A stretch of DNA of 64,000 nucleotides. Origin: an uncultured Alphaproteobacteria bacterium (lineage in GTDB: Bacteria; Pseudomonadota; Alphaproteobacteria; Rhizobiales; Xanthobacteraceae). A program made the translations under genes and the position numbers. Position 1 is the stretch's first letter, and every line of letters starts with the position of its first letter. The notes under the pieces are model-generated. The model was given only the letters and a program-made list of their open reading frames with translations. It searched no databases and was not told the origin of the DNA. The stretch is from assembly GCA_963806465.1 (NCBI GenBank), contig CAWDZD010000051.1:32810-96809 (forward strand). Direction: 5' to 3'. This document shows, piece by piece, positions 1-64,000 of the stretch.

Positions 1-1895
1 TGTATAAGGGCGTGGGAAAACGTGTAGACGGCGTTCGGTATCTCGCCCCGGCAATTCACGAGCCCAGCGCCGACCAGCAAGCGCAGCGCATTGGTGAGCG
101 CGGTCTCGCTCATCAGTTCGAGTCCGGCAATCAACTCGAAACTGAACTCGCGGCCGATCACCGAACCGACCTGTGCGATCTCCTTGCAGACGGTGACCCG
201 ATCGAGCCGAGCCATCAGCAAGTCGCGCAGCGTTTCGGGGATGGTGATACGGGCCGACGACTGGGCAAAGGCATAGCGATCGCCTTCAACGACCAGATCG
301 CCCAATTCCAGGATGCTCTTGGTCAGCTCCTCGATGAACAGCGGCACACCGTCGGTCCGCGCGACGATCTGGTCGGCGAGGCCGGCCGGCAGCGCCTTGC
401 GGGCGACGATCTTGTCGATCAGCGAACGGCTCTGGGCCGGACTGAACTTGGTCAACTCGATCGCCGAGACATCGGCGCGATCGCCCCATGGCGATTTGAA
501 TTCCGGGCGCGCGGTGACGACCAGGAGCGTCGGCACATCGACCAGCCGGTCGACCAGGCGGCTGAGCACGTCGAGCGTCGTCGGGTCGGCGAGGTGCGCG
601 TCCTCGAACAACAGCAGCGTCGGCTGGGTGCGCGCCGCGGCGCGGACGATATCGACCAGCACCCGCATCGTGTCTTCCTTGGCGAGCTTGGGCGAAATCA
701 AGATGGCGCCGTAGCGGTCCTGGTACGGCAGCGACAACATCGCGGCGATAAAACGCAGATCGTCTCGCGGCAGACCGAGACGATCGACGACCAGAGCCTC
801 GAGCTTGTTGAGCCGCGAGTCGACGTGCTCGTCACGGCCGAATTCGAGCGTGCGTTCAAACCACGCCCGGATCGGATAGAACGCGCTGTTGACGAAGAAC
901 GGCGAGCATTGAAACACCAGCGTGTAGCTGGATTGATCGCGCAAACGCTCGCGCAGCGCGGCGACGATCCGGCTCTTGCCAAGGCCGGCCTCGCCGCGCA
1001 CCACGACGGCACGGCCGGCGCCGGTTTGCCGCACATGCCGCCAGCGATCGAGCAGGCTGTCGATTTCCGCCTCGCGTCCAACGAGCGGCGTCATGCCATG
1101 GTGTGTCGCCGCTTCGAAACGACTTGGCGCCTCGCTGACGCCGAGCACCTGATAGACCCGGGTAAGCCCGGAGACGCCTTTGAGATCCTTTTCGCCCAGG
1201 TCCTCGAATTCGAATCGGCCGGCGGCCAAACGCTGCACCGGCTCGCTGACGACAATCGAGCCCGTATGGGCGATCGACTGAAGGCGCGAGGCCAGGTTCA
1301 TGGTCTCGCCCACCGCATTGCGCTCGCCGGAAGTGACAACCACCATGCCGGCGGCGATGCCGATGCGAACCTGCAGCTTTCCGGCGCCGGGGATGTGCAG
1401 GCCCGAGATCGTTTCGATGATGTCGAGCCCGGCCCGGATCGCGCGTTCGGCTTCGCCCTCATGCGCCAGCGGAAAGCCGAAGAACGCGACAATACCATCG
1501 CCAAGCGTCGTGAAGACATAACCCTCGTAGCGATTGACGCAGGTCGTGCAGGCGTCTTCATAGGCGCGAATGACGACCTGCAGCCGCTCGGGATCGAGCT
1601 TGTAGGCGAGCTTGGTGAAGCCGACCATGTCGCAGAACATCACCGTCAGGTGACGTCGTTCGCCGACCGGAACGCTGACCACGGCGTCGAACGGGGTCGA
1701 CTTTTCCAGCCGCTTCTCCTCGCCAAGCAGATGGATGATCCGCTTGCGCGGCCCGAACGGCACGCCGATCTCTTTCAGGTCGGCTTCCGTCAGCATGCGA
1801 AACGTCAAGAGATCGACTTCATTTTCCTCGAAGACCGAGGCAAAACGTTCGAGGCCGTGCGACTTCAGCCATTCGGTGAGTGAGGATGTCACCAT
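1..1895 (-). CDS. SAM-domain / class III adenylate-guanylate cyclase / AAA (STAND-type) ATPase signalling protein; the 3' end runs off the window start
   Basis: Absent from the ORF track because there is no stop inside the window. Hand translation of the minus strand from ATG 1895 gives MVTSSLTEWLKSHGLERFASVFEENEVDLLTFRMLTEADLKEIGV (SAM-like). It continues ERRHLTVMFCDMVGFTKL...TLGDGIVAFFGFP...GETMNLASRLQ (class III cyclase), then GEAGLGKSR (Walker A) and LLLFEDAHLADPTT. The plus-strand ORF 12..1883 is its antisense shadow. The ATG overlaps the upstream stop (ATGGTGA). Confidence 0.85.
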   Translation of the reverse strand, partial: MVTSSLTEWLKSHGLERFASVFEENEVDLLTFRMLTEADLKEIGVPFGPRKRIIHLLGEEKRLEKSTPFDAVVSVPVGERRHLTVMFCDMVGFTKLAYKLDPERLQVVIRAYEDACTTCVNRYEGYVFTTLGDGIVAFFGFPLAHEGEAERAIRAGLDIIETISGLHIPGAGKLQVRIGIAAGMVVVTSGERNAVGETMNLASRLQSIAHTGSIVVSEPVQRLAAGRFEFEDLGEKDLKGVSGLTRVYQVLGVSEAPSRFEAATHHGMTPLVGREAEIDSLLDRWRHVRQTGAGRAVVVRGEAGLGKSRIVAALRERLRDQSSYTLVFQCSPFFVNSAFYPIRAWFERTLEFGRDEHVDSRLNKLEALVVDRLGLPRDDLRFIAAMLSLPYQDRYGAILISPKLAKEDTMRVLVDIVRAAARTQPTLLLFEDAHLADPTTLDVLSRLVDRLVDVPTLLVVTARPEFKSPWGDRADVSAIELTKFSPAQSRSLIDKIVARKALPAGLADQIVARTDGVPLFIEELTKSILELGDLVVEGDRYAFAQSSARITIPETLRDLLMARLDRVTVCKEIAQVGSVIGREFSFELIAGLELMSETALTNALRLLVGAGLVNCRGEIPNAVYTFSHALI

Positions 1896-3310
1896 GGCGA
1901 CGCCCTGCCTTGGTTCGCTGTTTCGACCAGTACGCCATGATTGACGAGCCAGCCGGCGATGGCGAGGCCGCAATCGAGCGGCATCAGGTTAGACCAGGAT
2001 TGGGCAATTTGCAGCGGTGTTCGGCCAGCAGGCAAACGTCGCAGCAGCGGCGCGAGTTCCCACCCGCCGAGATAGGCGACCGGCCTTTGCAGGCCCGGAT
2101 GATGAAGGGCCTCGGCGACGCCGACAAAGTCGCCGTCGAGGCAAGGCGTGCGCACCAACGCGGCGTCACGGCAAAGCTGCACCGGCATCGCAGTCATTGC
2201 ATGGCCATCGACCGGGGTCGACGACGGCGACTTCGGCTCCGGCGCCCCGTGCTTGGCGGCGCGCTCGCGCCAGAAGGAATGGCTGTTCTTGTCGGATACG
2301 GCGCCATAATGCTCGGCGGTCCAGCCGCGGTGCCGCTCCGACGCCTCGCTTAGTTGGGCGCGATAGAAGCTGAACGCCGCCGGCGCGCTGTCCGGCCGCC
2401 GCAGCAGGGTATTGGCGACGACAGCGCCTGAAAGCGCGCTGGCAATGGCCTTCTGTACCCCGCTCGAGGAAATCGGATCGATCGCCAGCGCCGCGTCTCC
2501 CAGCCGAATGGCGTTCGGCGCGACGCAATCGTCTGCAAGATAAGGCGTCGCGTCGATCGCCCGTACCGGACCGCTCAGTTCCGCTTCGCGGCAATCCTGC
2601 ATCAGGCTTGAGCGGCCGAGCAGGGTCAGAAACCGCTGCGCGAGCGAGGAGCCCGGCACCGACCGCAACGATTTTGGATCGACGAAAGCGAGCGTGTTGT
2701 AGGTCTGGTCCGGGAGCGGGACGCCCCAGAACCAGGCATCGTCGCCGGCCTCGATCTGCGGCGCCGCCGGCAAACTTGCGCCGCGCCAATACGCATAGAC
2801 CGCAAGCGTCCTCGCTCCGGTTTGAGCCTGATGGCGAGCGGTGCGGTCGCGCCGTCCGCCGGCGTCAGCCAGAAAGTCGGCCTCGATCTGCATCTGCCGC
2901 CCGTCCACATCGAACGCGATCCGCCATCTACCGCCGCGCCACACCCGCTCGTTGATACGTGCCGGCTGATGCACCGTGACGCCGAAGGCGCGGACGCGCT
3001 CGACGAGGCGCATGTCGAATCGGCCGCGATCGACCAGCAAGCCTTGTTCGTGTGGATCGTCGCGCCATTGCGGCCCGTCGGCCCACTTCACCCGCACGCG
3101 ACGCACACGCGGGAAATCGGCCGCCTCGATCGGCTCATGAAGGTTCGCCGCCCGTAACAACGGCACCGTCCCGGGACTGAGCAACTCGCCGAGCCGACGT
3201 CGCGGAAAGCGTTCGCGTTCGATCAGGCGCACGTCGTGCCCGAGCTGCGCCATGCGCGCTGCGAAGGTAGAGCCGGCCGGGCCGGCACCGACAACGCAAA
3301 CACTAGCCAT
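1889..3310 (-). CDS. FAD-dependent oxidoreductase, LodB/GoxB/QhpG-like (group A flavoprotein monooxygenase / halogenase fold)
   Basis: ORF track 1889..3607. Start trimmed to ATG 3310: MASVCVVGAGPAGSTFAARMAQLGHDVRLIERE has the GxGxxG Rossmann motif plus an acidic beta2 end. A later GDAALAIDPISSSG motif is present. The start overlaps the rSAM stop by 8 nt (ATGGCTAG). Confidence 0.8.
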   Translation of the reverse strand: MASVCVVGAGPAGSTFAARMAQLGHDVRLIERERFPRRRLGELLSPGTVPLLRAANLHEPIEAADFPRVRRVRVKWADGPQWRDDPHEQGLLVDRGRFDMRLVERVRAFGVTVHQPARINERVWRGGRWRIAFDVDGRQMQIEADFLADAGGRRDRTARHQAQTGARTLAVYAYWRGASLPAAPQIEAGDDAWFWGVPLPDQTYNTLAFVDPKSLRSVPGSSLAQRFLTLLGRSSLMQDCREAELSGPVRAIDATPYLADDCVAPNAIRLGDAALAIDPISSSGVQKAIASALSGAVVANTLLRRPDSAPAAFSFYRAQLSEASERHRGWTAEHYGAVSDKNSHSFWRERAAKHGAPEPKSPSSTPVDGHAMTAMPVQLCRDAALVRTPCLDGDFVGVAEALHHPGLQRPVAYLGGWELAPLLRRLPAGRTPLQIAQSWSNLMPLDCGLAIAGWLVNHGVLVETANQGRASPW

Positions 3311-4664
3311 AGAGCGCGCCAGACGGTTCGACCCCGAGTTGCTCCGGCTGCGTCGAGAGCCGCAGATAAGCCTCCAGACAATAATGCAGCCAGCCGCGAA
3401 TAAAGTCGCAGGCCGGTCGGCCGCGCCGGATGGTTTCGTGATGACAGCCGCCGCCGCACAGGTAGCGTGCCCAACAGGATCGACAGGGCTCCTGCCGGTG
3501 CACGTGGCGTGTGGCCAGCCATTCGGCTTGGCGGCCCCGATCGATGCCGCCGGCAAGCGAGCCCATCGCTCCTTCGTCGTCGCCGACAAAGCGATGGCAG
3601 GCGGCAAGCTCGCCCTCGGCGGAAACGCCGAGATACCCGGCGCCGGCGCCGCACGGATAGGGCCGGTGCGTGCCGCGGTGGATCTCGCGCATCGCGTTGA
3701 CCATGTTGGCGAACGGATAGCGTTGCCGCAGCCGCGACCGGCGCTCGAACTCGCGACCGCACTCGATCATTTCGCCCAACATCAGTTCCAGATCATCCGC
3801 CTGCATTTCGCCGTTGCCGGTGGGCGCGCTCAACATCGGCGAAAAACCGACGCTGTGGAAGCCGGCGGCGATCAGGGAGTCCAACGTTTCCCGCAGCGCC
3901 AGATTCCTCGGCGTCACCGTGACCCGGGCCGAGACCTGCATCCGCCGCTGCAGCTTCAACAGCGGTGCGACACGCTGCATCACCCTGTCATAACTGCCGC
4001 GGCCATCCTTGAACGGCCGTAGCGCGTCATGCACCTGCCGCGGCCCATCGATGCTGATGCTGACGGCAAAGCCGTGGTCTTCGAAGAAGTTGGCATCGTC
4101 CTCGGTCAGCAAGGTACCGTTGGTGGTGATCGAAAAGTTGATTGTCGCGTCGCGGGCTTGCGCCGATTCAAGCGCCCGCCGCGTGGCCGCCCGCAGCACG
4201 TCGCGATTGACCAACGGCTCGCCGCCGAGAAACGCCAAATTGAGTTTCGCGCCGGGCTCGGCGTTTTCGGTCAAAAGTTCGACGGCGCGCAGCGCTTCGC
4301 CGAGCGGCATATTTTTCGCCGCGCCGCCGAACTCGCCCTGTTGGGCGTAGCAATAAGTGCAGCCGAGATTGCATTTTTGCGCGATGGCGAGCGAAAGCGC
4401 CCGGATCGGCGGCGGCGGCAGCGGCGTGTCATCGATAAAAGGCTTTCCGCTCAGGCCAGCCCGTCGCAGCAACTCATCGATCTCGGCGGCTTCGCCCCGA
4501 GCCACGGCCGCATCGTACGAGGCGAACATTTCGGCGTCGGCGTCGAACAGCCGGCTGCCGTCGGCGACGAACAGATGGCCGCCCGTGGCGCTTTCGATCA
4601 AATGAAGTTGCGGCGTCCTCGGTGTTGACGCGCGAACATAGTGGCGGGCGTCGGCGAGGCTCAC
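3303..4664 (-). CDS. Radical SAM / SPASM-domain maturase (QhpD / anSME-like)
   Basis: CNLGCTYCYA is the CX3CX2C motif, and GGEPL is present. The C-terminal Cys cluster reads PCGAG..ACHRF..CRSCWARYLCGGGCHHE..ACDF..YC. Start set to GTG 4664, one nt after the upstream TAG. The ORF-track start at 4739 would overlap the upstream gene by 74 nt. Confidence 0.9.
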   Translation of the reverse strand: MSLADARHYVRASTPRTPQLHLIESATGGHLFVADGSRLFDADAEMFASYDAAVARGEAAEIDELLRRAGLSGKPFIDDTPLPPPPIRALSLAIAQKCNLGCTYCYAQQGEFGGAAKNMPLGEALRAVELLTENAEPGAKLNLAFLGGEPLVNRDVLRAATRRALESAQARDATINFSITTNGTLLTEDDANFFEDHGFAVSISIDGPRQVHDALRPFKDGRGSYDRVMQRVAPLLKLQRRMQVSARVTVTPRNLALRETLDSLIAAGFHSVGFSPMLSAPTGNGEMQADDLELMLGEMIECGREFERRSRLRQRYPFANMVNAMREIHRGTHRPYPCGAGAGYLGVSAEGELAACHRFVGDDEGAMGSLAGGIDRGRQAEWLATRHVHRQEPCRSCWARYLCGGGCHHETIRRGRPACDFIRGWLHYCLEAYLRLSTQPEQLGVEPSGALYG

Positions 4665-4665
4665 C

Positions 4666-7203
4666 CTATTTGTCCGGCTTCGCGGGCGGCGGATAGTCGT
4701 GTCCGCCGACCTGGAATTGCAATTTCGTTTCCCAATCACGGAACAGTTCGTCGTACATCATCAGTCGCGTATCGCCATAGTCATCGGCGATATAGGAACC
4801 GGTGCGCTTGCGCTGCATCCAGTTGTCGCCGGTGGCGAATCCCGCTGCGGTCGTCGTGATGTTGACAAAGTCGGGCCGCGCCGAAGCCCAGTAATAGCAA
4901 GAGCATTCGCGATAGTCGTTTTGCCACGGCGAACAGAGGCCTTGCGTCAGTTCGCCGGCCTGCGCCAGCGCATCGGAAATGACTGCGGTATCGTCTTTAA
5001 AGAACGGCCTGATTTCCAAGTTGAAGCTGACGTAATTCTTCAACTCCGGCGAAAGGTCCTGCTCCCACGACATATCCTCGCTGAGCTGCTCGTCCGCCGC
5101 GATGACATCGCTGCTATACAGCAATTGCTGCTGCTCCCAGGCGACATCTTTGCTGAAATCGCAACGCACCTTTTTGCCGGCGTGAGGCAGCACCCGCGCC
5201 AGGGCGTTCGACCATTCCACGGCCGCCAGGCCGTACGGGTTCATGTTTGTCGTCAGGTCGACCTTGCCGTCCGGGTCTGACGACGCCGGTCCTTTGATCG
5301 GCGTCATCATCGGCAACGCAGCCTCGCTCTTGCCGTCCGGCCGGGGCACGACCACGCGCAGCAATCGGCGTCCGGCCAAATCCGCGACCGTCAGCGTACC
5401 ATCTACGCTTTTAGTGCCGGCGGCGTCTCCGGTCTTGTCAGCGCGCACGACGAGATTGTCATGTTCGCGCAGCTCGACGCCCTTGAACACCCGTCGCCAC
5501 ACGGCGCGGAAATCCACTTCCAGCCCCGGACAACAATTCGCGACCGAGGTGATCGGCCGCGAACAAATCGGGTTGCCTCTCGCTTCATAGTGAATCTGCG
5601 CCGACAAGTTGCGTGGCTTCAATCCGCCGTTGCCGCCGACACCGGCCGCGGGAGCCGGCACCGCCACCGGCGGGTCTTGTGCCGTTTTCTTGATGGTTTC
5701 GATCTGACGCCACGTCAGCGCCAGGTAGTTATTGTCGGCGCCGCACATCAGCGCCGGCATCTTGCGCCGACCGTGATCGGTGAAGTCGGCAACTTCGTTA
5801 GGCATCCGCAGCAGCCGCACAAACCACGGTGCCGCGCCGCCGCGCAGCGCCGCGTAGGCCTGCTGGTGCAGGGTCATGGCCGCGAATGTGTCGACGGTGC
5901 CCGGTGCCATGACCGGACGGATGGCACGCTCGGTGTCGGCGGCTTCCTCTTCGGGCATCGAATTGAGCGACAGCGCCGGCCGCCCCTTGTAGTCGTTGCC
6001 GTTCATCACCACGACGTTCATGAAGCGAACCGTCTCGAACGCCCGCCGGACGATATCGAGGGCACGCGCCCGCGTGACTTCCGGCGTCTCATTTTCATCG
6101 ACGTCCGGCCCATGCACCGCTTGATCGAGATCGTCGGCAAGCGAGCGCACAAACAGCAAGTCCGGCGCCATAGCTGGCGGCGCGGCGCAGATGCGCGCGG
6201 TCGCTTGCAGTTTACGACCGTTGGGCAGCGCCAGATGCACCTCGACGAAGCCGTCGCAGGCGTCGTCGAGGTAGCCGCGGCTGATCGCCCGATTGTCGAA
6301 CAGCCAGGACGGCGCCGGCGGCTCGATTGCAAACAGATCGGGCGGCACGGTTTCATTGTTAAAGTCCGGCGGCAGGCCCAAACTCTCGCGCCACTTCTTC
6401 AGGGCTGAGTCTGGCTCTTTCTCGCGGTCCGGATCGCCGAAGCCTTTCCAATTCCTGCCCGCGTTTATCGCGTCGCTATAGACCGCGCGTTGCTTTGGGA
6501 TCTGATAGTGCGCGAGGAATTCCAGCCCGTCCGGCGGACTTGCGTACTGCGCGCTTGCAGCCAATTCGGGGCCATAAATCAAACCTTTCGCCGGCGTGAA
6601 ACGCAGGCGGATTTCCGGAAATTTCGCGTTCGGCTTGATGAAACGCACCTGGCCAAAATCGACGTGTCCGCCGTTGACGAAATTCTTGCAGGTGCCGCGC
6701 AGTGGTTGCGCCTTGTGGTCCTTTATCGACGGCAGCTCGGCATGAACAATGTCGGCGTCGTCGCCGGTCCGTCGGGCAACCTTGCGGTTGGCGACGCGCA
6801 CGCGCCAGCTGATGTCGTCGACGCCAAGCCCGTTGCTTTTCAACAAGTCGGTGGTCAGCGGCACCAGCGCGTCGTCGCCTTCGACGATGGCGAAGACCTC
6901 GAGAAACGGCGCCACCGGGCGGATCTTGGGGTGTTTCCTGTGCGTTCCGTCCTGGCTGTTGTCTTCGCCTTCCTTGAATTGCGGCTTGCTCGGTGTGCGC
7001 TCATCCTCGATTTCGCCAGACCACTGGTTGACGAACAGCGTTGGCTGCATCTTGATGATACGGTAGTCGAGCGGGTACTTCTCGCCTGCCGCAACGTCAA
7101 CCTCGATGGTATAGTTGTCCATCGGCGTGTCGGCGGAACCGAGCCGCGCGATCGCAAACGGCGGCAGAATTCGCAGCTCCTTGATCGTCCGCTTGGTAGC
7201 CAA
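4666..7203 (-). CDS. LodA/GoxA-family protein (putative cysteine tryptophylquinone amino-acid oxidase), 845 aa
   Basis: The N-terminus LRILPPFAIARLGSADTP resembles the LodA N-terminal VHPSIGVARLGN signature as I recall it. CCPGLEVDF (cf. MCPGIEMTW) and CSPWQNDYREC...YYWASARPD (cf. CPWQADFFNC...YWWPPQSP) also fit. TTG start at 7203 with AAGGGG upstream. The conserved N-terminal motif begins at residue 10, so no later start is possible. Confidence 0.75.
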   Translation of the reverse strand: MATKRTIKELRILPPFAIARLGSADTPMDNYTIEVDVAAGEKYPLDYRIIKMQPTLFVNQWSGEIEDERTPSKPQFKEGEDNSQDGTHRKHPKIRPVAPFLEVFAIVEGDDALVPLTTDLLKSNGLGVDDISWRVRVANRKVARRTGDDADIVHAELPSIKDHKAQPLRGTCKNFVNGGHVDFGQVRFIKPNAKFPEIRLRFTPAKGLIYGPELAASAQYASPPDGLEFLAHYQIPKQRAVYSDAINAGRNWKGFGDPDREKEPDSALKKWRESLGLPPDFNNETVPPDLFAIEPPAPSWLFDNRAISRGYLDDACDGFVEVHLALPNGRKLQATARICAAPPAMAPDLLFVRSLADDLDQAVHGPDVDENETPEVTRARALDIVRRAFETVRFMNVVVMNGNDYKGRPALSLNSMPEEEAADTERAIRPVMAPGTVDTFAAMTLHQQAYAALRGGAAPWFVRLLRMPNEVADFTDHGRRKMPALMCGADNNYLALTWRQIETIKKTAQDPPVAVPAPAAGVGGNGGLKPRNLSAQIHYEARGNPICSRPITSVANCCPGLEVDFRAVWRRVFKGVELREHDNLVVRADKTGDAAGTKSVDGTLTVADLAGRRLLRVVVPRPDGKSEAALPMMTPIKGPASSDPDGKVDLTTNMNPYGLAAVEWSNALARVLPHAGKKVRCDFSKDVAWEQQQLLYSSDVIAADEQLSEDMSWEQDLSPELKNYVSFNLEIRPFFKDDTAVISDALAQAGELTQGLCSPWQNDYRECSCYYWASARPDFVNITTTAAGFATGDNWMQRKRTGSYIADDYGDTRLMMYDELFRDWETKLQFQVGGHDYPPPAKPDK

Positions 7204-7219
7204 AGATCCGCCCCTTCGT

Positions 7220-8942
7220 TCAAGCCTCTGCAGCGATGATCCTATTCATCCAATCCCGTGCCTGTGTGTCCAATTGCAACAACGTGTGCAGATAGGCGTC
7301 GGCGCCGGTGCAAGCGAGTTCGTGTTGGTACTTGGCCGCGTTGGGATTTCTGGATTTCGAAGGATCGGCGTCGGCGAGCAGCGCCATGCAGATCTTCTGC
7401 GACGCAGCAAGAAGATTCTCGTGCCGGCGCCACATGTCGACGTCGCGATCCGGGAGCGTCAGTGTATACGGCAGTTCGAACGGCGGCGCCGCCCTCTCGT
7501 CATCCCTGCCGTTGTCGCTGCGCGGCAGGCGCACCAACAGCCCGGAGATGGTCTTGAGGTTGTACATTTCACCGAACACGCGGTGCATGATCATGGCGCG
7601 AAGATTCGGCCGGTCGACGCGCTCACTGCGCGAGATGCGAAAACTGTGCGCCAGATAGTTCAACAGCAACCGGTAGCGCTGGTTGAACAGCTGCGCCAGG
7701 TGCCCGGCGCTTTTTCCGCTAATCACTATGGGTTGTCCGCCGCCTTGTCCGGCAAGTTGTGCAACCGGCTGGCCTGCGGCCGGCAACTCGGCGCCGTGTC
7801 CGGTGGCGGATGCCGTCGCCGCCATGAAGCCCGTAAGCGTGATCGGATTGGCAGGAATGCCGGCAGCCGGCAACCAGCTGGGGTCTTTGCCCTGCTCGTC
7901 CTTGAACTCTTGGTAGATTCTTCAGGAAACGCTTGAAGTGAGACACCTCGTCTTTGCTATCGGGCAACAAGGGATTGCGCAGGTGTGGCGCCTCACCCTG
8001 GGCCGCCAGCGCCTTCAACGCCTTTAGCGCGTCGGCCCGGGTCGCCATGCGATCGATTTGGACGATGCCGTCGTGCGCCGCCTGTCGCTCGTCTCGCTCG
8101 TCGTCCGCCAATTTTTTCTTGTCTTTCCCGGATTTTTGCTTGTCGTTCCCCGACTTTTTCTTGTCGTCTTCTGGTTTCAGGTTGTCGCCCAGCGGATTTC
8201 CCTCGGCGTCAAGTTGACGCGGAGGAGCTTTGTAGCCGCGGCCCCATTCGTCCCAGGAAGCCTGAAACTCGTAACTCGATTCATCGAACATCTCGTCCGG
8301 GATGTTGCTGCGATCGGCGATCAAGTCGATGATCTCTTCGTAGAGCTCGCCGACACGGTGCACATCGGACTTGAATGTGCTGCCGAAATATTCGTGCAAT
8401 TTCGGCAAGACCTCGTTCTTGACGATAGCGCGATCGTCTTCACAAAAATCAGTATCCGAGGCGTCGAACGACGGCGCCTCGGCATAGACAAAGCAACTCA
8501 GCGACAGCAGCGAGACCGGCTCGAGCGTAAACGGATAGGGATAGTATTCCCGCGCCCACGGCGAGGAGTCGCGACCGATGTCGACCGTGGAGCCCAGCAA
8601 GAGCCGCAGATTCTGCACCGTCAGGAGGTGTCCCATCTCCTCCCTGGCGACCGCGATAATGTCGGCGCGCCAACGCTCGATCATTTTCCGGCGGTCCTTG
8701 TCCGGCTCGTCGATGCGAAGCGAGTATGCGGCGTAGAGATATTGCACCATCAGGCAGTGCTCGACGGTGGCGCCAAACGACAACAGCATCAATAGATGGT
8801 CGCGCCACGTCATGTCCGGGCGCTTGGGATGGTCGGCGGCCCATTTGGCGCGCACACGTTGTCTGTGAGATTGTCGTCTGGCGAATTCCCCGGAGTCTTC
8901 GGGAGCAATAATGGCCGAGTTGGTCCGCGCGCCAGTGTTCAT
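7220..8942 (-). pseudogene. Ferritin-like domain protein (PF12902-type, the family I associate with the VioB/RebD domain), split by an apparent 1-nt frameshift near 7916-7923
   Basis: ORF 7719..8942 carries LSFGATVEHCLMVQYLYAAYSL, IAVAREEMGHLLTVQNL and YPYPFTLEPVSLLSLSCFVYAEAP, then decays into Arg-rich junk after EVSHFKRFLK. The +1 frame continues sensibly (IYQEFKDEQGKDPSWLPAAGIPANP...) into ORF 7220..7873, which has LFNQRYRLLLNYLAHSF. Removing one A from GAAGAATC restores a protein of about 574 aa. Confidence 0.7.
8112..8172 (-). repeat. Three imperfect ~21-nt tandem repeats encoding a Lys/Asp-rich linker (KKKSGNDKQKSGKDKKK) inside the ferritin-like gene
   Basis: The plus strand reads tttttcttgtc / tttttgcttgtc / tttttcttgtc at about 21-nt spacing. 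Confidence 0.6.
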
Positions 8943-9071
8943 CGTGCGCTCCCCAATCAGCCCAACTTAACTCAGCTAGCGCCGGCGCCGCCGCGTAGTG
9001 CGGCAACGATGAACTTACCGAGAATTCCTGTCAAGGTTGCACCCCTCATATGCGCATCGCCCACACCAGCA

Positions 9072-9386
9072 TCAAGAATTCTGCGGCGGCGGCCGTTGAT
9101 CGAGCAGCCCGAGAGGGGCGTCGACCATCCGCATATCCCGTAACAGGGCGCGGAATGCACAAATCGCCGACGAATTGCGCCTGACAATCAATTCGATGAC
9201 GCACTCGGCACGCTGACAATCGAATGCAATAATGTGTTCATATATTTGTTGAATCATTTCATCGATCAGGTTGTCGTCATCCTTGATCGCGCACTTCCAC
9301 AGCCGAAATACTTGTTCTTTTGTTAGAGAAGTTTGTCGAACACGCTGATGAATTGCATCTAATTCTTCGGGAGCTATGTCGGTCAC
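9072..9386 (-). CDS. Hypothetical protein, 104 aa, markedly AT-rich relative to its surroundings
   Basis: Part of ORF 9072..9710. GTG 9386 is preceded by a strong SD (AGGAGGGA, 4-nt spacer). The AT-rich composition starts exactly there. Sequence: VTDIAPEELDAIHQRVRQTSLTKEQVFRLWKCAIKDDDNLIDEMIQQIYEHIIAFDCQRAECVIELIV... I recognise no family. An alternative ATG lies at 9560. Confidence 0.5.
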   Translation of the reverse strand: MTDIAPEELDAIHQRVRQTSLTKEQVFRLWKCAIKDDDNLIDEMIQQIYEHIIAFDCQRAECVIELIVRRNSSAICAFRALLRDMRMVDAPLGLLDQRPPPQNS

Positions 9387-9662
9387 GGCATCCCTCCTCT
9401 TCTCATCGCCAAACGTCTGCGGGCGGCTTGCGTGAAATTCGTTCGCCGGCCGTGGCCGGGCGCGGAGGGCGCCGAACCGGCCGCCGGCAAGGGCCGCCGA
9501 AGTGCGGCCCGCCGGTTCCGTCGTCAGTTGAGGGCCACCTGTGAAGGGCATGTGATTCATGGCACAATTCTCGGCGGATGCGCTTGATGCTGTGGCGTAT
9601 AGGGGCAAGGCGGTAGTGTCAGTGCCGCGCGTCACAGGAAATTTCTGCGGGCGGGCAAAAGG

Positions 9663-10373
9663 ATGACGACCGAGACGACAGCGGCGCGCGGCCGCAAACT
9701 GCTGGAACAATGCCCGCTATTCGCTGGAATGGACGAGCGCAGTCGGCGTGAACTGGTCGCGCTGGCCCTGCCCCGCAATTTCGGCGTCGGCGAGCCGATC
9801 TGCCGCCTGGGCGATGTCGGGCTCAGCATGATGGCGGTGGTCACCGGCACGGTGCGCATTACGCTGCCGATGCCCAAGGGCAAGGAGATCATCCTGGCCG
9901 ATCTGCCGGCGGGCGAGCTGTTCGGTGAGATCGCGATGCTCGACGGCAAGCCGCGTTCGGCGGACGCCACCGCCCTGACCAAGTGCGAGCTCCTGGTCCT
10001 CGAGCGCCGCCACGTCATCCCGATTCTCGAGCAGAACCCGGCGATGTGCCTGAAGCTGATGGAGATGCTTTGCGCCCGAATCCGCCACTCCGACGAGCGC
10101 ATGGCCGACATCGCGTTCTTCGACCTGCCGACACGGCTTGCCAAGGTGCTGCTGAACTATCCGGCGAAGACCCGCGACGATACCCAACTCTCCTTGTCGC
10201 AGCGAGAATTGGCGGAAATGGCCGGCGGCACGCGCGAGAACGTCAATCGCTGCCTGCGTGATTGGCAGCGGCGCGGCATCGTCGAGTCGAAGGGCGGCTG
10301 GACCATCATCCGCAAGGCTGAGGAACTGCGCCGCCTGGCCGCGGGCAGTTCGATCGAAACCGCGATGTTCTAG
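9663..10373 (+). CDS. Crp/Fnr-family transcriptional regulator (cNMP-binding domain plus C-terminal HTH)
   Basis: GELFGEIAMLDGKPRSADATA is the cNMP-binding beta-roll signature. LSQRELAEMAGGTRENVNRCLRDWQRRG is the HTH. There is no FNR-type N-terminal Cys cluster. Confidence 0.9.
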   Translation: MTTETTAARGRKLLEQCPLFAGMDERSRRELVALALPRNFGVGEPICRLGDVGLSMMAVVTGTVRITLPMPKGKEIILADLPAGELFGEIAMLDGKPRSADATALTKCELLVLERRHVIPILEQNPAMCLKLMEMLCARIRHSDERMADIAFFDLPTRLAKVLLNYPAKTRDDTQLSLSQRELAEMAGGTRENVNRCLRDWQRRGIVESKGGWTIIRKAEELRRLAAGSSIETAMF

Positions 10374-10407
10374 AAGCTATCTCGGCCCGGCCTGAGGATG
10401 AAAAAAC

Positions 10408-11388
10408 TCAGTGCTTCGGTTCGGTCGCTTCCGAATAGCGGGCATAAAGGTGATCGACCCGCTCCCGCCACATGGTCACAAAGGCGGCAGAGGTAAGTTT
10501 TTCGACTGACTTCCAGGCCTTTTTGATATCCGGAAGCGTGTTTCCCCAGATCGCGCGCTTGCACCAGCGCTCGCCTTTTTCCCTGCCTTCATCGGTGGCG
10601 CACATCGACTGCCAGGCGATCCGCTCCGGATGGGCGACGTGTTCGGCGGCTCCCTGCCATCCCTGTTGGTGGATCAGGTAGAGATCGCTGAATGTCGGTT
10701 TCTTGTGGGTGTCCATTTCGAACAGCGTCGCCTCGGTGACAAACTTGTAGGCGGCGGCAATGGCGTTATCGCGGGCACTGGTAATTTGTCCCGATCCGTA
10801 TTTGGTGAACTCGTAGTTATTGAGCTGGAACAGGCCGATATACGACCCGGTGCGTTGCTTCGGATCAAAGTCGGACTCGATCTTGGCGACCGCTCGCATA
10901 AAACTGAAATCCAGGCCGAACGCATCGGCCGCGCGCTTGATCTCCTCGATCGGAGTCCCGACCGGGACATCTTTTAGCGTGTCCAACACGATGTCGGCGG
11001 GCCTTCGCTCGGGAGGCAGCTCCGAATAGACATAATAGGCGAGATAGGCGAAGTCCGGTTTTCGCGGCGGCTGCTCGGCGGCATGGTCCTGAACCGGGAC
11101 GCGCTCCTCCAACTTTGCCGATTTCGTCGCCGGAGGATCTACGGCGGCTTCAGTTTCGCTGGAGGGTTTCTCTTCGAGAGGAAGCGAGGGCACGTGCGCC
11201 GAGAGTCCCTCAGACGCGGCGGCGACCTCGGAAGAAGCCGGCAACGCCGCGACGACTTCCGGCTGGGCCGCTGCGTCAGTTAGCGCGCGATCCGGCGTGT
11301 TGTTGACAACAACCACGCTGAGAACAGCTACGCTAATCGCAATCATTGCAACGGCAACGACGATGCCAGCGAGCCGCCAAATTTTCAT
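10408..11388 (-). CDS. Membrane-anchored lytic transglycosylase (SLT-domain) protein
   Basis: N-terminal TM helix MKIWRLAGIVVAVAMIAISVAVL. SLT-like AVAKIESDFDPKQRTGSYIGLFQL (catalytic E-S ... GLFQ). Confidence 0.8.
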   Translation of the reverse strand: MKIWRLAGIVVAVAMIAISVAVLSVVVVNNTPDRALTDAAAQPEVVAALPASSEVAAASEGLSAHVPSLPLEEKPSSETEAAVDPPATKSAKLEERVPVQDHAAEQPPRKPDFAYLAYYVYSELPPERRPADIVLDTLKDVPVGTPIEEIKRAADAFGLDFSFMRAVAKIESDFDPKQRTGSYIGLFQLNNYEFTKYGSGQITSARDNAIAAAYKFVTEATLFEMDTHKKPTFSDLYLIHQQGWQGAAEHVAHPERIAWQSMCATDEGREKGERWCKRAIWGNTLPDIKKAWKSVEKLTSAAFVTMWRERVDHLYARYSEATEPKH

Positions 11389-11746
11389 TATTTCCCCGAC
11401 CCGTTACGCTCTATTTCCCCAACCCGTTACGCCATGCTTCCCCGATGCGGCATTTAAGCTTGAATTGCCGCGAGGTGCAATAAAATCGTCATTATCATAC
11501 AGCCAAACAAAAAGATGATAAATCCGACTGGCACGATACTGCCCAAAGTCGAACACGGCTCTGACACGAGATCGGCGTCAAGTAACCGCATTTCAAAAGC
11601 AAGAGCCGCCGCAACCCGGCCATGACGAACAGAAGGGCTCCGGCGCCGTGCCTTGCTTGGGCAAAAGTCAGCGTTGCTGACTTGACCGCGGATCGCTCCG
11701 GGAGCGTATTTGTTGCCGGGACGGGGGACGTCAGGGAGGACGTCCC

Positions 11747-11953
11747 ATGGAAAATTTGCACCGCACGCCCGGCGTGGAAGGCGTCAGCGGAAAGCCGCTT
11801 CAGCTCTGTCCAAATTGCGCCGTTTATATTATCGCCGCCACCTGGTCGGAGCGGGTGAGCGAGCGCTGCGTGCGTAACGTTTGGTCCTGCGAGTCTTGCG
11901 GCTTCGAGTTCGAAACCTCCGCTTATTTTCCGGCACAGCGGACGCCGAACTGA
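11747..11953 (+). CDS. Small Cys4 zinc-ribbon-like hypothetical protein (68 aa)
   Basis: The ATG is preceded by GGGAGGA at 6 nt. CPNC...CESC pairs are present. Confidence 0.55.
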   Translation: MENLHRTPGVEGVSGKPLQLCPNCAVYIIAATWSERVSERCVRNVWSCESCGFEFETSAYFPAQRTPN

Positions 11954-12125
11954 AGCGGCCACTCAACGGGAGCAGTTATTGCTCCATCTTTCTCAGCTGG
12001 CCAGCAGGCGCTCTTGAGCCGTGAGGCGCTCTGGGCGTCGGTAGGCTTGTCCCGCCGCGGCGTCACACACGCTGGCGGTCTAAGGAGCCCTTCGCCGATG
12101 GGCGACGGCCGGCGTGAGCTTTTCG

Positions 12126-12323
12126 TCAGTGCAGAACGGTTTGCGCGGCTTCTTCAAGCTGCATGGCCCGCACTTTGATGTTGAGCTGCGGGAACTGATC
12201 TTTGAGTTGCAGGCCAGCTCTGAGCGCATCGATAAAGCGGCGATGCCCCGACTTCGTCCGGCCGTCGATCTGAAGCACAAAGTATTCGTGGTGCAGACTG
12301 TAAGTCGCTATAGCGTTCTTCAT
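12126..12323 (-). CDS. Small conserved hypothetical protein (65 aa); paralog of 37948..38136
   Basis: Start trimmed to ATG 12323, preceded by GGAGGG. MKNAIATYSLHHEYFVLQIDGRTKSGHRRFIDALRAGLQLKDQFP is about 60% identical to the second copy. Both share an identical ATGGAGGGTGCCATG start context. Confidence 0.55.
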   Translation of the reverse strand: MKNAIATYSLHHEYFVLQIDGRTKSGHRRFIDALRAGLQLKDQFPQLNIKVRAMQLEEAAQTVLH

Positions 12324-12769
12324 GGCACCCTCCATCGTTGCCTTCGAACACCGAGTATGAGCGCTGCTCGCTGGCATCCCCGGGTTCGAAGTATCTGCTA
12401 ATGGTGTGTCGTAAGTTGGTCGTGGGCGGTTCAAGCGCCCGAAAAGAAATTCCTGTTGTAAAAACGTCACTAAGTCCGCCGGCGACTAAATTCCGCAGCG
12501 TAAACAGGGACATGCCCGGACCCGCCTGCGGTCATCCTCAGGCGGCGGGCCGAGGGATCCAAAAACTGAAGCCTCATTCGACCGATCCGTCAGTGGAAAA
12601 GCATTACGGAAGCGAATCGCCCAGCCGGTCTGCCCCCACCCCTGGCTCCGCATTTTTCGGTCACGCTATGTTCCAAACAACATAGCAAGCCTGCGCGCAA
12701 ATGAGCGACGGCGACAGCACTTCAACGCCGGAGTTGCACGGGCTTAAGGGTCTCACATCACGCGATCAG

Positions 12770-13456
12770 TCACGCGCCCGGGTTGGCTGGCGACAACGTC
12801 ACACCGAAGTGGCGTTCGATGACGTAGCGGATGTTTTCATAGCAGGAGCCCACGCGAACGACTTCCAGCGTTTCCACGTTGAGCAGCGTCGATGAAGCGG
12901 CATAGGTGTGAAATTTCTGCAATCCATGATCGATGATGACGTCGGCGATGGCCTTGATTTCGGGCTCGATCGCTTCGACGGCGAATTTGGTTCCGCTCAA
13001 GCTGCGGTTGGCCGACGAGCCGAACAGCGGATGGCTTTCGTTGAAGCTCAGCCGCGTCATCGCCGCATGAAATTTCCCGGCGTTCAAGAGCATGACCAGC
13101 GTGTTGTCGCGCGTACTCGCGGCCAGCGTGTCGGCCGGCAGCGCTCGCAGCAGCGCATGATCGATGCGGCAGGGCGCGATGCAGCCTAACGGCAAATCGT
13201 AATCGCCGGTGATGGCGGCGACGATGTCGCGGCCGCGCTGGCTGCAAATGTGCAGTTCGCGATGGATGTCGGTGTTTCCCACCATGGCGTTGAGCTTGGA
13301 CGCGGCGCGACCCTTGGTCTCGAAGATGCGCCGCAGCGCCGGACCGGAGCCGCCGAGGATCGAATAGCCGATGTCATTGGGCACAATGGCGATGCCGCCT
13401 GCCTTCAACGCATCAAAGGCTCTGCGCGCATCAGCCTCAAGATCGAAAAGGCCCAA
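12770..13456 (-). CDS. YrdC/Sua5-domain (L-threonylcarbamoyladenylate synthase family) protein
   Basis: IAIVPNDIGYSILGGS...SKLNAMVG...PLFGSSANRSLSG pattern typical of YrdC-like folds. Confidence 0.8.
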   Translation of the reverse strand: MGLFDLEADARRAFDALKAGGIAIVPNDIGYSILGGSGPALRRIFETKGRAASKLNAMVGNTDIHRELHICSQRGRDIVAAITGDYDLPLGCIAPCRIDHALLRALPADTLAASTRDNTLVMLLNAGKFHAAMTRLSFNESHPLFGSSANRSLSGTKFAVEAIEPEIKAIADVIIDHGLQKFHTYAASSTLLNVETLEVVRVGSCYENIRYVIERHFGVTLSPANPGA

Positions 13457-13567
13457 AGGCTAGTCCTCGGTTATGGCAGGCCGCCTCCGACCCTACGTTC
13501 GCACTTGCGGCACGGGACAAGCCGATCAAATCGCGCTTGGCCTCGGCGCGTGCACGATATGCAACAT

Positions 13568-14782
13568 TCATTGCGCCGCCGTTAGGTCCGCCGCCAAATC
13601 CTTCGCACCCGGCAGTTTGACTTCCCGGTCCATCTGCGCGTCGGTGGCCGCGATCAGCTTGCTGACGACGTTGTTACGTTGCGCCACCGGATTGTCGCGG
13701 TATCCGCTCTGTTGAAAAAAATTCGAGGTCGGCACCCGGTCGCGCCATTCGCGAGGCATGGTGAACATGTCGAAGCCGTTGCCGTCACCGGTCAAGTTCA
13801 TCATCTCCAGCTCGGCGGCGGTCAACGTGCCGGAAAATCCCTTGCGGCGCGCGAAGTTCACCGAATCCATGAGCTTCTGGGTCTGTAGATAGGGTCCAAC
13901 ATCGACATCAAGATTCAGCGCATGAACGCCGAGCCCCTTCGGCGTGTTGGCCAGCACCTGATGCTTGTTCCAGTCGTCGGGTACGCTCCTGGCGAAATCG
14001 ATCATCCTGTGCATGATCGCAAGTTTGCTTTGCAGAGCCTTCTTTTCGGCATCCGGCAGGCTTGCGGCGCGCGCCTGCAAGCTCTTGACGAACGTGTCGC
14101 CGCTTTCGGCGATGATCTCGACCGAGTTGGTCGCCAGCAATTGATTATAGCCGAGCGCCGTGGTGATGGCGCGCGCCTGCTTGTCGCGCTCGCGCCCGGC
14201 TTGCACTTCGTATGTGCCGTTGCCGCCGGCCTCGAAGCTGTAGATGCGGACGATTTGTTCGGAATTCAGCCCGGCCGCGAGCGCAACCTTGGCATAGTCG
14301 CGCTTGAATTCGCTTTCGCTTTGCGGCGTGCGGGGCACGAATTCGAATTCCTGTCGGGCGTCGGCGAGAAAATCGCTGACCACCGGCACGTAGAGCGGCG
14401 GCGGGGCCTGTTCGGCCGGCTTCGATGGATCGCGCGGCTTCGGCGGGCCGGTATAAACCGGCGGCTGCGTCAGCACATAATCGTCGATCGACAGCTGCTC
14501 GTGGTTGGCGCGCTTAGCGTTGCGTTGGCGCCGCTGCTGCACAATCGAATTCCAGTAAGCGTCGGCCATAGCCGCGTACGCCGTTCGCGCCGCCTGATAT
14601 TCCGCCAAGGCGCGGCGATACTGCGCCATGGCTTCGGCGGATACCGCCGGCGCTGGTACTTGATCCTTTTGCGCCTCGGCCGCGAGCGCGCCGGCCGTCC
14701 AAGAAAGAATGAAAGACACCGCCAGCAAACGGGCGAAGCGGCGGCGATGAAGTGAATTGAAATTCAATGTGAACGTATCCAA
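13568..14782 (-). CDS. Exported hypothetical protein (404 aa)
   Basis: Signal-like N-terminus HRRRFARLLAVSFILSWTAGALAAEA. High GC3 throughout. TTG start 8 nt after the upstream stop. YSFEAGGNG...LGYNQL hints at a lysozyme-like fold only weakly. Confidence 0.65.
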   Translation of the reverse strand: MDTFTLNFNSLHRRRFARLLAVSFILSWTAGALAAEAQKDQVPAPAVSAEAMAQYRRALAEYQAARTAYAAMADAYWNSIVQQRRQRNAKRANHEQLSIDDYVLTQPPVYTGPPKPRDPSKPAEQAPPPLYVPVVSDFLADARQEFEFVPRTPQSESEFKRDYAKVALAAGLNSEQIVRIYSFEAGGNGTYEVQAGRERDKQARAITTALGYNQLLATNSVEIIAESGDTFVKSLQARAASLPDAEKKALQSKLAIMHRMIDFARSVPDDWNKHQVLANTPKGLGVHALNLDVDVGPYLQTQKLMDSVNFARRKGFSGTLTAAELEMMNLTGDGNGFDMFTMPREWRDRVPTSNFFQQSGYRDNPVAQRNNVVSKLIAATDAQMDREVKLPGAKDLAADLTAAQ

Positions 14783-14790
14783 GTCACGCG

Positions 14791-15135
14791 CTAGTGCCGC
14801 TTGTCACGCCCGCCGCCACCACCGCCACCACGTGATCCGCCGCCGCGTCCGCCACCGCGCTGCCCGCCGCCGGGTGGCGGTCCGCCTTGGCGCTGATTGC
14901 GGTTGGACGGTTGTTGCTGATGCTCAGGCTGGCGGTGCTCAGGTTGCCGGTGTTCGGGCTGCCGGTGTTCGGGTTGCGGGTTGTTTCGCCCCGGCCGATT
15001 TGGTCCGGAGCGATTGCCACCGCGCGCACGCACTCGCTCGATGGTCATGCGGCGGCCGATCGTGTGCGAAGCAAACAGGCGCCGCAGCACGCCGCGATCG
15101 CGCGCCGCCTCCGCCGGCGGGATCTGGAACGGCAC
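14791..15135 (-). CDS. Small Arg/Gly-rich protein with a PEHRQ x4 repeat and an RGG tail (114 aa)
   Basis: GC3-rich ORF ending GGQRGGGRGGGSRGGGGGGGRDKRH. The product is unknown. Confidence 0.45.
   Translation of the reverse strand: MPFQIPPAEAARDRGVLRRLFASHTIGRRMTIERVRARGGNRSGPNRPGRNNPQPEHRQPEHRQPEHRQPEHQQQPSNRNQRQGGPPPGGGQRGGGRGGGSRGGGGGGGRDKRH
14921..14980 (-). repeat. 4 x 15-nt tandem repeat encoding (Q)PEHR repeats
   Basis: The plus strand reads tgctcaggctggcgg / tgctcaggttgccgg / tgttcgggctgccgg / tgttcgggttgcggg. Confidence 0.9.
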
Positions 15136-15162
15136 GGCGCGAAAGCCGCCGCCCGGACCCCG

Positions 15163-15837
15163 TTAAATCGCAAATGCGCTGGCGCCTTCCGTCAGTGTGC
15201 CGAGCCGTCCGCCTTGCCGGTTGAAGACATCGATCTGGCCGACATGGCCGTCAGCGTCCGGATAAAGTTTGATTTTCGACACGCCAGCGCCTCCCGCCGC
15301 GCCCGTTCCGCCCGGCGGCACGTCGACCACGCCGGTCGTGCCGCGGATGCCGAGCGTCGTGCTCGAGGTGTCGATCCTCATGTCGCCGGTCTTGGCGACC
15401 AAGCTGGCGACGAAGGCCGCCGTGCCGACGGCGACATTGAAGGTCGCGGCGTTGCCGCTGCCGCCTTCCTGATAGATGAACTCGTCGACCACGATGCGGG
15501 TGTTGGCGGACAGACTGAACGTGGTTTGGTCGTCGAAGGTAATGCCAAGCGTCGAATTCACATCCGTCGCCAGAATGTCATGTTTAAGAATCGGATCTTT
15601 GACCCGCAGAGCGACGGTGGTTGCCGGATTGCCGCGAGTCACCGAGGCAGTGCCTTTCAACGTCGCGACTTGACCGACGTCGCTGGAGCCCTGATCGGCT
15701 GCAGGTTGATCCGCCGGGTTTTGCGCGCGCGCCGCGAGCGACCAAAATGCCGCGCATGACGATGTGCATAGCGCAGCGAAATGCGTGATGAATTCGCGCC
15801 GCTTCAAAATTGGCCTCGGAAGCCCTGCCGAGGTCAA
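15163..15837 (-). CDS. FecR-domain exported protein
   Basis: Tat-like KRREFITHFAALC...AARAQ leader. GQVATLKGTASVTRG...LKHDILATDVNSTLGITFDDQTTFSLSANTRIVVDEF is typical of FecR-family sensor domains. TTG start. Confidence 0.75.
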   Translation of the reverse strand: MTSAGLPRPILKRREFITHFAALCTSSCAAFWSLAARAQNPADQPAADQGSSDVGQVATLKGTASVTRGNPATTVALRVKDPILKHDILATDVNSTLGITFDDQTTFSLSANTRIVVDEFIYQEGGSGNAATFNVAVGTAAFVASLVAKTGDMRIDTSSTTLGIRGTTGVVDVPPGGTGAAGGAGVSKIKLYPDADGHVGQIDVFNRQGGRLGTLTEGASAFAI

Positions 15838-15895
15838 AAACGGCAGGGGCAGGAGAATTCCCTATCCCGCGGACAAGAAGGGCCTAAGAAAGCGG

Positions 15896-16435
15896 CTATT
15901 TGTTGATCGTCGCCGCGCCCGCCATGCAAACCACCTCGTCCTGCGAGCCGGTGGCGCCGGAGCAGCCGATCGCCCCGATGAGCTTGCCGTCCTCGATCAG
16001 CGGAATGCCGCCGCGCGAGGCGACCACGTCGTCGAGCGTGGCAATGAACGCAAGGCCTTTTTGCACAGCCTCTTCGAACACCCGCGTCGGCCGGCGGAAC
16101 TTGGCGGCGGCACGCGCCTTGTGCTCGGCGATGGCAATCGAGGCCAGTTGCGCGCCGTCCATGCGCGCAAAGGTGACAAGATTGCCGCCGGAATCGACCA
16201 CGGCGACGTTCAAGGCCCAGCCATGCTGATTGGCTTCCGCGAGCGCCGCCTGTACCGCCTCTCCCGCCTTTTTTAGCGAAATCGGCGTGCCGTATGGCGT
16301 GTTGAACGGCATCTTCTCCGGAACGACGTCGAGCGGATTTTGTCCGGGCGCAGGCGCCGGTTGCTGGGCGTGCGCCGGCGCCATGGCGAGGAATCCTGCC
16401 GCCAGCAAAACCATCGTCGATGCGCGCATCGTCAT
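15896..16435 (-). CDS. GlcG/HbpS-like (DUF336) heme-binding family protein, exported
   Basis: Start trimmed to ATG 16435 with a GGGAGAGAG SD. Signal peptide MTMRASTMVLLAAGFLAMAPAHA. The motifs SIAIAEHKARAAA and GGIPL..DGKLIGAIGCSG are present. Confidence 0.85.
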   Translation of the reverse strand: MTMRASTMVLLAAGFLAMAPAHAQQPAPAPGQNPLDVVPEKMPFNTPYGTPISLKKAGEAVQAALAEANQHGWALNVAVVDSGGNLVTFARMDGAQLASIAIAEHKARAAAKFRRPTRVFEEAVQKGLAFIATLDDVVASRGGIPLIEDGKLIGAIGCSGATGSQDEVVCMAGAATINK

Positions 16436-16781
16436 GACTCTCTCCCTGGCTCGATCATGCGAGTAGCCTTGATCATAAACGACAAGCCGCCATGCCCGCC
16501 AGCTTGCGGCGCCGATCCCGAGCTGAATGTGATGCAAGCCGGCCGCGCGTGCCGGCAAAAACGAACGGCCCGGCCCTGAGGGAGTCCGGGCCAAGGCCGT
16601 TCTATGCCGAAGGGTGTCCCATCAACCCCACCCCGACACGTCGTCATGGTACTGACACGAGGTTGATCGTTCGTTACAGCTGCGGCGTTCACCATATGGC
16701 ACCGCGCAACGCACCACCGACGTTTGCACTGGCGGACCATGCGCTCCGTCAGCGACCGTTAACCAGCGTCGCGAACAAATC

Positions 16782-17162
16782 TCAGCGCGCCGCAGGAGCG
16801 CGAGAGAGCTTTTTTGCTTCCAGCTCCTCGAGATAGTCGCGCCAGTTTTTGTCGTGATTTATGCCGAGCTCGAACAGATAATCCCAAGTGAAGATCCCGG
16901 TCGAATGGGTGTCGTCGAACACCAGGCGCACGGCATAATTGCCGACCGGATGCAGCTCCAGGATCTGCACATCGCGCTTGCCGGCGACAAGGCGGCGCTC
17001 GGCGGGAGAATGACCCTGCACTTCCGCGCTCGGACTGCGTACCCGCAAATATTCCGCCGGCAGCGCGAAGCTTTGGCTGTCGTCGAACGTGACGGCAAGG
17101 ACTTTGCGGTCTTTCTGCAGACGCAGCTCCGTCGGCCAGGGCGTGGTTGCAGTGTTGCTCAT
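16782..17162 (-). CDS. DUF971 (gamma-butyrobetaine hydroxylase N-terminal-like) protein
   Basis: LAVTFDDSQSFALPAEYLRVRSPSAE...VGNYAVRLVFDDTHSTGIFTWDYL. Confidence 0.8.
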   Translation of the reverse strand: MSNTATTPWPTELRLQKDRKVLAVTFDDSQSFALPAEYLRVRSPSAEVQGHSPAERRLVAGKRDVQILELHPVGNYAVRLVFDDTHSTGIFTWDYLFELGINHDKNWRDYLEELEAKKLSRAPAAR

Positions 17163-17185
17163 CGAGATCGAACCTTTGCGCACAC

Positions 17186-18676
17186 TCAAAGAGCCACGCC
17201 GCGCGCCGCCGACGTGCCGGCAATCTTACCGAATACCGCGCCGGACATAAGCCCGGTGCCGCCCGGATAATTGAAATAAAATAGACCGCCGACCAGTTCA
17301 CCTGCGGCATAAAGGCCGTGGATCGGCTGATAATCGGTATTGAGCACTTGCGCGTCGTTATTGATGCGCAAACCGCCGAACGTGAAGGTGATGCCGCAGG
17401 TCACGGCGTAACCTTCGAACGGCGGCGTGTCGATCGTGTTTGCCCAGTTGCTTTTTGTCACGGCGAGGCCTTGGGTGCAGCGCCCGTCCTTGGCGTTCGG
17501 ATCGAAAGGAATGTCGGTCCGGACGGCCGCGTTCCATTCTTTGATGGTGTCGAGGAACGCGGGCGCATTCACGCCGTCGAGTTTTTCCGCAAAATCCTCG
17601 ATCGTGTTCGCCGTCACCTTGGTGATCTGGCGGATTTTGTATTCGTCGCGCAGCAGGTTTTTCACTTTCTGATCGAAAATCTGCCAGGCGAATTGGCCGG
17701 GCTGCTCCAGCACCGCGCGGCCATATTTGGCATAAGTGTAGTTTCGGAAATCCGCACCCTCGTCGACAAAGCGCTTGCCTGCGGCATTGATGAGAATGCC
17801 GAACGGGTAGGAATGCTTCTGGAACTGGTCGCCGACCGCAAGGTCGCCGAACTCCGGCGCATTCATCTCCCATTGCACCGCGTGGCAGCCGGACCAATTG
17901 CCATATGGACTTGCGCCGATATCGAGCGCCATACGAATGCCGTCGCCGGTATTGAAGCGCGAGCCGCGGACCTTGGCGAGGTCCCAGCCCGGCCCGAGAT
18001 AGCGCGTGCGCCATTCCGCATTGGCTTCGAAGCCGCCGCAGGCGAGCACCACGGAGCGCGCGCGCAGTTCGCGTGTGCTGCCGTGCTCGCGCACCCGCAC
18101 GCCCTCAACCTGGGCGCCGTCATAGAGTAGATCGAGCGCACGGGTTCGGTAGCGGACGCTGACCCCGCGTTTTTGCGCGGCATCGGTGAGCATGGCGACA
18201 AGGCCTGGCCCGCCGCCGACCGCTTCCACCGTCAGCCCGCCCCAGAACTTGAACTTGCCGTCGATCTTGAATGCCTGCCGGCCATAAATTGGAATCAGCC
18301 GTAAGCCTTTTTCACGCATCCAGTTCAGCGTCGCGAAACTGCGCGTCACCAGAAGCTCGATCAGATCGGCATCGGCGCGATGCTGCGTGACCCGCGCCAT
18401 GTCGTCGAAGAATTGCGCCGCCGTGTAGGCGCCAAAATCGGTGCTGGAGAGCTCGGCCGGACTCAGGTCCGGCACCAGCGTGTTGATGTCGTCGACACCG
18501 TCATAAACGACGCGGATCGAGCCGGCGGTAAAGCGGCTGTTGCCGCCAAACTCTTCTTGCGGCGCGGCCTCGAGCATCAGCACCGTGGCGCCCCGCTCCT
18601 GCGCGGCCAGCGCCGCGCAAAGCGCCGCATTGCCGGCGCCGACAACGATCACGTCCGCATCGTCATGCAGTGCCAA
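17186..18676 (-). CDS. FAD-dependent dehydrogenase, TcuA (tricarballylate dehydrogenase)-like / fumarate reductase flavoprotein-like
   Basis: DVIVVGAGNAALCAALAAQERGATVLMLEAAP..GGNS and the C-terminal TPPFEGYAVTCGITFTFGGLRIN...LYAAGE both fit. Confidence 0.85.
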   Translation of the reverse strand: MALHDDADVIVVGAGNAALCAALAAQERGATVLMLEAAPQEEFGGNSRFTAGSIRVVYDGVDDINTLVPDLSPAELSSTDFGAYTAAQFFDDMARVTQHRADADLIELLVTRSFATLNWMREKGLRLIPIYGRQAFKIDGKFKFWGGLTVEAVGGGPGLVAMLTDAAQKRGVSVRYRTRALDLLYDGAQVEGVRVREHGSTRELRARSVVLACGGFEANAEWRTRYLGPGWDLAKVRGSRFNTGDGIRMALDIGASPYGNWSGCHAVQWEMNAPEFGDLAVGDQFQKHSYPFGILINAAGKRFVDEGADFRNYTYAKYGRAVLEQPGQFAWQIFDQKVKNLLRDEYKIRQITKVTANTIEDFAEKLDGVNAPAFLDTIKEWNAAVRTDIPFDPNAKDGRCTQGLAVTKSNWANTIDTPPFEGYAVTCGITFTFGGLRINNDAQVLNTDYQPIHGLYAAGELVGGLFYFNYPGGTGLMSGAVFGKIAGTSAARGVAL

Positions 18677-18679
18677 CGA

Positions 18680-19369
18680 TCACTCCGCCGCTTGCGCAGC
18701 GCCGCCATGGGCCTTCGACCAGCCGACCGGATCTTTCATGAAGGCCTCGGCTTCCTGCAGCCGGCCCGTGTCGAACCGCCCGCTTTTCTTCGCCGCGTCG
18801 AGCACGTCCCACCAGGTGGCGAGCGCATGCAAGGTGACACCGAGATCGCTCAAGATTTTTCGCCCCTCCGGAAAAATGTCGTAGAAAAAAATTACAAAAC
18901 AATGTTCGATGGTGGCGCCGGCCTCGCGCAGAGCGGTGCAGAAATTGACCTTGCTGCGGCCGTCGGTGGTCATGTCCTCGACCAACAGGACGCGGTCGCC
19001 GGCTTCGATGTGGCCCTCGATCTGGGCGTTGCGACCGAAACCTTTCGGCTTCTTTCGTACATATTGCATCGGCAGCATCAGCCGGTCCGCCATCCAGGCG
19101 GCAAATGGAATGCCGGCGGTCTCGCCGCCGGCCACCGAATCGAATTGCTCGAACCCGACGTTGCGCTCGATCGTTTCGGCGCCGAAGTCGATCAGCGTCC
19201 GCCGCACGCGCGGAAACGAGATCAGCCGCCGGCAGTCGGTATAGACCGGGCTCGCCCAGCCGGACGTGAAAATAAACGGCTTGTCGGTCATGAAGCGAAC
19301 CGCCTCGACCTCGATCAGCATCTTTGCCGTCAGCTCGGCGATCACCTTCTTGTCGGCGAACCCGGTCAT
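18680..19369 (-). CDS. pyrE: Orotate phosphoribosyltransferase
   Basis: Start trimmed to ATG 19369 with an [30 protein letters not shown] and the PRPP loop [13 protein letters not shown] are present. Sits immediately downstream of pyrC. Confidence 0.9.
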
Positions 19370-19385
19370 TGTTCGTTTCCTTCTC

Positions 19386-20432
19386 CTAGCTCGCCACCAC
19401 CTGCCACTCGATGGTCTCGCCGCCGCGATAGAGCAATGTGCGTTCGTCCGGTCCAGCGACCTTGACCTCGACCGGTGCCGTCCACGGCGCTTTCTCCAGC
19501 GCGATTTTATCCTCATTCGGGGGCAGGCGGTAATGGCTGGGTCCGTTGAGCGAGGCAAAGGCTTCGAGCTTGTCGAGCGCGCCGTCCTCTTCAAACACCT
19601 TGGCATAGGTGGCGAGCGCCACCGGCGCGTTGAAGATGCCGGGAACCCCGCTGATCGCGACCTTGCGCGCGAACGGATGCGGGGCGGAATCGGTGCCGAG
19701 GAAATAGCAGGCGTCACCCGACGTGGCGGCCTTGCGCAACGCGGCCCGATCGTTGGCCGTCTTGATCACCGGCATGGCATACATCATCGGCTTGATGCCG
19801 GCGCCGAGCCAGTCGGTCCGCGTCAGATTGAGGTGATAGGGCGTGATGGTACCGCCGACTTGCGGCGCCGCGCTCTTCACGAAGTCGGCGCCCTGCTTCG
19901 ACGACAAATGCTCCATGGTCATGCGAAGCCCGGGGAATTCCTTCACCCACTTCGATAGCCGCCGATCGATGAACACCGCCTCGCGGTCGAAAATGTCGAT
20001 GTCGGGACCGACCTCCTCGCCGTGCATGAGAAACGGCATGCCGATCTTTTCCATGCGCGTCAGTACGCGCGTGACGTTGCGGTAATCGGTCACGCCGGCC
20101 GCCGAGTTGGTGGTGGCGTTGGCCGGATAAAGCTTGACGCCGGTGAACACGCCGTCGCGAAAGCCGCGCTCGACGTCATCGGGGTCGGTCTCGTCGGTGA
20201 GATAGCAGGTCATCAGCGGCGTGAAATGCGAGCCTTTCGGCAGCGCCGCCGTGACGCGCGCGCGATAGGCGATGGCTTCCTGCGTGGTGCGGATCGGCGG
20301 CACTAGGTTCGGCATCAGGATGGCACGGCCGAAATGCTGCGCCGTGTACGGCAGCACCGCCTTGAGCATTTCGCCGTCGCGTACGTGAAGATGCCAGTCG
20401 TCGGGCTTGCGGATGGTGATGCGGGTGGTCAT
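19386..20432 (-). CDS. pyrC: Dihydroorotase, homodimeric (class II) type
   Basis: [20 protein letters not shown]...ILMPNL...FLMHGE...LGTDSAPH signature series. Confidence 0.93.
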
Positions 20433-20445
20433 CGCCTTTCAGTAA

Positions 20446-20652
20446 TCACCGAACGAGCCGCCCGGCAATGCCGACCACGACGGCGGCGAGCGCGGTTTGC
20501 GATTCCCTGCGCAGGGCGCCGACAACCAGCGGCGTGCCGATATTGACCAAAAATTGTATGCCACGGCGCACGTGCCCGGCATTGATCTCCATCCGGCCGG
20601 CGCCCATCTCGCGCAGCTTCAACAGCATTGTCGCGCGTTTTTCCTCGGCCAT
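20446..20652 (-). CDS. Possible small hypothetical protein (68 aa)
   Basis: Internal ATG of ORF 20446..20700 (MAEEKRATMLLKLREMGAGRMEINAGH...). No family recognised. Weak. Confidence 0.3.
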   Translation of the reverse strand: MAEEKRATMLLKLREMGAGRMEINAGHVRRGIQFLVNIGTPLVVGALRRESQTALAAVVVGIAGRLVR

Positions 20653-20866
20653 GGCGCGAGAATACCAGAAAGCTGGTGGCGTCTGCGTCGCACGCCGCAA
20701 TCAGCACCGCATGATGGGCGTTTCCCAGTCCACCCATACTTGTCCGTTAACCGCCTCGGCCTGCGCCGTTTTTAGGCAGTGACTGAGAGCACGCCGCGGT
20801 GCTAGATTTAGGTTTTAAGAAAGACGGCAGCATCATTGCGCCGCAGCGCGCACTGTGGGGGAAACC

Positions 20867-21922
20867 ATGACTGCGCAACCGAAACCGGGCGAGCTTGAAC
20901 ATAGCGAGCCGATTGTAGGGCAGAAGACGATCAATTTGGCGCTCCAGGGCGGCGGCAGCCACGGCGCCTTCAGCTGGGGTGTGCTCGATCGCCTGCTGGA
21001 AGACGAGCGCATCGGCTTCGACGGCGTCACCGCGACCAGCGCCGGCGGCGTCAATGCTGTCGTGCTCGCCGACGGCTTGGCGCTCAACGGCCGCGAGGGC
21101 GCGCGCGAACGGCTGCAGGCTTTCTGGAAGAAGATGTCCGAGGTGGCGTCCTCGAGCTTCATCGCGCCGTCTTTCCTGGATCAGATGAACCCGAATTTCG
21201 GCCTCGATCAGACGCCGAACTACGTTTTTATCGACACTTTGAGCCGCATTCTGTCGCCCTATCAGCTCAATCCATTCGACATGAATCCGCTGCGCGATCT
21301 GCTCAACGCCGAGGTTAATTTCGAGCGGGTGCGCAAGCAAAAAGTGATCAAGCTTTTTCTGTCGGCGACCAACATCCGCACCGGCAAGGTGAAGGTGTTC
21401 GCCCGCGAAGAGCTCGGCGCCGACCACGTACTGGCCTCCGCCTGCCTGCCGTTCATGATGCGCGCACCGGAGATCGACGGCGACGCCTATTGGGACGGCG
21501 GCTTCATGGGCAATCCGGCGATCTTTCCGGTGATTTACGGCTGCAAGGCGCCGGACGTCATCATGGTGCATCTGACGCCGACCGAACGGCCGGAGCTGCC
21601 GACCAATTCCCGCGCCATCATCAACCGCATGCAGGAAATCAGCTTCAACTCATCGCTGATGCGCGAGATGCGGGCCATCGCGTTCGTCACCCAGCTGATC
21701 GATGAGGGCAAGATGGCCGGCGGCAAGCGCATGTTCATGCACCTGATCGAAGCCGAGGACGTGATCCGCGAATTGGCCGGATCGAGCAAGATGAACGGGA
21801 CCTGGAAATTCCTGACTTACCTGTTCGAGCTCGGCCGTGAACGCTGCGACAAATGGCTCGCAGAAAATTACGACTCGATCGGCGTCAAGGGCACTGTCGA
21901 CCTGCAGGCGCGATATCTTTGA
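20867..21922 (+). CDS. Patatin-like phospholipase
   Basis: LALQGGGSHGAF (oxyanion GGG), GVTATSAGG (GxSxG) and YWDGGFMGNPA (catalytic Asp). ATG 20867 follows GGGGGAAACC. Confidence 0.9.
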   Translation: MTAQPKPGELEHSEPIVGQKTINLALQGGGSHGAFSWGVLDRLLEDERIGFDGVTATSAGGVNAVVLADGLALNGREGARERLQAFWKKMSEVASSSFIAPSFLDQMNPNFGLDQTPNYVFIDTLSRILSPYQLNPFDMNPLRDLLNAEVNFERVRKQKVIKLFLSATNIRTGKVKVFAREELGADHVLASACLPFMMRAPEIDGDAYWDGGFMGNPAIFPVIYGCKAPDVIMVHLTPTERPELPTNSRAIINRMQEISFNSSLMREMRAIAFVTQLIDEGKMAGGKRMFMHLIEAEDVIRELAGSSKMNGTWKFLTYLFELGRERCDKWLAENYDSIGVKGTVDLQARYL

Positions 21923-21955
21923 TCGCCGTCGAAGTAGCTGAACCGGCCACTATTT

Positions 21956-21986
21956 GCCCTGAACCAAAATCCGGGGCAGATTTTTT
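21956..21986 (+). terminator. Candidate rho-independent terminator after the patatin gene
   Basis: gccctg-N10-cggggc stem with one G-U pair, followed by agatttttt. Confidence 0.4.
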
Positions 21987-22207
21987 CGCGATCAGGCACT
22001 AAAGCCCCAAACCTTTGAGCAGCGTCTCGATCTGTCGCTCCATGTACTTGCGGTCGTGCACCACAGGCACCATGCTGTAAAATCCCTGCAGGTAGGTGAC
22101 GACGTTTTGGCGGAGAGACTGAACATTCCAAGCATTCCACACGCGAGCTTGGCCGCCGATTCGTGAGCTGGCGCGCCTCTCACGTCTAAGGCGGCAGCAA
22201 CGGCGCC

Positions 22208-24394
22208 TTAAGCCTGGTGGCGGCGCTTAAACTCCGCCCGCCGCGCGTGCAGGATCGGCTCGGTGTAGCCGTTCGGCTGGGCTGCGCCCTTGAACACCAG
22301 ATCACACGCCGCGGCGAAGGCGACCGACTTTTCGAAATCGGGCGCCATCGGCAGATAAGCCGGATCGCCGGCATTCTGCTTGTCGACCACCGCCGCCATG
22401 CGTTTGAGCGTCTCCAGAACCTGGCGCTCCGAGGTGATGCCATGCCGCAGCCAATTGGCGATGTGCTGGCTCGAGATGCGCAAGGTGGCGCGATCTTCCA
22501 TCAGCGCGACATTGTTGATGTCGGGGACTTTCGAGCAACCGACGCCCTGGTCGATCCAGCGCACTACATAGCCGAGAATGCCCTGGGCGTTGTTGTCAAG
22601 CTCCTGCTGCACCTCCTCCGGCGACCAGTTGATGCCTCGGGCGACCGGGATGGTCAGAATATCGTCGAGGCTGGCGCGGGCGCGCGACGCCAATTGCTGC
22701 TGCCGCTTGGCGACGTCGACCTTATGATAATGCGTGGCGTGCAGCGTGGCGGCAGTGGGTGACGGCACCCAGGCGGTGTTGGCGCCGGCTTGCGGCTGCG
22801 CGATTTTCTGCTCGAGCATCGCCGCCATCATGTCGGGCATCGCCCACATGCCCTTGCCGATCTGGGCGTGCCCAGGCAGGCCGCAGGCGAGACCGACGTC
22901 GACGTTCCAGTCTTCGTAGGCCTTGAGCCATGGCTGATTGCGCATCGCGCCTTTGCGGATCATCGGCCCGGCTTCCATGGCGGTGTGAATCTCGTCGCCG
23001 GTGCGGTCGAGAAAGCCGGTGTTGATGAAGAACACCCGCGATTTGATGGCGCGGATGCATTCCATCAGATTGACCGTCGTGCGCCGCTCCTCGTCCATCA
23101 GGCCGATCTTGATGGTGTTGCGCGGTAGCGCCAGCATGTCCTCGACGGCTGCGAGCAGATCGTTGGCGAACGCGACTTCCTCCGGCCCGTGCATCTTCGG
23201 CTTGACGATGTAGATCGAACCGGCGCGGCTATTGCGGACAGCGCTTTTGCCCTTGAGATCGTGCAGCGCGATCAGGCTCGTGATCGCCGCGTCGAGCACG
23301 CCTTCTGGCGCGGGCTCGCCGTCGCCGTCCAGCACGCCTTGGTCCATCATTAGGTGACCGACGTTGCGGATCAGCATCAGGCTGCGGCCTGGCAATGTCA
23401 GTGAACCACCGTCGGGCGCGGTATAGCTTCGATCCGCGTTGAGCCGGCGGGTGAGCGGCTTGCCGTCTTTCTGGAAGGTGTCGACCAACGTTCCCCGGCA
23501 AAGGCCGAGCCAATGGCGATAGGCCGCGACCTTATCGGCCGGATCGACGGCGGCGATCGAATCCTCAAGATCCATGATCGTCGTCACCGCGGCTTCGAGA
23601 ATGACGTCGGCGACGCCGGCGGCGTCGTCGCGGCCGATCGGATGCCCGCGATCGATGGCAATTTCGATGTGCAGGCCGTTATTGACCAGAAGGATCGCCG
23701 CCGGCGCACCCGGATCACCGCGATAACCGCGCAACTGCCGAGGCTCCTTCAGTGCGACGGTGCTGCCGTCTCGGAGAGTGGCGGCAAGCGCCGCCTTGCT
23801 GATCGCGTAGCCGCGGACGTCGGCATGGGAGCCGGAGGCGAGCGGCACCGCCTCATCGAGGAAACGCCGCGCCCAGGCAATCACCCGTTTGCCGCGTTCC
23901 GGATCGTAACCCTTGCGCTGCGCACCGGCGGCGTCTCGTGGAATGGCGTCCGAGCCATAAAGCGCGTCATAGAGCGAGCCCCATCGCGCGTTGGCGGCAT
24001 TGAGCGCGTAGCGCGCGTTGCTGACCGGCACGACCAGCTGCGGCCCGGCGATGGCGGCGATCTCTTCGTCGACTTTAGCGGTATCGACCTTAAACGGCGG
24101 CCCTTCCGGCACGAGGTAGCCGATCTCCGCGAGAAACGCCTTTTGCGCGGCTTGGTCAAAAGGTTGTCCGCGCCGGCCGCGATACCAGTCGTCGATCTTG
24201 GTTTGCAGCGCATCGCGTTTCTGTAACAGCGCGCGGTTGCGCGGCGCGAAATCACGGACGGTGCGATCGAGCCCCCGCCAAAACGCCGAGGCTTCGATGC
24301 CGGTTCCGGGAATGACCTCATCGACGACGAAGTCGTGCAGAATTTTTGCGACCTTGAGACCTTCAACCGCGACGCGCTCGATTTCGGACATCAA
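22208..24394 (-). CDS. glcB: Malate synthase G
   Basis: 728 aa with a full-length malate synthase G pattern: N-terminal [23 protein letters not shown], then [13 protein letters not shown] and [10 protein letters not shown]. Confidence 0.95.
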
Positions 24395-24652
24395 GCCTCT
24401 TCCAATGTTGCCCTGCGATCGAGAGTATCAACGCACAGATGGAAAAGTTGTGCCCGAAAGGAAGCCGCCAGTCCATGGGACGAAGGGAGGGGCTCGCGCG
24501 GGCGCCAATGTGCGCTTGGCACCGCGAGACAGCCGGCGTTTTCACTTCCGCCGGAACACGATATGCTGGGCGCAAATAACTCTCACGCTCGCCTGCCGAA
24601 ACCAGTACGGCCGGAACTGAAATATTTCGATCACACAATCTGATAACCGCGT

Positions 24653-25306
24653 ATGCAGAACGCGATCCCTCTCCGACGGGTATTGATCGCCGTCGCCGCC
24701 ATCGCGGCCTTCGGTGTCCAGATCGCCTCGGCGGCGGCGCAAGCCGAGCGCGACGCGCAATCGACGGCGCAGGAGGCCATTCGTCGCCTCGACCTGCAGA
24801 CCGAGGTCACCCGCGAGCCGGAGCCGTTCCGCATCAGGCTGCCGCCCGAACTGCTGTGGGTAATCATCGCGGTCGCCCTCGGCGCGGTGCTCTATTCCTT
24901 CCGTGACATGATCCCGCTGCTGCGAGGCAGGGGAGGCAAGTCCTGGGCCGAGAGCGAGGAGATCGGCGCCGATATGGCGCACCGGGACCCGACCGTAGTT
25001 TTGGCGGCAGCCGATGAGCTAGCGCGCGAAGGTCGCTACGCGGAGGCGATGCACGTTCTCCTGCTCCGGGGCCTGGCGGACATCCGTGCGCGTTTCGACG
25101 AACCCTTCGCCAACTCGCTGACCAGCCGTGAAATCCTGCGCAGCACGCGTCTGCCGGAGCGGGCTCGCAATTCGCTGCGCGACGTGGTCGGCCGCGTCGA
25201 ATGGACTTATTTCGGCGAGTATCCGGCTGGACAAGAGGACTATGCGGCCTGCCGTGTAAGCTTCAACGCGCTCGAACAAGCGCTGCACGGGAGCGCCGCC
25301 GCATGA
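24653..25306 (+). CDS. DUF4129-like membrane protein (first gene of the MoxR module)
   Basis: Signal/TM segments, then a C-terminal ADELAREGRYAEAMHVLLLRGL...LTSREIL...VEWTYFGEYP pattern. Confidence 0.7.
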   Translation: MQNAIPLRRVLIAVAAIAAFGVQIASAAAQAERDAQSTAQEAIRRLDLQTEVTREPEPFRIRLPPELLWVIIAVALGAVLYSFRDMIPLLRGRGGKSWAESEEIGADMAHRDPTVVLAAADELAREGRYAEAMHVLLLRGLADIRARFDEPFANSLTSREILRSTRLPERARNSLRDVVGRVEWTYFGEYPAGQEDYAACRVSFNALEQALHGSAAA

Positions 25307-26518
25307 GCGACCAACCGATCTTCCCGCTCCGGGTTCTAATCGGCTGGATCAGCGCCGCGGTGGCGTTGTTCGCCGTTACCCTTTATTTCATGGCCAGCGG
25401 CGACAGCAGCGGTGGTGGCGACCGCGTCGGGCCGAGTACTTTTTCGCGCTCCGCCGTCGGCTATGCCGGCATCGCCGAGGTGCTCCAGCGGCAAGGCGTT
25501 GCCGTCGTCAAGAGCCAGTACGATTCGCTTGCCAAGGCGTCGCCCGGCAGCGTCATCGTGATCGCTGAACCGCGAACCAACGCGGCATCCAAATCGACCA
25601 TCCGCAGCCTTCTCGCATCCAATGCAACGATCCTGCTCGTACTGCCGAAATGGACCGGCAGACCAAGCGAAGATCACCCGGGCTGGCTCGGTTCGCTTGC
25701 CGAGGGTCAGATCGGGGATGCGAAGTGGATGCTGCGGTTGATCGCGCCCAAGGCCGAAGTGACGCGCGAGCGCAACAAAGTGCTTTGGACGACCAATACG
25801 CTGCGCATCGCGCCGAGCATCGATCAGCCGATCCAGCTCATCCACGGGCAGCCGTTGCGCCCGATCATCGCCGCTGCCGAGGGCATGCTGATCGGCGAAA
25901 TTGTCCGCGGCAATCGACGCCTCTGGGTGCTATCCGACCCCGACATCATCGCCAATCAGGGATTTGGGCGCAACCCCAATGCCGCCCTCGTGGTCGCCGC
26001 AATCAAGCAGCTGCGCGGAGCCAACGGCAGCGTCATCTTTGACGAGACCGTCCACGGCTTCGTGGCGCGGCCGGCGAGCCCGTTCCTGCTGTTGTTCCGC
26101 TTCCCGTTCGTGGTGGCGACCATCCAGGGCCTGGTCGCTGTGGCGATATTGCTGTGGGCGACGCTTGGCCGTTTCGGCGCGCCGCAATCGCTGCCGCCGC
26201 CGTTAAGCGCCGGACGTGGTGGCCTGTTGCAAAACATGGCAAGCCTGATCGAATTCACCGGTCATCAAGAGACGGTCATTCGCCGTTATGTGTTGGAAAC
26301 GGTTCGCGACGTCGGGCGGCAGCTGCACGCGCCGCGCGGCATTTCCGGAAACGCGCTGGTGGCGTGGCTGCAGCGGGTCGGCTCAGCACGCGGAATCGAG
26401 ACTGACTGCGGCGCGGTGATCCGCCAGATCGAAGACGTCCCCGAGGGACGGCGCCGGAATCTATCGACCCTGGTGCGGCTCGCGCGTCAGATTCATCAAT
26501 GGAAGGGGGAAATCATCG

Positions 26519-27471
<953 letters not shown>

Positions 27472-27475
<4 letters not shown>

Positions 27476-28785
27476 TCAGGCCGACCCCGCGCGCAGTGCT
27501 GCTGTTCGTCGGCGGAGTTCCGCTGACATTGATCGCCGTCATCTACAACCCGAACCTGTGGCCGCTCTCGGTCAGCTATGGCATTCTGGTTGTCCTGATT
27601 GCTGCATCCGACCTCGGGCTGGCGCTCGCGCCGCGCCTCCTTGAAATCGACATTTCGACGCCTGACAAGCTCTATATCGGTGAGCGCGGCGCCGTCACCG
27701 TCGAACTCGCTGCGCCGCGCTATCGGCGCTCGGCGGGTTTCGAGCTGATCGCCGAACAGCGCGGCGAAGTCGAGCGTTCCGACATCGTTTCGGCGCGGCT
27801 TGCCGCCGGCGAAAAAGCTCGGATCGCGCTGCCGGTCGTGCCGCGGCGCCGCGGTCGCGTGCAGGTCGAGCGCGTCTGGATTCGCTGGCGAGGTCCGCTC
27901 GGACTGGTCGAATTCATCCGCAGGATCCCGGTCGACCGCACAATCGACGTGCTGCCCAATGTGCGGGGCGTGCACGGCTCGGCGCTGCAATTTTACATGC
28001 AGGAGGCGATGTACGGGATCAAAACCCAGCTGCAGCAGGGCGAAGGCGCGGAGTTCGATGCGTTGCGCGAATATGTGGTCGGTCTCGACAGCCGATTTAT
28101 CGACTGGAAGCATTCGGCCCGGCACCGCAAGCTGTTGTGCAAGGAGTTCAGGACCGAACGCAATCATCAGGTGATGATGGCGTTTGATACCGGCTATCTG
28201 ATGCTCGAACCGGTCGACGGCATCACCCGGCTCGACCATGCCATCAATTCCGGACTGGTGCTCGCCTGGGTGTCGCTTCAGGGCGGCGACCTGGTCGGCA
28301 CTTTCGGGTTCGATGCGCAAGTCCGGCAATATGTCGGTCCGGGCCGCGGTATATCGAGCCTGGCGCGGATCGAACGCGCGACCGCGGAGCTCACCTACAA
28401 TCACCAGGAGACCAATTTCACTCTCGGCCTGGCCGAACTCAGCACCCGGCTCAAGCGCCGTGCACTGGTCATCCTGTTCACCGACTTCGTCGATACCGTT
28501 ACCGCCGAGCTGTTGATCGAAAGCATGCAGCGCGTCGCCAACCGCCATCTTGTGGTGTTCGTCACCCAGCGCGGTTCGGTGCTGCAAAATGCCGTCGACG
28601 CCGCGCCGAACCGGTTCGTCGACGTCGCGCAGGCCGTCATCGCCCAAGATTTCCTGCGCGAACGCAGCATCGTGTTCGAGCGACTGGAGCGGCTCGGCGT
28701 TCACTGTATCGACGTGCCGAGCCGCAGCCTGCCGATCGCGCTGATCAATCGTTATCTCATGATCAAACAGCGCGGGTTGATATGA
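27472..28785 (+). CDS. DUF58-domain (vWA-like) protein
   Basis: [36 protein letters not shown]. Overlaps the MoxR stop by 4 nt. Confidence 0.88.
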
Positions 28786-29843
28786 TGGCGATGATCGATG
28801 CCGTGGATGAGCGGCTGTCTTCCGCGTTGCCAGCCGCGGCGCCGCCGATTGTCCTCAAAAGCAGCGAATTTCGCAAAGGCCGCGAGGAAGGCTGGCGCGA
28901 GCTGGAAACGCTGGTGCTGCGGTTCGAGCGCCGCGGGGTGCGCGGGCTCTCGCTCGACGAATTGCAGCGGCTGCCGATGCTTTATCGCGCGGCGCTGTCG
29001 TCGCTGTCGGTCGCGCGCACCATCGCGCTCGACCGCAACCTCCTGCTCTACCTCGAGAACCTGGCGCTGCGCGCCTTCCTGGTGGTCTATGGGCCGCGCA
29101 TCAGCCCGCTCGAGGGGCTGCGCGATTTCTTTCGCCGCGACCTGCCGGCGGCGGTGCGCTCGGCGCGTTGGCTCGCCGCGCTCGCCGCGCTTGCTCTGCT
29201 GATCGGCATCGCCGCCGGCTTCATGCTGGTGTTGCAGGACGAAGGCTGGCTCTCGTCGATCATTCCCTCAAGCCTCGCCGGTGGCCGCGGGCCATCGAGC
29301 ACGCGCGCCGATCTGCTCACTCACGAGCTGTTCCAGCCTTGGCCGGGAGCCGCCGCAACATTCGGCTATTTCGCCAACGTGTTGTTCAACCACAACACGC
29401 TGGTCGGTATTTTCAGCTTCGGTCTCGGCCTGGCCGCCGGGGTCCCGACGGCGCTGCTGTTGATCTACAACGGACTGGTACTGGGCGCATTGTTGGCGCT
29501 GCATTACAATCGCGATCTGACCGTCGATTTCCTCGGTTGGGTCTCCATCCACGGCACCACCGAGCTTGGCGCCTTCATTCTGTTCGGCGCCGGAGGCCTG
29601 GTGATCGCCGAGAAAATGCTGTTCCCAGGCCCGTACACGCGCATCGAAAATCTGGCGCTGCACGGCCGCCAGGCGGCACAGCTGGCGGTCGGCGCCGTGC
29701 TCATGCTGTTCGTCGCTGCAATCCTGGAAGGCGGCTTCCGTCAGCTGGTGCAAAGCACGCCGCTACGCCTGACGATCGGGATCGTGGTCGGCTTGCTCTG
29801 GCTCGGTTATTTTTCCCTCTCCGGTCGCGAGGCCAAACCATGA
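28782..29843 (+). CDS. SpoIIM-like (DUF95) integral membrane protein
   Basis: Multi-pass hydrophobic profile with an IHGTTELGAFIL motif. 4-nt overlap with the upstream gene. Confidence 0.7.
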   Translation: MMAMIDAVDERLSSALPAAAPPIVLKSSEFRKGREEGWRELETLVLRFERRGVRGLSLDELQRLPMLYRAALSSLSVARTIALDRNLLLYLENLALRAFLVVYGPRISPLEGLRDFFRRDLPAAVRSARWLAALAALALLIGIAAGFMLVLQDEGWLSSIIPSSLAGGRGPSSTRADLLTHELFQPWPGAAATFGYFANVLFNHNTLVGIFSFGLGLAAGVPTALLLIYNGLVLGALLALHYNRDLTVDFLGWVSIHGTTELGAFILFGAGGLVIAEKMLFPGPYTRIENLALHGRQAAQLAVGAVLMLFVAAILEGGFRQLVQSTPLRLTIGIVVGLLWLGYFSLSGREAKP

Positions 29844-30745
29844 CCTTGGCCCACGAGCGCACCTCGCAGTTCTTCGAAAAAACGCGGCGCGAGCGGCGTA
29901 ATATCGTCACCCCGGAAGGAGTTCCGATTCCGGTTGCGCTCGCGGATCACAGCGAACGCTTCACCGCTTTTGCGCTCGACTGGGTGATCTGGACTCTGCT
30001 GTTGCTGGCGATCTATGTGCCGCTGCTGCTGGTGGCCGGCTTTGGCAGCTTCACGCTGATCGCCATATCCATCGCACTGTTCATCGGCTTCGTGGTTCGC
30101 AACATCTATTTCGTTTATTTCGAGATCGCCTGGCGCGGCGCAACCCCGGGCAAGCGCATCGTCGGCATACGCGTCGTCGACCGCGCCGGAGGACCGCTGC
30201 TGCCGTCCGCCGTGATCGCGCGCAATCTCACGCGCGAGGTCGAAATGTTCCTGCCGCTGGGCATCCTCTTGTCGGGAGGCAAATCGGCCGGCGGCGGGGT
30301 GGACTTGATGCAGCTCTCGATCGGCGTGTGGCTCGTTTTCTTTGCGGCGCTGCCGCTGATCAACCGCGACCGCATGCGCGGCGGCGATCTGATTGCCGGT
30401 ACCATGGTCATCGCGCTGCCCAAGCTCACGCTGTTGAGCGACCTCGTCGAGCGCGCGGCGCAATTCACCTTCACCGAGCAGCAGCTGCGGGCATACGGCG
30501 CCTTTGAATTGCAGGTGCTTGAGGAACTGCTGCGCCGTCCGCCGACACCGGCCGGCGCCGTGGTATTGCGGGAGGTCTGCGACAAAATCTGTCACAGGAT
30601 CGGCTGGACTTCAGAGGTGCCGCAAAATCAGCTGGTGACATTCTTGCGCGACTTCTACACCGCCGAGCGGGCCTTCCTTGAGCGCGGGCAGCTTTACGGC
30701 AAAGTCCGTGCCGACAAGTTCACCCCGCCGGCGCTTCCGACGTGA
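29840..30745 (+). CDS. RDD-family membrane protein
   Basis: ATG 29840 overlaps the upstream stop (ATGA). RFTAFALDWVIW... and GATPGKRIVGIRVVDRAGG are typical RDD patterns. Confidence 0.75.
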   Translation: MTLAHERTSQFFEKTRRERRNIVTPEGVPIPVALADHSERFTAFALDWVIWTLLLLAIYVPLLLVAGFGSFTLIAISIALFIGFVVRNIYFVYFEIAWRGATPGKRIVGIRVVDRAGGPLLPSAVIARNLTREVEMFLPLGILLSGGKSAGGGVDLMQLSIGVWLVFFAALPLINRDRMRGGDLIAGTMVIALPKLTLLSDLVERAAQFTFTEQQLRAYGAFELQVLEELLRRPPTPAGAVVLREVCDKICHRIGWTSEVPQNQLVTFLRDFYTAERAFLERGQLYGKVRADKFTPPALPT

Positions 30746-30925
30746 CCTGCCGCAACGAAACGACCCGCCGTGTCGCGACGGGTCGCATCTTGGATTGCCG
30801 CTGCTTAGACATGATCCGGAAAAGTGGAAGCCGGTTTTCCGAAAAGATCATGCTCCACCAAAAAGCTAGAGCGCCAATCGACCCAATTGAGACGATGGCG
30901 CTCTAAGCAGACAGACGGCCAAGGA

Positions 30926-31672
30926 TTACTCGAACACGGCAGCGATTTGATCGGTATCGACGCCTTCCTTGGCGACGCGCAGGTCGTGATACATCACGAC
31001 CACCACGATGGCCGAGAAGGCACCATAGAACGCGCTCCAGATCAGCTTGAGGACCATGCCGATGGTCGTGCCGACGCCGAGCGCGACCGCTTCCACCATA
31101 CCGCTGCCGACGATGCCAATGATGCTGAGCACGATGACAAAGCCGAACACTTTCCAGCGATGACCCTTGGTCAAAAACTGGCTTCGCATCATGGCGTTCC
31201 AGGGACCGATCCGTTCAACCACGCATGCCGGAGTGGCGACATACCACATTGTCAGCAGCATGAAGCCCGGAAAGATCAGCGCGATAGAGGCCAGTCCGGC
31301 GAGCATTGCCGACAAAATCGCCACGCCGATGACCGGAACAAACCGGCGCCACGCATATTGAAAGGACGCCAAGATGTCGACCTGTCCGCCGCGCATACCC
31401 TCGAACGCGCCGTAAAGGACAGTCGCCTGGCTGAGAGCGCTGAGCACGATCGTCAGCACGATGCCGGTGAGAAGCCAAGCGACATCCCAGCCGGTCTGCG
31501 CCGCGCCGCTGTGGCGTTCGAACAGCAAGACCTGCGGCAGCGCGGCAACGCCGGTGACAATGCTGAAAGGCAGCAGGTTGCGCGACAGCATCGTTATGGC
31601 TTTGTTCATGGTGTCGCCAACCCGAAACTCGCGTTCGGCAACGCTGGCGGCAGGCATTAATGTGTCGGTCAC
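30926..31672 (-). CDS. Integral membrane protein of unknown function
   Basis: About six predicted TM segments and a GC3-rich ORF. No family recognised. Confidence 0.7.
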   Translation of the reverse strand: MTDTLMPAASVAEREFRVGDTMNKAITMLSRNLLPFSIVTGVAALPQVLLFERHSGAAQTGWDVAWLLTGIVLTIVLSALSQATVLYGAFEGMRGGQVDILASFQYAWRRFVPVIGVAILSAMLAGLASIALIFPGFMLLTMWYVATPACVVERIGPWNAMMRSQFLTKGHRWKVFGFVIVLSIIGIVGSGMVEAVALGVGTTIGMVLKLIWSAFYGAFSAIVVVVMYHDLRVAKEGVDTDQIAAVFE

Positions 31673-31909
31673 GGCGATCGCCTCCTGTGATGCGATTGTT
31701 CTCGCCTTGTTGGTCGCTCACGAGCAGCCGATGGTTCACTGTCAACCATCGATAAAGGCTTACTTAATGCACAACATTGCCTGTGAATGTGTGACATACG
31801 ACACCAAAATCTATCTCGCGGTTTAACGAGCCAACATCGTTACCGGCGCGATCCTTCGCTAAGAGTGTGCCCGGATCGGCCGCCGCAATTCAGCCGTCAC
31901 TGGATATAG

Positions 31910-32254
31910 TCAGTTGCACAATTCGTTGGCGGGCGGGAAAGCCGAACAAGGTGGTATGGCCGACGTGTTGCTGAGGGCTCCACCGCTCGATCCTGATCCG
32001 CCGCTCGATCCAGACCCGCCGCTCGATCCATAGCCGCCGCTGCTCGGGCCGGTGACGACGTTGCAGAAAGTCGCGGTCATTTCCTCGATGCAGATCACGC
32101 CGGTCGTTGGCGCTTGCGAGCCAGTCGAGTGGCCGGCTCGACCAGCGGACTGCTGGCCGTTCGACGTAGCGACTTGCGCAGCCACCGGCGGCAACGCCAG
32201 GAGCGGCGTGAAGAACAGCACCAACGCCACCGTGTCGATTAACGGACGATTCAT
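31910..32254 (-). CDS. Small secreted Gly/Ser-rich protein
   Basis: Start trimmed to ATG 32254. Signal peptide MNRPLIDTVALVLFFTPLLALPPVAAQ. Contains a GGYGSSGGSGSSGGSGSSGG repeat. Confidence 0.5.
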   Translation of the reverse strand: MNRPLIDTVALVLFFTPLLALPPVAAQVATSNGQQSAGRAGHSTGSQAPTTGVICIEEMTATFCNVVTGPSSGGYGSSGGSGSSGGSGSSGGALSNTSAIPPCSAFPPANELCN

Positions 32255-32539
32255 CACATGCGCCACTGGCCATGCGGCTCTGATCAGGGCGACGCGCCCC
32301 ATATCCCCGATCGACTTCCTGTTCGCCGACTAAACCCCAAACCAGCGGTCAGGGTTCCAAAAGCAAAAGACGCGCCACGACCCACCACATGAAGGCCGAT
32401 GCAAACGCCAACGCGGCGGGCGCGCCACGTTCGCGGCGCGGTTTCAATCTCGCCGAACTGTGCTGCGGGTCACATCTTCACAGGCCGAGCGCGGATACGA
32501 GCATCCCGACTACGAACTAAAAACGATTGAGGTGATGCT

Positions 32540-32818
32540 ATGAAGAAGATCCTGACTTCTCTGGTCGCGGTGGCGGCGATCGGTGCAGCGGCAGTCGGCT
32601 CATCCAGCGCGGCAGAGGCGCAGGGCTGGGGGCCTGGCTGGGGCCCGGGACCGTTTATCGCTGGCGCGCTCATCGGTGGCGCGATCGTCGCGGCAGCAAC
32701 GGCACCGCGTTACTACGGCGGATACGGGCCCTACTACGCGACTCCATATGGTTATAACTACGGGCCGGGCTGTCAGCGCGTGTGGAACGGCTATTACTGG
32801 GTTCGCGCTTGCTACTAA
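32540..32818 (+). CDS. Small secreted Gly/Tyr/Pro-rich protein (92 aa)
   Basis: GAGGTG SD. Signal peptide MKKILTSLVAVAAIGAAAVGSSSAAEA. Mature part QGWGPGWGPGP...YYGGYGPYYATPYGYNYGPGC. Confidence 0.65.
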   Translation: MKKILTSLVAVAAIGAAAVGSSSAAEAQGWGPGWGPGPFIAGALIGGAIVAAATAPRYYGGYGPYYATPYGYNYGPGCQRVWNGYYWVRACY

Positions 32819-32840
32819 GGGCGCGACTTCATTCGATGAT

Positions 32841-32872
32841 GGCGCCGCCACAAAGCGGCGTCTTCATTTTTT
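32841..32872 (+). terminator. Rho-independent terminator
   Basis: ggcgccgc-cacaaa-gcggcgtc (8-bp stem with one G-U pair), followed by ttcatttttt, 23 nt after the stop at 32818. Confidence 0.6.
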
Positions 32873-33476
32873 GCTCACGCGGGTTTTACCCGCGTCGGTT
32901 TGATCAGGCCCGTTTGATCAGCAAGATGGACAAACGTTAACGCGCGACGCGCGGGCAAGCGCCCGGCGCATGGATAAACATTAATGTGCGAAATGCTTTG
33001 AAGGAGCCCACGGCGCTATTAGATTGAAGCTAATAGGCCAACCGGGCGGCACACCATCCCCCGACACCCTGCCGCCCGATCAGAAGCCTAAGCTGAGGCA
33101 ACAGCCTAACAACCCCGAGCATCTATGCGCTTGGGGTTCTTTTTTGTGGCGACAAAGTGCCTTTGTTCGAGCGTCGCCCATTTTGTTGAAGCCTGTGGCG
33201 CATCGGCCACAATGCAAAACCACGCAGCCGAACCCGAACGGCTCAAGCGGCCGATCGCACCGTTGCGAAAGCGCATTGTGTCAGAAAAGCAGCAGCGGCG
33301 ATCCGGCCAACAATCCACCGACAAGCAGCATTGCCCATTCAGTTGCTCGAAGCGACAGCAGTCTGCCGTCGTTCACCACGTAGCGGATCATTGCCAGTAC
33401 CCTTCCCCCAAGAACTGCGAGATTCTGCCCCGAGAATCTGCCCCAAAGAATTCGATGTGCCGCACCATAGCGAAGG

Positions 33477-33572
33477 ACCGCGCAAGAAGCTGTCGCCTGG
33501 AGGCAACACTGATCTTAAAAAGGATCGCCTGAATGAAAGATCGCGCTAGAACCTGTCGCCTGGAGGCAACAC
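33477..33572. repeat. Two direct copies of a ~33-nt element, each containing the hairpin TGTCGCC-TGGA-GGCAACA
   Basis: gaccgcgcaagaagctgtcgcctggaggcaacac (33477-33509) and gatcgcgctagaacctgtcgcctggaggcaacac (33539-33572). Confidence 0.75.
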
Positions 33573-34348
33573 CTATAAAAAAAGCCACTAGCGGCAGTCC
33601 CGGTTGGAGCGGGCACATCGACCGATTTGCAATTGGCGTGGCCGCTTCGCCTGAGCGCATACCACGCGCCCGCCAGCGTAACCCGGCCTCCTGCGGAAGA
33701 GTGCATGATGTGCGCTAATTGAGCGGCTCGGAGAGCCTGCTCGGCGTCAATTCTAATAACGTGATTGGGATTGGGCCGTTCGTCCGCATCCCCCTGGCTG
33801 TAGTCGCGGAAAGGGCCGTCACGCGCGGTGATCACCGCGCGCACACCCTCTTGCTCCGCCCGGTGAATGAAATCGATCGCGTCCGGAGTGTTGCGCATCA
33901 ATCCGTCGAGGATCGGCCCGAGAATCTGCGTGCTGTTAAGCCCCATGTTCTCGTAGGCCTGGTTGACGATGAGTTTCATTGCCGCCAGTTGCGAGGACGG
34001 GATCGAGGCGAGCTGCTGCGCCAAGTGGCGGACCGTCGCTTCCAGTTCGGCGAAAGGTACAGCGCGGTTAATGACACCGACGTCGGCAGCCTCGCGGCCC
34101 GAAAGCGGTTTGCCGGTCAGTGCGTATTCCTTGGCCTTCGTCAGCCCGAGCCGATAAAGCCATAGCCCGCTCAGGTAACATCCCCACATCCGCGCGTACG
34201 GCGTTCCGATCCGCGCGTCTTCGCTGGCAATGACAAGATCGGCGCACAGTGCGGTGTCGCTGCCGCCGCCGACGCACCAGCCGTGCACCTGCGCGATGAC
34301 CGGTTTTGGCGCGCGCCACATGCACATGAACTTCTGCGTCGGCGCCAA
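33515..34348 (-). pseudogene. Enoyl-CoA hydratase/crotonase-family gene lacking roughly the first third (5'-truncated)
   Basis: The ORF begins inside the fold at KPVIAQVHGWCVGGGSDTALCADLVIASEDARIG (the oxyanion-hole region). No crotonase N-terminal segment appears in any frame between 34349 and the tRNA fragment at 34471. The tail after about 33720 looks non-homologous. Confidence 0.6.
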
Positions 34349-34470
34349 CGCCTGCGCTGTGGACCAACACGACCACGAATATGCAGGCGGCGAACGTACC
34401 GTCCGACTTCCGCGCGCCCGTTTCGGTCGCGGAATTGGTCGCGGCAGCGATCTGAATCTGGGCTAAGTAT

Positions 34471-34530
34471 TGGTCGGAGTGGCAGGATTTGAACCTGCGA
34501 CCCCCTCGTCCCGAACGAGGTGCGATCCCG
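34471..34530 (-). pseudogene. tRNA 3' half only (long variable arm, T-arm, acceptor and CCA; Ser/Leu-type); putative att remnant
   Basis: The minus strand reads ...cacctcgttcgggacgagggggtc GCAGG TTCAAAT CCTGC CACTCCG A CCA. No complementary 5' acceptor strand (CGGAGTG) or anticodon arm lies within 130 nt upstream. Confidence 0.65.
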
Positions 34531-34837
34531 GACGTCTCTTGAAAGATCATCGTTTTTCGCGCGCATCCGACCCTGTTTGTTCACATTCGATTCACGCGAA
34601 GCTTTGGCCGACGTTTGGCCGGAAGAACACCGCGCACTTTGCGCCTCGCCGATCGTCGCAGTGCCAAGTAGATGGCGGCCATGAACGAACGAGAGGTCTT
34701 CCGCCGCCGTTGACCGTCGAAGATCAATCCGTCACCGGACCGGGGCTTTCACTCGCTGAGTGGGCAAACACCTGGATGTTGGCCCAACGTGAATCAGGTA
34801 AGTTGGCCGCCCCAGGCATCGAGACCGATGGTGTAGC

Positions 34838-35086
34838 ATGTCACAGCATGCCGAGATGAGTAGCGGGCCTACGACCCCGCCGATTACCTGCTCCGCCGCG
34901 GCTCAACGCATGCACGCCCACCGGAAAAGGCGCCAAGCGGGCCTTCGTTGTCTGACGATCGAGTTACGCGAAACAGAAGTCACCGAGCTAATCCGAAGGA
35001 AGCTCCTGGAAGCCGGTGCGCGTCACGACATTCACGCTATCCGCAGCGCGCTTCACCGGCACCTAGACGAGAGCTTAGGTGCATGA
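34838..35086 (+). CDS. Small hypothetical protein (82 aa)
   Basis: AHRKRRQAGLRCLTIELRETEVTELIRRKLL resembles small proteins seen on rhizobial mobile elements. This is from memory and is not verified. Confidence 0.5.
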   Translation: MSQHAEMSSGPTTPPITCSAAAQRMHAHRKRRQAGLRCLTIELRETEVTELIRRKLLEAGARHDIHAIRSALHRHLDESLGA

Positions 35087-35194
35087 AGGGGTCCTCTGAT
35101 CTCGCGCCCCATTTCCCTCCTCCAAAATACTCCGGAAATATCGTATTTTATCCGAACCGCTCTGAAAGCCTTGATTTTCCCGGACTAAAAAACC

Positions 35195-35653
35195 ATGGGC
35201 AGACCCAAAGGCGCACGAAACAAATCGACTATCATCAAGATGGCCGAAAAGGAATTGGTCGATGAGAAATACGACGGCCAAACTCTCGATTGCCTGTTCG
35301 TCATCGAAAAGGCGATGAAGCACTTTTACATCCAAGCTGAAACCGGAAAGGCCGTTGGCCGTAGCCCAGAACAGGTAGACGAGGACTATCGCCAAGCCGC
35401 GGCAATGGCCAACCTAGCGGTTCCTTACAGGCATTCACGCCTTAGCGCAGTGAAGCTTGCTGGTGACCCGAACAATCCAGCCCGGTTCAAGGACGATGCC
35501 ACCGCCGACGAGCTACGCGCGGAGCTTATGAAGCGGCTTAAGATTTTGGTTTCGGCGGGCCTGATCGACCTAAAAGCTTTGCCGGTGCCTGATGGGGGAA
35601 TAGCGAATCAGTCGATACCCGGCGGCGCTCAATCGCGGATCAACGAGGAGTGA
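35195..35653 (+). CDS. Hypothetical protein, paralog A (152 aa; MGRPKGxxN N-terminus)
   Basis: About 55-60% identical to 47465..47920. Shared blocks: DPNNP, RFKDDATADELRAELMKRL, SAGLIDLKALP and GGIANQSIPG. Confidence 0.7.
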   Translation: MGRPKGARNKSTIIKMAEKELVDEKYDGQTLDCLFVIEKAMKHFYIQAETGKAVGRSPEQVDEDYRQAAAMANLAVPYRHSRLSAVKLAGDPNNPARFKDDATADELRAELMKRLKILVSAGLIDLKALPVPDGGIANQSIPGGAQSRINEE

Positions 35654-35693
35654 CTTTTACACGACCCTCGTGCGAACTGTGTCAATCGGTGCC
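35654..35693 (+). repeat. Island repeat family, copy 1 (part 1: CTTTTACAcg..TGCGAACTGTGTCAATCGGTGCC)
   Basis: Starts right after the stop codon of paralog A. Confidence 0.8.
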
Positions 35694-35747
35694 AGCAGCG
35701 CAATTTGCTGTGCCAAATAGCGCTGCATTCTGCCGGGAGGAGCAACA

Positions 35748-37004
35748 ATGGACACCGTAAGTCGAACGCGCCTGGATGTGCCCGAGCCCTATCTAACACC
35801 CGAGCAATTGATATCGCGGGCTCGCGCGCTCCGGCCGATGGTGCGGGCAGAGGCAGAAGAGGCAGAGCAGCGTGGCTACTACTCCGAGACGTTGCACAAC
35901 GAGTTCACCAAAGCGGGCTTCTACCGGTGCCTTCAGCCGCGCCGGTTCGGCGGCTATGAATTCAGCATCCGCACCTTCTTCAAGAGCATGATTGAAATTG
36001 CCGCAGGCGATCCGGGCATCGGTTGGTGCCTAACGCTGGCCTGCGGCCATGCCCTGCAGATCGGCACTAATTTCGACGAAGCGGCGCAAGCCAGAATTTT
36101 TGGTCCTGACGGCCATTTCATTGCGCCGTATTCACCGAGCGGGCCCTCGGCTGACGCCGAATGCGTTGCCGTGGCCGGTGGCTATCGCGTCAAGGGCAAA
36201 TGGCGCTACGCCTCAGGTGTGCCCTATGCCACCCACTTCATGGGGTTGGCACCGCTCAAGCGCTCGCGTCCGGGCGGCCCGACGCGCAAGCTTGTTACCG
36301 TTGTGGTGCCGCGCGACCAATTCGAGATGCTCGACGATTGGCACGACATGTTCGGCCTCAAAGGCAGCGGTTCGAACAGCGTCGTCATCAAGGACGCATC
36401 AATTCCCGAGGATTTCGTGGATGAGACCATTTTCGCAGACGAAGGCAGTGGGGATATGCCGGGCGTCAAGCTGCACGGCAATCCCCTGTACAACGGGATT
36501 TTCATGGCCTTCGGCGCGGGGGAACTAGCCTGTTCGCAGGTCGGCGCGGCCTGGGCCGCATTGGAGGAGTTTGAAAAGCATATCCGCACGACGAAGCCAC
36601 TGCTGTCGTCCAAACCGATCTTCAAATATCAGCATCACGACTGGCAACGCATCTTCGGGCTTGCACTATCGATGACCCATGCCGCTGAAGCCGTGTTGCT
36701 GCGCAGCGCGGAGCTTTATGTCGAATATGCCAAGGCGCGAACGGAGCGCACCGGCCAATTCACGCAGAAGGAAACAATGTTGTTGATGGGCATGCAGCAT
36801 CAGGCCGCGCGCATCGCGTGGGAGGCGGGGTATGATTTGTTCCGCGCCTCAAGCTCGGCGAGTATCCGCGATGGTCAGCCAATGCAGCGGTTCTTTCGCG
36901 ACTTCGCGACGTTCCGTAACAACCCGGTCCATCAGCCCGATTTCGCCGCGACCCGCATCGCGCAAGCCTATTTCGGGCTTCCAATCGAAGACTTCGATTT
37001 GTGA
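35748..37004 (+). CDS. Acyl-CoA dehydrogenase-fold protein (likely a two-component flavin-dependent monooxygenase type)
   Basis: GGGAGGAG SD. The N-terminus YLTPEQLISRARALRPMVRAEAEEAEQRG...FYRCLQPRRFGGYE is typical of the ACAD-type-2 / HpaH-like oxygenase group. Confidence 0.8.
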   Translation: MDTVSRTRLDVPEPYLTPEQLISRARALRPMVRAEAEEAEQRGYYSETLHNEFTKAGFYRCLQPRRFGGYEFSIRTFFKSMIEIAAGDPGIGWCLTLACGHALQIGTNFDEAAQARIFGPDGHFIAPYSPSGPSADAECVAVAGGYRVKGKWRYASGVPYATHFMGLAPLKRSRPGGPTRKLVTVVVPRDQFEMLDDWHDMFGLKGSGSNSVVIKDASIPEDFVDETIFADEGSGDMPGVKLHGNPLYNGIFMAFGAGELACSQVGAAWAALEEFEKHIRTTKPLLSSKPIFKYQHHDWQRIFGLALSMTHAAEAVLLRSAELYVEYAKARTERTGQFTQKETMLLMGMQHQAARIAWEAGYDLFRASSSASIRDGQPMQRFFRDFATFRNNPVHQPDFAATRIAQAYFGLPIEDFDL

Positions 37005-37092
37005 CCGTCCACGACGTCTGGGGAGCATATGATCGCTATGTTTCGATGCATCGGCGGAGAAAATCGCAGGGGGGCAGTTGTGATTTTCCACA

Positions 37093-37163
37093 TTGCGAAC
37101 TGTGTCAATCAGTGTCACGCCGCGCCTTGTGTCGTCTCAAACAGTGCCAGCCTCGATCAGTGG
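37093..37163 (+). repeat. Island repeat family, copy 2 (parts 1 and 2 contiguous, part 2 with a 5-nt insertion)
   Basis: ttgcgaactgtgtcaatcagtgtcac...cttgtgtcgtctcaaacagtgccagcctcgatcagtgg. Confidence 0.8.
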
Positions 37164-37270
37164 ACCGCCGCACAGATGCCGAGGGCCTTCCTGACACGAT
37201 TTGGCACCGACGGTCGTTGACGGCGCGTGGTATCATCTCGTTATGCAACCGTATCCCTGGGATCCCCTCC

Positions 37271-37696
37271 TCAGAACTTCTTGAAGCATTCCCCTAAATT
37301 GAACATTTGCACGCTACCACACTCCACCACGTTGTTGCTGCCGTCCTGATGTACTTCGATGCTGTAACTGCGTCCATTCGTACACATGACATTCCAGAAT
37401 GTGTCATTCTCATTTGTCGGCGGAACGGGTAGTTGCGGGCGACGATCACCTTTGGGCTGCGGAATGTCTTTCATCGTGCCCTGATAGAATGCTGTCTTGC
37501 CCTTGCATCCTTCGCCAACGATTTTGCCGAGGATGTCGGCTTGACGTTGAGCCGACATTGCAAGGAGCGAATCGTTTGCGGGATTATTTACGTCACCGGC
37601 CCAAGTGATCGTTGTTGACAGAAAAGCGGCCAGCGGGAACGCGAAACGTAATGCGTCCCTCCTTGATGGACTCACTGCTCTTACTTCGATCCTCAT
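37271..37696 (-). CDS. Secreted hypothetical protein (141 aa), low GC
   Basis: Start trimmed to ATG 37696 with a GGGGAGGGA SD. Signal-like LRFAFPLAAFLSTTITWA. Four Cys residues. Confidence 0.65.
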   Translation of the reverse strand: MRIEVRAVSPSRRDALRFAFPLAAFLSTTITWAGDVNNPANDSLLAMSAQRQADILGKIVGEGCKGKTAFYQGTMKDIPQPKGDRRPQLPVPPTNENDTFWNVMCTNGRSYSIEVHQDGSNNVVECGSVQMFNLGECFKKF

Positions 37697-37947
37697 TGTC
37701 CCTCCCCTCAGCATCCTGATCTCGGTGGGGAGAAGTCGCTTCCGGCAGATGCAACAGGGGCAATTTAGTTTAGCCCTAAAATTTGGGCTCCGGAATCGGG
37801 CCTCTAGCTGGCGTGAAGTAGCTTGTGGGTGTGAGGCGACCATCATTAGGCGCTCTGGATATTGTGGCCCGTTGCGGGCTGCCGCGATTTGAACCGCTTG
37901 CCGCCGAATTTCGACACACCCTTAGAGCAAGCCCAATGGAGGGTGCC

Positions 37948-38136
37948 ATGACAAACGGTTCGAGCGGCCTGCAACAGCATGACTATTATCTCGTACAACT
38001 CGACGGGCGGACAAAATCGAAGCATAGGCGCTTCATCGATGCATTGCGCGTGGGCTTGCAACTGAGGGATCAGTTCCCAGCGCACATCGTCAAGGTCCGG
38101 TCGGCTGAAATGGTCCAGCGGACCACGTTGCACTAG
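37948..38136 (+). CDS. Small conserved hypothetical protein (62 aa); paralog of 12126..12323
   Basis: ATG 37948 follows GGAGGG. MTNGSSGLQQHDYYLVQLDGRTKSKHRRFIDALRVGLQLRDQFP. Confidence 0.55.
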   Translation: MTNGSSGLQQHDYYLVQLDGRTKSKHRRFIDALRVGLQLRDQFPAHIVKVRSAEMVQRTTLH

Positions 38137-38275
38137 TCCGCGGTGGAGGGAAAAGGCTCTGGGTCGATCCGACCACGGCTGCCGCCAATATGATTTGGAC
38201 CGACCTTAACCACTTCGACGCATGCTCCCAGACATTGCGAACCGTCCCCGAGGCAGGACTAGGCGCGAGACACCG

Positions 38276-38722
38276 ATGAAAGTTGACGTCTCCACAGCAT
38301 TGGATTGCTCCGCCGCCAAGGCGTGGGGTGAGGTGCAAAAGAGCGCGCTTCTCCTCCACGTTATCTGGCCGCTTGCCCGGATAGGCACATTCGGTCTGCC
38401 GGACTTGCCCGAACAATGGAGCCAGGGGCAGACGGTGCAATGTCGCCTGTACGTTTTCGGGTTCATTCCAATCGGCGTCAGGGACCTTTATTTTCAGAGG
38501 ATTGACCAAAATGCCTATTGCATCGTCACGCGGGAGAGCGATCCGGTGGTCCGAAGCTGGAATTACACGATCGCGATCACACCGTCAGGACCCCACCGAT
38601 CTATTTATCGTGACGTGATCGACATCGACGCCGGCCACTTGACGGTGCTGGTATGGGCCTGGACCAATTGGTTCTACCGGCATCGCCAGCGGCGCTGGCG
38701 GGCGCTGGCTAAGACTTTATGA
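38276..38722 (+). CDS. Hypothetical protein, possibly SRPBCC/START-like
   Basis: Start trimmed to ATG 38276 (MKVDVSTALDCSAAKAWGEVQKSALLLHV...). The fold assignment is tentative. Confidence 0.5.
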   Translation: MKVDVSTALDCSAAKAWGEVQKSALLLHVIWPLARIGTFGLPDLPEQWSQGQTVQCRLYVFGFIPIGVRDLYFQRIDQNAYCIVTRESDPVVRSWNYTIAITPSGPHRSIYRDVIDIDAGHLTVLVWAWTNWFYRHRQRRWRALAKTL

Positions 38723-39429
38723 CGACCAAAAAGGTCGCGAGGGCTGATAAGCCACCTTGGAGACTGGACAAGTTGGGACCGCGTGCTGGAAACCGCGGGC
38801 GACTTGGGCCACGCTTTCCACTAAGAAAATCAGCCGACAGTGATCTCCTGCGGAGCCACTGCATACTCAGCCAATGGCCTGCCGCAGTAACGGGCGACCA
38901 GCTTTTGGAAAGCGGCATTGGCGGTTGTCTCCGATCCCTCGAACCGTCTTAGAACGAGCCTATCAATTCCGAGGTCATCCCCGCTGATATGGGCGATCAC
39001 ATCGATCTTAGTTGTATCGGCCAAGAATGTGCGCATGACGATCCCCCCTGCAATTACCGTCCGACGACGACCCAACGCCAGTCATCCACCGTGGTTCCTC
39101 GAAAAGCAGAATTTGTCCACTGGATTGGATGACCACGTCGCGGATCTCGACGGCGGTCACTTGCGACGGGCTGATGGCTGATGGCACCCTGCACCTAGCC
39201 CTCGCACCGATTGGCACTGGTTACGCCGCCCACGGACGCCCGCGATGGCGCACGAGCCACCGAAAGCGGAATAGCCACTCGTATCTGCGCTCTAGCAAAC
39301 GCCGCCATATAAACTTTACAACCGTGTGGCCGACTACCCGCGTTTAGTATTGGGCGATGTCGCCGACTAATATGCGTGAAGCCGCCGTACTCGTTGCTTG
39401 AGACGCTAAAAGCGCGGCGGAAGGTTGTC

Positions 39430-39855
39430 ATGCAAGTCACCGACGTCCGCGCCGTGATTGCCATCGGTCGCAGCGGTCAGTTCGGCCTCCGCGGCCGTCT
39501 GCCGTGGGAGGGCAATCGCGGCCGCGAATACGTCATCGATGTCGAGCGTTTCTTCGAGTTGACGCGCGGGCACGTTCTCATCATGGGTCACCGCACCTTC
39601 ATCTCCGTCCCGGACTTTGCCTTCAAGGACCGCGACATCATCGAGATTCATACCTCCGACAGGCCGGCTGACGTGCTGGCGCGTTTTCCGCGCCGCATCG
39701 TTTTCATTGGCGGCGGCCCGCCCGTATACGCGGCCTATGCGCCCTTCATCCGCCATTGGGACATCAACCGGCTGCCTTATGACGGTGAGGCTGACCGTTG
39801 GTTCGATCCCGCTTGGCTGGTCGCCGGCGGTACGCGATCACTGTCCGGGGTTTGA
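39430..39855 (+). CDS. Dihydrofolate reductase-like protein (141 aa)
   Basis: GGAAGG SD. AVIAIGRSGQFGLRGRLPWE...FFELTRGHVLIMGHRTFISV...IVFIGGGPPVY follows the DHFR pattern (IAA..G.IG....LPW / vIMGRKTy.S / viGG). Confidence 0.65.
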   Translation: MQVTDVRAVIAIGRSGQFGLRGRLPWEGNRGREYVIDVERFFELTRGHVLIMGHRTFISVPDFAFKDRDIIEIHTSDRPADVLARFPRRIVFIGGGPPVYAAYAPFIRHWDINRLPYDGEADRWFDPAWLVAGGTRSLSGV

Positions 39856-40106
39856 TATCCTTGTCTACCTCGTCCTCATCATCGAGGGGTTCTAACTCCT
39901 CCTCGAAAATGCCTTCTGGCGGCGATACCGCCGGGCATCGTTTCGCCGGCCACAGCGATAGTTCGCCACCGCGGCTTCAAGCTGCGCGCGAAGCGCAGCC
40001 TTGCTCGGTGTGGTCATGAAGGTCCCCCGACCCTGAGGCGACTCGATAAGCCGCCCCCTGCAATCAACCCCGGCCCCGAAACGGGGCAGTGTTAGGGTTA
40101 GACTCG

Positions 40107-40139
40107 CGCGCAAATGCGCTTGTGTCAAACAGTGCCACG
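40107..40139 (+). repeat. Island repeat family, copy 3 (part 2 only)
   Basis: gcgcaaatgcgcttgtgtcaaacagtgccacg. Confidence 0.75.
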
Positions 40140-40271
40140 ATGCATTGGAGGGAGTGCCGACCTGATGAGCCGTTTCCAGGAAGGCCAAAGAGAATGCATA
40201 GACGAACCTTCCTGCGCCTTCGGGCCCGAGCGGAAGCGGCGATGTCCGGTAGATGAAGTTATAGGGTAGTG

Positions 40272-40316
40272 ACTTTTACAAGGTCTTTATTGCGAACCGT
40301 GTCAATCAGTGCCGTG
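40272..40316 (+). repeat. Island repeat family, copy 4 (part 1 only)
   Basis: cttttacaaggtctttattgcgaaccgtgtcaatcagtgccgtg. Confidence 0.8.
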
Positions 40317-40421
40317 ACCGATCATGTTTGGAGCGTGGCGGACATGGTCGCTATGAGGTGGCCGAACCGGCTCCAGCGAAACGCGGAGCGTATCGAAAAC
40401 GGGCAGCGTAGGGAGAGAAGT

Positions 40422-40721
40422 ATGCGTCTGAAACGAATAGGCGATGCCGCAGGCCGCGACGAATGGTCGGATTCAGCCGATTATAGTTCTAGCAGCCCCT
40501 ATCGCGGTGACCTCGATGACGGCCAGCGTGTATATAACCATTTCAGTAATTTTGGCTCGGGCTTGCAGAACACAAATCTTTTTAGAGTGTCATTGGAGTG
40601 GTCAGACGTGGAGGCAATCATTGCGGCCTTCGTCGAAATGGGGCATCCCAAAGCCGCACGCCTAGAACGCGCAAAAAGGCTTAGCACGGCGGTTGAACAG
40701 ATTGCCCAAAATTCAAATTGA
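40422..40721 (+). CDS. Hypothetical protein (99 aa) sitting between repeat part 1 and part 2
   Basis: ATG 40422 follows GGGAGAGAAG. MRLKRIGDAAGRDEWSDSADYSSSSPYRGDLDDGQRVYNHF... Confidence 0.5.
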   Translation: MRLKRIGDAAGRDEWSDSADYSSSSPYRGDLDDGQRVYNHFSNFGSGLQNTNLFRVSLEWSDVEAIIAAFVEMGHPKAARLERAKRLSTAVEQIAQNSN

Positions 40722-40740
40722 GGCGCTACCCGCGGCAGCG

Positions 40741-40788
40741 TAAATGCGTTTGTGTCAAACGGTGCCGGCGTCGATCAGTGCCAAAGCG
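40741..40788 (+). repeat. Island repeat family, copy 5 (parts 2 and 3)
   Basis: taaatgcgtttgtgtcaaacggtgccggcgtcgatcagtgccaaagcg. Confidence 0.8.
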
Positions 40789-40838
40789 TGAAACAACCCA
40801 GCCCGCAACCACCAACCGCCGGTTTTGGAGTATGGTGC

Positions 40839-40963
40839 AAGCCGTCCATCGATCAGGCCCAGGTGGAAAAGCTCAAAGCCGATGGCCTCGGCGCTACCGA
40901 GATTGCCGGCGGCTGAACATTGGCCGTGCTTCGGTCTATCGCGTATTGGCGGACGCCGACTAA
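40839..40963 (+). pseudogene. Remnant of a serine recombinase (resolvase/invertase): C-terminal HTH only, with an internal frameshift
   Basis: KPSIDQAQVEKLKADGLGATEIAGG* in one frame, then RLNIGRASVYRVLADAD* in the next. Together these read ...GATEIARRLNIGRASVYRVL, a typical resolvase HTH. No catalytic N-terminal domain lies upstream. Confidence 0.55.
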
Positions 40964-41205
40964 ATATCGGTTGCCGGTGTCTGAACCGCTTACTGGGTGA
41001 GTGGCAGACTTCCGCTAATCGGACGGCCGGACGGTCCCATCTCATAAGTTATCCACATTTCGTCACGTGTTCGCCATCATCGACAGGAACAAGAACGCCT
41101 TGCATCGTGGGGATGCGGGACTTGGAGTGTGGAACGCGACCACCTTGTGCGTTCCACGCCGCCATTTCGGGGAAGACTTTTGCACCCGGCTTGGAGGAGC
41201 CCCCG

Positions 41206-41298
41206 ATGTTCAAAATGCCCGCATATGATCCGGTCGGAATTGCAATCCTGGGATTTGGTGTCTTGGCCGTGGTGGCTCTGGGATTTGCCTTTTACTGA
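41206..41298 (+). CDS. Possible 30-aa single-TM peptide
   Basis: GGAGGAG SD 6 nt upstream. MFKMPAYDPVGIAILGFGVLAVVALGFAFY. Length alone makes this uncertain. Confidence 0.3.
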   Translation: MFKMPAYDPVGIAILGFGVLAVVALGFAFY

Positions 41299-41349
41299 TC
41301 GGCAAGCCCTTTCCGCTCAATTCGATAAGTCTGCGTAGAGAGTGCCGCT

Positions 41350-41541
41350 ATGCTTCTCCCAATGGACTTCCGGCGTCAGGCGCGCGTGTGCGCGCGCTTA
41401 GCCGAAGACTGCGATGATCGGCACCTAGCCGAGCGCCTCGAAGCAATGGCTTCGGATTTGCTGGCTCAGGCTGGCGCTATCGAAGAGTTGCCCAGTGAAC
41501 GGATCCGATACCAGGAACGAAATTGTTTTGTGCTTTCGTAG
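41350..41541 (+). CDS. Small hypothetical protein (63 aa)
   Basis: FRRQARVCARLAEDCDDRHLAERLEAMASDLLAQA resembles a common small helical rhizobial protein type. Confidence 0.4.
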   Translation: MLLPMDFRRQARVCARLAEDCDDRHLAERLEAMASDLLAQAGAIEELPSERIRYQERNCFVLS

Positions 41542-42044
41542 CCGGCGGTGCGCGGCCTCGCCTGGGACACCGCAAAAGTCCTGAATACGACCCTATGCAC
41601 GGCGCTCGCCCCCGACCGCTTCAAAGCGTAGGGCGGCACTAGTTGCCGGGAACGGGTAGTGAGTCCCTTGAATAAGTCTGCCGAAACGGGCCTCTAGGCC
41701 GCATCTCAAACTGCGCCTATTGTGTTTGCATGGGGCGGGTATTCATTCCCATTTTTTCGGTGCTTGGGGCGGCCACCGTTGCAATCCTATCTGAGGTCGT
41801 CGCGCACAATTGCTTTGGCATCGCTATCGATGCGATCCGCACCGACGCCCTTCGAGCCGCTTGCGCTGTCATTGTTCTAACGTTTGGAATCATAGTGAAG
41901 CGGAACAGGTAATGCCGAACCCTCGCAAACGCCCCAGGGGACTGCTCCCAATCGGCCAAGCTGGTCGTGGACATCGCCACGGGCGAGGTCTCCCATGCTT
42001 GAGAAGCGGGGCAAACACCCCGCGTGTGTCGCGCGTGGCAATGG

Positions 42045-42252
42045 CTACTTTCTGCTTTTGACTCGGTGTTCCTCAAAGCGCCGCAGGTTCGCCTCGAACA
42101 GGCGAAGTGTTCTTTCGGCCTCCAATGTATGCACCCCAGCAGCCCTCAAACGGACTATCAGGCCCTTCTGTTGTTGTGTGATGCGCCGCCCTTCGGCGAC
42201 GAGCTCCTCGGCGCGGCGAAGATTGTTTTCGCTGGTCCGGCTTGTTCTTCAT
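42045..42252 (-). pseudogene. Small coiled-coil protein gene with an apparent frameshift just after its start
   Basis: ATG 42252 gives MKNKPDQRKQ... in one frame. The adjacent frame, which has no start codon, reads SENNLRRAEELVAEGRRITQQQKGLIVRLRAAGVHTLEAERTLRLFEANLRRFEEHRVKSRK*. Confidence 0.4.
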
Positions 42253-42729
42253 GCCGGGTCACGTGATGGTCAAGTTAAGCAAGTCAGCGACAGGCCCTAA
42301 GGATTGATCTGTCTTAGTGTGCGGTGAAACTTTCCTCAGCGAGTTCCGCCAACGTGCTAACGGTGCTCGGTCTCCGGGCGCGGCGATTGCGTCATTCTGG
42401 GTCCTCGTGGCCGTTCTTCTCGCCGGCTGCTCGACAGGCGACGGGGTAGGTTCGTTCATCGTCGATCCCGGTCACTATTCCGTTTATCACTGCGATGGCC
42501 TTGCGGCGCGATTAAAGGTTTTGCTCGCGCGGGAACAGGAAATCGGGCGAGCAAAGGCAGCGGCGTCTTGATCGGAAACCTCGCGTCTCGCGTTGACTAG
42601 GGCGATGCGCGCCTGTAGGGGCGACCTCAGTTTGTGGTATCTGAATATGCTCGTACTTACTTGCTGGAAAGTTCGGAAAAACCTAGTCTCATGCTTGCTA
42701 GACTTGCAACCGCGAGTGCGGAGGTCGTT

Positions 42730-43173
42730 ATGCCGGCGCTGAACGCGGGAATAACACCTCCTGGGCAAGGCGACCGCGACACCGTCTGGAACATCCTGGG
42801 ACAGACCTATTATCTCAAGGAAGTCTGCGATACGTCGTTCGCTTTCGAGGTCGTCGGCGAACCCGGCACCTTCGTGCCGGCGCATATCCACCCGACACAA
42901 GACGAATTCATCTACCTCATCGAAGGCGAGATGGAACTGACGCTCGACGGGCGTCCGCACGGTCTTACCACAGGTGGACTTGCGCGAATGCCCATGGGCG
43001 TTCCGCACAGCTACAAGAACGTCGGCAATAAAACGGTGCACGCCCTGTTCTGGGTTACCCCGACGCGCAAGCTGTATGAATTGTTCACCCGGATTCATAA
43101 TCTCACGGATCCGGTCGAAGTGGTCGCGATCTCGGCCACCTGCGAGGTGAATTTCCTGCGGCCGGCAGCATGA
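42730..43173 (+). CDS. Cupin-domain protein
   Basis: GGAGG SD. GTFVPAHIHPTQDEFIYLIEGEMELTLDG...MPMGVPHSYKN are cupin motifs 1 and 2. Confidence 0.8.
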   Translation: MPALNAGITPPGQGDRDTVWNILGQTYYLKEVCDTSFAFEVVGEPGTFVPAHIHPTQDEFIYLIEGEMELTLDGRPHGLTTGGLARMPMGVPHSYKNVGNKTVHALFWVTPTRKLYELFTRIHNLTDPVEVVAISATCEVNFLRPAA

Positions 43174-43349
43174 GGTCGCACCGGCGCTAGGACGCGATGA
43201 GGCGTGTCTGGCTTGTTCGAAAGCGTCAGCCTGAAATGCAGTCGTCTTAGAAGCGTTTTTCAAAAGCTTCGGCGGTTTTGCGAGTCGCGTTGGGCAGGCG
43301 CAGAACCTCAGGCGGCGCCAATTCAATTTTGCACAAGGGTGTGGACCCC

Positions 43350-44496
43350 ATGTACTGGCGCGTCGCGCTGCTGGTCTTGTTGACCACGAGCGTACTACAA
43401 GCCAAGGCCGAGCCGCCCGACGAGCAAGCACTACGTCTGCTCAATCACTACCGCCAGCTCGCCGGGCTGACGCCGGTCAAGCTCGATCGAAAGCTCAGTG
43501 CGGGATGCATGGAGCATGCAAATTACATGCTGCAGAACCAAGGCACCGACGCGATGGTTGGGCTCAATCCTCACACCCAGCGGTCGAGCCTGCCTGGCGC
43601 GAGCGCCGCAGGTGCGGCATGTGCGAAGGCGGCCGATCTGTTCCCCAGGGTCTCCGATCTCGGCGTCGCGATCGACGTCTGGATGGCCGGCATGTACCAC
43701 CGCCGCCCGATGCTCGATCCCCAACTCGAGCGGATCGGCGTCGGTTATGCCCGCCTTCCCGATGGGATGCTGACGGCCGCGTTGAGGTTCGAAAACGCCA
43801 GGCGCAGGGCCGGTACCTGGCCCGTCGCGTATCCTGCGGACAAGCAGACAGACGTTCCACTAGATTATGGCGCCGAATTCCCCAACCCGATCCCCAACCA
43901 AGGCACCGGAGGCTATGCGATCACGCTACAGTTTCCACCGTTCGATAAGGTCACCGACGTTACTGCGAAGCTCACCGATGCCAAGGGCAACCCCGTTCAG
44001 TTTTTCCTTTCTGATCCTGAACATCCGGCAACGTCGTTCGGCCAGTTCGGCCTGATCTGCCTCATTCCGAAGCTGTCACTCCAGGCACAGAATGCATACA
44101 TCATCCGGATCGATGCAACTTGGAACGGCAAACCCGGCACCTGGACATGGAGCTTCTCGACGGTCTCGCTGCGCGGGATCGAAGCGTCCGATGATCGCGC
44201 GGTCGCCGGCGCGATAAATGTCGCGAAGTCTGGTCCACGGCACAGTCGGTTTCGGCGGGATGAGGAACGGCGAGACGGTTTTCCTTCAACTCGCCGCGGG
44301 CGAAGGGAGCCGTTACAAGATGCTGTCGGTGATCATCCCGATCGCCGTGTGGCGGCAGATCGCTGGGACCGCCGAGCCTGGATCGTTCAAGGGCAAGATC
44401 ATCGAAGTGCAAACGACGCCGCAAGTCGTCAAGGGTAATTACGTAAACATGACGATCTCGGCCGCCACGCAGCTTCGTGTTGTCGCTGCGCGGTGA
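43350..44496 (+). pseudogene. Secreted CAP/SCP (PR-1-like) domain protein, apparently frame-disrupted near 44215-44230
   Basis: Signal MYWRVALLVLLTTSVLQAKA, then LLNHYRQLAGLTPVKLD...CMEHANYM...WMAGMYHRRPML. After ...AINVAKS the frame turns Arg-rich. The +1 frame (ORF 44218..44496) reads plausibly: SLVHGTVGFGGMRNGETVFLQL... Two separate genes remain possible because a TAA precedes ATG 44218. Confidence 0.55.
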
Positions 44497-45351
44497 TTAA
44501 GCGCTCGCGACTGAACAAAGCGCGCATCGCGAGGCTAACCCGGAATCACGTGCCTCAACCGAACCCCGGAAGCGGATTTGCTGCTAGTCGCGCGCCTTGA
44601 TCTCCCGCGTCAAGATGCCGTGCTCGTCGACTACCAATCGCCGATCCTCATCCTGATCGCGGGCGACATGCCCTGGTTGCCGCCGGCTCGCTCAGCGCGC
44701 AGTCGATGCCTGAGTCGCAAGCGCTCGATCTCTAGCTCAACTAACAAATCGGAATCGTAAGTCATGACCCGTCCCCCGACGATGCCGAGTCCCAGCCTTC
44801 GCCCAAAACGTGGCGACGAGTGGGCGAGATCTGGGCAGCGGCGTGGACAATTGGGCGCATGAAGTCAAGTCAAGAACCGAGAGCAAGCATCAGGCCGCCG
44901 CGCGGAGCACAATCACGTTGAGCGTGACCGCACAACGAAAGACTGAGATATACGTCCTAGTTCGGGACGAGCGGGCCTCAAGCATCTTCTTGAGGATTGT
45001 GCGCGCCTGCTCAGATTTCAAACGAGAACGGTTCGTGCTGCTTCGACTTACCCTCAAGCTTTTGCTTCAGCTCATTGGCCTCAGCAAAGATCGCATCGAT
45101 AATCTTCTGTCGTTCAGCTTCCGTGGATTCATTGGTTGGCGCTGCTAGATTGCCGATCCTGCGAATCGCAATGAGCGCTTATCGACACGCCGTGGTGCCA
45201 ACCGCAGAAAGCGCTCCCGTCGTGACTCACGTCCGGATTCAGTAAACAAATTGCTAGCTGCTCCCGTTGCCTGCTCCATCCTACGAATCGACCTTGAACG
45301 CATCCGGTGGCGAATTACGAAAAAGGAGTCGGATGTCTGCCCTTGGACCTG

Positions 45352-45810
45352 TCATTCCTTCTTTGGGTATTTGCCGACGAAGATCACCGCACGACCCGCG
45401 GCAACGTCATGACTGATTGGGTTGAAGGATAGCTCGATTTCGCCGTGTGTCGCCGCAGCGAGCGCATCCAACACTTTGAGCGCGTCTGAAATATTATCGG
45501 AGGTGACCTCTATGCCCTCATCGAGAGCTTTTTCTGGCACGGGACTAATGACGCTCTCGACCCCAGCGAACCGTGCCGCGTCATCAATGTCCTGCGCGAA
45601 GCCGAAACAGTCGCAGTCCATATAGGTCGCAATAGCTTCACCTGGGGACTTTGGAATCGCTTTTAGCTTCTGCCCGAGTACTGTCTTCTGTTGATCGGTG
45701 AGACGCGGCCATGACTGCGCGCTATCTGCAGAGGCTCTACTGCATCGCGACAAACTGATCGCGATCACAATGCCGGTGAGCAGAGCCAAGATGGTCCAGA
45801 ATTTTCGCAT
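45352..45810 (-). CDS. Membrane-anchored/exported hypothetical protein (152 aa)
   Basis: Start trimmed to ATG 45810. MRKFWTILALLTGIVIAISLSRC. Confidence 0.55.
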   Translation of the reverse strand: MRKFWTILALLTGIVIAISLSRCSRASADSAQSWPRLTDQQKTVLGQKLKAIPKSPGEAIATYMDCDCFGFAQDIDDAARFAGVESVISPVPEKALDEGIEVTSDNISDALKVLDALAAATHGEIELSFNPISHDVAAGRAVIFVGKYPKKE

Positions 45811-46277
45811 GTGACGATCAGGTCGGAGCCATTTTGCGCATCGGGCGCATCTCGGCTCCGGCGGCCTTCTTCGTCCGATCCCGTTCTTCAGCAAGCGACA
45901 TCGACGCCTAGTTAGCTTGATTTTGCGCGATGGTCGGGGCGTTTTGGCATTAAGGTTTATGGAGGCTCGGATGCTGTCAGTAGCGGTGTTTGAGCGCCAA
46001 TTCCCCGGTTGCGGACGAGGCAATCGCATGAGGGCAACCATTAGCAACACTTAGGTGGTCACGCGACTTTGCGCGAGCCGCACACGTCGAGAGCCAGCGG
46101 ACGTGACTACCGCGCCGTGTGTGCGAGATTGATGGCGGGAGGGTTTATCGAGGGTGTGTCGATGTCCGCCAGTTCTAGCCGACATCCATTCTTGTCGATA
46201 AATCAACTCTAAGCTGATCGCACAGCCGGCATCTACGGACGATATTCATCCGACCCATTTTGGTTTAAAATGTCCTT

Positions 46278-46940
46278 ATGAAAATCAGGCTCGGGGGTTT
46301 TCCCTGCCGGCAAATGCGGGTCGTGCGGGGTCTAACGTATGCTGTGCTGCTGATACTTGCCGCCTGCGTAGGCGGGACGACCAGCGCCGGCATTTATACG
46401 ATGCCGTGGGACCAACAGCGAGGGCCTAATCCCGTCTTCGCCCGCCAGGTCGTCGCCTACCCGACGCACGAGCCGCCGGGAACGATCATCATCGATCCGG
46501 CCAGTCATTTTCTCTACTTCATCCACGATGCCGGACAAGCCATTCGCTATGGCGTGGGCGTCGGGAGGGAAGGCTTTGTCTGGTCCGGGCGTGCGACAGT
46601 CCACAGCAAGCAGGAATGGCCCGACTGGTACCCGCCTGCGGAAATGTTGGTTCGCAAGCCGGAGCTCAGACAGTACATGGCGCAAATGCCGGGAGGTCTT
46701 GGAATGAAAGGCGGTCCCGAAAACCCACTTGGCGCCCGCGCCATGTACCTTTATTCCGGCAACAAGGACACCCTATACCGCATCCACGGCACCAATGAAC
46801 CCTGGACCATTGGCACCAACGTCTCGTCCGGCTGTATCCGCCTGACGAACGAGGACATCGTTGATCTCTACAACCGCACGCCAATCGGCGCGAAAGTCAT
46901 CGTGTTCGGGACCGGCAACCCGGTCGCCGCTGGGCAATAG
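46278..46940 (+). CDS. L,D-transpeptidase (YkuD/ErfK family)
   Basis: IRYGVGVGREGFVWSG..., YRIHGTNEPWTIGTNVSSGCIRLTNEDIVDLY (catalytic HG...SxGCIR). Confidence 0.9.
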   Translation: MKIRLGGFPCRQMRVVRGLTYAVLLILAACVGGTTSAGIYTMPWDQQRGPNPVFARQVVAYPTHEPPGTIIIDPASHFLYFIHDAGQAIRYGVGVGREGFVWSGRATVHSKQEWPDWYPPAEMLVRKPELRQYMAQMPGGLGMKGGPENPLGARAMYLYSGNKDTLYRIHGTNEPWTIGTNVSSGCIRLTNEDIVDLYNRTPIGAKVIVFGTGNPVAAGQ

Positions 46941-47370
46941 GGCCGCCGCTGTCACGCGGCGTGAGCGGCCGCAGCTATGCGCCGACTGGTGGCCATTCTG
47001 CTCGAAAGGGACTTCGCCCGAATTCAGGCAAAGTGTTTCAGCGTGGTGTCCATGACGATGTAGAAGGACTACGCGACTAATCCCGCGGCGATCGTGGCCT
47101 CGACGCTTAGCGCTTAAACGCGATCCGACCGAGGAAGGGTGGCTGCCGCGCCCGGCACCGGGTCACATCGCAACCTTGCCGGCGAGGGGAAGCACCGTCA
47201 TGGCTTGTCTCCCGCGAACAATCGATATCGTCTCATACGATATCCTTCCTTTGTTAGCGTGTGCACTTCGGCCGGCGTCTGCAGCGTCACCAGCAGAAGG
47301 ATCATTGCGCGTGAGAAGTGTCAGCTTGCTGAAACAGTGCCACTAGTCCCCCACCGGGGGGATACGCCAG

Positions 47371-47464
47371 CTTTGGCACTGATCGGCACCGGCACTGTTT
47401 GACACAAACGCATTTGCGCACGTGGCACTGATTGACACAGTTCGCACGAAGGATCGTGCAAAAG
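47371..47464 (-). repeat. Island repeat family, copy 6 (complete unit: parts 1, 2 and 3)
   Basis: The minus strand reads CTTTTGCACGATCCTTCGTGCGAACTGTGTCAATCAGTGCCACGTGCGCAAATGCGTTTGTGTCAAACAGTGCCGGTGCCGATCAGTGCCAAAG. It starts right after the stop codon of paralog B. Confidence 0.85.
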
Positions 47465-47920
47465 TCACTCCCCGTTGATCCCCGATTGATCGACGCCGGG
47501 TATCGGCTGATTCGCTATTCCACCGGCCGGGGCCGGCAGCGCCTGCAAGTCGATTAGCCCGGCCGAGATCAGTATTTCCAGTCGCTTCATGATCTCCGCC
47601 CGTAGCTCTTCCGCCGTCGCATCGTCCCTGAAATGCACAGGATTGTTCGGATCCCCGAGTATCTTCGTCGCCGTCAGTTTCGAATGTCGAAAAGGTGCCG
47701 CCAAAACCGCAAGATGTGCCGCATCCCGGTAATCCTGGTCTATCTGCTCGGCTTTGCGCCCCTTGCGCGGTTCAAGCGCCCGCCGAAAGAAATAGGATGC
47801 CGCCACCTCGATCATATAAAGCGTGTCAAAGATTTCGCTCGGATCACGCAGTTTTCCGGCTTTCGCCTCGGCCTCGCGAACCAGCGTGCGGCGATTTTTG
47901 GCGCCCTTCGGTCGACCCAT
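47465..47920 (-). CDS. Hypothetical protein, paralog B (151 aa; MGRPKGxxN N-terminus)
   Basis: Start trimmed to ATG 47920. See 35195..35653. Confidence 0.7.
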   Translation of the reverse strand: MGRPKGAKNRRTLVREAEAKAGKLRDPSEIFDTLYMIEVAASYFFRRALEPRKGRKAEQIDQDYRDAAHLAVLAAPFRHSKLTATKILGDPNNPVHFRDDATAEELRAEIMKRLEILISAGLIDLQALPAPAGGIANQPIPGVDQSGINGE

Positions 47921-48368
47921 GATATTTCCGTCCGGAAAACAGTGATTGTTCAATAGAGCTTGCGGATAGATACGATATTTTTGGAGTATTTTGGAGGAGC
48001 GAAATTGAGCGCGAGGCCGGGAAGGCGAACTATACGACTGTCATTTTGAAGACGCTGGTCTCGGGAGTAGGGCCTCGGAGTTGATGTGTGGAAACCTCGG
48101 ACTGCGCGGACTTTGTCGGCCTTGCTCGAACAGCTTGTCGTCCGAGTCACTGACAATCACTGCGGCAACGTCTGGAATTTGGGGGGGCAAAGCAGAAGTG
48201 CATGGCGCGCGCTCAAAACGTCGCTGATGCCCTTTTTGGATATCGGCGACTACTAGAATGATGCTGGGCCCGCCGGTTGTCGAGGTCTCACTTCGGGCGA
48301 TACATTTGGTGCTTACGATATTTCGCCCTATCGTCCGAGCGTAAAACTGAAGCGGTAGGAAATGCACG

Positions 48369-49214
48369 ATGCGTCTGCACAGGGCTGTTGCGCGGTTGCG
48401 CGTTGTCGGGATCGCTATCTGCGTCACAATCTGTACTCTGCAGTCGGATGCGCAGGAGGTGTTATCTCAGCCCACCGCCGCCCCCGACCTGCAGTCGATT
48501 ATCGATGCAAAGCGTCTGCGAGTGGCCGTTACACAATTTGATCTGCCGTCTTTCCACACGCACCGACCAGACGGCACACTCGTCGGCGCAGAGATCGAAA
48601 TTGCCCAACAAATTGGGCAGGCGTTAGGGGTGAGGGTCGAATTCATTCAAGATGCTGATTCATTTGACGCTGTGGTGGATTTGGTTGCGACAGAGCGCGC
48701 CGACATTGGCATCAGCAAGTTATCCCAAACCTACCGTCGTTTGCACCGCGTTCGATTTTCCGAACCTTACGTCACTCTTCGCCACGCGCTGCTATTTAAT
48801 CGTGCGGCGATCGCCCGGGAGGCAAATGGGCGGCCGCCGGCCGCCGTTTTGCAACGGTACCGGGGCCGGATCGGGGTTATTGCTGGCAGCGCCTACGTCG
48901 ATTTTGCCATGACCAATTTCCCCGAGGCGAGCGTAGTAAAAGCGCCCACGTGGGACGATGTGGTCACGAGCTTGTTGGCTGGACAGGTTGATGCCATTTA
49001 CCGCGACGAATTCGAGATTCGGCGTATTGTCAAGATTAGCCCGGCGCTCAACGTACAATTTGGTACGGCAGCGATAACCGACCAAAATGCTCTGCTGTCG
49101 ATTGCCATCTGCGATACGTGCTCCAAGCTGCAGGAACTCATCAACTATCATCTTGGGCGAACCAAAAACAACATTACGTCGAAAACGTTGCTTGAGTCTG
49201 ACGCACGCAAATGA
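48369..49214 (+). CDS. Periplasmic amino-acid-type solute-binding protein (SBP family 3)
   Basis: Signal-like N-terminus. LRVAVTQFDLPSFH...GAEIEIAQQIGQALGV...DAVVDLVATERADIGISKLS...GQVDAIYRDE. Confidence 0.85.
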   Translation: MRLHRAVARLRVVGIAICVTICTLQSDAQEVLSQPTAAPDLQSIIDAKRLRVAVTQFDLPSFHTHRPDGTLVGAEIEIAQQIGQALGVRVEFIQDADSFDAVVDLVATERADIGISKLSQTYRRLHRVRFSEPYVTLRHALLFNRAAIAREANGRPPAAVLQRYRGRIGVIAGSAYVDFAMTNFPEASVVKAPTWDDVVTSLLAGQVDAIYRDEFEIRRIVKISPALNVQFGTAAITDQNALLSIAICDTCSKLQELINYHLGRTKNNITSKTLLESDARK

Positions 49215-50514
49215 TCCAGATGAGCCGCTCGGGTTTCTCGCTTAAAGCGCTATCGCACTCGATCAATCGGCCGTCCATCACGTTTGCTGCAATCGCTATA
49301 GCCTTGGCGCTAGGCGCAATGCAGTTCCCCTTCCTCCAGTATCTTCGGCCGATTGGTGATTTCTACATCGCGTTGCTCAAAATATGCGTTCTCCCGTTTT
49401 TGCTCTCGACGATACCTTTGGCAGTGCGTTCGGCCATGACCAGCGGATCGGCCGGCGGAACGCTGAGGTCGTTGGTTATTTGGATCACGATTACGATGGC
49501 GGCCGTCGCGATCGTGACGGTAGGCGTTACGAGCGCAATCTTCCATTACGCGTCCGTGGACGAACAAATGATCGCGAAGATCGGCGCATTGGTCGGGCAA
49601 TCGGCCGATGGCATCGACGTCGAATTTGCCATCAACCCAAGTCACGACCCGCAGAGCACTGGGAGCGGTGAAACCGGAATTTTTTCCGTCATTCCGACCA
49701 ACATATTCGCGGCGCTTTCGTCGAACGACAGTGTGCGTGTGCTAATATTCGCGCTTGTCTTTGGCATCGGAATGGTAATGACCGAGCGCCAATCCGGGCA
49801 TTCAATATTCGGCGCGTTGCGACACGTTCAGGCCGTCTGCATCACGATTTTTGATTGGTTCAGCCTCCTGGTGCCGATAGGGATTGTGGCTCTAATTGCT
49901 CCACAGGTTGCGCTGTTGGGGCCAGATGCCTTCACCGTCCTTGCGCTATTTGGCTACGCATTTTTTGCAACGAGCTTTCTCCTGTTGTCGTGCGCCATAT
50001 TGGTTTGTGCACTGTCGCTACGAGCGCCCCCGGGCGCAGTATTTGCTGCCTTGCTGAAGCCTATGATGCTTGGTGCATCGACGCGCAACAGCTGATCTGC
50101 ATTCCCATCGCGTTAGAGGCGTTGAAGGACGATCTAAAGATAAAACGAGAGACATGTGATCTCTTCATTCCTCTGGGTTTTGCCACCATCCGGTTCGGGA
50201 CCATTGTGTATTTTATTGTAGCAACAGCGTTCATGGGTACGTTGATGGGCCGTCCGTTTGGTTTGGCTGATCTTGGCTTGGTCGCGGCATTTTCGATAGC
50301 GGCTGCCTTCGCGACGCTTGGTCTTAACGGTCTCGCTGCTCTGGCGCCGCTCGCGGTCGTCCTGCGCCCGTTCGGGCTCTCGTATGAGGTTGCAGTCCCA
50401 CTAATGATAATAATTGATCCGCTTGCGGAACTGGTTCGGGTTATGTTGAACGTCGCAATCAATTGTATGATTCCTACACTCGCGACAAGGCGAGAAGCCA
50501 AACAGACGCTGTAA
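49211..50514 (+). pseudogene. Dicarboxylate/amino acid:cation symporter (DAACS, GltP-like), split by an apparent 1-nt deletion near 50085-50095
   Basis: ORF 49211..50095 ends ...KPMMLGASTRNS*. The -1 frame continues LICIPIALEALKDDLKIKRETCDLFIPLGFATIRFGT..., which is the expected ASS..T.P...E / PLGATIN region. ATGA overlap with the binding-protein gene. Confidence 0.8.
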
Positions 50515-50659
50515 ACATTAAGTTTCGTCCGTCGGGAGGCGATGTGTGGCGACAAGCCTGTTCGTTTACGGCCGCATCATAGTCGGTGCTGGCGATCAAA
50601 CCGCATCACCTCTGCCCGCGAACAGTTTGACGACATCTTACTGCGCGCCTCAACGAGCG

Positions 50660-51959
50660 CTAACGCATTTTCAGGATGATGACCTGATCGCTAGTTGGAT
50701 CGGTCGTCTTGCGGAGTTTAGCGACCTCCGCCGCTGTGACCGCCGGCGCCTGGTTGCCCCACCCATTGCGGATGAAAGTGACAACGTCGGCGATCTCCTG
50801 GTCGGAGTGCTGCTGCCGGAATTGCGGCATGCGATAGGGGTCCGGAGTCCCTTTGACGACCAGCGGATTCGAGCCGTTCAGCACCAGGTTGATTAGCGAT
50901 GACGGGTCGGTGTCGAGCACGATCGGATTGCCAGCGAGTGCCGGTGTGTACGGGCCGAAGCCCTTGGCGTCGAATCCATGACAGTTCACGCAGGTGCCGG
51001 CGTAGATGATCGCGCCTGGTTGCGACGCGTGGCCGGAACGCAGCGCCGCCGTTGTCGCGTCGTCATAGGCGACAGGCTGCTGTGGGGCGGTCGCCGGCAG
51101 CGATTTCAGATAGACCGCGATCGCGTTGATATCGCTGTCCGACAGGTACGGCGTGCTATTGTTGACGACGTCGATCATCGAGCCGAACGCCGTCTCGGCT
51201 CGATTGTGTCCGTTTTTGAGAAAGTCGGTGAGATCGTCCTTCGACCAGGTGCCAAGGCCGGTGCGAATGTCGCCGCGCAGGTCGGGCGCGTACCATGCGT
51301 CCAGCAGCGCTCCGGAGAGATAGGCCGGCCTGCTCTCGTCGAGCGCCTTTTCCTGCCAGGCAAAGCCGCGCGGGGTGTGGCAGGCGCCGCAATGGCCGAA
51401 GCCCTGTACCAGATAGGCGCCTCTATTCCAGTCGGCGTCATGGTCGCTCTTGACGACATAGCTGCCACTGGTGGTGAACACGAAACTCCAGATCGCAAGC
51501 GGCCAGCGGAAACTCAGGAGAAGCGGGAATTTCGTTCTGCAAATTCTGCTGGCGAACCGGTGGCACCTGTTTCATAAAGAAACCATAGAGCGCCGCCACG
51601 TCGGTGTCGGTCAGCTTGGCGTAAGACGGATAAGGCATCGCCGGATAGAGCCAATGACCGTCCTTGGCGACGCCCCGCCGTAGCGCGCGATCGAAATCGG
51701 CAAGCGTGTAGCCGCCGATGCCGGTGTCGGGGTCCGGCGTGATATTGGTCGAATAAATGTTGCCGAGCGGTGAGCCCATTTTCAGCCCGCCAGAGAATGC
51801 CTGGCCTCCCGGTACCGAATGACAGGACACGCAATCGCCGGCCCGCGCCAGATATTCACCGGGATTGCCGGGAGGATTGATGTTTTCGTCTGCCCACGAT
51901 GTTGAAACTGCGAAGAGCAAAAGCAGACCGCAGCAGAATCCTCTTGAGATTATCGTCAC
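50660..51959 (-). pseudogene. Tri-heme cytochrome c subunit of the molybdo-dehydrogenase, split by an apparent 1-nt insertion near 51525-51535
   Basis: GTG 51959 follows GAGGAGG. Three CxxCH motifs are present (CVSCH, CGACH, CVNCH). The upstream frame ends usefully at ...QNLQNEI. The next frame continues FPLLLSFRWPLAIWSFVFTTSGSY into ORF 50660..51481. Confidence 0.8.
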
Positions 51960-52054
51960 GTCCCCTGCCTCCTCAGCAGACGTCGCTCCGCTAATTTTCG
52001 AAATTGGCGGGGGTGGTCGTCGCCGCCCCTCGCGCCGTGTGTGCGATGCGCCGG

Positions 52055-54253
52055 CTATGCCGACCCGGCCAGATCGTGATCGCTGATTGGAAGCGAACGG
52101 AGGCGCTTGCCGGTGGCGGCAAAGATTGCGTTCGCCACCGCGGCGGGGATCGGCGGGGTTGCGGGCTCGCCCGCGCCGCCCCAGACCTTGCCGCCGCTCG
52201 GCACCAGATGGACGTCGATCTTCGGCGCCTCGGCAAGGCGCACCATGCGGTAGGTATCGAAATTGCCCTGCACCGGCGCGCCGTCCTTGATCGTGATCTT
52301 GCCGTAGAGCGCGGCGGTCAAACCATAGATCACGGCGCCCTCGGCCTGTTCGGCGATGGTCAACGGATTGACCATGTAGCGGGTATCGAGCGCGACCGTG
52401 ACGCGATTGACCTTCACCTGGCCGTCCGGCTTGACAGTGACCTCGGCGACTTGCGCGCACAGGCTGTCGCAATCCGTGCAGATGGCGATGCCGCGGCCGC
52501 TGCCTTTTGGCAACGGCTTGCCCCAATCTCCCTTCTCCGCGACGGTATCCAACACCTTGAGCCAGTCGGCCTTGCCCTCCAGCAGCTTGCGCCGCATCCG
52601 GTAGGGATCGATGCCGCTTGCCGCCGCCATCTCGTCGAGGAAGCTCTCGATGGCGAAGATATGCTGGTTGACGCCGGGCGCGCGCCAGAACCACACCGGC
52701 AAGTGCGTGTTCTTGACCAGCGATTCCACGCGCACATTCGGCACGTTGTAGCCGTTGTCGGCCAGTCCGGCGACGGTTTGCGGCTCGACTTTATTGACCG
52801 GACGCGGAATGCCGACCGAATTGAAGATCGACGAGGTCACGACGCGCATCGACCATGCAGTCGGCATTCCGTCGGCTCCGACGGCGGCCTTAAAGCCGAC
52901 CACCGCGTGCGGCCGGAACTTATCCTGGCGGGTATCCTCTTCGCGCGTCCAGACAAGCTTCACCGGGCGCTGAACCGCTTTGGCGATGGCGATGGCTTGT
53001 TTGACCTCGTCGTTTGCGTCGCGGCGGCCGAAGCCGCCGCCGAGGAAGCCGTTGTGGACATAGACTTGCTCCGGTTTCAGGTCGGATGCCTTCGCCGCCG
53101 CTTCGAGTGCCTCGCCCGCGTCTTGCGTTCCGACCCACACGTCGAGCCGGTCGGGCTGCAAATTCACGGTCGCATTCATCGGCTCCATTGGCGAATGGGA
53201 CAGATAAGGCGTCTCGTAGATGGCCTCGAATGTCTTGACCGCGCCTGAGAAGACCTGATCGACGTTGCCGTCGTTGCGCGCGGTCAGCATGGGCTCGTTG
53301 AGCGCGGCGCGAAACATCTGCGAGAGCTTGTCGCTGTCGACCCTGCCCGCTGCACCGACGTCCCACTCCAGTTGCAGCCGGGACAGCGCCCGCTTGGCGC
53401 GCCAATAGGTATCGGTCGCCACTACGGCCACAGCGTTCGGAAGCTTCACCACCTTGAGCACGCCCGGTGCCCCGTTGAGCACCGACTCGTCAACGCTCTT
53501 GAGCTTGCCGCCGGGGACGGGGCAAGCCGTGATTGCGGCGAAAACCATGCCTGGAACTTGCGCGTCGATGCCGAATTTGCCCGATCCATCGGTCTTGTGG
53601 ACCACATCGACCCGCGGCAGCGACTTGGGGATGAAGGTGAATTGAGCGGGCGTTTTGATCGCCGGCTCGGCCGCGAGCGTAATCTTCGCCGCGTCAGCCG
53701 CGAGTTCGCCGAAACGTAGGCTCTGACCCGAAGGTTTATGAGTCACCACGCTCTGTGCTGCCGAGCATTCAGATGCTGGAACGTTCCAGCGCGCCGCGGC
53801 GGCGGCAATGAGACGCTCGCGCGCGCTGGCGCCAACCTGCTGAACCTTCTTTTGCGATGTCCGTACTGACATACTGCCGTGCGAGAACATCAGACCATAG
53901 ACCTTATTCTCCCGCAGATTCCGGTTCGGTGAGGCATATTCGATCCGCACCTTCGACCAGTCGCACTGCAGTTCCTCGGCGATCATCATCGGCAGCGCCG
54001 TCATGCTGCCTTGCCCCATCTCCGATCGCTGATAGCGGATCAGAATTGAGTTGTCCGGATCGATCGCGATCCACGCATCGATATCGTTCGGACTATAGGC
54101 GTTTTCATCACTCCCAGGCGCTATCCCGACAGTCGCGGCGCCGGCGGCGCGTGGCATGGCGCCGATACCGATCAGGAAACCGCCGGCGGCGGTTGCGGCG
54201 GTGAGGATGAAGTGGCGGCGGCTGAGAGTTGAAGCGACGTGGGTTCCGTGCAT
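52055..54253 (-). CDS. Molybdopterin-binding large subunit of an aldehyde / isoquinoline oxidoreductase-type enzyme (IorB-like), Tat-exported
   Basis: Tat leader [19 protein letters not shown]. 732 aa with the xanthine-dehydrogenase-family pattern ([18 protein letters not shown]). GGGAGG SD. Confidence 0.9.
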
Positions 54254-54264
54254 CGCGACCTCCC

Positions 54265-54720
54265 TTAAGCTTTCATCATGTCGGCGGCGCGATAAACGGC
54301 GCGGCGCAGACGTTCATAGGTTCCGCACCGGCAGATATTCGTGATGTTAGCGTCGATATCGGCATCGGTCGGACTGGGAAAGTCTTTCAAGAATGCGACG
54401 GTGGCCATGATCTGCCCTGACTGACAGTAGCCGCATTGCGGAACATCTTCCGCGATCCAGGCGCGCTGCACCGGATGGCTGTTGTCCGGCGAGAGGCCCT
54501 CGATGGTTGTGATTTTCGCGCCATTGAGCGCGCCAATCGGCACCGAGCAGGAACGCATCGGCCTGCCGTCGATATGGACAGTGCAAGCGCCGCATTGCGC
54601 GATACCGCAGCCGAATTTCGTGCCGGTCAAGCCAACCATGTCGCGCAATACCCAGAGCAGCGGCGTATCGGGCTCAATGTTAATTTGTCGGGATATTCCG
54701 TTGACTTGGATCGTGATCAC
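54265..54720 (-). CDS. [2Fe-2S]-binding small subunit (IorA-like)
   Basis: Start set to GTG 54720 after [29 protein letters not shown] and CRCGTY cluster motifs are present. Confidence 0.9.
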
Positions 54721-55005
54721 CGTGTCTCTCCTCGAGCTATGGCTAAAAACCGCGGTCAAGCGTGTCCCGTTCCTCGCGAGCTAGGTCTATTCGCTGCTTC
54801 GTTCTTCACGCCTGGCGAAGGTGGAGGAAATGAACGTCAATACGGGCTGCCACGCGTTGGTCTTCCTTATGATAGGTGCTTGAGGACGCCATTTCATGGG
54901 GGACTTATCCAGACAGTCCAAGGTTGAAATTGCTACTGCGCTCGCCGGCTTTGGAGGAGGCCGAACGCTGGATCGCCGCGCGGCCGCGTAAAAATCAATG
55001 GATAG

Positions 55006-55093
55006 GACGCGATGTCGCTTATTGGCCCTTAGCGTCATTTCGCATTCACGCCTTGAACGATCGCTCTTGGCGCAACAACGGACATCGGGCGGC
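55006..55093 (+). repeat. Dispersed ~85-nt repeat, copy 1
   Basis: gcgatgtcgcttattggccc...N~55...acggacatcgggcgg. Compare 56863-56948. Confidence 0.55.
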
Positions 55094-55209
55094 ACAGGCG
55101 CGGAATCCATCGGTAGCGTTTGACCCAAACCGACATGGGCCATCGTGCGCCGTTCTGTATCTAGGCCGGAACCGTACGACCCTTTCGTGAAGCGGGCCAG
55201 ATCCCGCCG

Positions 55210-56058
55210 TTACGCCACGCGGCCGCGGGCAAAATAGAGTGAAGTGTAGCTACAAGTCGTTGGATCGTCGTAGTGCGCGAGAAAGCGATCGAAGAAGGCG
55301 TCCGCTTTTGTTTCCGAGCCGACGATGCGGGCGACGTGCGGGCGGGCGGCGCGAAATTGCGTCTGCCAATTTTGCCGCCGTTGCGGGTCGATGCTGCCGA
55401 CGACGGTGAATAGCGTGTCGGTCTGCATTTCGACGCCTACGTCGCGAAAGCCTAGCGAGACCATGATTGGCGCCACCTTGCGCCCAATATTGACATCGAC
55501 CAATGTGCCCATGAGATCGCGAATTTCTCGCTCGAAGTTAGGTGCGATTGGATGGTGTTCGATGCCAAAGCCGACGTAATCGCAGGAAACAACAAAACCG
55601 CCCGGTTTAGTGACCCGCTTCATTTCCGCGAGCGCGCTGCGCGGTTCTCTCAACCACTGCATCAGGTACTTGCTCCAAACCAAGTCAAAGCAGGCGTCGG
55701 GAAACGGCAGCGCAAAAACATCGCCGCTCTGGAACGTGAGGTTGAGGATGCCCTCCTCAAGAGCCCGCGCCCTGGCGAAATCAAGATATTGCTCCCGCAC
55801 ATCGACGCCGACGACTTCGGCTTGCGGGAACGATCTGGCGATAAGCCTCGACATCGACCCCGAGCCGCAGCCGACGTCAAGCACGCGGCTATGGGACGAT
55901 ATCGGCAGGTGCCGCAAATGCCCTTCTATGTTTGCTAGCCGAGCCTGCGACTCAAGGCGTTGGCACTCTTCGTTGCTGTGAATGACGTAGGGCAACGACT
56001 CTCGGGACACCCGGAGGCTTCGATCAGCGCGGCGGCATCGTCGGTTTACGGTCTGCAT
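55210..56058 (-). CDS. Class I SAM-dependent methyltransferase
   Basis: VLDVGCGSGSMS (motif I), DLVWSKYLMQWL and KPGGFVV. Start trimmed to ATG 56058, which clears the upstream ORF that ends at 56111. Confidence 0.85.
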   Translation of the reverse strand: MQTVNRRCRRADRSLRVSRESLPYVIHSNEECQRLESQARLANIEGHLRHLPISSHSRVLDVGCGSGSMSRLIARSFPQAEVVGVDVREQYLDFARARALEEGILNLTFQSGDVFALPFPDACFDLVWSKYLMQWLREPRSALAEMKRVTKPGGFVVSCDYVGFGIEHHPIAPNFEREIRDLMGTLVDVNIGRKVAPIMVSLGFRDVGVEMQTDTLFTVVGSIDPQRRQNWQTQFRAARPHVARIVGSETKADAFFDRFLAHYDDPTTCSYTSLYFARGRVA

Positions 56059-56110
56059 GTCGAGCAAATCGGTCACGGTCTGGACGTCGAGTAAAATCGA
56101 CAAATGGTGA

Positions 56111-56485
56111 TCAAGCAACTGAACATAGCGCAGGTTGTTGCTTTTCGAACATGTCCTCATCCCTCGGTCTAACAGCGACAACCTGTTTCGTTTTCGTTTT
56201 CTTTTGGGAAACCCGGATCGTCCGCGACCACGCATCGATCAGTTCGATCAGCTCGTTCGCAAGCTCAAATCGCTCACCAGAGCCGGAATGCAGAACCAAA
56301 ATCAGTTTCTCTTCCAGAGTTCGTAACGCGTTGATCTGCTGATTCCCATCGCCAAATACCGAAAGCAAGTCGTCGATGGCTTTCTGTGCGACGGCAAGCG
56401 CGGTTGGGCCGCCCGCGCTCGCCAACGTGTCCATGAGCACTTGCGGGACGGAGGTGTTTGGACCGTGTATAGCTTCGGACCGCAT
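56111..56485 (-). CDS. Hypothetical protein (124 aa)
   Basis: Non-overlapping with the methyltransferase and co-oriented with it. No family recognised. Confidence 0.45.
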   Translation of the reverse strand: MRSEAIHGPNTSVPQVLMDTLASAGGPTALAVAQKAIDDLLSVFGDGNQQINALRTLEEKLILVLHSGSGERFELANELIELIDAWSRTIRVSQKKTKTKQVVAVRPRDEDMFEKQQPALCSVA

Positions 56486-56862
56486 CTACCAACCCCGGGG
56501 GCGTAAGGGCTCAACTGACGTGAACCTCGTACGCGCTAGCGATGATCGTGGCTCAGATAGCGATTTGGTCACAATAAAATCATAAGACTTTATCGGAGCT
56601 ATTAACGGAAGGTTGGTGGGAAAGTTAAAGCAGGTTAGCCATGCGCTGAATCGACTGTATAGCTGCTTATGCCAATTTACCGCCAAACCGCCGCAGCCGC
56701 GAGCTTAGCAACAGGGCGGATCGGGCCAGCCAAAGAACCGAGGTTGACAAATCTGCGCGGGCGAAATCGGCGCGAAGTCGGCGATTCGCACGACAGACAG
56801 CCCCCGAGATAGTCGCTGTCGACAGGCATTCTGCTACGCGCCGGACGTGATCGAATAGCGGG

Positions 56863-56948
56863 CTGCGATGTCGCTTCCTGGCCCATCGGCGACATCACTC
56901 GATGTCTGCCGTTTGGTCGCTGTTGGAGGCGAAGCGGACATCGAGCGG
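56863..56948 (+). repeat. Dispersed ~85-nt repeat, copy 2
   Basis: gcgatgtcgcttcctggccc...N~55...gcggacatcgagcgg. Confidence 0.55.
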
Positions 56949-57536
56949 ACGTTGCCGAAAGACCCTCTATTCAGGGCGCATTAAGGCGCTAGCAACCGGC
57001 AGGACCTACGGTTCCATCGGGGACGGTGGGCTAGCATTTCCTACCCTAGTCCAAACCGTAACCGGCCTCGGCGCGGGTCGTGAGCCCCGCGTCGGGGCTT
57101 TGAACACCTAGTCGGCCGCAGTTTTTTTGCAGCGCGTAATGCCACAAATACTCAAGACCAAAGACGATTGCGGCGCATGATCTTGGATGAAGTTAGAGGT
57201 TATGTTGTTTGCCCAGAAGGGACCGACGTTACGATCAGAGCAGATCCTGATTATGGATGGACAGCGGATGTCCTGCCGCCACCCGGAAGCCTTATCGCTC
57301 ACGCCGACTGTGTTCACTACATCAGCCATGTCGTTCGAAGGCTGAGGGTAGACTTCGACTTACTGCCGTCCGACTAGGCGGAGCCAAAATCGGCTTATTG
57401 GTCCAACCGCGGTTGCGTGGCCCGTCTGCCACTGCGCGCAACACCTCGTTGCTCAGCAAATGAGTTTGAGTCATAGTGAAGCGACGGTGCTTTGGCTTTT
57501 TTCCAAGTCAAGAACAAAATGACTAGGGGGATGGAA

Positions 57537-57740
57537 ATGAGCAAATACTTGCTGACGCCGGAACAGCACAGGAAGCGCGCGCGGCGACTACGGCAATGGC
57601 CTCGATATAGCCACGCTGCGGAGCTGCATGAGCTTGCCGCCGCCATGCAGGAAAGGCTCGCAAAAGCCAGAGACACCGTTGCCTGCCATTGGCAGCCAAC
57701 TGCGCCGAGTATTAAGTCGATGAGTGATACAACGCTCTGA
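57537..57740 (+). CDS. Small hypothetical protein (67 aa)
   Basis: ATG 57537 follows GGGGGA. MSKYLLTPEQHRKRARRLRQWPRYSHAAELHELAAAMQERLAKARD. Confidence 0.4.
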   Translation: MSKYLLTPEQHRKRARRLRQWPRYSHAAELHELAAAMQERLAKARDTVACHWQPTAPSIKSMSDTTL

Positions 57741-58093
57741 CTTAGCTGTGGCCATGGATTTGATTTCCCTCAGTAGTAGGTGAGCGGTGGCCGAGCTGGA
57801 TGGCCGTTCCCTGGGCCTCTAAACGGCCCGGCATTCCACGCGTTTAGCCCGCAGTTATGATAAGATCACGCGGGGACGGTGGGAATAACGCACCCCCGCC
57901 GTAACCAAGGCGCCGATGACAGCATCTCAATGCGCGCGTCGGCGCCCCTCAGACAGCACGACCACGTTGTCGGCGCTAAACGCCTGCAAGGCGGCCATGT
58001 CAGATAGGAGGCGATTTTCTCGCCATTCAGTCCCGTTCTTGACTTGCACGCCCAAAAGCTCACGCTATCACAAGTATCGGAGGACCGTATCGA

Positions 58094-58222
58094 ATGTCCA
58101 AGAAAAACAAAGAAGTGCGGAAGGCGGTCAAAAAGGCGAAAAAGGCAGCCAAAAAGATCAGGAAGAACGACGACAAGGTCGACACGTCGAGTGTGTCGCC
58201 AAAGACACAATTTTCAACGTGA
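58094..58222 (+). CDS. Possible 42-aa Lys-rich peptide
   Basis: GGAGGA SD 9 nt upstream. MSKKNKEVRKAVKKAKKAAKKIRKNDDKVDTSSVSPKTQFST. Below the ORF-track size cutoff. Confidence 0.3.
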   Translation: MSKKNKEVRKAVKKAKKAAKKIRKNDDKVDTSSVSPKTQFST

Positions 58223-58359
58223 GCAAATATTCCGCTTCTCACTGTTGTCGTTCGTGGCGAGTTTGATCGCGGCCTCTTGCGCACCCCCCTCAGCGCGACC
58301 GCGTCTCCTCAGAGTGTTTCTGTGGTGCAACGTCGTCGCTATCCGCCGCTGAGTGCGTG

Positions 58360-58866
58360 CTAGGCCGTCCGTGCAAGATAAGTGGCAAGCTGATCGAACG
58401 TGACGCCCCAGGTCGCCTGCATGCCGACGTGGGAGACGTCGAACGCTTTTTGCTCCACTTTGGTGGCGTTGTGCGGCGTCCAGCGGACGTTGAGCCTGGT
58501 CTTGCCGCCGGGCTCGTCTTCGAGCTTGACCATGACCCGCGTTTCCCGCGGCCAAGTCGGCACGATCGGATGACGGGTGATCTCACCGGCCTGGTTGGAA
58601 AACGAGTTGATGAACACGATCCGCTCCGGCGGGACGATCTCCTGATAGACGTATTTGGCCCACATTTTATAACCCTCGCCGGACTGCATGCCGATGTGGA
58701 AGAAGCCGCCGGGGCGAAAATCCATGTTCATCGCGATCATGGTGAAGGTCGCCGGCGTCAACCATTCCTTCAAGCGCTCCGGGTCGGTCAGCGCTTGCCA
58801 GACGCGCTCGCGGGGGGCGTCGAGGATCCGGAAAATGGCGAAGTCCACACCACCGGCACTCGTCAT
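58360..58866 (-). CDS. SRPBCC-superfamily protein (AHSA1 / activator of Hsp90 ATPase homolog-like domain)
   Basis: ILDAPRERVWQALTDPERLKEWL...GGFFHIGMQSGEGYKMWAKYVYQEIVPPERIVF. Confidence 0.85.
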   Translation of the reverse strand: MTSAGGVDFAIFRILDAPRERVWQALTDPERLKEWLTPATFTMIAMNMDFRPGGFFHIGMQSGEGYKMWAKYVYQEIVPPERIVFINSFSNQAGEITRHPIVPTWPRETRVMVKLEDEPGGKTRLNVRWTPHNATKVEQKAFDVSHVGMQATWGVTFDQLATYLARTA

Positions 58867-58947
58867 ATACGCCCCCACGATTGCTGATGCCGGGACTTAG
58901 TCTGCCATAAGGACCATCCAGCCGACACGGAATTTGCCGGGTCGTCC

Positions 58948-59175
58948 TTAATATCGGTACTCTGAGTCTCCTGCATTCTTTTGCTTCTGCTGTTCTTCGA
59001 CGATCAAACGATCAAGATAGTTCCGCCGCTCTTCATCGGTCGCGGTCTTGAGTAGGCGGCGATACCGCTCGACATTCTGATGGCGAGTGAATTTGTCCTG
59101 AGCCTTCGCTGTCACCGAGCAGTGCGCGGCAAAGTGCGAGTACGATTTGACCTTGTAGTCCGGTGGCGGTGGCAT
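58948..59175 (-). CDS. Small hypothetical protein (75 aa)
   Basis: GGAGAA SD. A charged helical C-terminus (ERYRRLLKTATDEERRNYLDRLIVEEQQKQ). Confidence 0.5.
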   Translation of the reverse strand: MPPPPDYKVKSYSHFAAHCSVTAKAQDKFTRHQNVERYRRLLKTATDEERRNYLDRLIVEEQQKQKNAGDSEYRY

Positions 59176-59474
59176 CTGTTCTCCAATTCGCGATCAGTAG
59201 TTTCCGTGTAACTCCGTATGAGGTCTGGTCAAAAGGGACCATCTGGCAAGGCGGCGGGCTCAGTGCTGCGGTATCGTCTGGGGCCGATCGCTGCAGCCTC
59301 ACTACGGACACACCGCTATGACTAGACCTCCCAAGCCCAAGCCGCCACCACCACGGTCTCCGCGGCCGCCAGCGCCGCCACCAGGGCCAATAAGCCCCCC
59401 AGCCGGGCTGCTTTAGGCCCACCAAGGTCCCCGCCACCACGCGGCAGCTCGGCTATGTTGGCGTCGGAAACGTC

Positions 59475-59663
59475 TCACAGTGTATGCGGCGGCCCGCCCA
59501 GCAGCTTGAGCTTAGCGGCCAATGCCGCGATACGCAGATCCGCTTCGGCCCGCGTGATGTTGGGCTTATATGCGTCTAGCTCGTAAGCGGCCGTCGCCAA
59601 CCGCTTGAGCGTTGCAGCCTGCTCAGCTGTCATTGGCTGGACGTCGTCCGGTGCGCGTTGCAT
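59475..59663 (-). CDS. DUF3072-like small protein
   Basis: MQRAPDDVQPMTAEQAATLKRLATAAYELDAYKPNITRAEADLRIAAL. An alternative start lies at 59732. Confidence 0.55.
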   Translation of the reverse strand: MQRAPDDVQPMTAEQAATLKRLATAAYELDAYKPNITRAEADLRIAALAAKLKLLGGPPHTL

Positions 59664-60179
59664 CGCTGCATAATACCCGATTAGACGCGGCGCGGCGAAC
59701 CGGTGTTCTTCGGGGCAAAGGCTTTCAGCCATTTGCCGACGACTACTCTAGCGCTTCAGCATCTCCGGCAGCTTGGCGATGTTGGCGGCGAAGCGAACGG
59801 GCAATCACTCTCCGTGATCCCCCTCAAACACATGCTGTCGAAAGTTGCGGGCCTCGGGGCTTGGTACCGGGGCGTCCATGATGAAGAACGCCGCCTCCTG
59901 CAAAGCCTCCACTACCTGGGCCTTCTCCAGCCGCCCCGGACAGAGCGAAATGGTATCCCTCTGCGTATAGTATCGAAGGCAACGTCGCCCGCTTCGTCAT
60001 ACACGATAACTCGCATTGGCAATGTTCCCCAAACGCACGATGGCTGCACATCAACGTATAGGAGCTAGGAAAGTTGCCGGGCCACTGCGCCGCGCGCCTC
60101 GTCTTTGTTGGCCGCAGCACGGCGACTAGAATTTAACTTCTTTAGGGCGCATAATAATTCTGAGTTGGGAGGCGTGCTG

Positions 60180-60332
60180 ATGCCTCTGACAGGCGCAATC
60201 CCGGAAGGCCGGAGCTTCTTTTGCCCCCAGTGCGGAGCCCTTTATGCTGTGACGTATTCGCGACTTTCCAACAGCGACAGCAATGTCGCTAGGTGCGTAG
60301 TCTGCGGGCAAATCATGGACAAATGGGATTAA
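60180..60332 (+). CDS. Small zinc-ribbon-like protein (50 aa)
   Basis: GGGAGG SD. FFCPQCGALYAV...CVVCGQ. Confidence 0.45.
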   Translation: MPLTGAIPEGRSFFCPQCGALYAVTYSRLSNSDSNVARCVVCGQIMDKWD

Positions 60333-60599
60333 CCAAGGTGCCTACCTTCAAGCTCATTCATCGACCTGAAGATCACTAATCGCCGCTCAGGCTCAATCAG
60401 ATTGACCGCCCGGCGCGCCGACGGATGGACGCGGGATGTTGCATCCGCCAGTTTCGCCTGATCCGCAGCACCGTGCCGACGCCGGTCTGTTAGCTCGCGG
60501 GCAATGCGTCGAATGCCCTTTTTCTCTGCCAGCGCTGCCTTGGCCGCCCTTTTCATGCCACGTGCCTGTCGGACGTAAGCCGCAGGCTCTAGCGTTTCG

Positions 60600-60890
60600 T
60601 CAGATGGGGCGCTTTTTTTCGGGCGCCCTTTTTCTTTGTTGATGGTGCGCGGCCGGTTTTACTCGTTGGGAGCCCTCACGCGCGCGTGGATCCGGGCGCG
60701 CCGCTTGCCGCAAAACAAAATATTTGAGCCTGAATTTGCCTTCGCAGGCGGGGATCGGCGCGTGACAAGTACGGCAGGTGACCCAACTATCAATGACCAC
60801 CGGTCCCGCTCCCGTTTTAACGACGTGATAAAGGGTGTTGCAGCTCGGGCAATTGAAATGAACGGCCTTATATTTGGCCATGATATCCAT
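60600..60890 (-). CDS. Small zinc-ribbon-like protein with a basic tail
   Basis: FNCPSCNTLYHV...CRTCHAPIPACEG. The start is uncertain (60890 or 60881). Confidence 0.45.
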   Translation of the reverse strand: MDIMAKYKAVHFNCPSCNTLYHVVKTGAGPVVIDSWVTCRTCHAPIPACEGKFRLKYFVLRQAARPDPRAREGSQRVKPAAHHQQRKRAPEKKRPI

Positions 60891-60960
60891 GCCCCAACTC
60901 ATTGGCCTAGGGTCACCATAGCAGACCGTGCGGGGCGCTGACGAATTGACCTGATGGTTC

Positions 60961-61095
60961 TTACGTGGCCAATACATCCAGCAACGCCTTCGCTTCCTTC
61001 AGATCGAGCGTGTCGAACCCTTCCGTAAACCAGCCGCAAACCGGAGCAAGCAGTTCGCGAGCTTGCTGGTCGCACCAGAGCCGCGTCGGCCTCAC
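60961..61095 (-). pseudogene. Orphan 3'-terminal fragment of a cyclase-family AAA/TPR gene
   Basis: RLWCDQQARELLAPVCGWFTEGFDTLDLKEAKALLDVLAT* matches the C-terminus of 61711.. (RLWRDQGKVKQARELLAPVYGWFTEGFDTRDLKEAKALLDEL*). Nothing homologous lies upstream of it. Confidence 0.65.
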
Positions 61096-61102
61096 TTGGC
61101 TG

Positions 61103-61624
61103 CTATTGCGGGCTCGCGACGCCATAAAGCTCGCCCTCTTCGACGACAGCGGGCGGCGGCTCACCAGCCAGCTTGGCCCTCGTGCGGGCTGAGAACATCG
61201 GTCCACGGGCAGGTTGCATTGGCGCGAATTGTCCGAAGCCCAAGCGAACCGGTACATCGTCGTAAACCGCTTCCATGCCACCACGCATGAAATAAGCCTC
61301 GTGCCAGAAGCCCGTGCCGCGAGATGACCGAAGGAAATCGCGCCACCACTCGCGATGCGGTGTAGATCGCGCCCAAGCCTCTAACGCATCAAAGTCGCGC
61401 CAGTATTGACGCATGCCAAGATGCAACGGGATCAACGACATGATAAAATTTTCGTGCAGCAGGAGCCCGTCTGGTTTCTGATCGACGGATTTTTTGATCT
61501 GGGGACCAAAGCCAAATAGTGTCTTAAAGCCTGTCAACGCATTGACGCGCATCCCAAGGTAAATAACGACAAGATCGGGGAACGGTGAAAGATCGACAGT
61601 TTTTCGTTCGACCCTGCTATTCAT
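61103..61624 (-). CDS. DUF4188-like protein
   Basis: AGGAGAGGGA SD. LVVIYLGMRVNAL...GLLLHENF...RQYWRDFDALEAWA...HREWWRDF. Confidence 0.7.
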   Translation of the reverse strand: MNSRVERKTVDLSPFPDLVVIYLGMRVNALTGFKTLFGFGPQIKKSVDQKPDGLLLHENFIMSLIPLHLGMRQYWRDFDALEAWARSTPHREWWRDFLRSSRGTGFWHEAYFMRGGMEAVYDDVPVRLGFGQFAPMQPARGPMFSARTRAKLAGEPPPAVVEEGELYGVASPQ

Positions 61625-61710
61625 GTCCCTCTCCTGTTATCGCGCTGCCACGTCACGCTCCAGAGAGCACCTGGACTAATACGTTTTCCGTTTCGCGATG
61701 GTTTCAAGTC

Positions 61711-64000
61711 CTATAGTTCGTCGAGCAGCGCCTTCGCCTCCTTCAGATCACGCGTGTCGAAACCCTCCGTGAACCACCCGTAAACCGGAGCCAACAGTTC
61801 GCGCGCTTGCTTCACCTTGCCCTGGTCGCGCCAGAGGCGCGCGAGGCTCATGGAGGCGCGGAGTTCCCAGGACTTTGCTTGTTGTTGGCGTGCGACCGCT
61901 AGTGCGCGCCCGAAATACTCTTCTACCTTGGTTGCATTTGGTTTCGGCGATACCAGTGCAAGTTCGCCAGCGATACGTTTTTCCTCTGCCTCTTGCCACC
62001 TGTCCTCATGATCCTCTGTTGCAGTTAACGCGTCGAGAATGTTGCGCCACGCTTCATCGAACTGGCCGAGTTTAGAACGGGCTATGGTCAGGTGCGACAA
62101 ATACAGGGGGAAAAATGCTCTTGCTCCCATTGGGCGTAAGGCGGTCATAGCAGACGTAATCAAATCCAATGCCTCCGAAGCCTTTCCGGTCAGGGCAGAA
62201 ACGCATCCTTGCATTGCGACCCCATGCACTTTCCAAAACAATGCGCCTTTTTCGTCAGCTAACGTGACGAGTTCGTCAGCTTCCGCCTTTGCTGCCGCGT
62301 AACTACCGCAGTGAAGGTGAGAACAAGCGGTGTGATACAACGCGTACATCAAGCTAGGAGCTTGACCAATCTCACGCGCATACTTGAGCCCCTGCTCAGC
62401 GTCGGTGAGCGCGGCCTGCGGGTAACCAAGCAACCAAAGCGTCCAGCCCCGATAAGCGAGCGCCGCCACGCGATGGTCTTGGCCGAAGCGCGCCGCCAAG
62501 GGGCCATGCTGAACGGCATCGTAAAGCGCGAGCGCCTGATCGAAGTGTGCTCGTCCTCCGACAATATCCCCGGTTAACAGAAGCGAGACGGCTATCAGGC
62601 GATGCCCAACAGCGAGCGCGGCGCCTGTCTTTTGCTTCTCTGCGAAAGCGAAGAATTGCGCCGAAAGTTCGCGCATTACATTCCCTCTGAAGGCCATGTA
62701 GTTTGCAACCCAGAAACTGTAGAGGACCGAGAATAACAGCAGTGGGTCTTCAGGTAGCTCCCCGAGCGCTTCAGCTTGTTCAATGAACATCCGCGCCCTT
62801 TCTGTAGCCGCTTTAGTTTCGGCCGACGCGTGTCCCTTAACGTGCATAAGCGGCGTTATGAGTGCGACCTGCAGCTTCATCTGTTCGCGACGCAGCGCTG
62901 GCGTAGGATGCAAAGCCGCGATTTGGTCGAGGGCGCGGCTGAGTTGAGCTATTGCCTCGACCAAAGCCGAGCGCGCCAATGAACGCTGTCCAGCTTCGCC
63001 CCAAAGGCCCGCAGCTTTCTCAATGAGCCCCGCTTCGGTGCAGTGACGCGCAAGTAGCTCCGGTTGGTTCTCAGCAATCTCGCTGAATTGGTTTTGAAGC
63101 GTCTCAGCAATCCTTGCGTGGAGCGCACGTCGAGGCTCCCGCAGAAGCGAGCCATAGGCGGCATCCTGCACCAGTGCGTGTTTGAATAGGTAGGTAGCAT
63201 GTGGCGGCGTACCCTGTCGGAACAGCAGACCCGCCGAGACGAGACGGCTAAGTGCGGATCGGAGTTCCGCCTCGTCCTTGCGCGATACCACCGCAAGCAG
63301 GGCATGAGAGAACTCTCGGCCAATGACCGCTCCAATCTGCGCCACATCCTTAGCTGAACCGAGGCGATCTAGCCGCGCCATCAGCGAGGCGTGCAAGCTA
63401 GCTGGCACTGCGAGAGAAGGCGATGGAATAGCGGCGATGGCTCGCTCGGCAGCTTCCGATCCACCTGCCTCCAGCACGGCCTTAGTTATTTCCTCGACGA
63501 ACAACGGGATGCCATCTGCGCGTTCGATAATGTCCTGCCTGATGCTAAGTGGTAGGTTTTTGTTGCCGGTGACCTGGTCGATCATCACCGAGATTTCGCG
63601 CTCACCGAGCCTGTTGATCGTGAGTGAAGTTACATGAGGTTGTCCAATCCACGGGGGTTCAAACTCTGGTCTGAACGTAGTGATGAGCAACACGCGAAGC
63701 GATCTTATACAGTCCACGGCTCGTCCGAGAGCCTCCAAATTCGTGGGGTCGATCCAATGCGCGTCCTCGAAAATCATCAGTATAGGATTGGTGCCAGACA
63801 GGGCTTCCAGTTGCGCAGTCAGCGCTTCCAGCGTTTTTTGCCTTCGCTGCTGTGGGGGCATTTCTACGGCGGGATAGCGTCCATCGTTCGGCAACGACAC
63901 ATTTCGGCAAGTCGCGCAGCGTCACGGCTCGGCGTAAAGCTCTGCGCTAGCACTGCATCGAGTTTGTCGAGCTTTCCTTGCGCGGTATCATCGTGCGCGA
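61711..64000 (-). pseudogene. Cyclase-family AAA ATPase / TPR signalling gene (paralog of 1..1895). The 5' end lies beyond the window, and there is an apparent 1-nt deletion at about 63898-63903
   Basis: ORF 61711..63900 starts mid-domain (SLPNDGRYP...ILMIFEDAHWIDPTN...GIPLFVEEITK, then TPR-like repeats). The sequence upstream of 63900 reads GKLDKLDAVLAQSFTPSRDAARLAEM in the adjacent frame. This aligns with ...NKLEALVVDRLGLPRDDLRFIAAMLSLPYQDRYG of the paralog at 1..1895. Confidence 0.8.

Follow-up and report, generated by a model that had tools for sequence, protein, structure and literature searches.

A LodA-fold protein encoded with QhpD- and QhpG-like maturases in a conserved bacterial module: a candidate undescribed class of quinoprotein

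The window, a 64,000-nt stretch of DNA, begins with a run of minus-strand genes, most of which belong to a single gene module (Table 1). Reading the DNA directly, we confirmed the gene order and coordinates of the first-pass annotation for all genes except the ferritin-like one, together with its four junctions: the ferritin-like gene ends in a TGA that lies 16 nt from a TTG at 7203, accompanied by a Shine-Dalgarno-like stretch (GAAGGGG); the LodA-like gene is joined to the radical SAM gene as TAG-G-GTG; the radical SAM and flavoprotein genes meet as ATGGCTAG; and the flavoprotein stop overlaps the STAND start in ATGGTGA. The earlier domain calls were also recovered, i.e., SAM_1, Guanylate_cyc and AAA_16, an FAD/Trp_halogenase-type flavoprotein, Radical_SAM/SPASM, and PF12902.

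Table 1. Features at the beginning of the window, with the evidence for each assignment.
Feature	Position	Strand	Basis
STAND-type signalling gene, 5' part, 631 codons; SAM domain, class III nucleotide cyclase, AAA_16 NTPase	1..1895	-	Pfam SAM_1, Guanylate_cyc, AAA_16
QhpG-type FAD monooxygenase, 473 aa, predicted dihydroxylase of cofactor tryptophan	1889..3310	-	NCBIfam, identity
QhpD-like radical SAM/SPASM protein, 453 aa, predicted to form Cys-to-Asp thioethers	3303..4664	-	NCBIfam, identity, motifs
Distant LodA/GoxA-fold protein, 845 aa, predicted maturase substrate and scaffold	4666..7203	-	Fold, sub-threshold Pfam/NCBIfam
Motif LCSPWQNDYRECSCYYWASARPDFVN, residues 756-781; predicted CTQ C767-W772 and thioethers C757-D763, C769-D778	4861..4938	-	Translation, conservation
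Ferritin-like (PF12902) gene, split by 1-nt insertion at ~7922; intact form 573 aa	7220..8942	-	Pfam, comparison with L087
Small lineage-specific ORF, 162 aa by gene callers on relatives; earlier version 9386-9072, 104 aa	9072..9560	-	
Crp/Fnr-family regulator, cNMP-binding domain, divergently transcribed	9663..10373	+	Pfam cNMP_binding, HTH_Crp_2

Relatives occur in 478 species-level genomes from many phyla, and we counted synteny in the 80 best-matching loci among these. The ferritin-like gene adjoins the LodA-like gene on its upstream side in 76 of 76 loci, the radical SAM gene follows the LodA-like gene immediately in 70 of 73, and the flavoprotein gene was found in 65 of 67. The arrangement goes far beyond chance; among the 80 loci, the genes keep their order from phylum to phylum. 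The conserved core consists of four genes, encoding the ferritin-like protein, the LodA-fold protein, the QhpD-like radical SAM/SPASM protein and the QhpG-like flavoprotein. No small ORF that could encode a precursor is conserved among the loci, the module junctions are tight, and the core contains no peptidase or exporter. In line with the earlier statement that no characterised example was known, we found neither a paper on this gene set nor an NCBIfam model or PGAP name that covers it.

Two genes that had been counted as operon members, the STAND gene and the AT-rich ORF upstream, lie outside the universal core. The STAND gene, which extends past the window start (1113-1137 aa in its relatives) and scores 342 bits on NCBIfam TOMM_kin_cyc, under the cut-off of 706, was present in 50 of 57 sufficiently flanked loci and absent from the gammaproteobacterial ones; it is a frequent accessory and probably has a regulatory role. 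The divergent Crp/Fnr regulator, which possibly receives the cyclase signal, shares 94-98% identity with its counterparts in L001, L005 and L074, and weaker Crp-like genes occupy this place in a number of further loci from Alphaproteobacteria and Verrucomicrobia. The small ORF is indeed AT-rich (GC 0.495 over 9072-9386, against 0.60-0.67 in its neighbours), has no match in Pfam, NCBIfam or PADLOC, and occurs only in the closest relatives (L001, L005, L074 and L087).

The ferritin-like gene belongs to the VioB/RebD domain family, as had been proposed (PF12902, E = 6e-25), but it does not form the single reading frame annotated on the first pass: 8942-7220 spans 1723 nt, which is no multiple of 3, and breaks into two ORFs that overlap, 8942-7719 (407 aa, its tail out of frame) and 7873-7220 (217 aa). 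Relative to contig L087, which is 99.8% identical (3 differences in 1723 nt) and encodes an intact 573-aa protein, the window carries one extra A at ~7922 (CTGAAGAATC versus CTGAGAATC), which would be due to an error in sequencing or else to a frameshift that arose very recently. The copy in the window may therefore be inactive, and a genuine frameshift would mean that the module is decaying and non-functional in its source genome. We regard such decay as rather unlikely, given that an indel within a short A run, amid so few differences, is typical of sequencing or assembly error and that all other module genes are intact; moreover, it would bear on this copy alone and not on the nature of the system. 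Family-wide, the ferritin-like protein has the invariant residues E61/H62, E102-x-x-H105, E317, E332-x-x-H335 and E458 and likely holds a two-metal carboxylate site; other clades encode it as a fusion with a LodA_N-like domain.

For the 845-aa protein, described on the first pass as LodA/GoxA-like, the relationship survived in fold and in colinear motifs, whereas the sequence scores stayed sub-threshold. Its AlphaFold2 model (pLDDT 80.4, pTM 0.88, with confidence lowest precisely at residues 761-790) returned only GoxA or LodA as the top 50 Foldseek matches in the PDB (E = 1e-10 to 9e-9), at low TM-scores of 0.22-0.34. A family profile run against PDB sequences yielded three motif matches in colinear order, one of them PWQxDxxxC at LodA C516, and LodA Asp512 and Cys516, the latter being the Cys of the cysteine tryptophylquinone (CTQ) cofactor, align with D763 and C767. 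A split relative has a 572-aa part that exceeds the LodA_N cut-off. The window's own protein remained below the cut-offs in Pfam (LodA_N 20.0 versus 26.3; LodA_C 16.2 versus 25) and for the NCBIfam LodA/GoxA models. Its homologues number over 1300, and any source that gives them a name calls them "hypothetical".

Both maturase genes point to the maturation system of quinohemoprotein amine dehydrogenase (Qhp). The radical SAM protein, which is the best-conserved protein of the module, shows CNLGCTYC (CX3CX2C) and a SPASM CX2CX5CX3C (CRSCWARYLCGGGC), is 35% identical to Paracoccus pantotrophus QhpD (E = 8e-75), and has as its top NCBIfam match QhpD (TIGR03906) at 306 bits, which does not reach the cut-off of 453; PapB scored 266 (cut-off 340) and the anaerobic sulfatase maturase 100 (cut-off 349). 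These scores and its preserved gene position uphold the earlier view of a QhpD-like enzyme as opposed to a sulfatase maturase. As for the flavoprotein, previously labelled LodB/QhpG-like, the QhpG half of the label stood (NF049967, 316.5 bits, above the cut-off of 240) and the LodB half fell, with 104.5 bits for LodB and 99.7 for GoxB against cut-offs of 400. The protein is also 28% identical over 272 aa to that of the flavoprotein gene beside the P. pantotrophus qhp operon. QhpG hydroxylates Trp43 within the Cys41-Asp49 ring, and solely on QhpD-held substrate (PMC7876137).

The pairing of a LodA-like scaffold with Qhp-type maturases would be explained by a QhpC-like cross-link motif in the scaffold. 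Its most conserved stretch is a Cys/Asp/Trp motif, LCsPWQxDxxxCxCxYWxxxxPDxxN, in which C757, P759, W760, Q761, D763, C767, C769, Y771, W772, P777 and D778 stay unchanged even in relatives with as little as 28% overall identity. The motif aligns with QhpC C27, D33, C37, W43, D49 and N52, and all six modified QhpC residues within C27-D49 (C27, D33, C37, C41, W43, D49) have invariant, near-equally spaced counterparts, C769 being shifted by two positions relative to C41. Comparison by hhalign set the two in register at a sub-threshold P = 0.027. When C-terminal fragments were searched against Pfam, QH-AmDH_gamma matched 5 of 7 (E = 0.003-1; 10-18 bits versus a cut-off of 25) and was, besides LodA_C, the sole recurring family among their few matches; the fragment from the window's own protein had no QH-AmDH_gamma match. 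Against the PDB, the A3 profile found LodA, GoxA and QhpC only, and the QhpC match was lost with a trimmed motif profile. A joint regular expression, composed after both sequences had been seen, retrieved this scaffold family and qhpC only from 3.56 M residues, with zero off-target hits. LodA and GoxA have neither the extra Cys nor a nearby Trp after the CTQ Cys.

On balance, we lean toward an undescribed class of quinoprotein, in which a LodA-fold scaffold would bear a CTQ and two thioethers of the QhpC type. The first pass had likewise suggested an uncharacterised quinoprotein subclass from the same four components, and fold, family scores and synteny support this, with the caveats noted above. 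What the analysis shows directly is gene content, conservation, fold, motif correspondence and family scores; every chemical step, the tryptophan choice, the substrate and the ferritin-like role are inferred from these, as follows. The product is probably cytoplasmic, since no signal peptide was evident on reading the module sequences, and its cofactor would be housed in the LodA-fold protein's own C-terminal part. The radical SAM enzyme would form the Cys-to-Asp rings C757-D763 and C769-D778 (equivalent to QhpC C27-D33 and C41-D49), and the flavoprotein would dihydroxylate W772 within the second ring, like QhpG on QhpC Trp43. C767 would join the oxidised indole to yield CTQ, with D763 as the putative active-site Asp (LodA D512, GoxA D678, QhpC D33), and the mature enzyme would oxidise some amine or amino acid. 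The ferritin-like protein may form a complex with the scaffold and serve it as a partner in electron transfer or O2 reduction, or else scavenge peroxide; if so, it would allow such a quinoprotein to work intracellularly. The amino-acid oxidation, H2O2 generation and product handling put forward on the first pass would be a conjectural role for the system.

The choice of tryptophan could also be read in the LodA manner, where C767 pairs with the distant W795 or W824, the flavoprotein is LodB-like, and the radical SAM enzyme contributes only stabilising thioethers or acts, e.g., as a chaperone. The scaffold fold and D-x3-C motif are LodA-like, W795 and W824 are invariant in the family and may match the conserved downstream NW and DWRxL of QhpC, and, since the LodA CTQ Trp lies 65 residues past its Cys, either could be the true partner. 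We nevertheless judge this unlikely, as the flavoprotein scores 316 bits on QhpG and only ~100 on LodB/GoxB, and W772 is equally invariant and lies in the predicted ring at the exact place of QhpC Trp43, where LodA and GoxA have no Trp. We would be surprised if the module were a natural-product or RiPP cluster, with the radical SAM enzyme and flavoprotein modifying a separate small peptide or free tryptophan and the LodA-like and ferritin-like proteins acting as VioB/RebD-like tailoring enzymes. Such a cluster would fit the additional matches of the radical SAM enzyme to maturase models for PapB, Nif11-type and SCIFF peptides, the similarity of the STAND protein to a "TOMM system kinase/cyclase", the PF12902 domain shared with VioB, the Pfam Trp_halogenase match of the flavoprotein, and C-x3-D/E spacings in the small upstream ORF. 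Small ORFs, however, are conserved no further than the closest relatives, and one locus (L004) leaves only 140 nt ahead of its ferritin-like gene, a place that the flavoprotein gene takes in Acidobacteriaceae; the core lacks a peptidase or exporter, the VioB likeness is confined to the ferritin-like domain (30 bits versus a cut-off of 1250), and the Cys/Asp/Trp motif is the stretch that the scaffold conserves most. Finally, a metallo-oxidoreductase that is no quinoprotein, with C757, C767, C769 and Asp holding a metal or Fe-S centre, would suit the presence of only three family-wide invariant Cys, all within 13 residues, and a metal-protein partner, but seems highly improbable given that the CTQ Cys and Asp of LodA, GoxA and QhpC line up with C767 and D763, that dedicated genes of the QhpD and QhpG types are strictly inherited together, and that C-x9-C-x-C with one Trp and two Asp resembles no cluster-binding motif known to us.

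The module can be set beside its closest known systems. With the Qhp system (gamma subunit QhpC, radical SAM/SPASM enzyme QhpD, flavoprotein QhpG), it shares the maturase likenesses described above and the pattern C-x5-D-x3-C...C..W-x5-D-x2-N, which matches QhpC residues 27-52, i.e., the CTQ and two thioether pairs. It differs in that the motif lies within the LodA-fold protein and not in a small leader-bearing gamma subunit, in that the QhpA dihaem subunit, QhpB, the QhpE protease and the QhpF exporter are absent, and in that nothing corresponds to the first QhpC thioether (C7-E16) or to the 28-residue leader of QhpC; a ferritin-like partner stands in place of the haem subunit. LodA and GoxA are the sole structural relatives of the scaffold (top 50 Foldseek matches, PDB), share WxVxxANKK, DDxxDG and PWQxDxxxC with the CTQ Cys and the active-site Asp aligned, and also have a downstream flavoprotein gene. 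In contrast to them, the scaffold is only ~12% identical and under the Pfam/NCBIfam cut-offs, has additional invariant Cys, Trp and Asp, and places a Trp 5 residues from the Cys instead of 65 (LodA C516 and W581); the module flavoprotein is QhpG-type, whereas LodA/GoxA use LodB/GoxB only, a radical SAM gene lies between the scaffold and flavoprotein genes, and the ferritin-like partner is obligatory.

With VioB, RebD and StaD, the module has only the PF12902 domain in common (the weak NCBIfam VioB match covers model positions 600-742), and nothing in it points to indole-pyruvate imine coupling or to a cluster of the violacein or rebeccamycin type. PapB-type ranthipeptide maturases and the anaerobic sulfatase maturases are likewise SPASM radical SAM enzymes, PapB making Cys-to-Asp/Glu thioethers, but the module has neither a ranthipeptide precursor nor a sulfatase; sulfatase maturases are a precedent for a radical SAM/SPASM enzyme that modifies a full-length protein. 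LodA-like proteins have repeatedly been tied to iron or redox domains: Agaricomycetes lodA-like/lodB-like loci include a ferritin-like gene of this same PF12902 family, and some LodA-like proteins are fused to a catalase-like domain or a PF14518 iron domain (Campillo-Brocal et al. 2015, PMC4417212). The fungal loci were reported without a radical SAM gene and their LodA-like proteins were found through ordinary LodA/GoxA similarity; going by the text of that survey, the present scaffold family falls outside it (PMC4417212). If our reading is correct, counterparts of the two known Qhp maturation enzymes probably build a quinone cofactor within a large LodA-like enzyme in a widespread bacterial gene set.

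The operon junctions claimed in the first-pass annotation were borne out by reading the DNA directly: a 16-nt gap before a TTG start, TAG-G-GTG, ATGGCTAG, and ATGGTGA. The ferritin-like gene, annotated as a single ORF, had to be revised, as its 1723 nt hold two ORFs that overlap, one of 407 and the other of 217 aa. In a 99.8%-identical metagenomic contig (L087) there is an intact 573-aa gene with 3 differences across it, and the comparison located an extra A near position 7922 (CTGAAGAATC at window 7915–7925 vs CTGAGAATC in L087), which could reflect an error in sequencing or a frameshift of very recent origin. That the window copy of the module has been inactivated by this frameshift is conceivable, if on balance unlikely, and would bear on this genome alone. 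Rfam and tRNA scans of the window returned no match.

Features of the operon, in window positions
Feature	Position	Strand	Remark
STAND gene (SAM-domain, class III cyclase, AAA_16)	1895 to beyond position 1	minus	
Flavoprotein gene	3310–1889	minus	
Radical SAM enzyme gene	4664–3303	minus	
845-aa scaffold gene	7203–4666	minus	
PF12902 ferritin-like gene	8942–7220	minus	frameshifted in window
Small ORF	9386–9072 (element 9072–9560)	minus	lineage-specific, low GC

The 845-aa scaffold had been described as LodA/GoxA-like, a description that holds for its fold and for the match to LodA D512 and C516 but not for the curated Pfam and NCBIfam cut-offs. It scored below threshold for LodA_N (20.0 vs 26.3) and LodA_C (16.2 vs 25), and reached 21.8 against the NCBIfam GoxA model, where the cut-off is 750; two relatives, a 572-aa part of a split scaffold (L086, 30.2) and the homologous protein P0192 (27.9), lay narrowly above the LodA_N cut-off. 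We modeled the protein with AlphaFold2 from a more diverse alignment (pLDDT 80.4, pTM 0.88, with the lowest confidence at residues 761–790), superseding a first run whose alignment was shallow (36 sequences at ≥57% identity; pLDDT 57, C terminus unmodelled). The top 50 PDB matches found by Foldseek were all GoxA or LodA (E 1.4e-10 to 9e-9, 506–678 aligned columns), at ~12% identity and TM-scores of just 0.22–0.34. A family profile searched against PDB sequences gave three colinear matches to LodA/GoxA, and in the third HMMER match scaffold GELTQGLCSPWQNDYREC aligned with LodA GDLTKRMACPWQADFFNC and GoxA GDLTKWMGIPWQSDAASC. This alignment sets D763 on LodA D512/GoxA D678 and C767 on the CTQ cysteine, C516 in LodA and the Cys four residues on in GoxA; D763 and C767 are both invariant in the scaffold family. 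From the Foldseek matches, the colinear profile matches and the sub-threshold model scores, the scaffold is predicted to be a distant member of the LodA/GoxA fold, outside the family as curated models define it.

The most conserved stretch of the family, L756-C757-S-P759-W760-Q761-x-D763-x3-C767-x-C769-x-Y771-W772-x4-P777-D778-x2-N781 (window 4938–4861), is invariant down to 28% overall identity and was present in 77 of the best 80 loci. We compared it with mature QhpC, the small gamma subunit of quinohemoprotein amine dehydrogenase (QHNDH), which, read from five true qhp operons, contains L26-C27-Q-P29-MEA-D33-LYG-C37-ADP-C41-W-W43-PAQVA-D49-TLN52. Structures of QHNDH have revealed a second ring in QhpC, Cys27–Asp33, besides the one at the quinone. 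The CTQ is formed by Cys37 and Trp43, and a QhpD-made Cys41–Asp49 thioether ring surrounds Trp43, which is dihydroxylated by QhpG (PMC7876137). Each of the six modified QhpC residues has an invariant counterpart in the scaffold, with identical or almost identical spacing. The register given by hhalign (C757/C27, P759/P29, D763/D33, C767/C37, W772/W43, D778/D49, N781/N52) has modest support, with P = 0.027 over 29 columns, and scaffold C769 lies two positions away from QhpC C41. When C-terminal fragments of seven members were searched against all of Pfam, they matched one to four families apiece, LodA_C in all seven and QH-AmDH_gamma (PF08992) in five, the latter below cut-off at E 0.003–1; the window's own fragment gave no QH-AmDH_gamma match. 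A C-terminal profile returned LodA, GoxA, and QhpC as its sole PDB matches. Because a motif-only profile (46 positions) lost all three and yielded only chance lipase and tubulin matches, the link to QhpC rests on the slightly longer profile together with hhalign. A post hoc regular expression covering both motif versions matched 90 times in the 3.56 million six-frame residues of the DNA analysed, every time in a scaffold gene of this family or in qhpC. At the sequence level, we regard the QhpC correspondence as modest and sub-threshold.

The motif could also be read as part of a LodA-style CTQ with a distal Trp, in which W795 or W824 would be the true partner, as in LodA: W772, W795, and W824 are all invariant, and the scaffold-LodA alignments end short of the LodA W581 region. 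LodA and GoxA, which need LodB/GoxB alone, have neither the second Cys nor the nearby Trp after the CTQ Cys, and we consider the distal arrangement distinctly unlikely.

The two enzymes encoded downstream of the scaffold point to QHNDH-type maturation. For the flavoprotein, annotated as LodB/QhpG-like, the QhpG half of the claim was retained and the LodB half dropped: it passed the equivalog cut-off of the NCBIfam QhpG model NF049967 (316.5 bits vs 240; protein 4–440, model positions 1–412 of 423) and did not reach that of LodB (104.5 bits) or GoxB (99.7 bits), both set at 400. A LodB/GoxB-type flavoprotein as sole maturase was not found here, since the flavoprotein scores as QhpG and an rSAM gene lies in between. 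The rSAM enzyme carries a CX3CX2C motif and a CX2CX5CX3C SPASM motif. Its top NCBIfam match was QhpD (TIGR03906, 306 bits), followed by the thioether-forming PapB, and it shares 35% identity (E 8e-75) with QhpD from a Paracoccus pantotrophus plasmid that carries a true qhp operon. As 306 bits fall below the cut-off of 453, the enzyme is QhpD-like, not an equivalog, which agrees with its original annotation; the anaerobic sulfatase maturase model gave 100 bits, and the gene lies directly downstream of the scaffold gene in 70 of 73 loci.

The ferritin-like assignment was likewise secure, at 88.8 bits against PF12902 (cut-off 22.3). Across 16 diverse members, E61/H62, E102-x-x-H105, E317, E332-x-x-H335, and E458 are invariant, a Glu/ExxH pattern of a predicted two-metal carboxylate site; the sole PDB sequence relative was an entry under the name bacterioferritin (E 0.002). 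Fusion proteins of other clades (P0164, P0178, P0183, P0186, P0197, and P0229; 900–1200 aa) join PF12902 in a single chain to the first two-thirds of a LodA-like protein and have no Cys/Trp motif; in P0206 (2062 aa), it is an arsenite-oxidase-like molybdopterin subunit that is joined to the same LodA-like region. PF12902 genes have also been described beside fungal lodA/lodB-like genes, as have LodA-like fusions to catalase-like and PF14518 iron domains (Campillo-Brocal et al., PMC4417212). This recurrent pairing suggests that the ferritin-like protein and the LodA-like scaffold are physical and redox partners. A naturally split scaffold occurs on the Bradyrhizobium barranii plasmid pBb323S2c (L086; NZ_CP088279.1, 3195–11759 and 17768–19284), where the 572-aa N-terminal part over the LodA_N cut-off is separate from a 263-aa part with the Cys/Trp motif, and rSAM and flavoprotein genes come after them. 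Upstream of the 572-aa gene, on the opposite strand and transcribed away from it, is a gene for a 915-aa BNR-propeller, FlgD_Ig, and ferritin-like protein, and 7 kb downstream there is a canonical "LodA/GoxA family CTQ-dependent oxidase."

Scaffold homologues number >1300 in the protein collection, "hypothetical" wherever the source gives a name, and fall into 969 cluster representatives at 50% identity. In a scan of one genome per species, we found relatives in 478 genomes, which include Alphaproteobacteria, Acidobacteriaceae, Verrucomicrobiota, Gemmatimonadota, Planctomycetota, Myxococcota, and Gammaproteobacteria, with Nitrincola, Catenovulum, Taklimakanibacter, Rhodobaculum, and Bradyrhizobium iriomotense among the cultured carriers. 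Counted over the best 80 loci, with denominators that vary by feature, the ferritin-like gene was directly upstream of the scaffold gene in 76/76, the flavoprotein gene was in the locus in 65/67, and the STAND gene in 50/57. The flavoprotein gene follows the rSAM gene in most loci and is upstream or divergent in Acidobacteriaceae and gammaproteobacteria; gammaproteobacterial loci are without the STAND gene. Given these counts and the variable STAND gene, the core comprises four genes (ferritin-like, scaffold, rSAM, and flavoprotein). All-vs-all clustering of stop-to-stop ORFs from the 80 loci, meant to reveal further conserved neighbors, mostly grouped shadow ORFs of the high-GC core genes and was informative for the five genes only. 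In Nitrincola, regulators of other kinds surround the core in place of the STAND gene: on the Nitrincola sp. MINF-07-Sa-05 chromosome (L080, 2647–21357), the flanks of the four-gene core encode two dCache histidine kinases, a sigma-54 response regulator, a response-regulator-GGDEF protein, a TAXI-TRAP transporter, and a glutaminase, neighbors that hint at a possible amino-acid-related substrate. The STAND cyclase and, in this window, the divergently transcribed Crp-type regulator with its cNMP-binding domain appear to be one among several regulatory accessories. The cyclase domain (window 1–1895, minus strand; product residues ~78–250) contains FCDMVGFT, LGDG, NLASR, and TTLGDG; we take FCDMVGFT and LGDG to hold the metal-binding Asp residues and NLASR the Asn/Arg pair, and in TTLGDG a Thr presumably replaces the base-specifying Lys of canonical adenylate cyclases.

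Individual loci depart from this layout. In L082, a Gemmatimonadetes MAG, ferritin-like and motif-bearing scaffold genes occur, and the surrounding 10 kb lack rSAM, flavoprotein, and STAND genes; in L033 the rSAM and flavoprotein genes are ~9 kb upstream. Compared with the nearest genome, L005, the ferritin-like and scaffold genes (window 5050–8900) are much more diverged, at ~78% nucleotide identity and 64–76% for their proteins, than the rSAM, flavoprotein, STAND, and Crp genes on either side, whose proteins are 91–98% identical; the maturase and STAND genes reach ~94% in nucleotides. A sharp recombination boundary behind the divergence of the two structural genes was ruled out: The divergence is patchy, concentrated in linkers and in inserts at scaffold residues ~28–270 and 520–720, the cores and the motif are conserved, and no boundary is visible.

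A RiPP or natural-product cluster, whose maturases would work on some other substrate, seems very unlikely. The loci compared hold no conserved small precursor gene and have tight junctions, with just 140 nt before the ferritin-like gene in L004. The small ORF upstream, with a GC content of 0.495 over 9072–9386 against 0.60–0.67 in the adjoining genes, encodes four Cys in C-x3-D/E-like spacings (KCAIKDDD, DCQRAECVIE) resembling PapB-type thioether sites. It is confined to the closest relatives (L001, L005, L074, and L087), so we rejected it as a core rSAM substrate; at most, its product might be an additional substrate in this lineage. It is a remote possibility that the motif, with its invariant Cys and Asp residues, binds a metal or Fe-S centre instead of carrying a quinone. 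An anti-phage defence function was also rejected because PADLOC gave just generic superfamily matches to the cyclase (cyclase-PycC, E 1e-12) and the rSAM enzyme (rSAM-viperin), and left the scaffold, the flavoprotein, and the ferritin-like protein unmatched.

In the mechanism that we favor, the rSAM enzyme would form C757–D763 and C769–D778 thioethers, the QhpG-type enzyme would dihydroxylate W772 within the second ring, and C767 would then add to yield CTQ, D763 being the conserved Asp. The mature enzyme would oxidise an amine or amino acid, and the two-metal partner might either take electrons and reduce O2 or remove H2O2; the cyclase-STAND protein and the Crp-type regulator could plausibly control expression via a cyclic nucleotide. 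No signal peptide is evident in the sequence of the scaffold or in that of the ferritin-like protein, and the module encodes no exporter or protease, for which reasons the enzyme is probably cytoplasmic. There is also no leader peptide to account for how the rSAM enzyme recognises its scaffold substrate.

CTQ is known in three enzyme types only: QHNDH, LodA, and GoxA (PMC11951088). These use two seemingly unrelated maturation routes, and the scaffold family, spread over soil and aquatic members of many phyla, appears to combine both in one protein. We tentatively propose that it may represent a widespread third CTQ lineage bridging the known two: a LodA-fold catalytic protein with a QHNDH-gamma-like active site (CTQ plus rSAM-made Cys-Asp thioether rings) installed directly on a ~800-aa protein without a leader, and coupled to a dedicated two-metal ferritin-like subunit that replaces haem or free O2. 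If so, QhpC perhaps arose when the C-terminal part of a LodA-like protein became detached, or evolution ran the other way, and the split form on the Bradyrhizobium plasmid would be an intermediate. The proposal would provide a testable hypothesis on the kinship of the two CTQ systems, a new instance in which an rSAM enzyme cross-links an enzyme of full size, a suggested role for the puzzling pairing of LodA-like proteins with iron proteins (ferritin-like, catalase-like, and PF14518), and a function for about a thousand "hypothetical protein" clusters at 50% identity and for their "radical SAM protein" and "tryptophan 7-halogenase" neighbors.

The earlier statement that no characterised example was known to its author agrees with every source covered. 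The full-text literature covered, which takes in few subscription-journal papers, yielded only known QHNDH and LodA papers and no description of this gene combination; models for the scaffold and the ferritin-like partner are absent from NCBIfam release 20; and PGAP names the products "radical SAM protein," "tryptophan 7-halogenase" or "FAD-dependent monooxygenase," "ferritin-like domain-containing protein," and "hypothetical protein." Against VioB (TIGR04492), the match was confined to the ferritin-like domain, at 29.7 bits vs a cut-off of 1250. With respect to qhp, no ORF for a leader-bearing small gamma subunit QhpC (Pfam QH-AmDH_gamma) was found in or around the operon, and the domains of the QhpA dihaem subunit, QhpB, the QhpE protease, and the QhpF ABC exporter are absent from the module genes; true qhp loci are L085 and L088–L091. 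The module shares QhpG above cut-off and has QhpD as a sub-cut-off relative, whereas its QhpC-like motif sits within an 845-aa protein and not in a leader-bearing small subunit. With LodA/GoxA it has the fold and the CTQ Cys/Asp in common but differs in a scaffold that stays under the family cut-offs and in the extra rSAM gene. The module seems to operate as a cross between the LodA/GoxA scaffold and the pathway of qhp maturation, and by curated definitions it is a member of neither family.

Follow-up and report, generated by a model that had tools for sequence, protein, structure and literature searches.

The window, by which we mean the whole 64,000-nucleotide stretch analysed, contains a minus-strand gene cluster centred on a distant LodA/GoxA-like protein of 845 aa (4666..7203), which carries the public annotation 'hypothetical protein'. 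Upstream of it lies a ferritin-like gene (Pfam PF12902; 7220..8942, minus strand), the product of which is ~550 aa long in orthologues. In the window this gene is broken by a frameshift near 7918-7923; in L002, L003 and L004 it is a single ORF. Its end is 16 nt from the start of the LodA-like gene, as compared with a 4-nt overlap in orthologues. Downstream, the gene for a 453-aa radical SAM/SPASM enzyme (rSAM; 3303..4664, minus strand), QhpD-like and of the ranthionine-type thioether synthase family, has its GTG start 1 nt past the LodA-like stop codon; the co-encoded radical SAM/SPASM enzyme named in the initial annotation is real. A QhpG-type flavin-dependent monooxygenase of 473 aa (1889..3310, minus strand) follows with an 8-nt overlap. 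The fifth gene, which overlaps the QhpG-like gene, encodes a SAM-domain/adenylate-guanylate cyclase/AAA_16 protein that is probably a regulator; its stop-free translation in the window covers the N-terminal 631 aa (1..1895, minus strand) of a protein of ~1113 aa in orthologues, with the domains taken from orthologues L001 and L003. An ORF at 12-1883 on the plus strand was rejected as an antisense artefact of the cyclase gene. The cluster consists of these five genes only and, in contrast to the qhp operon of Paracoccus, does not form part of a qhpABCDEFG operon.

The arrangement was compared across loci of the family. The ferritin-like gene is directly upstream of the LodA-like gene in 75/76 loci, the rSAM gene is directly downstream in 71/73, spanning at least seven phyla, and the QhpG-like gene is present in 65/67; the cyclase/AAA_16 gene was found in 65 of 80. 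The rSAM is the most conserved gene of the cluster, with a median identity of 71%.

The 845-aa protein is composed of an N-part (residues 1-505; 5689-7203) and a C-part (residues 526-845; 4669-5628), each a separate gene in other genomes, joined by a low-complexity linker (residues 506-525), all on the minus strand. It falls below the Pfam thresholds for LodA_N (PF17990, 20.0 against a cutoff of 26.3) and LodA_C (PF18417, 16.2 against 25) and fails the NCBIfam GoxA model (21.8 against 750). Some family members do pass Pfam, namely the B. barranii N-part (LodA_N, 30.2) and the Nostoc C-part fusion (LodA_C, 25.6). Searches of the PDB by phmmer, with the whole protein and with its C-terminal 97 aa, returned nothing relevant, and only the family profile, not the single sequence, reached LodA/GoxA in the PDB. 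Alignment of the family with canonical LodA/GoxA (nine members) using hhalign matched residues 305-516 with a probability of 97.5% and residues 747-832 with a probability of 84.5% (E 7e-6), and left residues 517-746 unpaired.

The tertiary structure was modelled with AlphaFold2. The model built from a 104-sequence alignment is confident overall (pLDDT 85.6, pTM 0.91), with moderate values (65-74) at residues 750-780; an alignment of 35 close orthologues only had given a pLDDT of 54, with the motif described below under 50, and was mended by the larger alignment. All 50 Foldseek matches in the PDB at E<=1e-3 were GoxA or LodA (E ~1e-10), over 500-680 aligned columns, yet with a low global TM-score of 0.22-0.31. 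The confident model suggests a distant LodA/GoxA-like fold, and in overall fold LodA/GoxA are the sole PDB match of the protein.

The C-part bears the predicted cofactor-loop motif (4867..4935, minus strand), which comprises residues 757-779 and reads C757-S-P-W760-Q-N-D763-Y-R-E766-C767-S-C769-Y-Y-W772-A-S-A-R-P-D778-F. The minus-strand translation of these positions is CSPWQNDYRECSCYYWASARPDF; the plus-strand reading was rejected, giving an unrelated peptide. Residues 757-772 hold three Cys, two Trp, one Asp and one Glu in 16 positions, exactly as had been counted before, in a protein with a total of 11 Cys and 15 Trp. A density of at least three Cys and at least two Trp per 16 residues was reached in 85 of 20,000 shuffles of the 845-aa protein, so the motif is uncommon on composition alone. 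Conservation argues more strongly than composition against a chance motif. All 27 family representatives (down to 28% identity) keep C757, P759, W760, Q761, D763, C767 and C769, and likewise Y771, W772, P777 and D778. Position 766 varies (Glu in 23, Asp in 3, Gly in 1). The expected conservation of the additional Cys and acidic residues held, with E766 not strictly conserved. The strict motif is present in 82/83 loci, made up of L001-L003 and 80 genome loci (L004-L083), with assembly frameshifts explaining both the sole miss (L023) and the sole aberrant copy (L047).

In LodA, the residues forming cysteine tryptophylquinone (CTQ) are C516 and W581 (PMC4417212), and the Cys motif CPWQADFFNC quoted for it in the initial annotation was found there as ACPWQADFFNC. 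The family profile pairs 'GELTQGLCSPWQNDYRECSCY' with LodA 'GDLTKRMACPWQADFFNCTIQ' (LodA 496-519), which sets D763 on LodA D512; since the two stretches align, C767 (4903-4905) corresponds to C516. The hhalign match over residues 747-832 sets D763 (4915-4917), C767 and W772 (4888-4890) on the canonical active-site Asp, CTQ Cys and conserved Trp, respectively, with a 13-residue deletion between the Cys and Trp of the motif relative to canonical LodA/GoxA. The two halves of the motif had been read as the equivalents of the CTQ Cys and Trp motifs, and this alignment agrees. For W772, the equivalence rests on alignments to GoxA, in which the Trp motif is PSWWAANLP, and to nine canonical homologues in which an equivalent motif is present. 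Further features common to LodA/GoxA and the family are an N-terminal 'ILPP.AIARLGS', a 'DD.CDG' block, the patterns 'PG.LT...PWQ.D...C' and 'W.A..P..V', and a flavoprotein gene in the operon.

The family also differs from LodA/GoxA. Identity to the 845-aa protein is 11-14% only, and the Cys and Trp are five residues apart in the family as against 65 in LodA, 15 in GoxA and 13-44 in other canonical members. The extra cysteines C757 (4933-4935) and C769 (4897-4899) are missing from canonical LodA/GoxA, in which the position of D778 (4870-4872) varies. Moreover, each of the nine canonical genes is directly followed by a LodB/GoxB-type flavoprotein gene with no rSAM, whereas the family has an rSAM gene between the oxidase and flavoprotein genes, a QhpG-type rather than a LodB-type flavoprotein, an obligatory ferritin-like partner and split-gene forms. 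Conservation follows the rSAM neighbour as foreseen, the motif being kept in the family and both cysteines being absent from the rSAM-less canonical proteins.

A second likeness, to QhpC, the gamma subunit of quinohemoprotein amine dehydrogenase (QHNDH), is closer than the initial annotation claimed, with the spacing of QhpC retained and with QhpD-like and QhpG-like neighbours. In QhpC, cross-links join C27-D33 and C41-D49, and CTQ is formed by C37-W43 (PMC7876137). Direct sequence comparison of QhpC (LC27QPMEAD33LYGC37ADPC41WW43PAQVAD49) with the 845-aa protein (LC757SPWQND763YREC767S-C769YYW772ASARPD778) matches C757/D763/C767/W772/D778 to C27/D33/C37/W43/D49 with one gap. The spacing L-C-x-P-x3-D-x3-C ... 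W-x5-D is identical in the two, C769 lies one position off C41, and the CTQ Cys and Trp are separated by five residues in the family and six in QhpC. When the QhpC family was aligned to the family by hhalign, the only second match was exactly the motif stretch, although its P of 0.21 is not significant alone. The Pfam QhpC model QH-AmDH_gamma (PF08992) gave no match at E<=10 to the motif region or C-part, as compared with 149 bits for the Paracoccus QhpC control.

In its setting the motif also departs from QHNDH. Its host is an 845-aa LodA-like protein or a small split protein of ~260-300 aa, as opposed to an 82-residue QhpC peptide; two loop cysteines rather than three are free for thioethers; and the partner is a ferritin-like protein instead of a haem protein. 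The family lacks the dihaem alpha subunit, the beta subunit, the QhpE protease and the QhpF exporter of QHNDH. Another agent would have to carry out the final steps of CTQ formation, since nothing here corresponds to QhpE, QhpF or the haem subunit.

The best NCBIfam match of the rSAM is QhpD (TIGR03906, 306.2 bits, under the equivalog cutoff of 453), followed by PapB with 266 bits, and the five top families are QhpD, PapB, nif11-type, SCIFF and ScfB-related. Identity to Paracoccus QhpD is 35% over 361 aa, with the CxxxCxxC and SPASM cysteines kept and the N-terminal ~95 residues not aligning to QhpD. PapB and QhpD make thioethers from Cys-S to Asp/Glu side-chain carbons (PMC11002830). The flavoprotein scores 315.6 bits against the NCBIfam QhpG model (NF049967), over its cutoff of 240, with only 28% pairwise identity to Paracoccus QhpG over 272 aa; it reaches only 103.7 against the LodB model (cutoff 400) and 99 against GoxB.

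Taken together, sequence, synteny and one structural model favour, with somewhat better than even confidence, a cytoplasmic LodA/GoxA-related quinoprotein in which CTQ arises from C767 and W772 within a cage of two thioethers, C757-D763 and C769-D778, made by the rSAM. The initial interpretation of the motif is supported, each of the computational checks that it proposed and that were run having turned out in its favour. The motif would be the cofactor-forming loop of a new cytoplasmic quinoprotein family, distant kin of LodA/GoxA, with C767 and W772 becoming cysteine tryptophylquinone and D763 acting as the conserved active-site Asp. Relative to LodA/GoxA, the loop from the CTQ Cys to the Trp has shrunk to four residues, and the family has gained three invariant residues, the cysteines C757 and C769 and the Asp D778; these changes together produce the linear pattern of the QhpC cross-linked core.

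Maturation is proposed to proceed in four steps. The QhpD-like radical SAM/SPASM enzyme would bind the C-part, possibly via a leader-like segment at residues 526-564, and would then make Cys-S to Asp-C-beta thioethers C757-D763 and C769-D778, with E766 as an alternative acceptor. These predicted rSAM-dependent cross-links would fall in the region GELTQGLCSPWQNDYRECSCYYWASARPDFVN of the 845-aa protein. The second acceptor is likely D778, which is invariant and lies outside residues 757-772. The QhpG-type flavoprotein would next dihydroxylate W772, by then inside the C769-D778 ring, in parallel with QhpG acting on W43 in the C41-D49 ring of QhpC. Finally, the C767-W772 bond would close and oxidation would yield CTQ. 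The mature enzyme presumably oxidises a primary amine or amino acid, and the ferritin-like protein may be its physical partner, either as electron acceptor or as maturation oxidant.

An unlikely but not negligible alternative is that the rSAM modifies the loop with chemistry other than that of QhpD, making the C767-W772 bond itself, S-C-alpha (sactionine) links, or a C-C/cyclophane-type link on W760, Y770, Y771 or W772, the product being a variant of CTQ or a cross-linked species of a new kind. The rSAM does fall under the QhpD equivalog cutoff and also scores high against other SPASM maturases of varied chemistry, the loop is rich in aromatic residues, and the accounts consulted leave the closing of the Cys-Trp bond of QHNDH CTQ unsettled. 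Against this, its five top NCBIfam families consist of Cys-directed peptide maturases that belong to the thioether-forming group, and scores are much lower for the families that form cyclophanes. Invariant Cys and Asp, the Cys-before-acid order and ring sizes of 6 and 9 (6, 8 and 9 in QhpC) are further points against it, and the co-occurrence of QhpG fits the QhpC route.

In the second alternative, for which we see rather less room, C757 and C769 would bind a metal or form a structural disulfide close to a CTQ of the LodA type, and the rSAM would have its substrate elsewhere in the cluster, for instance in the ferritin-like protein or in a small peptide that escaped annotation. Copper has been implicated in LodA cofactor formation (PMC7876137), and all variants examined, the distant clusters of Nostoc and Rhizobium among them, have ferritin-like genes flanking the rSAM. 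In those distant clusters, however, the ferritin-like protein beside the rSAM has the Cys/Trp motif fused to its N-terminus, so it is the motif, not the ferritin domain alone, that tracks the rSAM; the ferritin-like protein itself has no conserved Cys cluster. Canonical LodA/GoxA lack both cysteines as well as an rSAM neighbour. No separate small Cys-rich precursor gene was found in the conserved core of the cluster, and a small RiPP precursor as rSAM substrate was rejected on two grounds, the overlap of the conserved genes and the lack of any conserved small ORF between them. A 68-aa ORF in L001, considered as a precursor, is what a frameshift has left of the ferritin-like gene. Ranthipeptide/SCIFF-type maturases such as PapB act on a short leader-core peptide and yield a secreted peptide, whereas here a large enzyme is the predicted substrate, from which a cofactor cage would result.

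That the motif is merely a turn conserved for its structure in a protein without a quinone, its likeness to a CTQ site a relic with no cofactor made, would suit the failed Pfam and NCBIfam LodA/GoxA thresholds and the low global TM-score to GoxA/LodA (0.22-0.31), but it is very improbable given that precisely the Cys, Trp and Asp of the CTQ site never vary and that dedicated QhpG- and QhpD-type maturases, with overlapping genes, are kept across phyla, which is hard to explain without a cofactor.

The association of motif and rSAM, which counts for the thioether-caged CTQ reading, survives gene rearrangement. In B. barranii and Mycetohabitans the N-part and C-part are separate genes, and the link persists through this fission; WP_076794420 and WP_237574122 are one such pair from Mycetohabitans. 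In Nostoc and Rhizobium sophoriradicis the C-part with its motif is fused to a ferritin-like domain, and the link again persists, at rSAM identities down to 40%. At one locus (L081) the motif is present with no rSAM or QhpG within 10 kb.

At the start of the C-part, the leader-like segment at residues 526-564 (5512..5628, minus strand; GGLKPRNLSAQIHYEARGNPICSRPITSVANCCPGLEVD) coincides with the fission point, the N-termini of the split-form small proteins falling exactly at its start. This segment gave the best hhalign match, to QhpC 2-46 (score 26.0, P 0.008), with an HH probability of only 4.8%; the score exceeded all 40 column-shuffled controls (maximum 21.5). Among the 27 representatives, N544, P545, N556, P559, G560, L561 and D564 are invariant and C557 is found in 20, and the segment has L-x-P-x-N-x-x-A in common with the QhpC leader. 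It bears a weak likeness to the leader peptide of QhpC together with the C7...E16 segment, which makes it a candidate recognition element for the rSAM. In contrast to QhpC, ~190 residues separate it from the CTQ loop, and the fused forms have no cleavable leader. A bolder extension, which we put forward only tentatively, is that the C-part is a true QhpC homologue with an uncleaved internal leader-like segment and a ~190-residue insert. The family would then bridge the CTQ loops of QHNDH and LodA/GoxA, implying one origin, and would form a fourth CTQ class with a thioether-caged quinone in a large soluble protein, an rSAM acting on the full-size protein and a ferritin-like (di-iron) partner replacing haem.

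A 2025 review lists three CTQ enzymes only (QHNDH, LodA and GoxA), with two separate maturation routes (PMC11951088), and literature searches for an rSAM-linked LodA-like system found none, nor any published description. The evidence points to this widespread, undescribed family as a fourth kind of cysteine tryptophylquinone enzyme, one which would join the LodA/GoxA scaffold to the QHNDH maturation toolkit and cross-link pattern. If so, the construction of thioether cages and of CTQ could be studied in a system that is soluble, cytoplasmic and free of haem, and ranthionine-type rSAM chemistry would extend to large proteins. The evolutionary relation of the two CTQ lineages becomes directly testable, and the family points to a new activity in bacteria of soil and rhizosphere, the oxidation of an amine or amino acid. 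In a set of species-representative genomes, 464 confirmed matches were obtained, all annotated 'hypothetical', from Alpha-, Beta- and Gammaproteobacteria, Acidobacteriota, Verrucomicrobiota, Gemmatimonadota, Planctomycetota, myxobacteria, Bacteroidota and Cyanobacteria.

The Cys/Trp/Asp motif CSPWQNDYRECSCYYWASARPDF occupies residues 757–779 of the 845-residue LodA-like protein (ORF 4666..7203, minus strand) and is encoded at window positions 4935..4867 on the minus strand only, the plus strand at these coordinates lacking the peptide. Counting in the translation bore out the dense packing proposed in the initial annotation, with three of the protein's 11 Cys and two of its 15 Trp lying within residues 757–772; an equally dense Cys/Trp cluster arose in 85 of 20,000 shuffles of the protein. 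Within the motif, C757, W760, D763, C767, C769, Y771, W772, P777 and D778 are invariant in the 27 representatives compared, whose identity goes as low as 28%; position 766 is Glu in 23, Asp in three and Gly in one. The strict motif was present in 82 of the 83 loci carrying the family (L001–L003 and the genome loci L004–L083), deviations from it being frameshifts.

Single-sequence methods barely identify the protein as LodA-like, and the family profile and a structural model were needed. Pfam LodA_N and LodA_C were both sub-threshold and phmmer of the window protein against the PDB gave no match. With the family profile, LodA and GoxA came first in the PDB, in three collinear blocks, one of which placed GELTQGLCSPWQNDYRECSCY on LodA 499–519 (GDLTKRMACPWQADFFNCTIQ), equating D763 with D512 and C767 with C516; the cysteine tryptophylquinone (CTQ) residues of LodA are C516 and W581 (PMC4417212). 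An AlphaFold model from a 104-sequence alignment (pLDDT 85.6, pTM 0.91, with moderate confidence of 65–74 across the motif loop) gave 50 significant PDB matches, all to GoxA or LodA (E ∼1e-10, 500–680 aligned columns), with TM values of just 0.22–0.31 and 11–14% identity. Nine canonical genes of the ‘LodA/GoxA family CTQ-dependent oxidase’ type were taken from plasmids, and profile–profile alignment with them gave match probabilities of 97.5% for residues 305–516 and 84.5% (E 7e-6) for residues 747–832. In the latter, D763, C767 and W772 fall on conserved Asp, Cys and Trp of the canonical proteins, and the window protein's family carries a 13-residue deletion. Cys and Trp are 65 residues apart in LodA, 15 in GoxA, 13–44 in the nine canonical proteins and 5 here; this shortening, together with the alignment, confirms the earlier proposal that the two LodA CTQ motifs have been drawn together. 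The motif loop is thus homologous to the LodA/GoxA CTQ site. In contrast, the nine canonical proteins lack both C757 and C769, and carry D, N, V or F at the D778 position, which is invariant in the 27 representatives of the window family.

The initial annotation had also likened the cluster to the gamma subunit (QhpC) of quinohemoprotein amine dehydrogenase, a resemblance upheld by the motif spacings and by the neighbouring QhpD-like radical SAM (rSAM) enzyme and QhpG-type flavoprotein. The mature core of QhpC from the Paracoccus pantotrophus qhp operon, LC27QPMEAD33LYGC37ADPC41WW43PAQVAD49, contains thioethers C27–D33 and C41–D49 and the CTQ C37–W43 (PMC7876137). The window counterpart, LC757SPWQND763YREC767S-C769YYW772ASARPD778, has the same spacings L-C-x-P-x3-D-x3-C and W-x5-D, the sole difference being a one-position shift of the third Cys (C769 versus C41). 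By analogy, the predicted links are C757–D763, C769–D778 and the CTQ C767–W772; E766 is a less likely acceptor because it is not strictly conserved.

The Pfam QhpC model (PF08992) did not detect the motif. When 119 QhpC sequences were compared with the full-length family using hhalign, the top local match aligned QhpC 2–46 (the leader and the C7...E16 segment) with residues 526–564 (LKPRNLSAQ...NCCPGLEVD; score 26.0, P 0.008), and the sole other match aligned QhpC 53–84 (the CTQ loop) with residues 755–785 (score 16.6, P 0.21). Controls reached at most 21.5 (40 column-shuffled alignments) and 18.4 (reversed alignment). The two matches are collinear and jointly span most of QhpC, which is suggestive, not proof, of a C-part (residues 526–845) made up of a QhpC-like module, an insert of ∼190 residues and a leader-like recognition element that has been kept. 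Binding of QhpD requires the QhpC leader (PMC7876137). C557, the putative counterpart of QhpC C7, is conserved in only 20 of 27 representatives, so a third thioether is not general.

The gene lies within five translationally coupled genes, all on the minus strand. Downstream are a radical SAM/SPASM gene (3303–4664), whose GTG start is 1 nt past the LodA-like stop codon, the flavoprotein gene (1889–3310) and a SAM-domain/adenylate-guanylate cyclase/AAA_16 gene (1–1895), of which a stop-free N-terminal 631 residues precede the window edge; upstream, a ferritin-like PF12902 gene (7220–8942) is frameshifted. Among NCBIfam models, the rSAM scores highest against QhpD, a maturation enzyme of quinohemoprotein amine dehydrogenase (QHNDH), at 306 bits (cutoff 453), followed by PapB (266 bits); it shares 35% identity with the Paracoccus enzyme and retains the cysteines that bind the cluster, its N-terminal ∼95 residues not aligning. 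The flavoprotein passes the QhpG model (315.6 bits, cutoff 240) versus 103.7 bits for LodB. The cyclase gene overlaps the QhpG-like gene and adjoins the cluster in most loci; ORF 12–1883 on the plus strand, without family matches, was rejected as an antisense artefact of it. The ferritin-like gene has a single frameshift at 7918–7923 (minus), giving overlapping ORFs 7719–8942 and 7220–7873; the cause is a sequencing error, or else the gene is a pseudogene. Its orthologues form one ORF of 544–559 residues in L004 (the closest), L002 and L003, and a similar split occurs in L001.

Scanning one genome per species gave 464 confirmed matches, of which the 80 top-ranking loci, from many phyla, were studied. 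Of the 73 loci with sufficient sequence, 71 have the rSAM immediately downstream in the same orientation; the ferritin-like gene lies immediately upstream in 75 of 76 loci, and 65 of 67 contain a QhpG-like gene (52 downstream and 13 upstream, the latter including the Acidobacteriaceae loci). The rSAM is the best-conserved component (median identity 71% versus 52–55% for the LodA-like protein). The only clear exception of the 73, L081 (Gemmatimonadetes MAG, 10001–22352), has the motif and ferritin-like genes and no rSAM or QhpG-like gene within 10 kb downstream; in L032 both maturase genes lie ∼9 kb upstream instead. Linkage to both maturases is tight and survives rearrangement. All nine canonical genes, in contrast, are directly followed by a LodB/GoxB-type flavoprotein gene and have no rSAM; this comparison, called for in the initial annotation, supports the idea that the motif is the rSAM substrate.

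Split and fused forms also occur. In split pairs, an N-part (∼450–570 residues, ending ...GRRKMPALMRGADG..LALTRRQ; residues 1–505 in the window protein) accompanies a small motif-bearing C-part (∼260–300 residues) beginning M..L.PRNLTAQ, at the point where the QhpC leader match starts. Plasmid pairs (L085, 5385–7932; L089, 4569–6867) are followed by an rSAM and a ‘tryptophan 7-halogenase’ (the QhpG-like gene) in Bradyrhizobium barranii and Mycetohabitans endofungorum. Some N-parts have an extra C-terminal domain of ∼100 residues (…PLVV.G.PD.S.F…HPM.G…). Nostoc sp. UHCC 0302 and Rhizobium sophoriradicis carry a C-part/ferritin-like fusion (L087, 8289–10184; L088, 8267–10021) with the motif LCSPW[QT]xDFRDCGCxYWAxxxPD, directly after an rSAM homologue (40–45% identity); the fusion implies a physical interaction between the cofactor module and the ferritin-like protein. 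The upstream gene encodes a ferritin-like domain fused to a piece of N-part in Nostoc, and a remote N-part-like protein without a Pfam match in R. sophoriradicis. Many proteins of 900–2000 residues (P0168–P0243) contain the N-part alone (profile positions 2–485, at ∼450–900 or later) and no Cys/Trp motif. A 730-residue member (P0271, 40% identity), recorded in the transcriptome assembly of a eukaryote (EukProt TRINITY contig), is probably bacterial contamination.

In the maturation that we propose, the rSAM would form thioethers C757–D763 and C769–D778, the flavoprotein would then dihydroxylate W772 within the second ring, and coupling to C767 with oxidation would yield CTQ. The ferritin-like protein, a physical partner as suggested by the Rosetta-stone fusions, may serve as electron acceptor or oxidant, and the substrate would be an amine.

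Public annotations of the family read ‘hypothetical’, no NCBIfam model covers the window protein, our literature search turned up no account of a LodA-like system linked to an rSAM, and the only CTQ enzymes listed in a 2025 review are QHNDH, LodA and GoxA (PMC11951088). The family is therefore classed as a hybrid of the two known CTQ systems, not previously described in the literature searched, and may be an evolutionary bridge between them. The B. barranii and M. endofungorum plasmids that bear the rSAM-linked system also carry canonical LodA/GoxA-plus-LodB operons, no more than a few kb away from it (L085/L086, NZ_CP088279.1; NZ_CP132742.1, 455697–469428), so the two kinds of predicted CTQ enzyme coexist as neighbours.

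Follow-up and report, generated by a model that had tools for sequence, protein, structure and literature searches.

In satellites such as P4 and the SaPIs, the origin of replication is an array of iterons close to the gene for the replicase. In SXT/R391 elements and their MGIs, mobI and oriT provide an example of an auxiliary gene lying adjacent to the oriT of a mobilisable island. In P4-like satellites a variable hotspot directly adjoins the conserved cos site (PMC9122126).

The element described here, referred to as the tail, is a cis-acting stretch of DNA of 100-170 nt whose sequence-constrained core is a set of 15-nt boxes, and together with a preceding small gene, usually but not exclusively F0 (the 'MGRPKG' gene), it forms a two-part module. 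Like P4 and P2 cos and the R sites of lambda cosB, to which the small terminase gpNu1 binds, the tail is a short, highly conserved cis site in an integrating, self-replicating, satellite-like element, and like P4 cos it has an abrupt switch to variable cargo alongside (PMC9122126). It also resembles lambda cosB and P4 cos in having several short putative protein sites beside a GC-rich dyad. However, the islands have no sequence or protein homology to P4, P2 or lambda, they lack psu, sid and delta, and the tail site was found in no viral collection searched. The small terminase and island-specific pac site of SaPIs and PICIs offer a second comparison, as both kinds of island have the order integrase, regulator, replicase and carry, at a distance from the integrase end, a small gene beside a cis site. 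The differences are that F0 is not detectably a small terminase, that the islands have no capsid-remodelling genes, and that the host is an uncultured soil alphaproteobacterium with no known helper phage. The mobI-oriT pair of SXT/R391 is similar in that a small gene lies beside a cis site in which accessory-protein repeats are followed by a GC hairpin, but the genome studied here has no match to the TrwC or Relaxase families, the two relaxase families searched, and the tail has no identifiable nick site.

Tail copies in the window

The window, meaning the whole 64,000-nt stretch of DNA that was analysed, contains six tail copies, all of which were found where an initial annotation of the sequence had placed them. 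They are in excess over chance: the 15-mer box has 11 matches in the window at up to two mismatches compared with 0.52 expected, and none of 100 shuffles reached 11. The features of this region are as follows.

34838-35086, plus strand: F10, a small gene of 82 aa directly upstream of F0 copy 1; the F10-F0 pair recurs on contig C7 and at metagenome loci L059 and L060
35101-35146, plus strand: conserved patch that precedes F0 copy 1 and is probably its promoter or leader, with an inverted partner at 47970-48015
35195-35653, plus strand: F0 copy 1, 'MGRPKG' gene, 152 aa by translation
35654-35725, plus strand: tail copy 1, beginning at the F0 stop codon, with a part-1 box (35679-35693) and a decayed part 2
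35748-37004, plus strand: acyl-CoA-dehydrogenase-like cargo gene flanked by two direct tails (Pfam Acyl-CoA_dh_2, E = 6e-9)
37080-37163, plus strand: tail copy 2, without a preceding gene fragment, with boxes at 37102-37116 and 37134-37148 and then a decayed part 3
40105-40139, plus strand: tail copy 3, consisting only of part 2 and truncated on the left at a breakpoint identical to that of the solo tail C71:312630-312660
40140-40271, plus strand: decayed part 3 fused to the final ~130 nt of an F3 gene ('class A' continuation), from alignment with intact F3
40272-40316, plus strand: tail copy 4, part 1 only, beginning at the stop codon of the F3 remnant
40317-40737, plus strand: insert of ~420 nt with a 99-aa ORF (40422-40721), splitting part 1 from parts 2-3
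40738-40790, plus strand: tail copy 5, parts 2 and 3
47318-47341, plus strand: inverted split box beyond copy 6
47347-47362, strand not given: GC-rich hairpin or dyad separating part 3 from the inverted box
47362-47464, minus strand: tail copy 6, complete, with boxes at 47424-47438, 47391-47405 and 47375-47389
47465-47920, minus strand: F0 copy 2, with a protein 57% identical (aa) to that of copy 1

Copy 6 has the three-part layout originally described, with its two full boxes spaced 33 nt start to start, and copies 1 and 6 do begin at the stop codons of the two paralogous MGRPKG genes. Copy 1 had been given as 35654-35693; its start was correct, but it reaches about 35725 when the decayed second box is included. 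The copies had also been said to lie only between 35.6 and 47.5 kb. This holds within the window, which has one weak additional box match (39203-39217), but not for the genome. The family is not local, as the genome contains 84 box matches at up to one mismatch (reversed control, 0) in about 47 tail loci spread over more than 20 contigs.

Tail copies lie at junctions between unrelated segments, which agrees with the suggestion that they mark segment boundaries, and the window can be described as six tail copies from decayed and recombined islands, two of which face each other across ~11.7 kb of cargo. The junction of decayed part 3 with F3 at 40140-40271, whose F3 portion aligns with intact genes on contigs C8, C20, C38 and C41, is identical in at least eight other loci, and the split of part 1 from parts 2-3 by the insert is the sole case of such a split seen in the genome. 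The insert ORF had no match in Pfam, PHROG or PADLOC, and F10 had none in Pfam or PHROG. The patch at 35101-35146 and its inverted partner have arms that are 89% complementary, and in an alignment of 13 full-length copies this patch was the sole conserved block upstream of F0. With no Pfam match, the sequence after copy 5 suggests, on reading, a resolvase C-terminal remnant.

Anatomy and conservation of the boxes

Each box contains two GTGYC pentamers 10 bp apart. Spacing between part 1 and part 2 is 29-33 nt across the genome, with a mode of 33, and that between part 2 and part 3 is 16 nt everywhere except at one locus with 15. Information content is highest in the 15-nt boxes, while the spacers are variable. 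The initial annotation reported no dyad symmetry, and this is true of single boxes; the complete unit does have symmetric elements, as a GC-rich hairpin and then an inverted split box follow part 3. An inverted split box like the one beyond copy 6 is present after at least eight other tails ('class B').

Three further alphaproteobacterial MAGs contain the F0-tail module, as do 36 of 63 soil-metagenome loci, with F0 homologues 34-91% identical. Boxes are nearly invariant even beside homologues of 34-60% identity, in contrast to the diverged spacers and synonymous sites; F0 pairs with 40-80% identity at first and second codon positions are only 38-51% identical at third positions. The conservation of the boxes extends beyond that of synonymous sites, and its pattern resembles that of protein-binding sites. 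The layout had been attributed to protein-binding sites of the iteron, arm or res type; the conservation pattern favours the general part of that proposal, and the specific types are discussed below. Neither F0 nor paired boxes were found in IMG/VR, phage records or plasmid records, and the element is entirely absent from congeners and from 800 other genomes of the family and order. A scan of the genome for the motif had been proposed, on the understanding that high frequency irrespective of context would indicate a generic intergenic repeat. The motif does occur genome-wide, yet it is tied to one gene context, and the boxes represent a real, context-bound element of an undescribed family.

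Genes preceding the tail

F0 is present at about 33 loci in the genome (tblastn), and its family comprises 801 clusters at 50% identity in metagenomes. Tails stand directly behind F0 or 3' fragments of F0 in 27 cases and behind F3, a zinc-ribbon-like gene unrelated to F0, in 5, which together make up 32 of the 47 loci; the genes in front of these 32 tails are full or 5'-truncated copies. F0 is not the exclusive partner of the tail because the tail also follows the unrelated F3. About 15 tails are solo, without a preceding gene, and the tail copies of the genome are mostly truncated or solo. In the main clade every tail is oriented as its upstream gene and begins at the stop codon, but with some distant F0 homologues the same core motif forms arrays that run opposite to the gene.

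Comparisons of F0 by Pfam, PHROG, PDB-sequence and fold matching detected no resemblance to small terminases and placed it in no known DNA-binding family, and its structure model is of low confidence (pLDDT 67). The hints that are available are weak: language-model neighbours are viral hypothetical proteins, and DUF5681 was detected in 1 of 30 members.

Position of the module in intact islands

The intact islands L101, C7 and C54 have the order integrase, HTH_17 (a regulator or an excisionase), replicase, small ORF, F0, tail, and L101 and C54 are located at tRNA-Ser genes. The HTH_17 of C7 is above the Pfam threshold (E = 9e-8). The components by which P4-like or PICI-like elements are recognised, which are an integrase, an AlpA-type HTH protein, a primase/replicase and a small island at a tRNA gene, were all found. 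No psu, sid, delta, capsid-morphogenesis or packaging-redirecting genes were recognised among the island ORFs. The replicases of the three islands belong to three unrelated types (Prim-Pol with a 559-aa protein; Toprim_3 with DUF3987, as in C7; and REP_ORF2-G2P), and the presence of the tail is independent of replicase type. L101 and C54 have in common a 537-bp block consisting of the 3' half of F0, the tail and 215 nt beyond it, which is 93% identical; outside this block the integrases are ~60% identical and the remainder cannot be aligned.

Past the tail comes variable cargo, which includes large cyclase-STAND proteins. On its far side the tail is joined to sequence of at least five classes, and tail-less copies of those flanks occur elsewhere. 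The F0-tail module is best read as the last conserved block, on the integrase-distal side, of small self-replicating integrating islands.

Alternative explanations

One alternative places the boxes in the P arm of attP/attR, as arm-type sites or as targets of an excision-directing factor, where the N-terminal arm-binding domain of a P4-type integrase or an accessory protein would read them to build the recombination complex. The tail is comparable to the lambda P/P' arms and the P4 attP repeats in that direct repeats of ~15 bp lie near one end of an island with an arm-binding integrase. The integrases of the intact islands carry an arm-binding domain or its neighbouring central domain (Arm-DNA-bind_3 in L101), the repeats lie at the end away from the integrase, which is the expected location of a P arm, and unrelated DNA repeatedly begins ~20-25 nt past part 3, at the far end of the tail. 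However, the integrase-proximal arm is empty, as in L101 and C54 the interval from the tRNA gene to the integrase gene contains no box or half-box, whereas known systems have both arms occupied. A comparison of the tail side with the tRNA end for common repeats of at least 11 nt also found no tRNA-derived or other attL-shared repeat after the tail, and so no attR repeat or adjoining duplicated core of that length, though a very short core may exist. The linkage is to F0 and not to the integrase. Most tails have no integrase nearby, with a match within 4 kb for only 4 of 47 and upstream in island order in just one (C54). Between L101 and C54 the arm-binding domain has 61% identity and is conserved no better than the remainder of the integrase, compared with nearly identical boxes, and the C52 island has a 57%-identical integrase yet no boxes on the whole contig. 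Arm-type sites are therefore disfavoured, and we regard this explanation as unlikely.

The orientation of main-clade tails and the hairpin that follows would also fit an element acting at the level of the transcript, in which the tail is a common 3' UTR of F0 and F3 transcripts, the boxes are recognised by an sRNA or an RNA-binding protein, and the terminator is the GC hairpin. In the window copy and in L013 the hairpin stem has changed on both sides and still pairs, and a 181-nt stretch folds better than shuffles (z = -2.9). But the boxes do not pair with each other, and the hairpin and the inverted box, both of which are missing from many copies, contribute most of the fold energy. The inverted core motif of the distant homologues points to a site in DNA rather than in RNA, about 15 solo tails have been retained without a preceding gene, no Rfam family matches the tail, and no U run follows the hairpin. 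An RNA element is improbable.

Still less probable is that the tail has no function of its own and is a selfish or hitch-hiking repeat, MITE-like or a recombination scar, that multiplied as mosaic segments were duplicated. Several tail loci stem from recent segmental duplication, and the genome is highly repeat-rich and mosaic, with more than 25 copies of one 1.28-kb IS, 102 integrase matches and 44 resolvase matches. Against this, the boxes are conserved beside divergent F0 homologues in many metagenomes, the tail has neither terminal inverted repeats nor target duplications, and it is absent from congeners and the other genomes of the family and order.

Least probable are iterons of an island replication origin bound by the island replicase, since the resemblance to P4 ori/crr and SaPI ori (three direct boxes at roughly helical multiples, 33 and 16 nt, downstream of replication genes in intact islands) is countered by the same boxes closing islands with three unrelated replicases, by linkage to F0 while replicase homologues elsewhere in the genome are tail-less, and by the lack of an adjoining AT-rich unwinding stretch, GC content around the tails of L101 and copy 6 being 0.50-0.70 in 40-nt windows with a single 0.40 window more than 100 nt off.

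Further candidates were judged unlikely or rejected. Res sites of serine resolvases are unlikely, since the boxes lack dyad subsites (inverted half-sites) and have no consistent resolvase neighbour, the nearest of the 44 resolvase matches being 1.7 to >50 kb off on either side. Integron attC was rejected as there is no palindrome, the part 1/part 2 breakpoints vary and no integrase is consistently present. REP, BIME and RIME repeats are, like tails, dispersed, short, multi-copy and mosaic; however, the boxes are not palindromic, are absent from congeners, and are tied to one gene context, directly behind F0 or F3, with loci clustered in mobile-DNA regions. The statement that they are not REP hairpins was correct.

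Proposed function of the F0-tail module

We prefer to explain the tail as an array of protein-recognition sites that lies where the island core meets the cargo, is probably bound by F0 and would serve helper-dependent DNA transfer. The structural part alone, an array of protein sites belonging to an island end module, is probable, while the chances of the whole chain fall somewhat short of even. In this proposal an oligomeric small protein, most likely F0, would read the paired GTGYC pentamers in three direct boxes and one inverted box across the GC-rich dyad, and the bound tail would mark excised island DNA for transfer by a helper. Such transfer, from a pac/cos-like or an oriT-like site, is the likely use of the tail. 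It could take the form of packaging, as by the small terminase of a satellite acting on its pac site or as at the cos sites beside the P4 cargo hotspot, or of mobilisation at an oriT. Nine large-terminase-like matches in the genome were counted as possible helpers; none lies within 25 kb of any tail.

Bolder readings can be considered. F0 and the boxes might be the packaging module, with a new small-terminase-like protein and its own pac/cos, of unrecognised phage satellites of uncultured soil Alphaproteobacteria, the site anchoring a hotspot of cargo and defence genes as P4 cos does; we consider this unlikely. A bolder variant is that tails may be recombination anchors by which cargo is captured and shuffled between islands without a dedicated integrase.

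If the preferred explanation is true, a 15-base motif and a small orphan gene would serve as a marker for integrating, self-replicating islands in soil Alphaproteobacteria that are currently invisible to annotation, having no Pfam match and nothing in phage or plasmid collections. The motif would mark the exact start of variable cargo, giving a handle for locating cargo and defence hotspots in soil metagenomes, and F0 and the boxes would be a testable protein-DNA pair. The result also accounts for part of the genome being nearly twice the size of those of its congeners.

A dispersed box array behind small genes

The box GTGTCAAWCRGTGCC, a 15-mer made up of two GTGYC pentamers 10 bp apart, was matched 11 times in the window at two or fewer mismatches, against 0.52 matches expected, and none of 100 shuffles held 11 or more. 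Ten of the 11 matches fall in the six copies of the box array (the tail, in parts 1 to 3) that the initial annotation had listed, at the coordinates it gave. The three-part layout of copy 6 (47362-47464, minus strand) was borne out, and copies 1 and 6 do each start at a stop codon, that of one of two paralogous genes which are 57% identical and belong to a family here called F0. The features of the window on which the analysis turns are as follows.

35195-35653, plus strand: F0 copy 1, 152 aa
40140-40271: class A continuation after a tail, the 3' remnant of an F3 gene
47318-47341: class B inverted, split box
47347-47362: class B hairpin
47465-47920, minus strand: F0 copy 2, 152 aa

The family had been described as local, which did not hold. 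A genome-wide scan returned 84 matches at one mismatch or fewer and the reversed control returned 0; clustering reduced these to about 47 true tail loci, which are spread over more than 20 contigs with several in a region. Directly behind F0 stand 27 of the tails (13 behind a nearly full-length F0, 14 behind a 5'-truncated one), another five follow F3 (a zinc-ribbon-like gene of about 185 aa that is not related to F0) or its 3' remnant, and about 15 are solo. Part 1 is spaced 29-33 nt from part 2, and part 2 is spaced 16 nt from part 3 at every locus except one (15 nt). By tblastn the genome holds about 33 F0 loci at 50-94% amino acid identity, many as 3' fragments only. Nucleotide homology among the copies begins about 95 nt upstream of F0, increases through the 3' half of F0 and the tail, and then ends. 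As causes of the 5'-truncated copies, a DGR, pilin-type silent cassettes and rolling-circle (IS91-like) capture were rejected: there is no reverse transcriptase, the half of F0 that is retained is the conserved and not the variable one, and F0 lacks an HUH motif.

Beyond part 3 there is a short common stretch ending GTATGAAA, followed by one of several continuations. Class A consists of the final ~130 nt of the F3 gene, with a constant start junction and differing distal cuts. In class B a GC-rich hairpin precedes an inverted split box, and the hairpin stem is preserved despite changes on both sides (window copy and locus L013). Because the genome also has copies of these flanking sequences at other places without a tail, unrelated segments are truly joined at the tail's far end. 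The continuation was also considered as a tRNA 3' half left by anticodon-loop crossover and this was rejected, since it matches no tRNA-Ser of the genome.

The same tail is carried by F3 in two different genomes, at L005:1591-2160 (contig C8 of the window's genome) and at L102:7568-8302 (G402, another alphaproteobacterial MAG). F3 proteins have several Cys pairs and no Pfam, PHROG or PADLOC match; a suspected occurrence in F3 of the GRP motif found at the N terminus of F0 was discounted because it is not conserved in the G402 copy.

The F0-tail module in small islands

Three intact islands place the module in context. In L101, from the MAG G401, a tRNA-Ser gene is followed by an integrase (Arm-DNA-bind_3, Phage_int_M, Phage_integrase), a 281-aa ORF, a weak HTH_17 protein, a Prim-Pol, a 559-aa protein matching the C-terminal half of phage primase-polymerases, a 170-aa ORF, F0, the tail and inverted boxes. 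Two contigs of the window's genome have the same layout: C54 lies beside a tRNA-Ser gene but has a REP_ORF2-G2P replicase, and C7 has HTH_17 and an 802-aa primase-helicase (DUF7146, Toprim_3, DUF3987). The integrases of L101 and C54 are about 60% identical and the remainder cannot be aligned, except for a 537-bp block at 93% identity that covers the 3' half of F0, the tail and 215 nt beyond. These layouts and the shared block indicate that F0 and the tail form an exchangeable module, at which the conserved portion of these small integrating and self-replicating islands ends. Repeats of the tRNA-Ser 3' end that would mark attR, the far island end, were sought in G401 and in the window's genome and none were found.

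What follows the module is variable. In the window it includes acyl-CoA-dehydrogenase-like, DHFR-like, CAP-domain and YkuD-domain genes; the DHFR-like gene (39376-39855; Pfam DHFR_1, E = 4e-7) stands alone among hypothetical genes between the two modules. Elsewhere a 1043-aa cyclase + AAA_16 + TPR protein recurs (L189:5413-8544, on C7; related proteins on C8 and at C51:98k, just outside the window). At several loci the proteins downstream of tails, up to about 1043 aa, combine a class III cyclase with AAA_16 and TPR and are STAND-like. The C51 protein starts with a stretch judged by eye to be SAM-like, and at the metagenome locus L072 a distant F0 homologue is followed by a SAM + cyclase gene. 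Against Pycsar cyclase models the cyclase domain showed generic cyclase homology only.

The window has two F0-tail modules in facing orientation, with about 11.7 kb of cargo separating them. That interval contains one complete solo tail, a part-2 fragment joined to the F3 remnant (which has a part 1 of its own), and a tail whose parts 1 and 2 are separated by about 420 nt with a 99-aa ORF. A second tail split in this way was not found in the genome, and the breakpoints between parts 1 and 2 differ among the other truncated tails. The region from 35.1 to 48.0 kb is best seen as the remnants of several islands of this type. When an empty site for the window's island was sought by synteny with congeners, the flanks landed in scattered places. 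Directly after copy 5, a frame at 40825-40963 resembles the C-terminal helix-turn-helix of a serine recombinase; the ORF containing it (40825-41298) has no Pfam match. The sole Rfam result was a sub-threshold tRNA 3' fragment at 34482-34539, which adjoins no tail and for which no tie to the islands was found.

Distribution and conservation

Neither the box nor F0 was found in samples of 120 and 400 genomes from the GTDB family of the window's genome, 15 congeners among them, or in 400 genomes sampled from the order, all of these samples being subsets of their groups. A few copies each occur in three other alphaproteobacterial MAGs. F0 is common in soil metagenomes, with 491 relatives in one search and 801 clusters at 50% identity in another, none of them named or with a Pfam domain. 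Phage and plasmid records held no F0, and IMG/VR held no F0 relative and 83 single box matches, which is chance level, with none paired.

Boxes lie within about 140 nt downstream in 36 of the 63 F0-homologue loci with downstream sequence, even beside homologues of only 34-60% protein identity. Across 33 non-identical modules in an anchored alignment, the 15-nt box comes close to the maximum information content and the spacers carry little, and in F0 pairs third codon positions are only 38-51% identical where first and second positions are 40-80%. In some distant homologues (L064, L045, L048, L027) arrays of the core motif are reversed in orientation. Together, these patterns are the hallmark of selection on a DNA site.

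The F0 protein itself has no detectable relative of known function. Its AlphaFold model is of low confidence (pLDDT 67), Foldseek returned nothing at E <= 0.001, and VIA-align gave only generic helical hairpins. Nothing credible was found in Pfam, PHROGs, PADLOC or a PDB sequence profile, and matches to Tymo_coat and katanin were dismissed as noise.

Possible function of the tail

Going by analogy, and by elimination among the modules that such islands usually carry (integration, regulation, replication, transfer), we infer as the likeliest mechanism a role for the tail in helper-dependent DNA transfer. The tail would be the site by which the island is recognized for transfer, and the small protein beside it would read it. 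The closest analogies are the small terminase and pac site of SaPI/PICI elements, which parallel small protein and tail, and P4-like satellites, in which a conserved cos site borders a variable hotspot (PMC9122126) much as the tail borders cargo. An oriT with an auxiliary protein is an alternative form of the idea. The window's genome gave 9 large-terminase-like matches and 0 matches for the two relaxase families tested. Genome searches with protein profiles scored no more than nine candidates in each genome. Weighing against a transfer site are the module's absence from every searched collection of viruses, phages and plasmids, the occurrence of the tail behind F3 as well, and the lack of F0 relatives of known function.

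An RNA element is a possible but less probable reading: the tail runs in the orientation of the gene, starts at its stop codon, and has a conserved hairpin after it. Against this, the solo tails and the inverted arrays of distant homologues favor a DNA site. Arm-type integrase sites, one of the initial proposals, are disfavored: boxes are missing from the stretch that separates the tRNA and integrase genes, no core repeat of 11 nt or more was found beyond the tail, the integrase is not near most tails, and arm-binding domains are conserved no better than the rest of the integrase. Two other initial proposals are unlikely, since the same boxes serve three unrelated replicases with no adjoining AT-rich stretch (replicase iterons), and since there are no dyad subsites and no consistent resolvase neighbor (res sites); 44 resolvase and 102 integrase family matches mapped against the 47 tails gave no consistent linkage. 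REP-type repeats had been discounted from the start, and rightly, as the boxes are non-palindromic and tied to one gene context.

Genomic background

The window (C51:32810-96809) belongs to a genome of 82 contigs and 9.56 Mb, against 3.1-6.7 Mb in the congeners searched. This genome contains 102 tyrosine-recombinase and 44 resolvase matches, more than 25 copies of a 1.28-kb IS and more than 10 of a 1.6-kb IS, and its accessory regions are mosaics of shared 0.4-3-kb patches. Left of the island remnants are two non-coding 49-nt direct repeats (33472-33583), which share 82% identity and are separated by 63 nt. A short dispersed repeat (~65 nt, at ~48168-48232) immediately upstream of F0 copy 2 has at least 10 copies at 78-87% identity on contigs C42, C44, C45, C53, C78 and C9. 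A dispersed repeat of about 100 nt at ~30797-30910, found dozens of times (80-98% identity) both here and in every congener searched, is unrelated to the boxes and looks like the true generic intergenic repeat of the genus.
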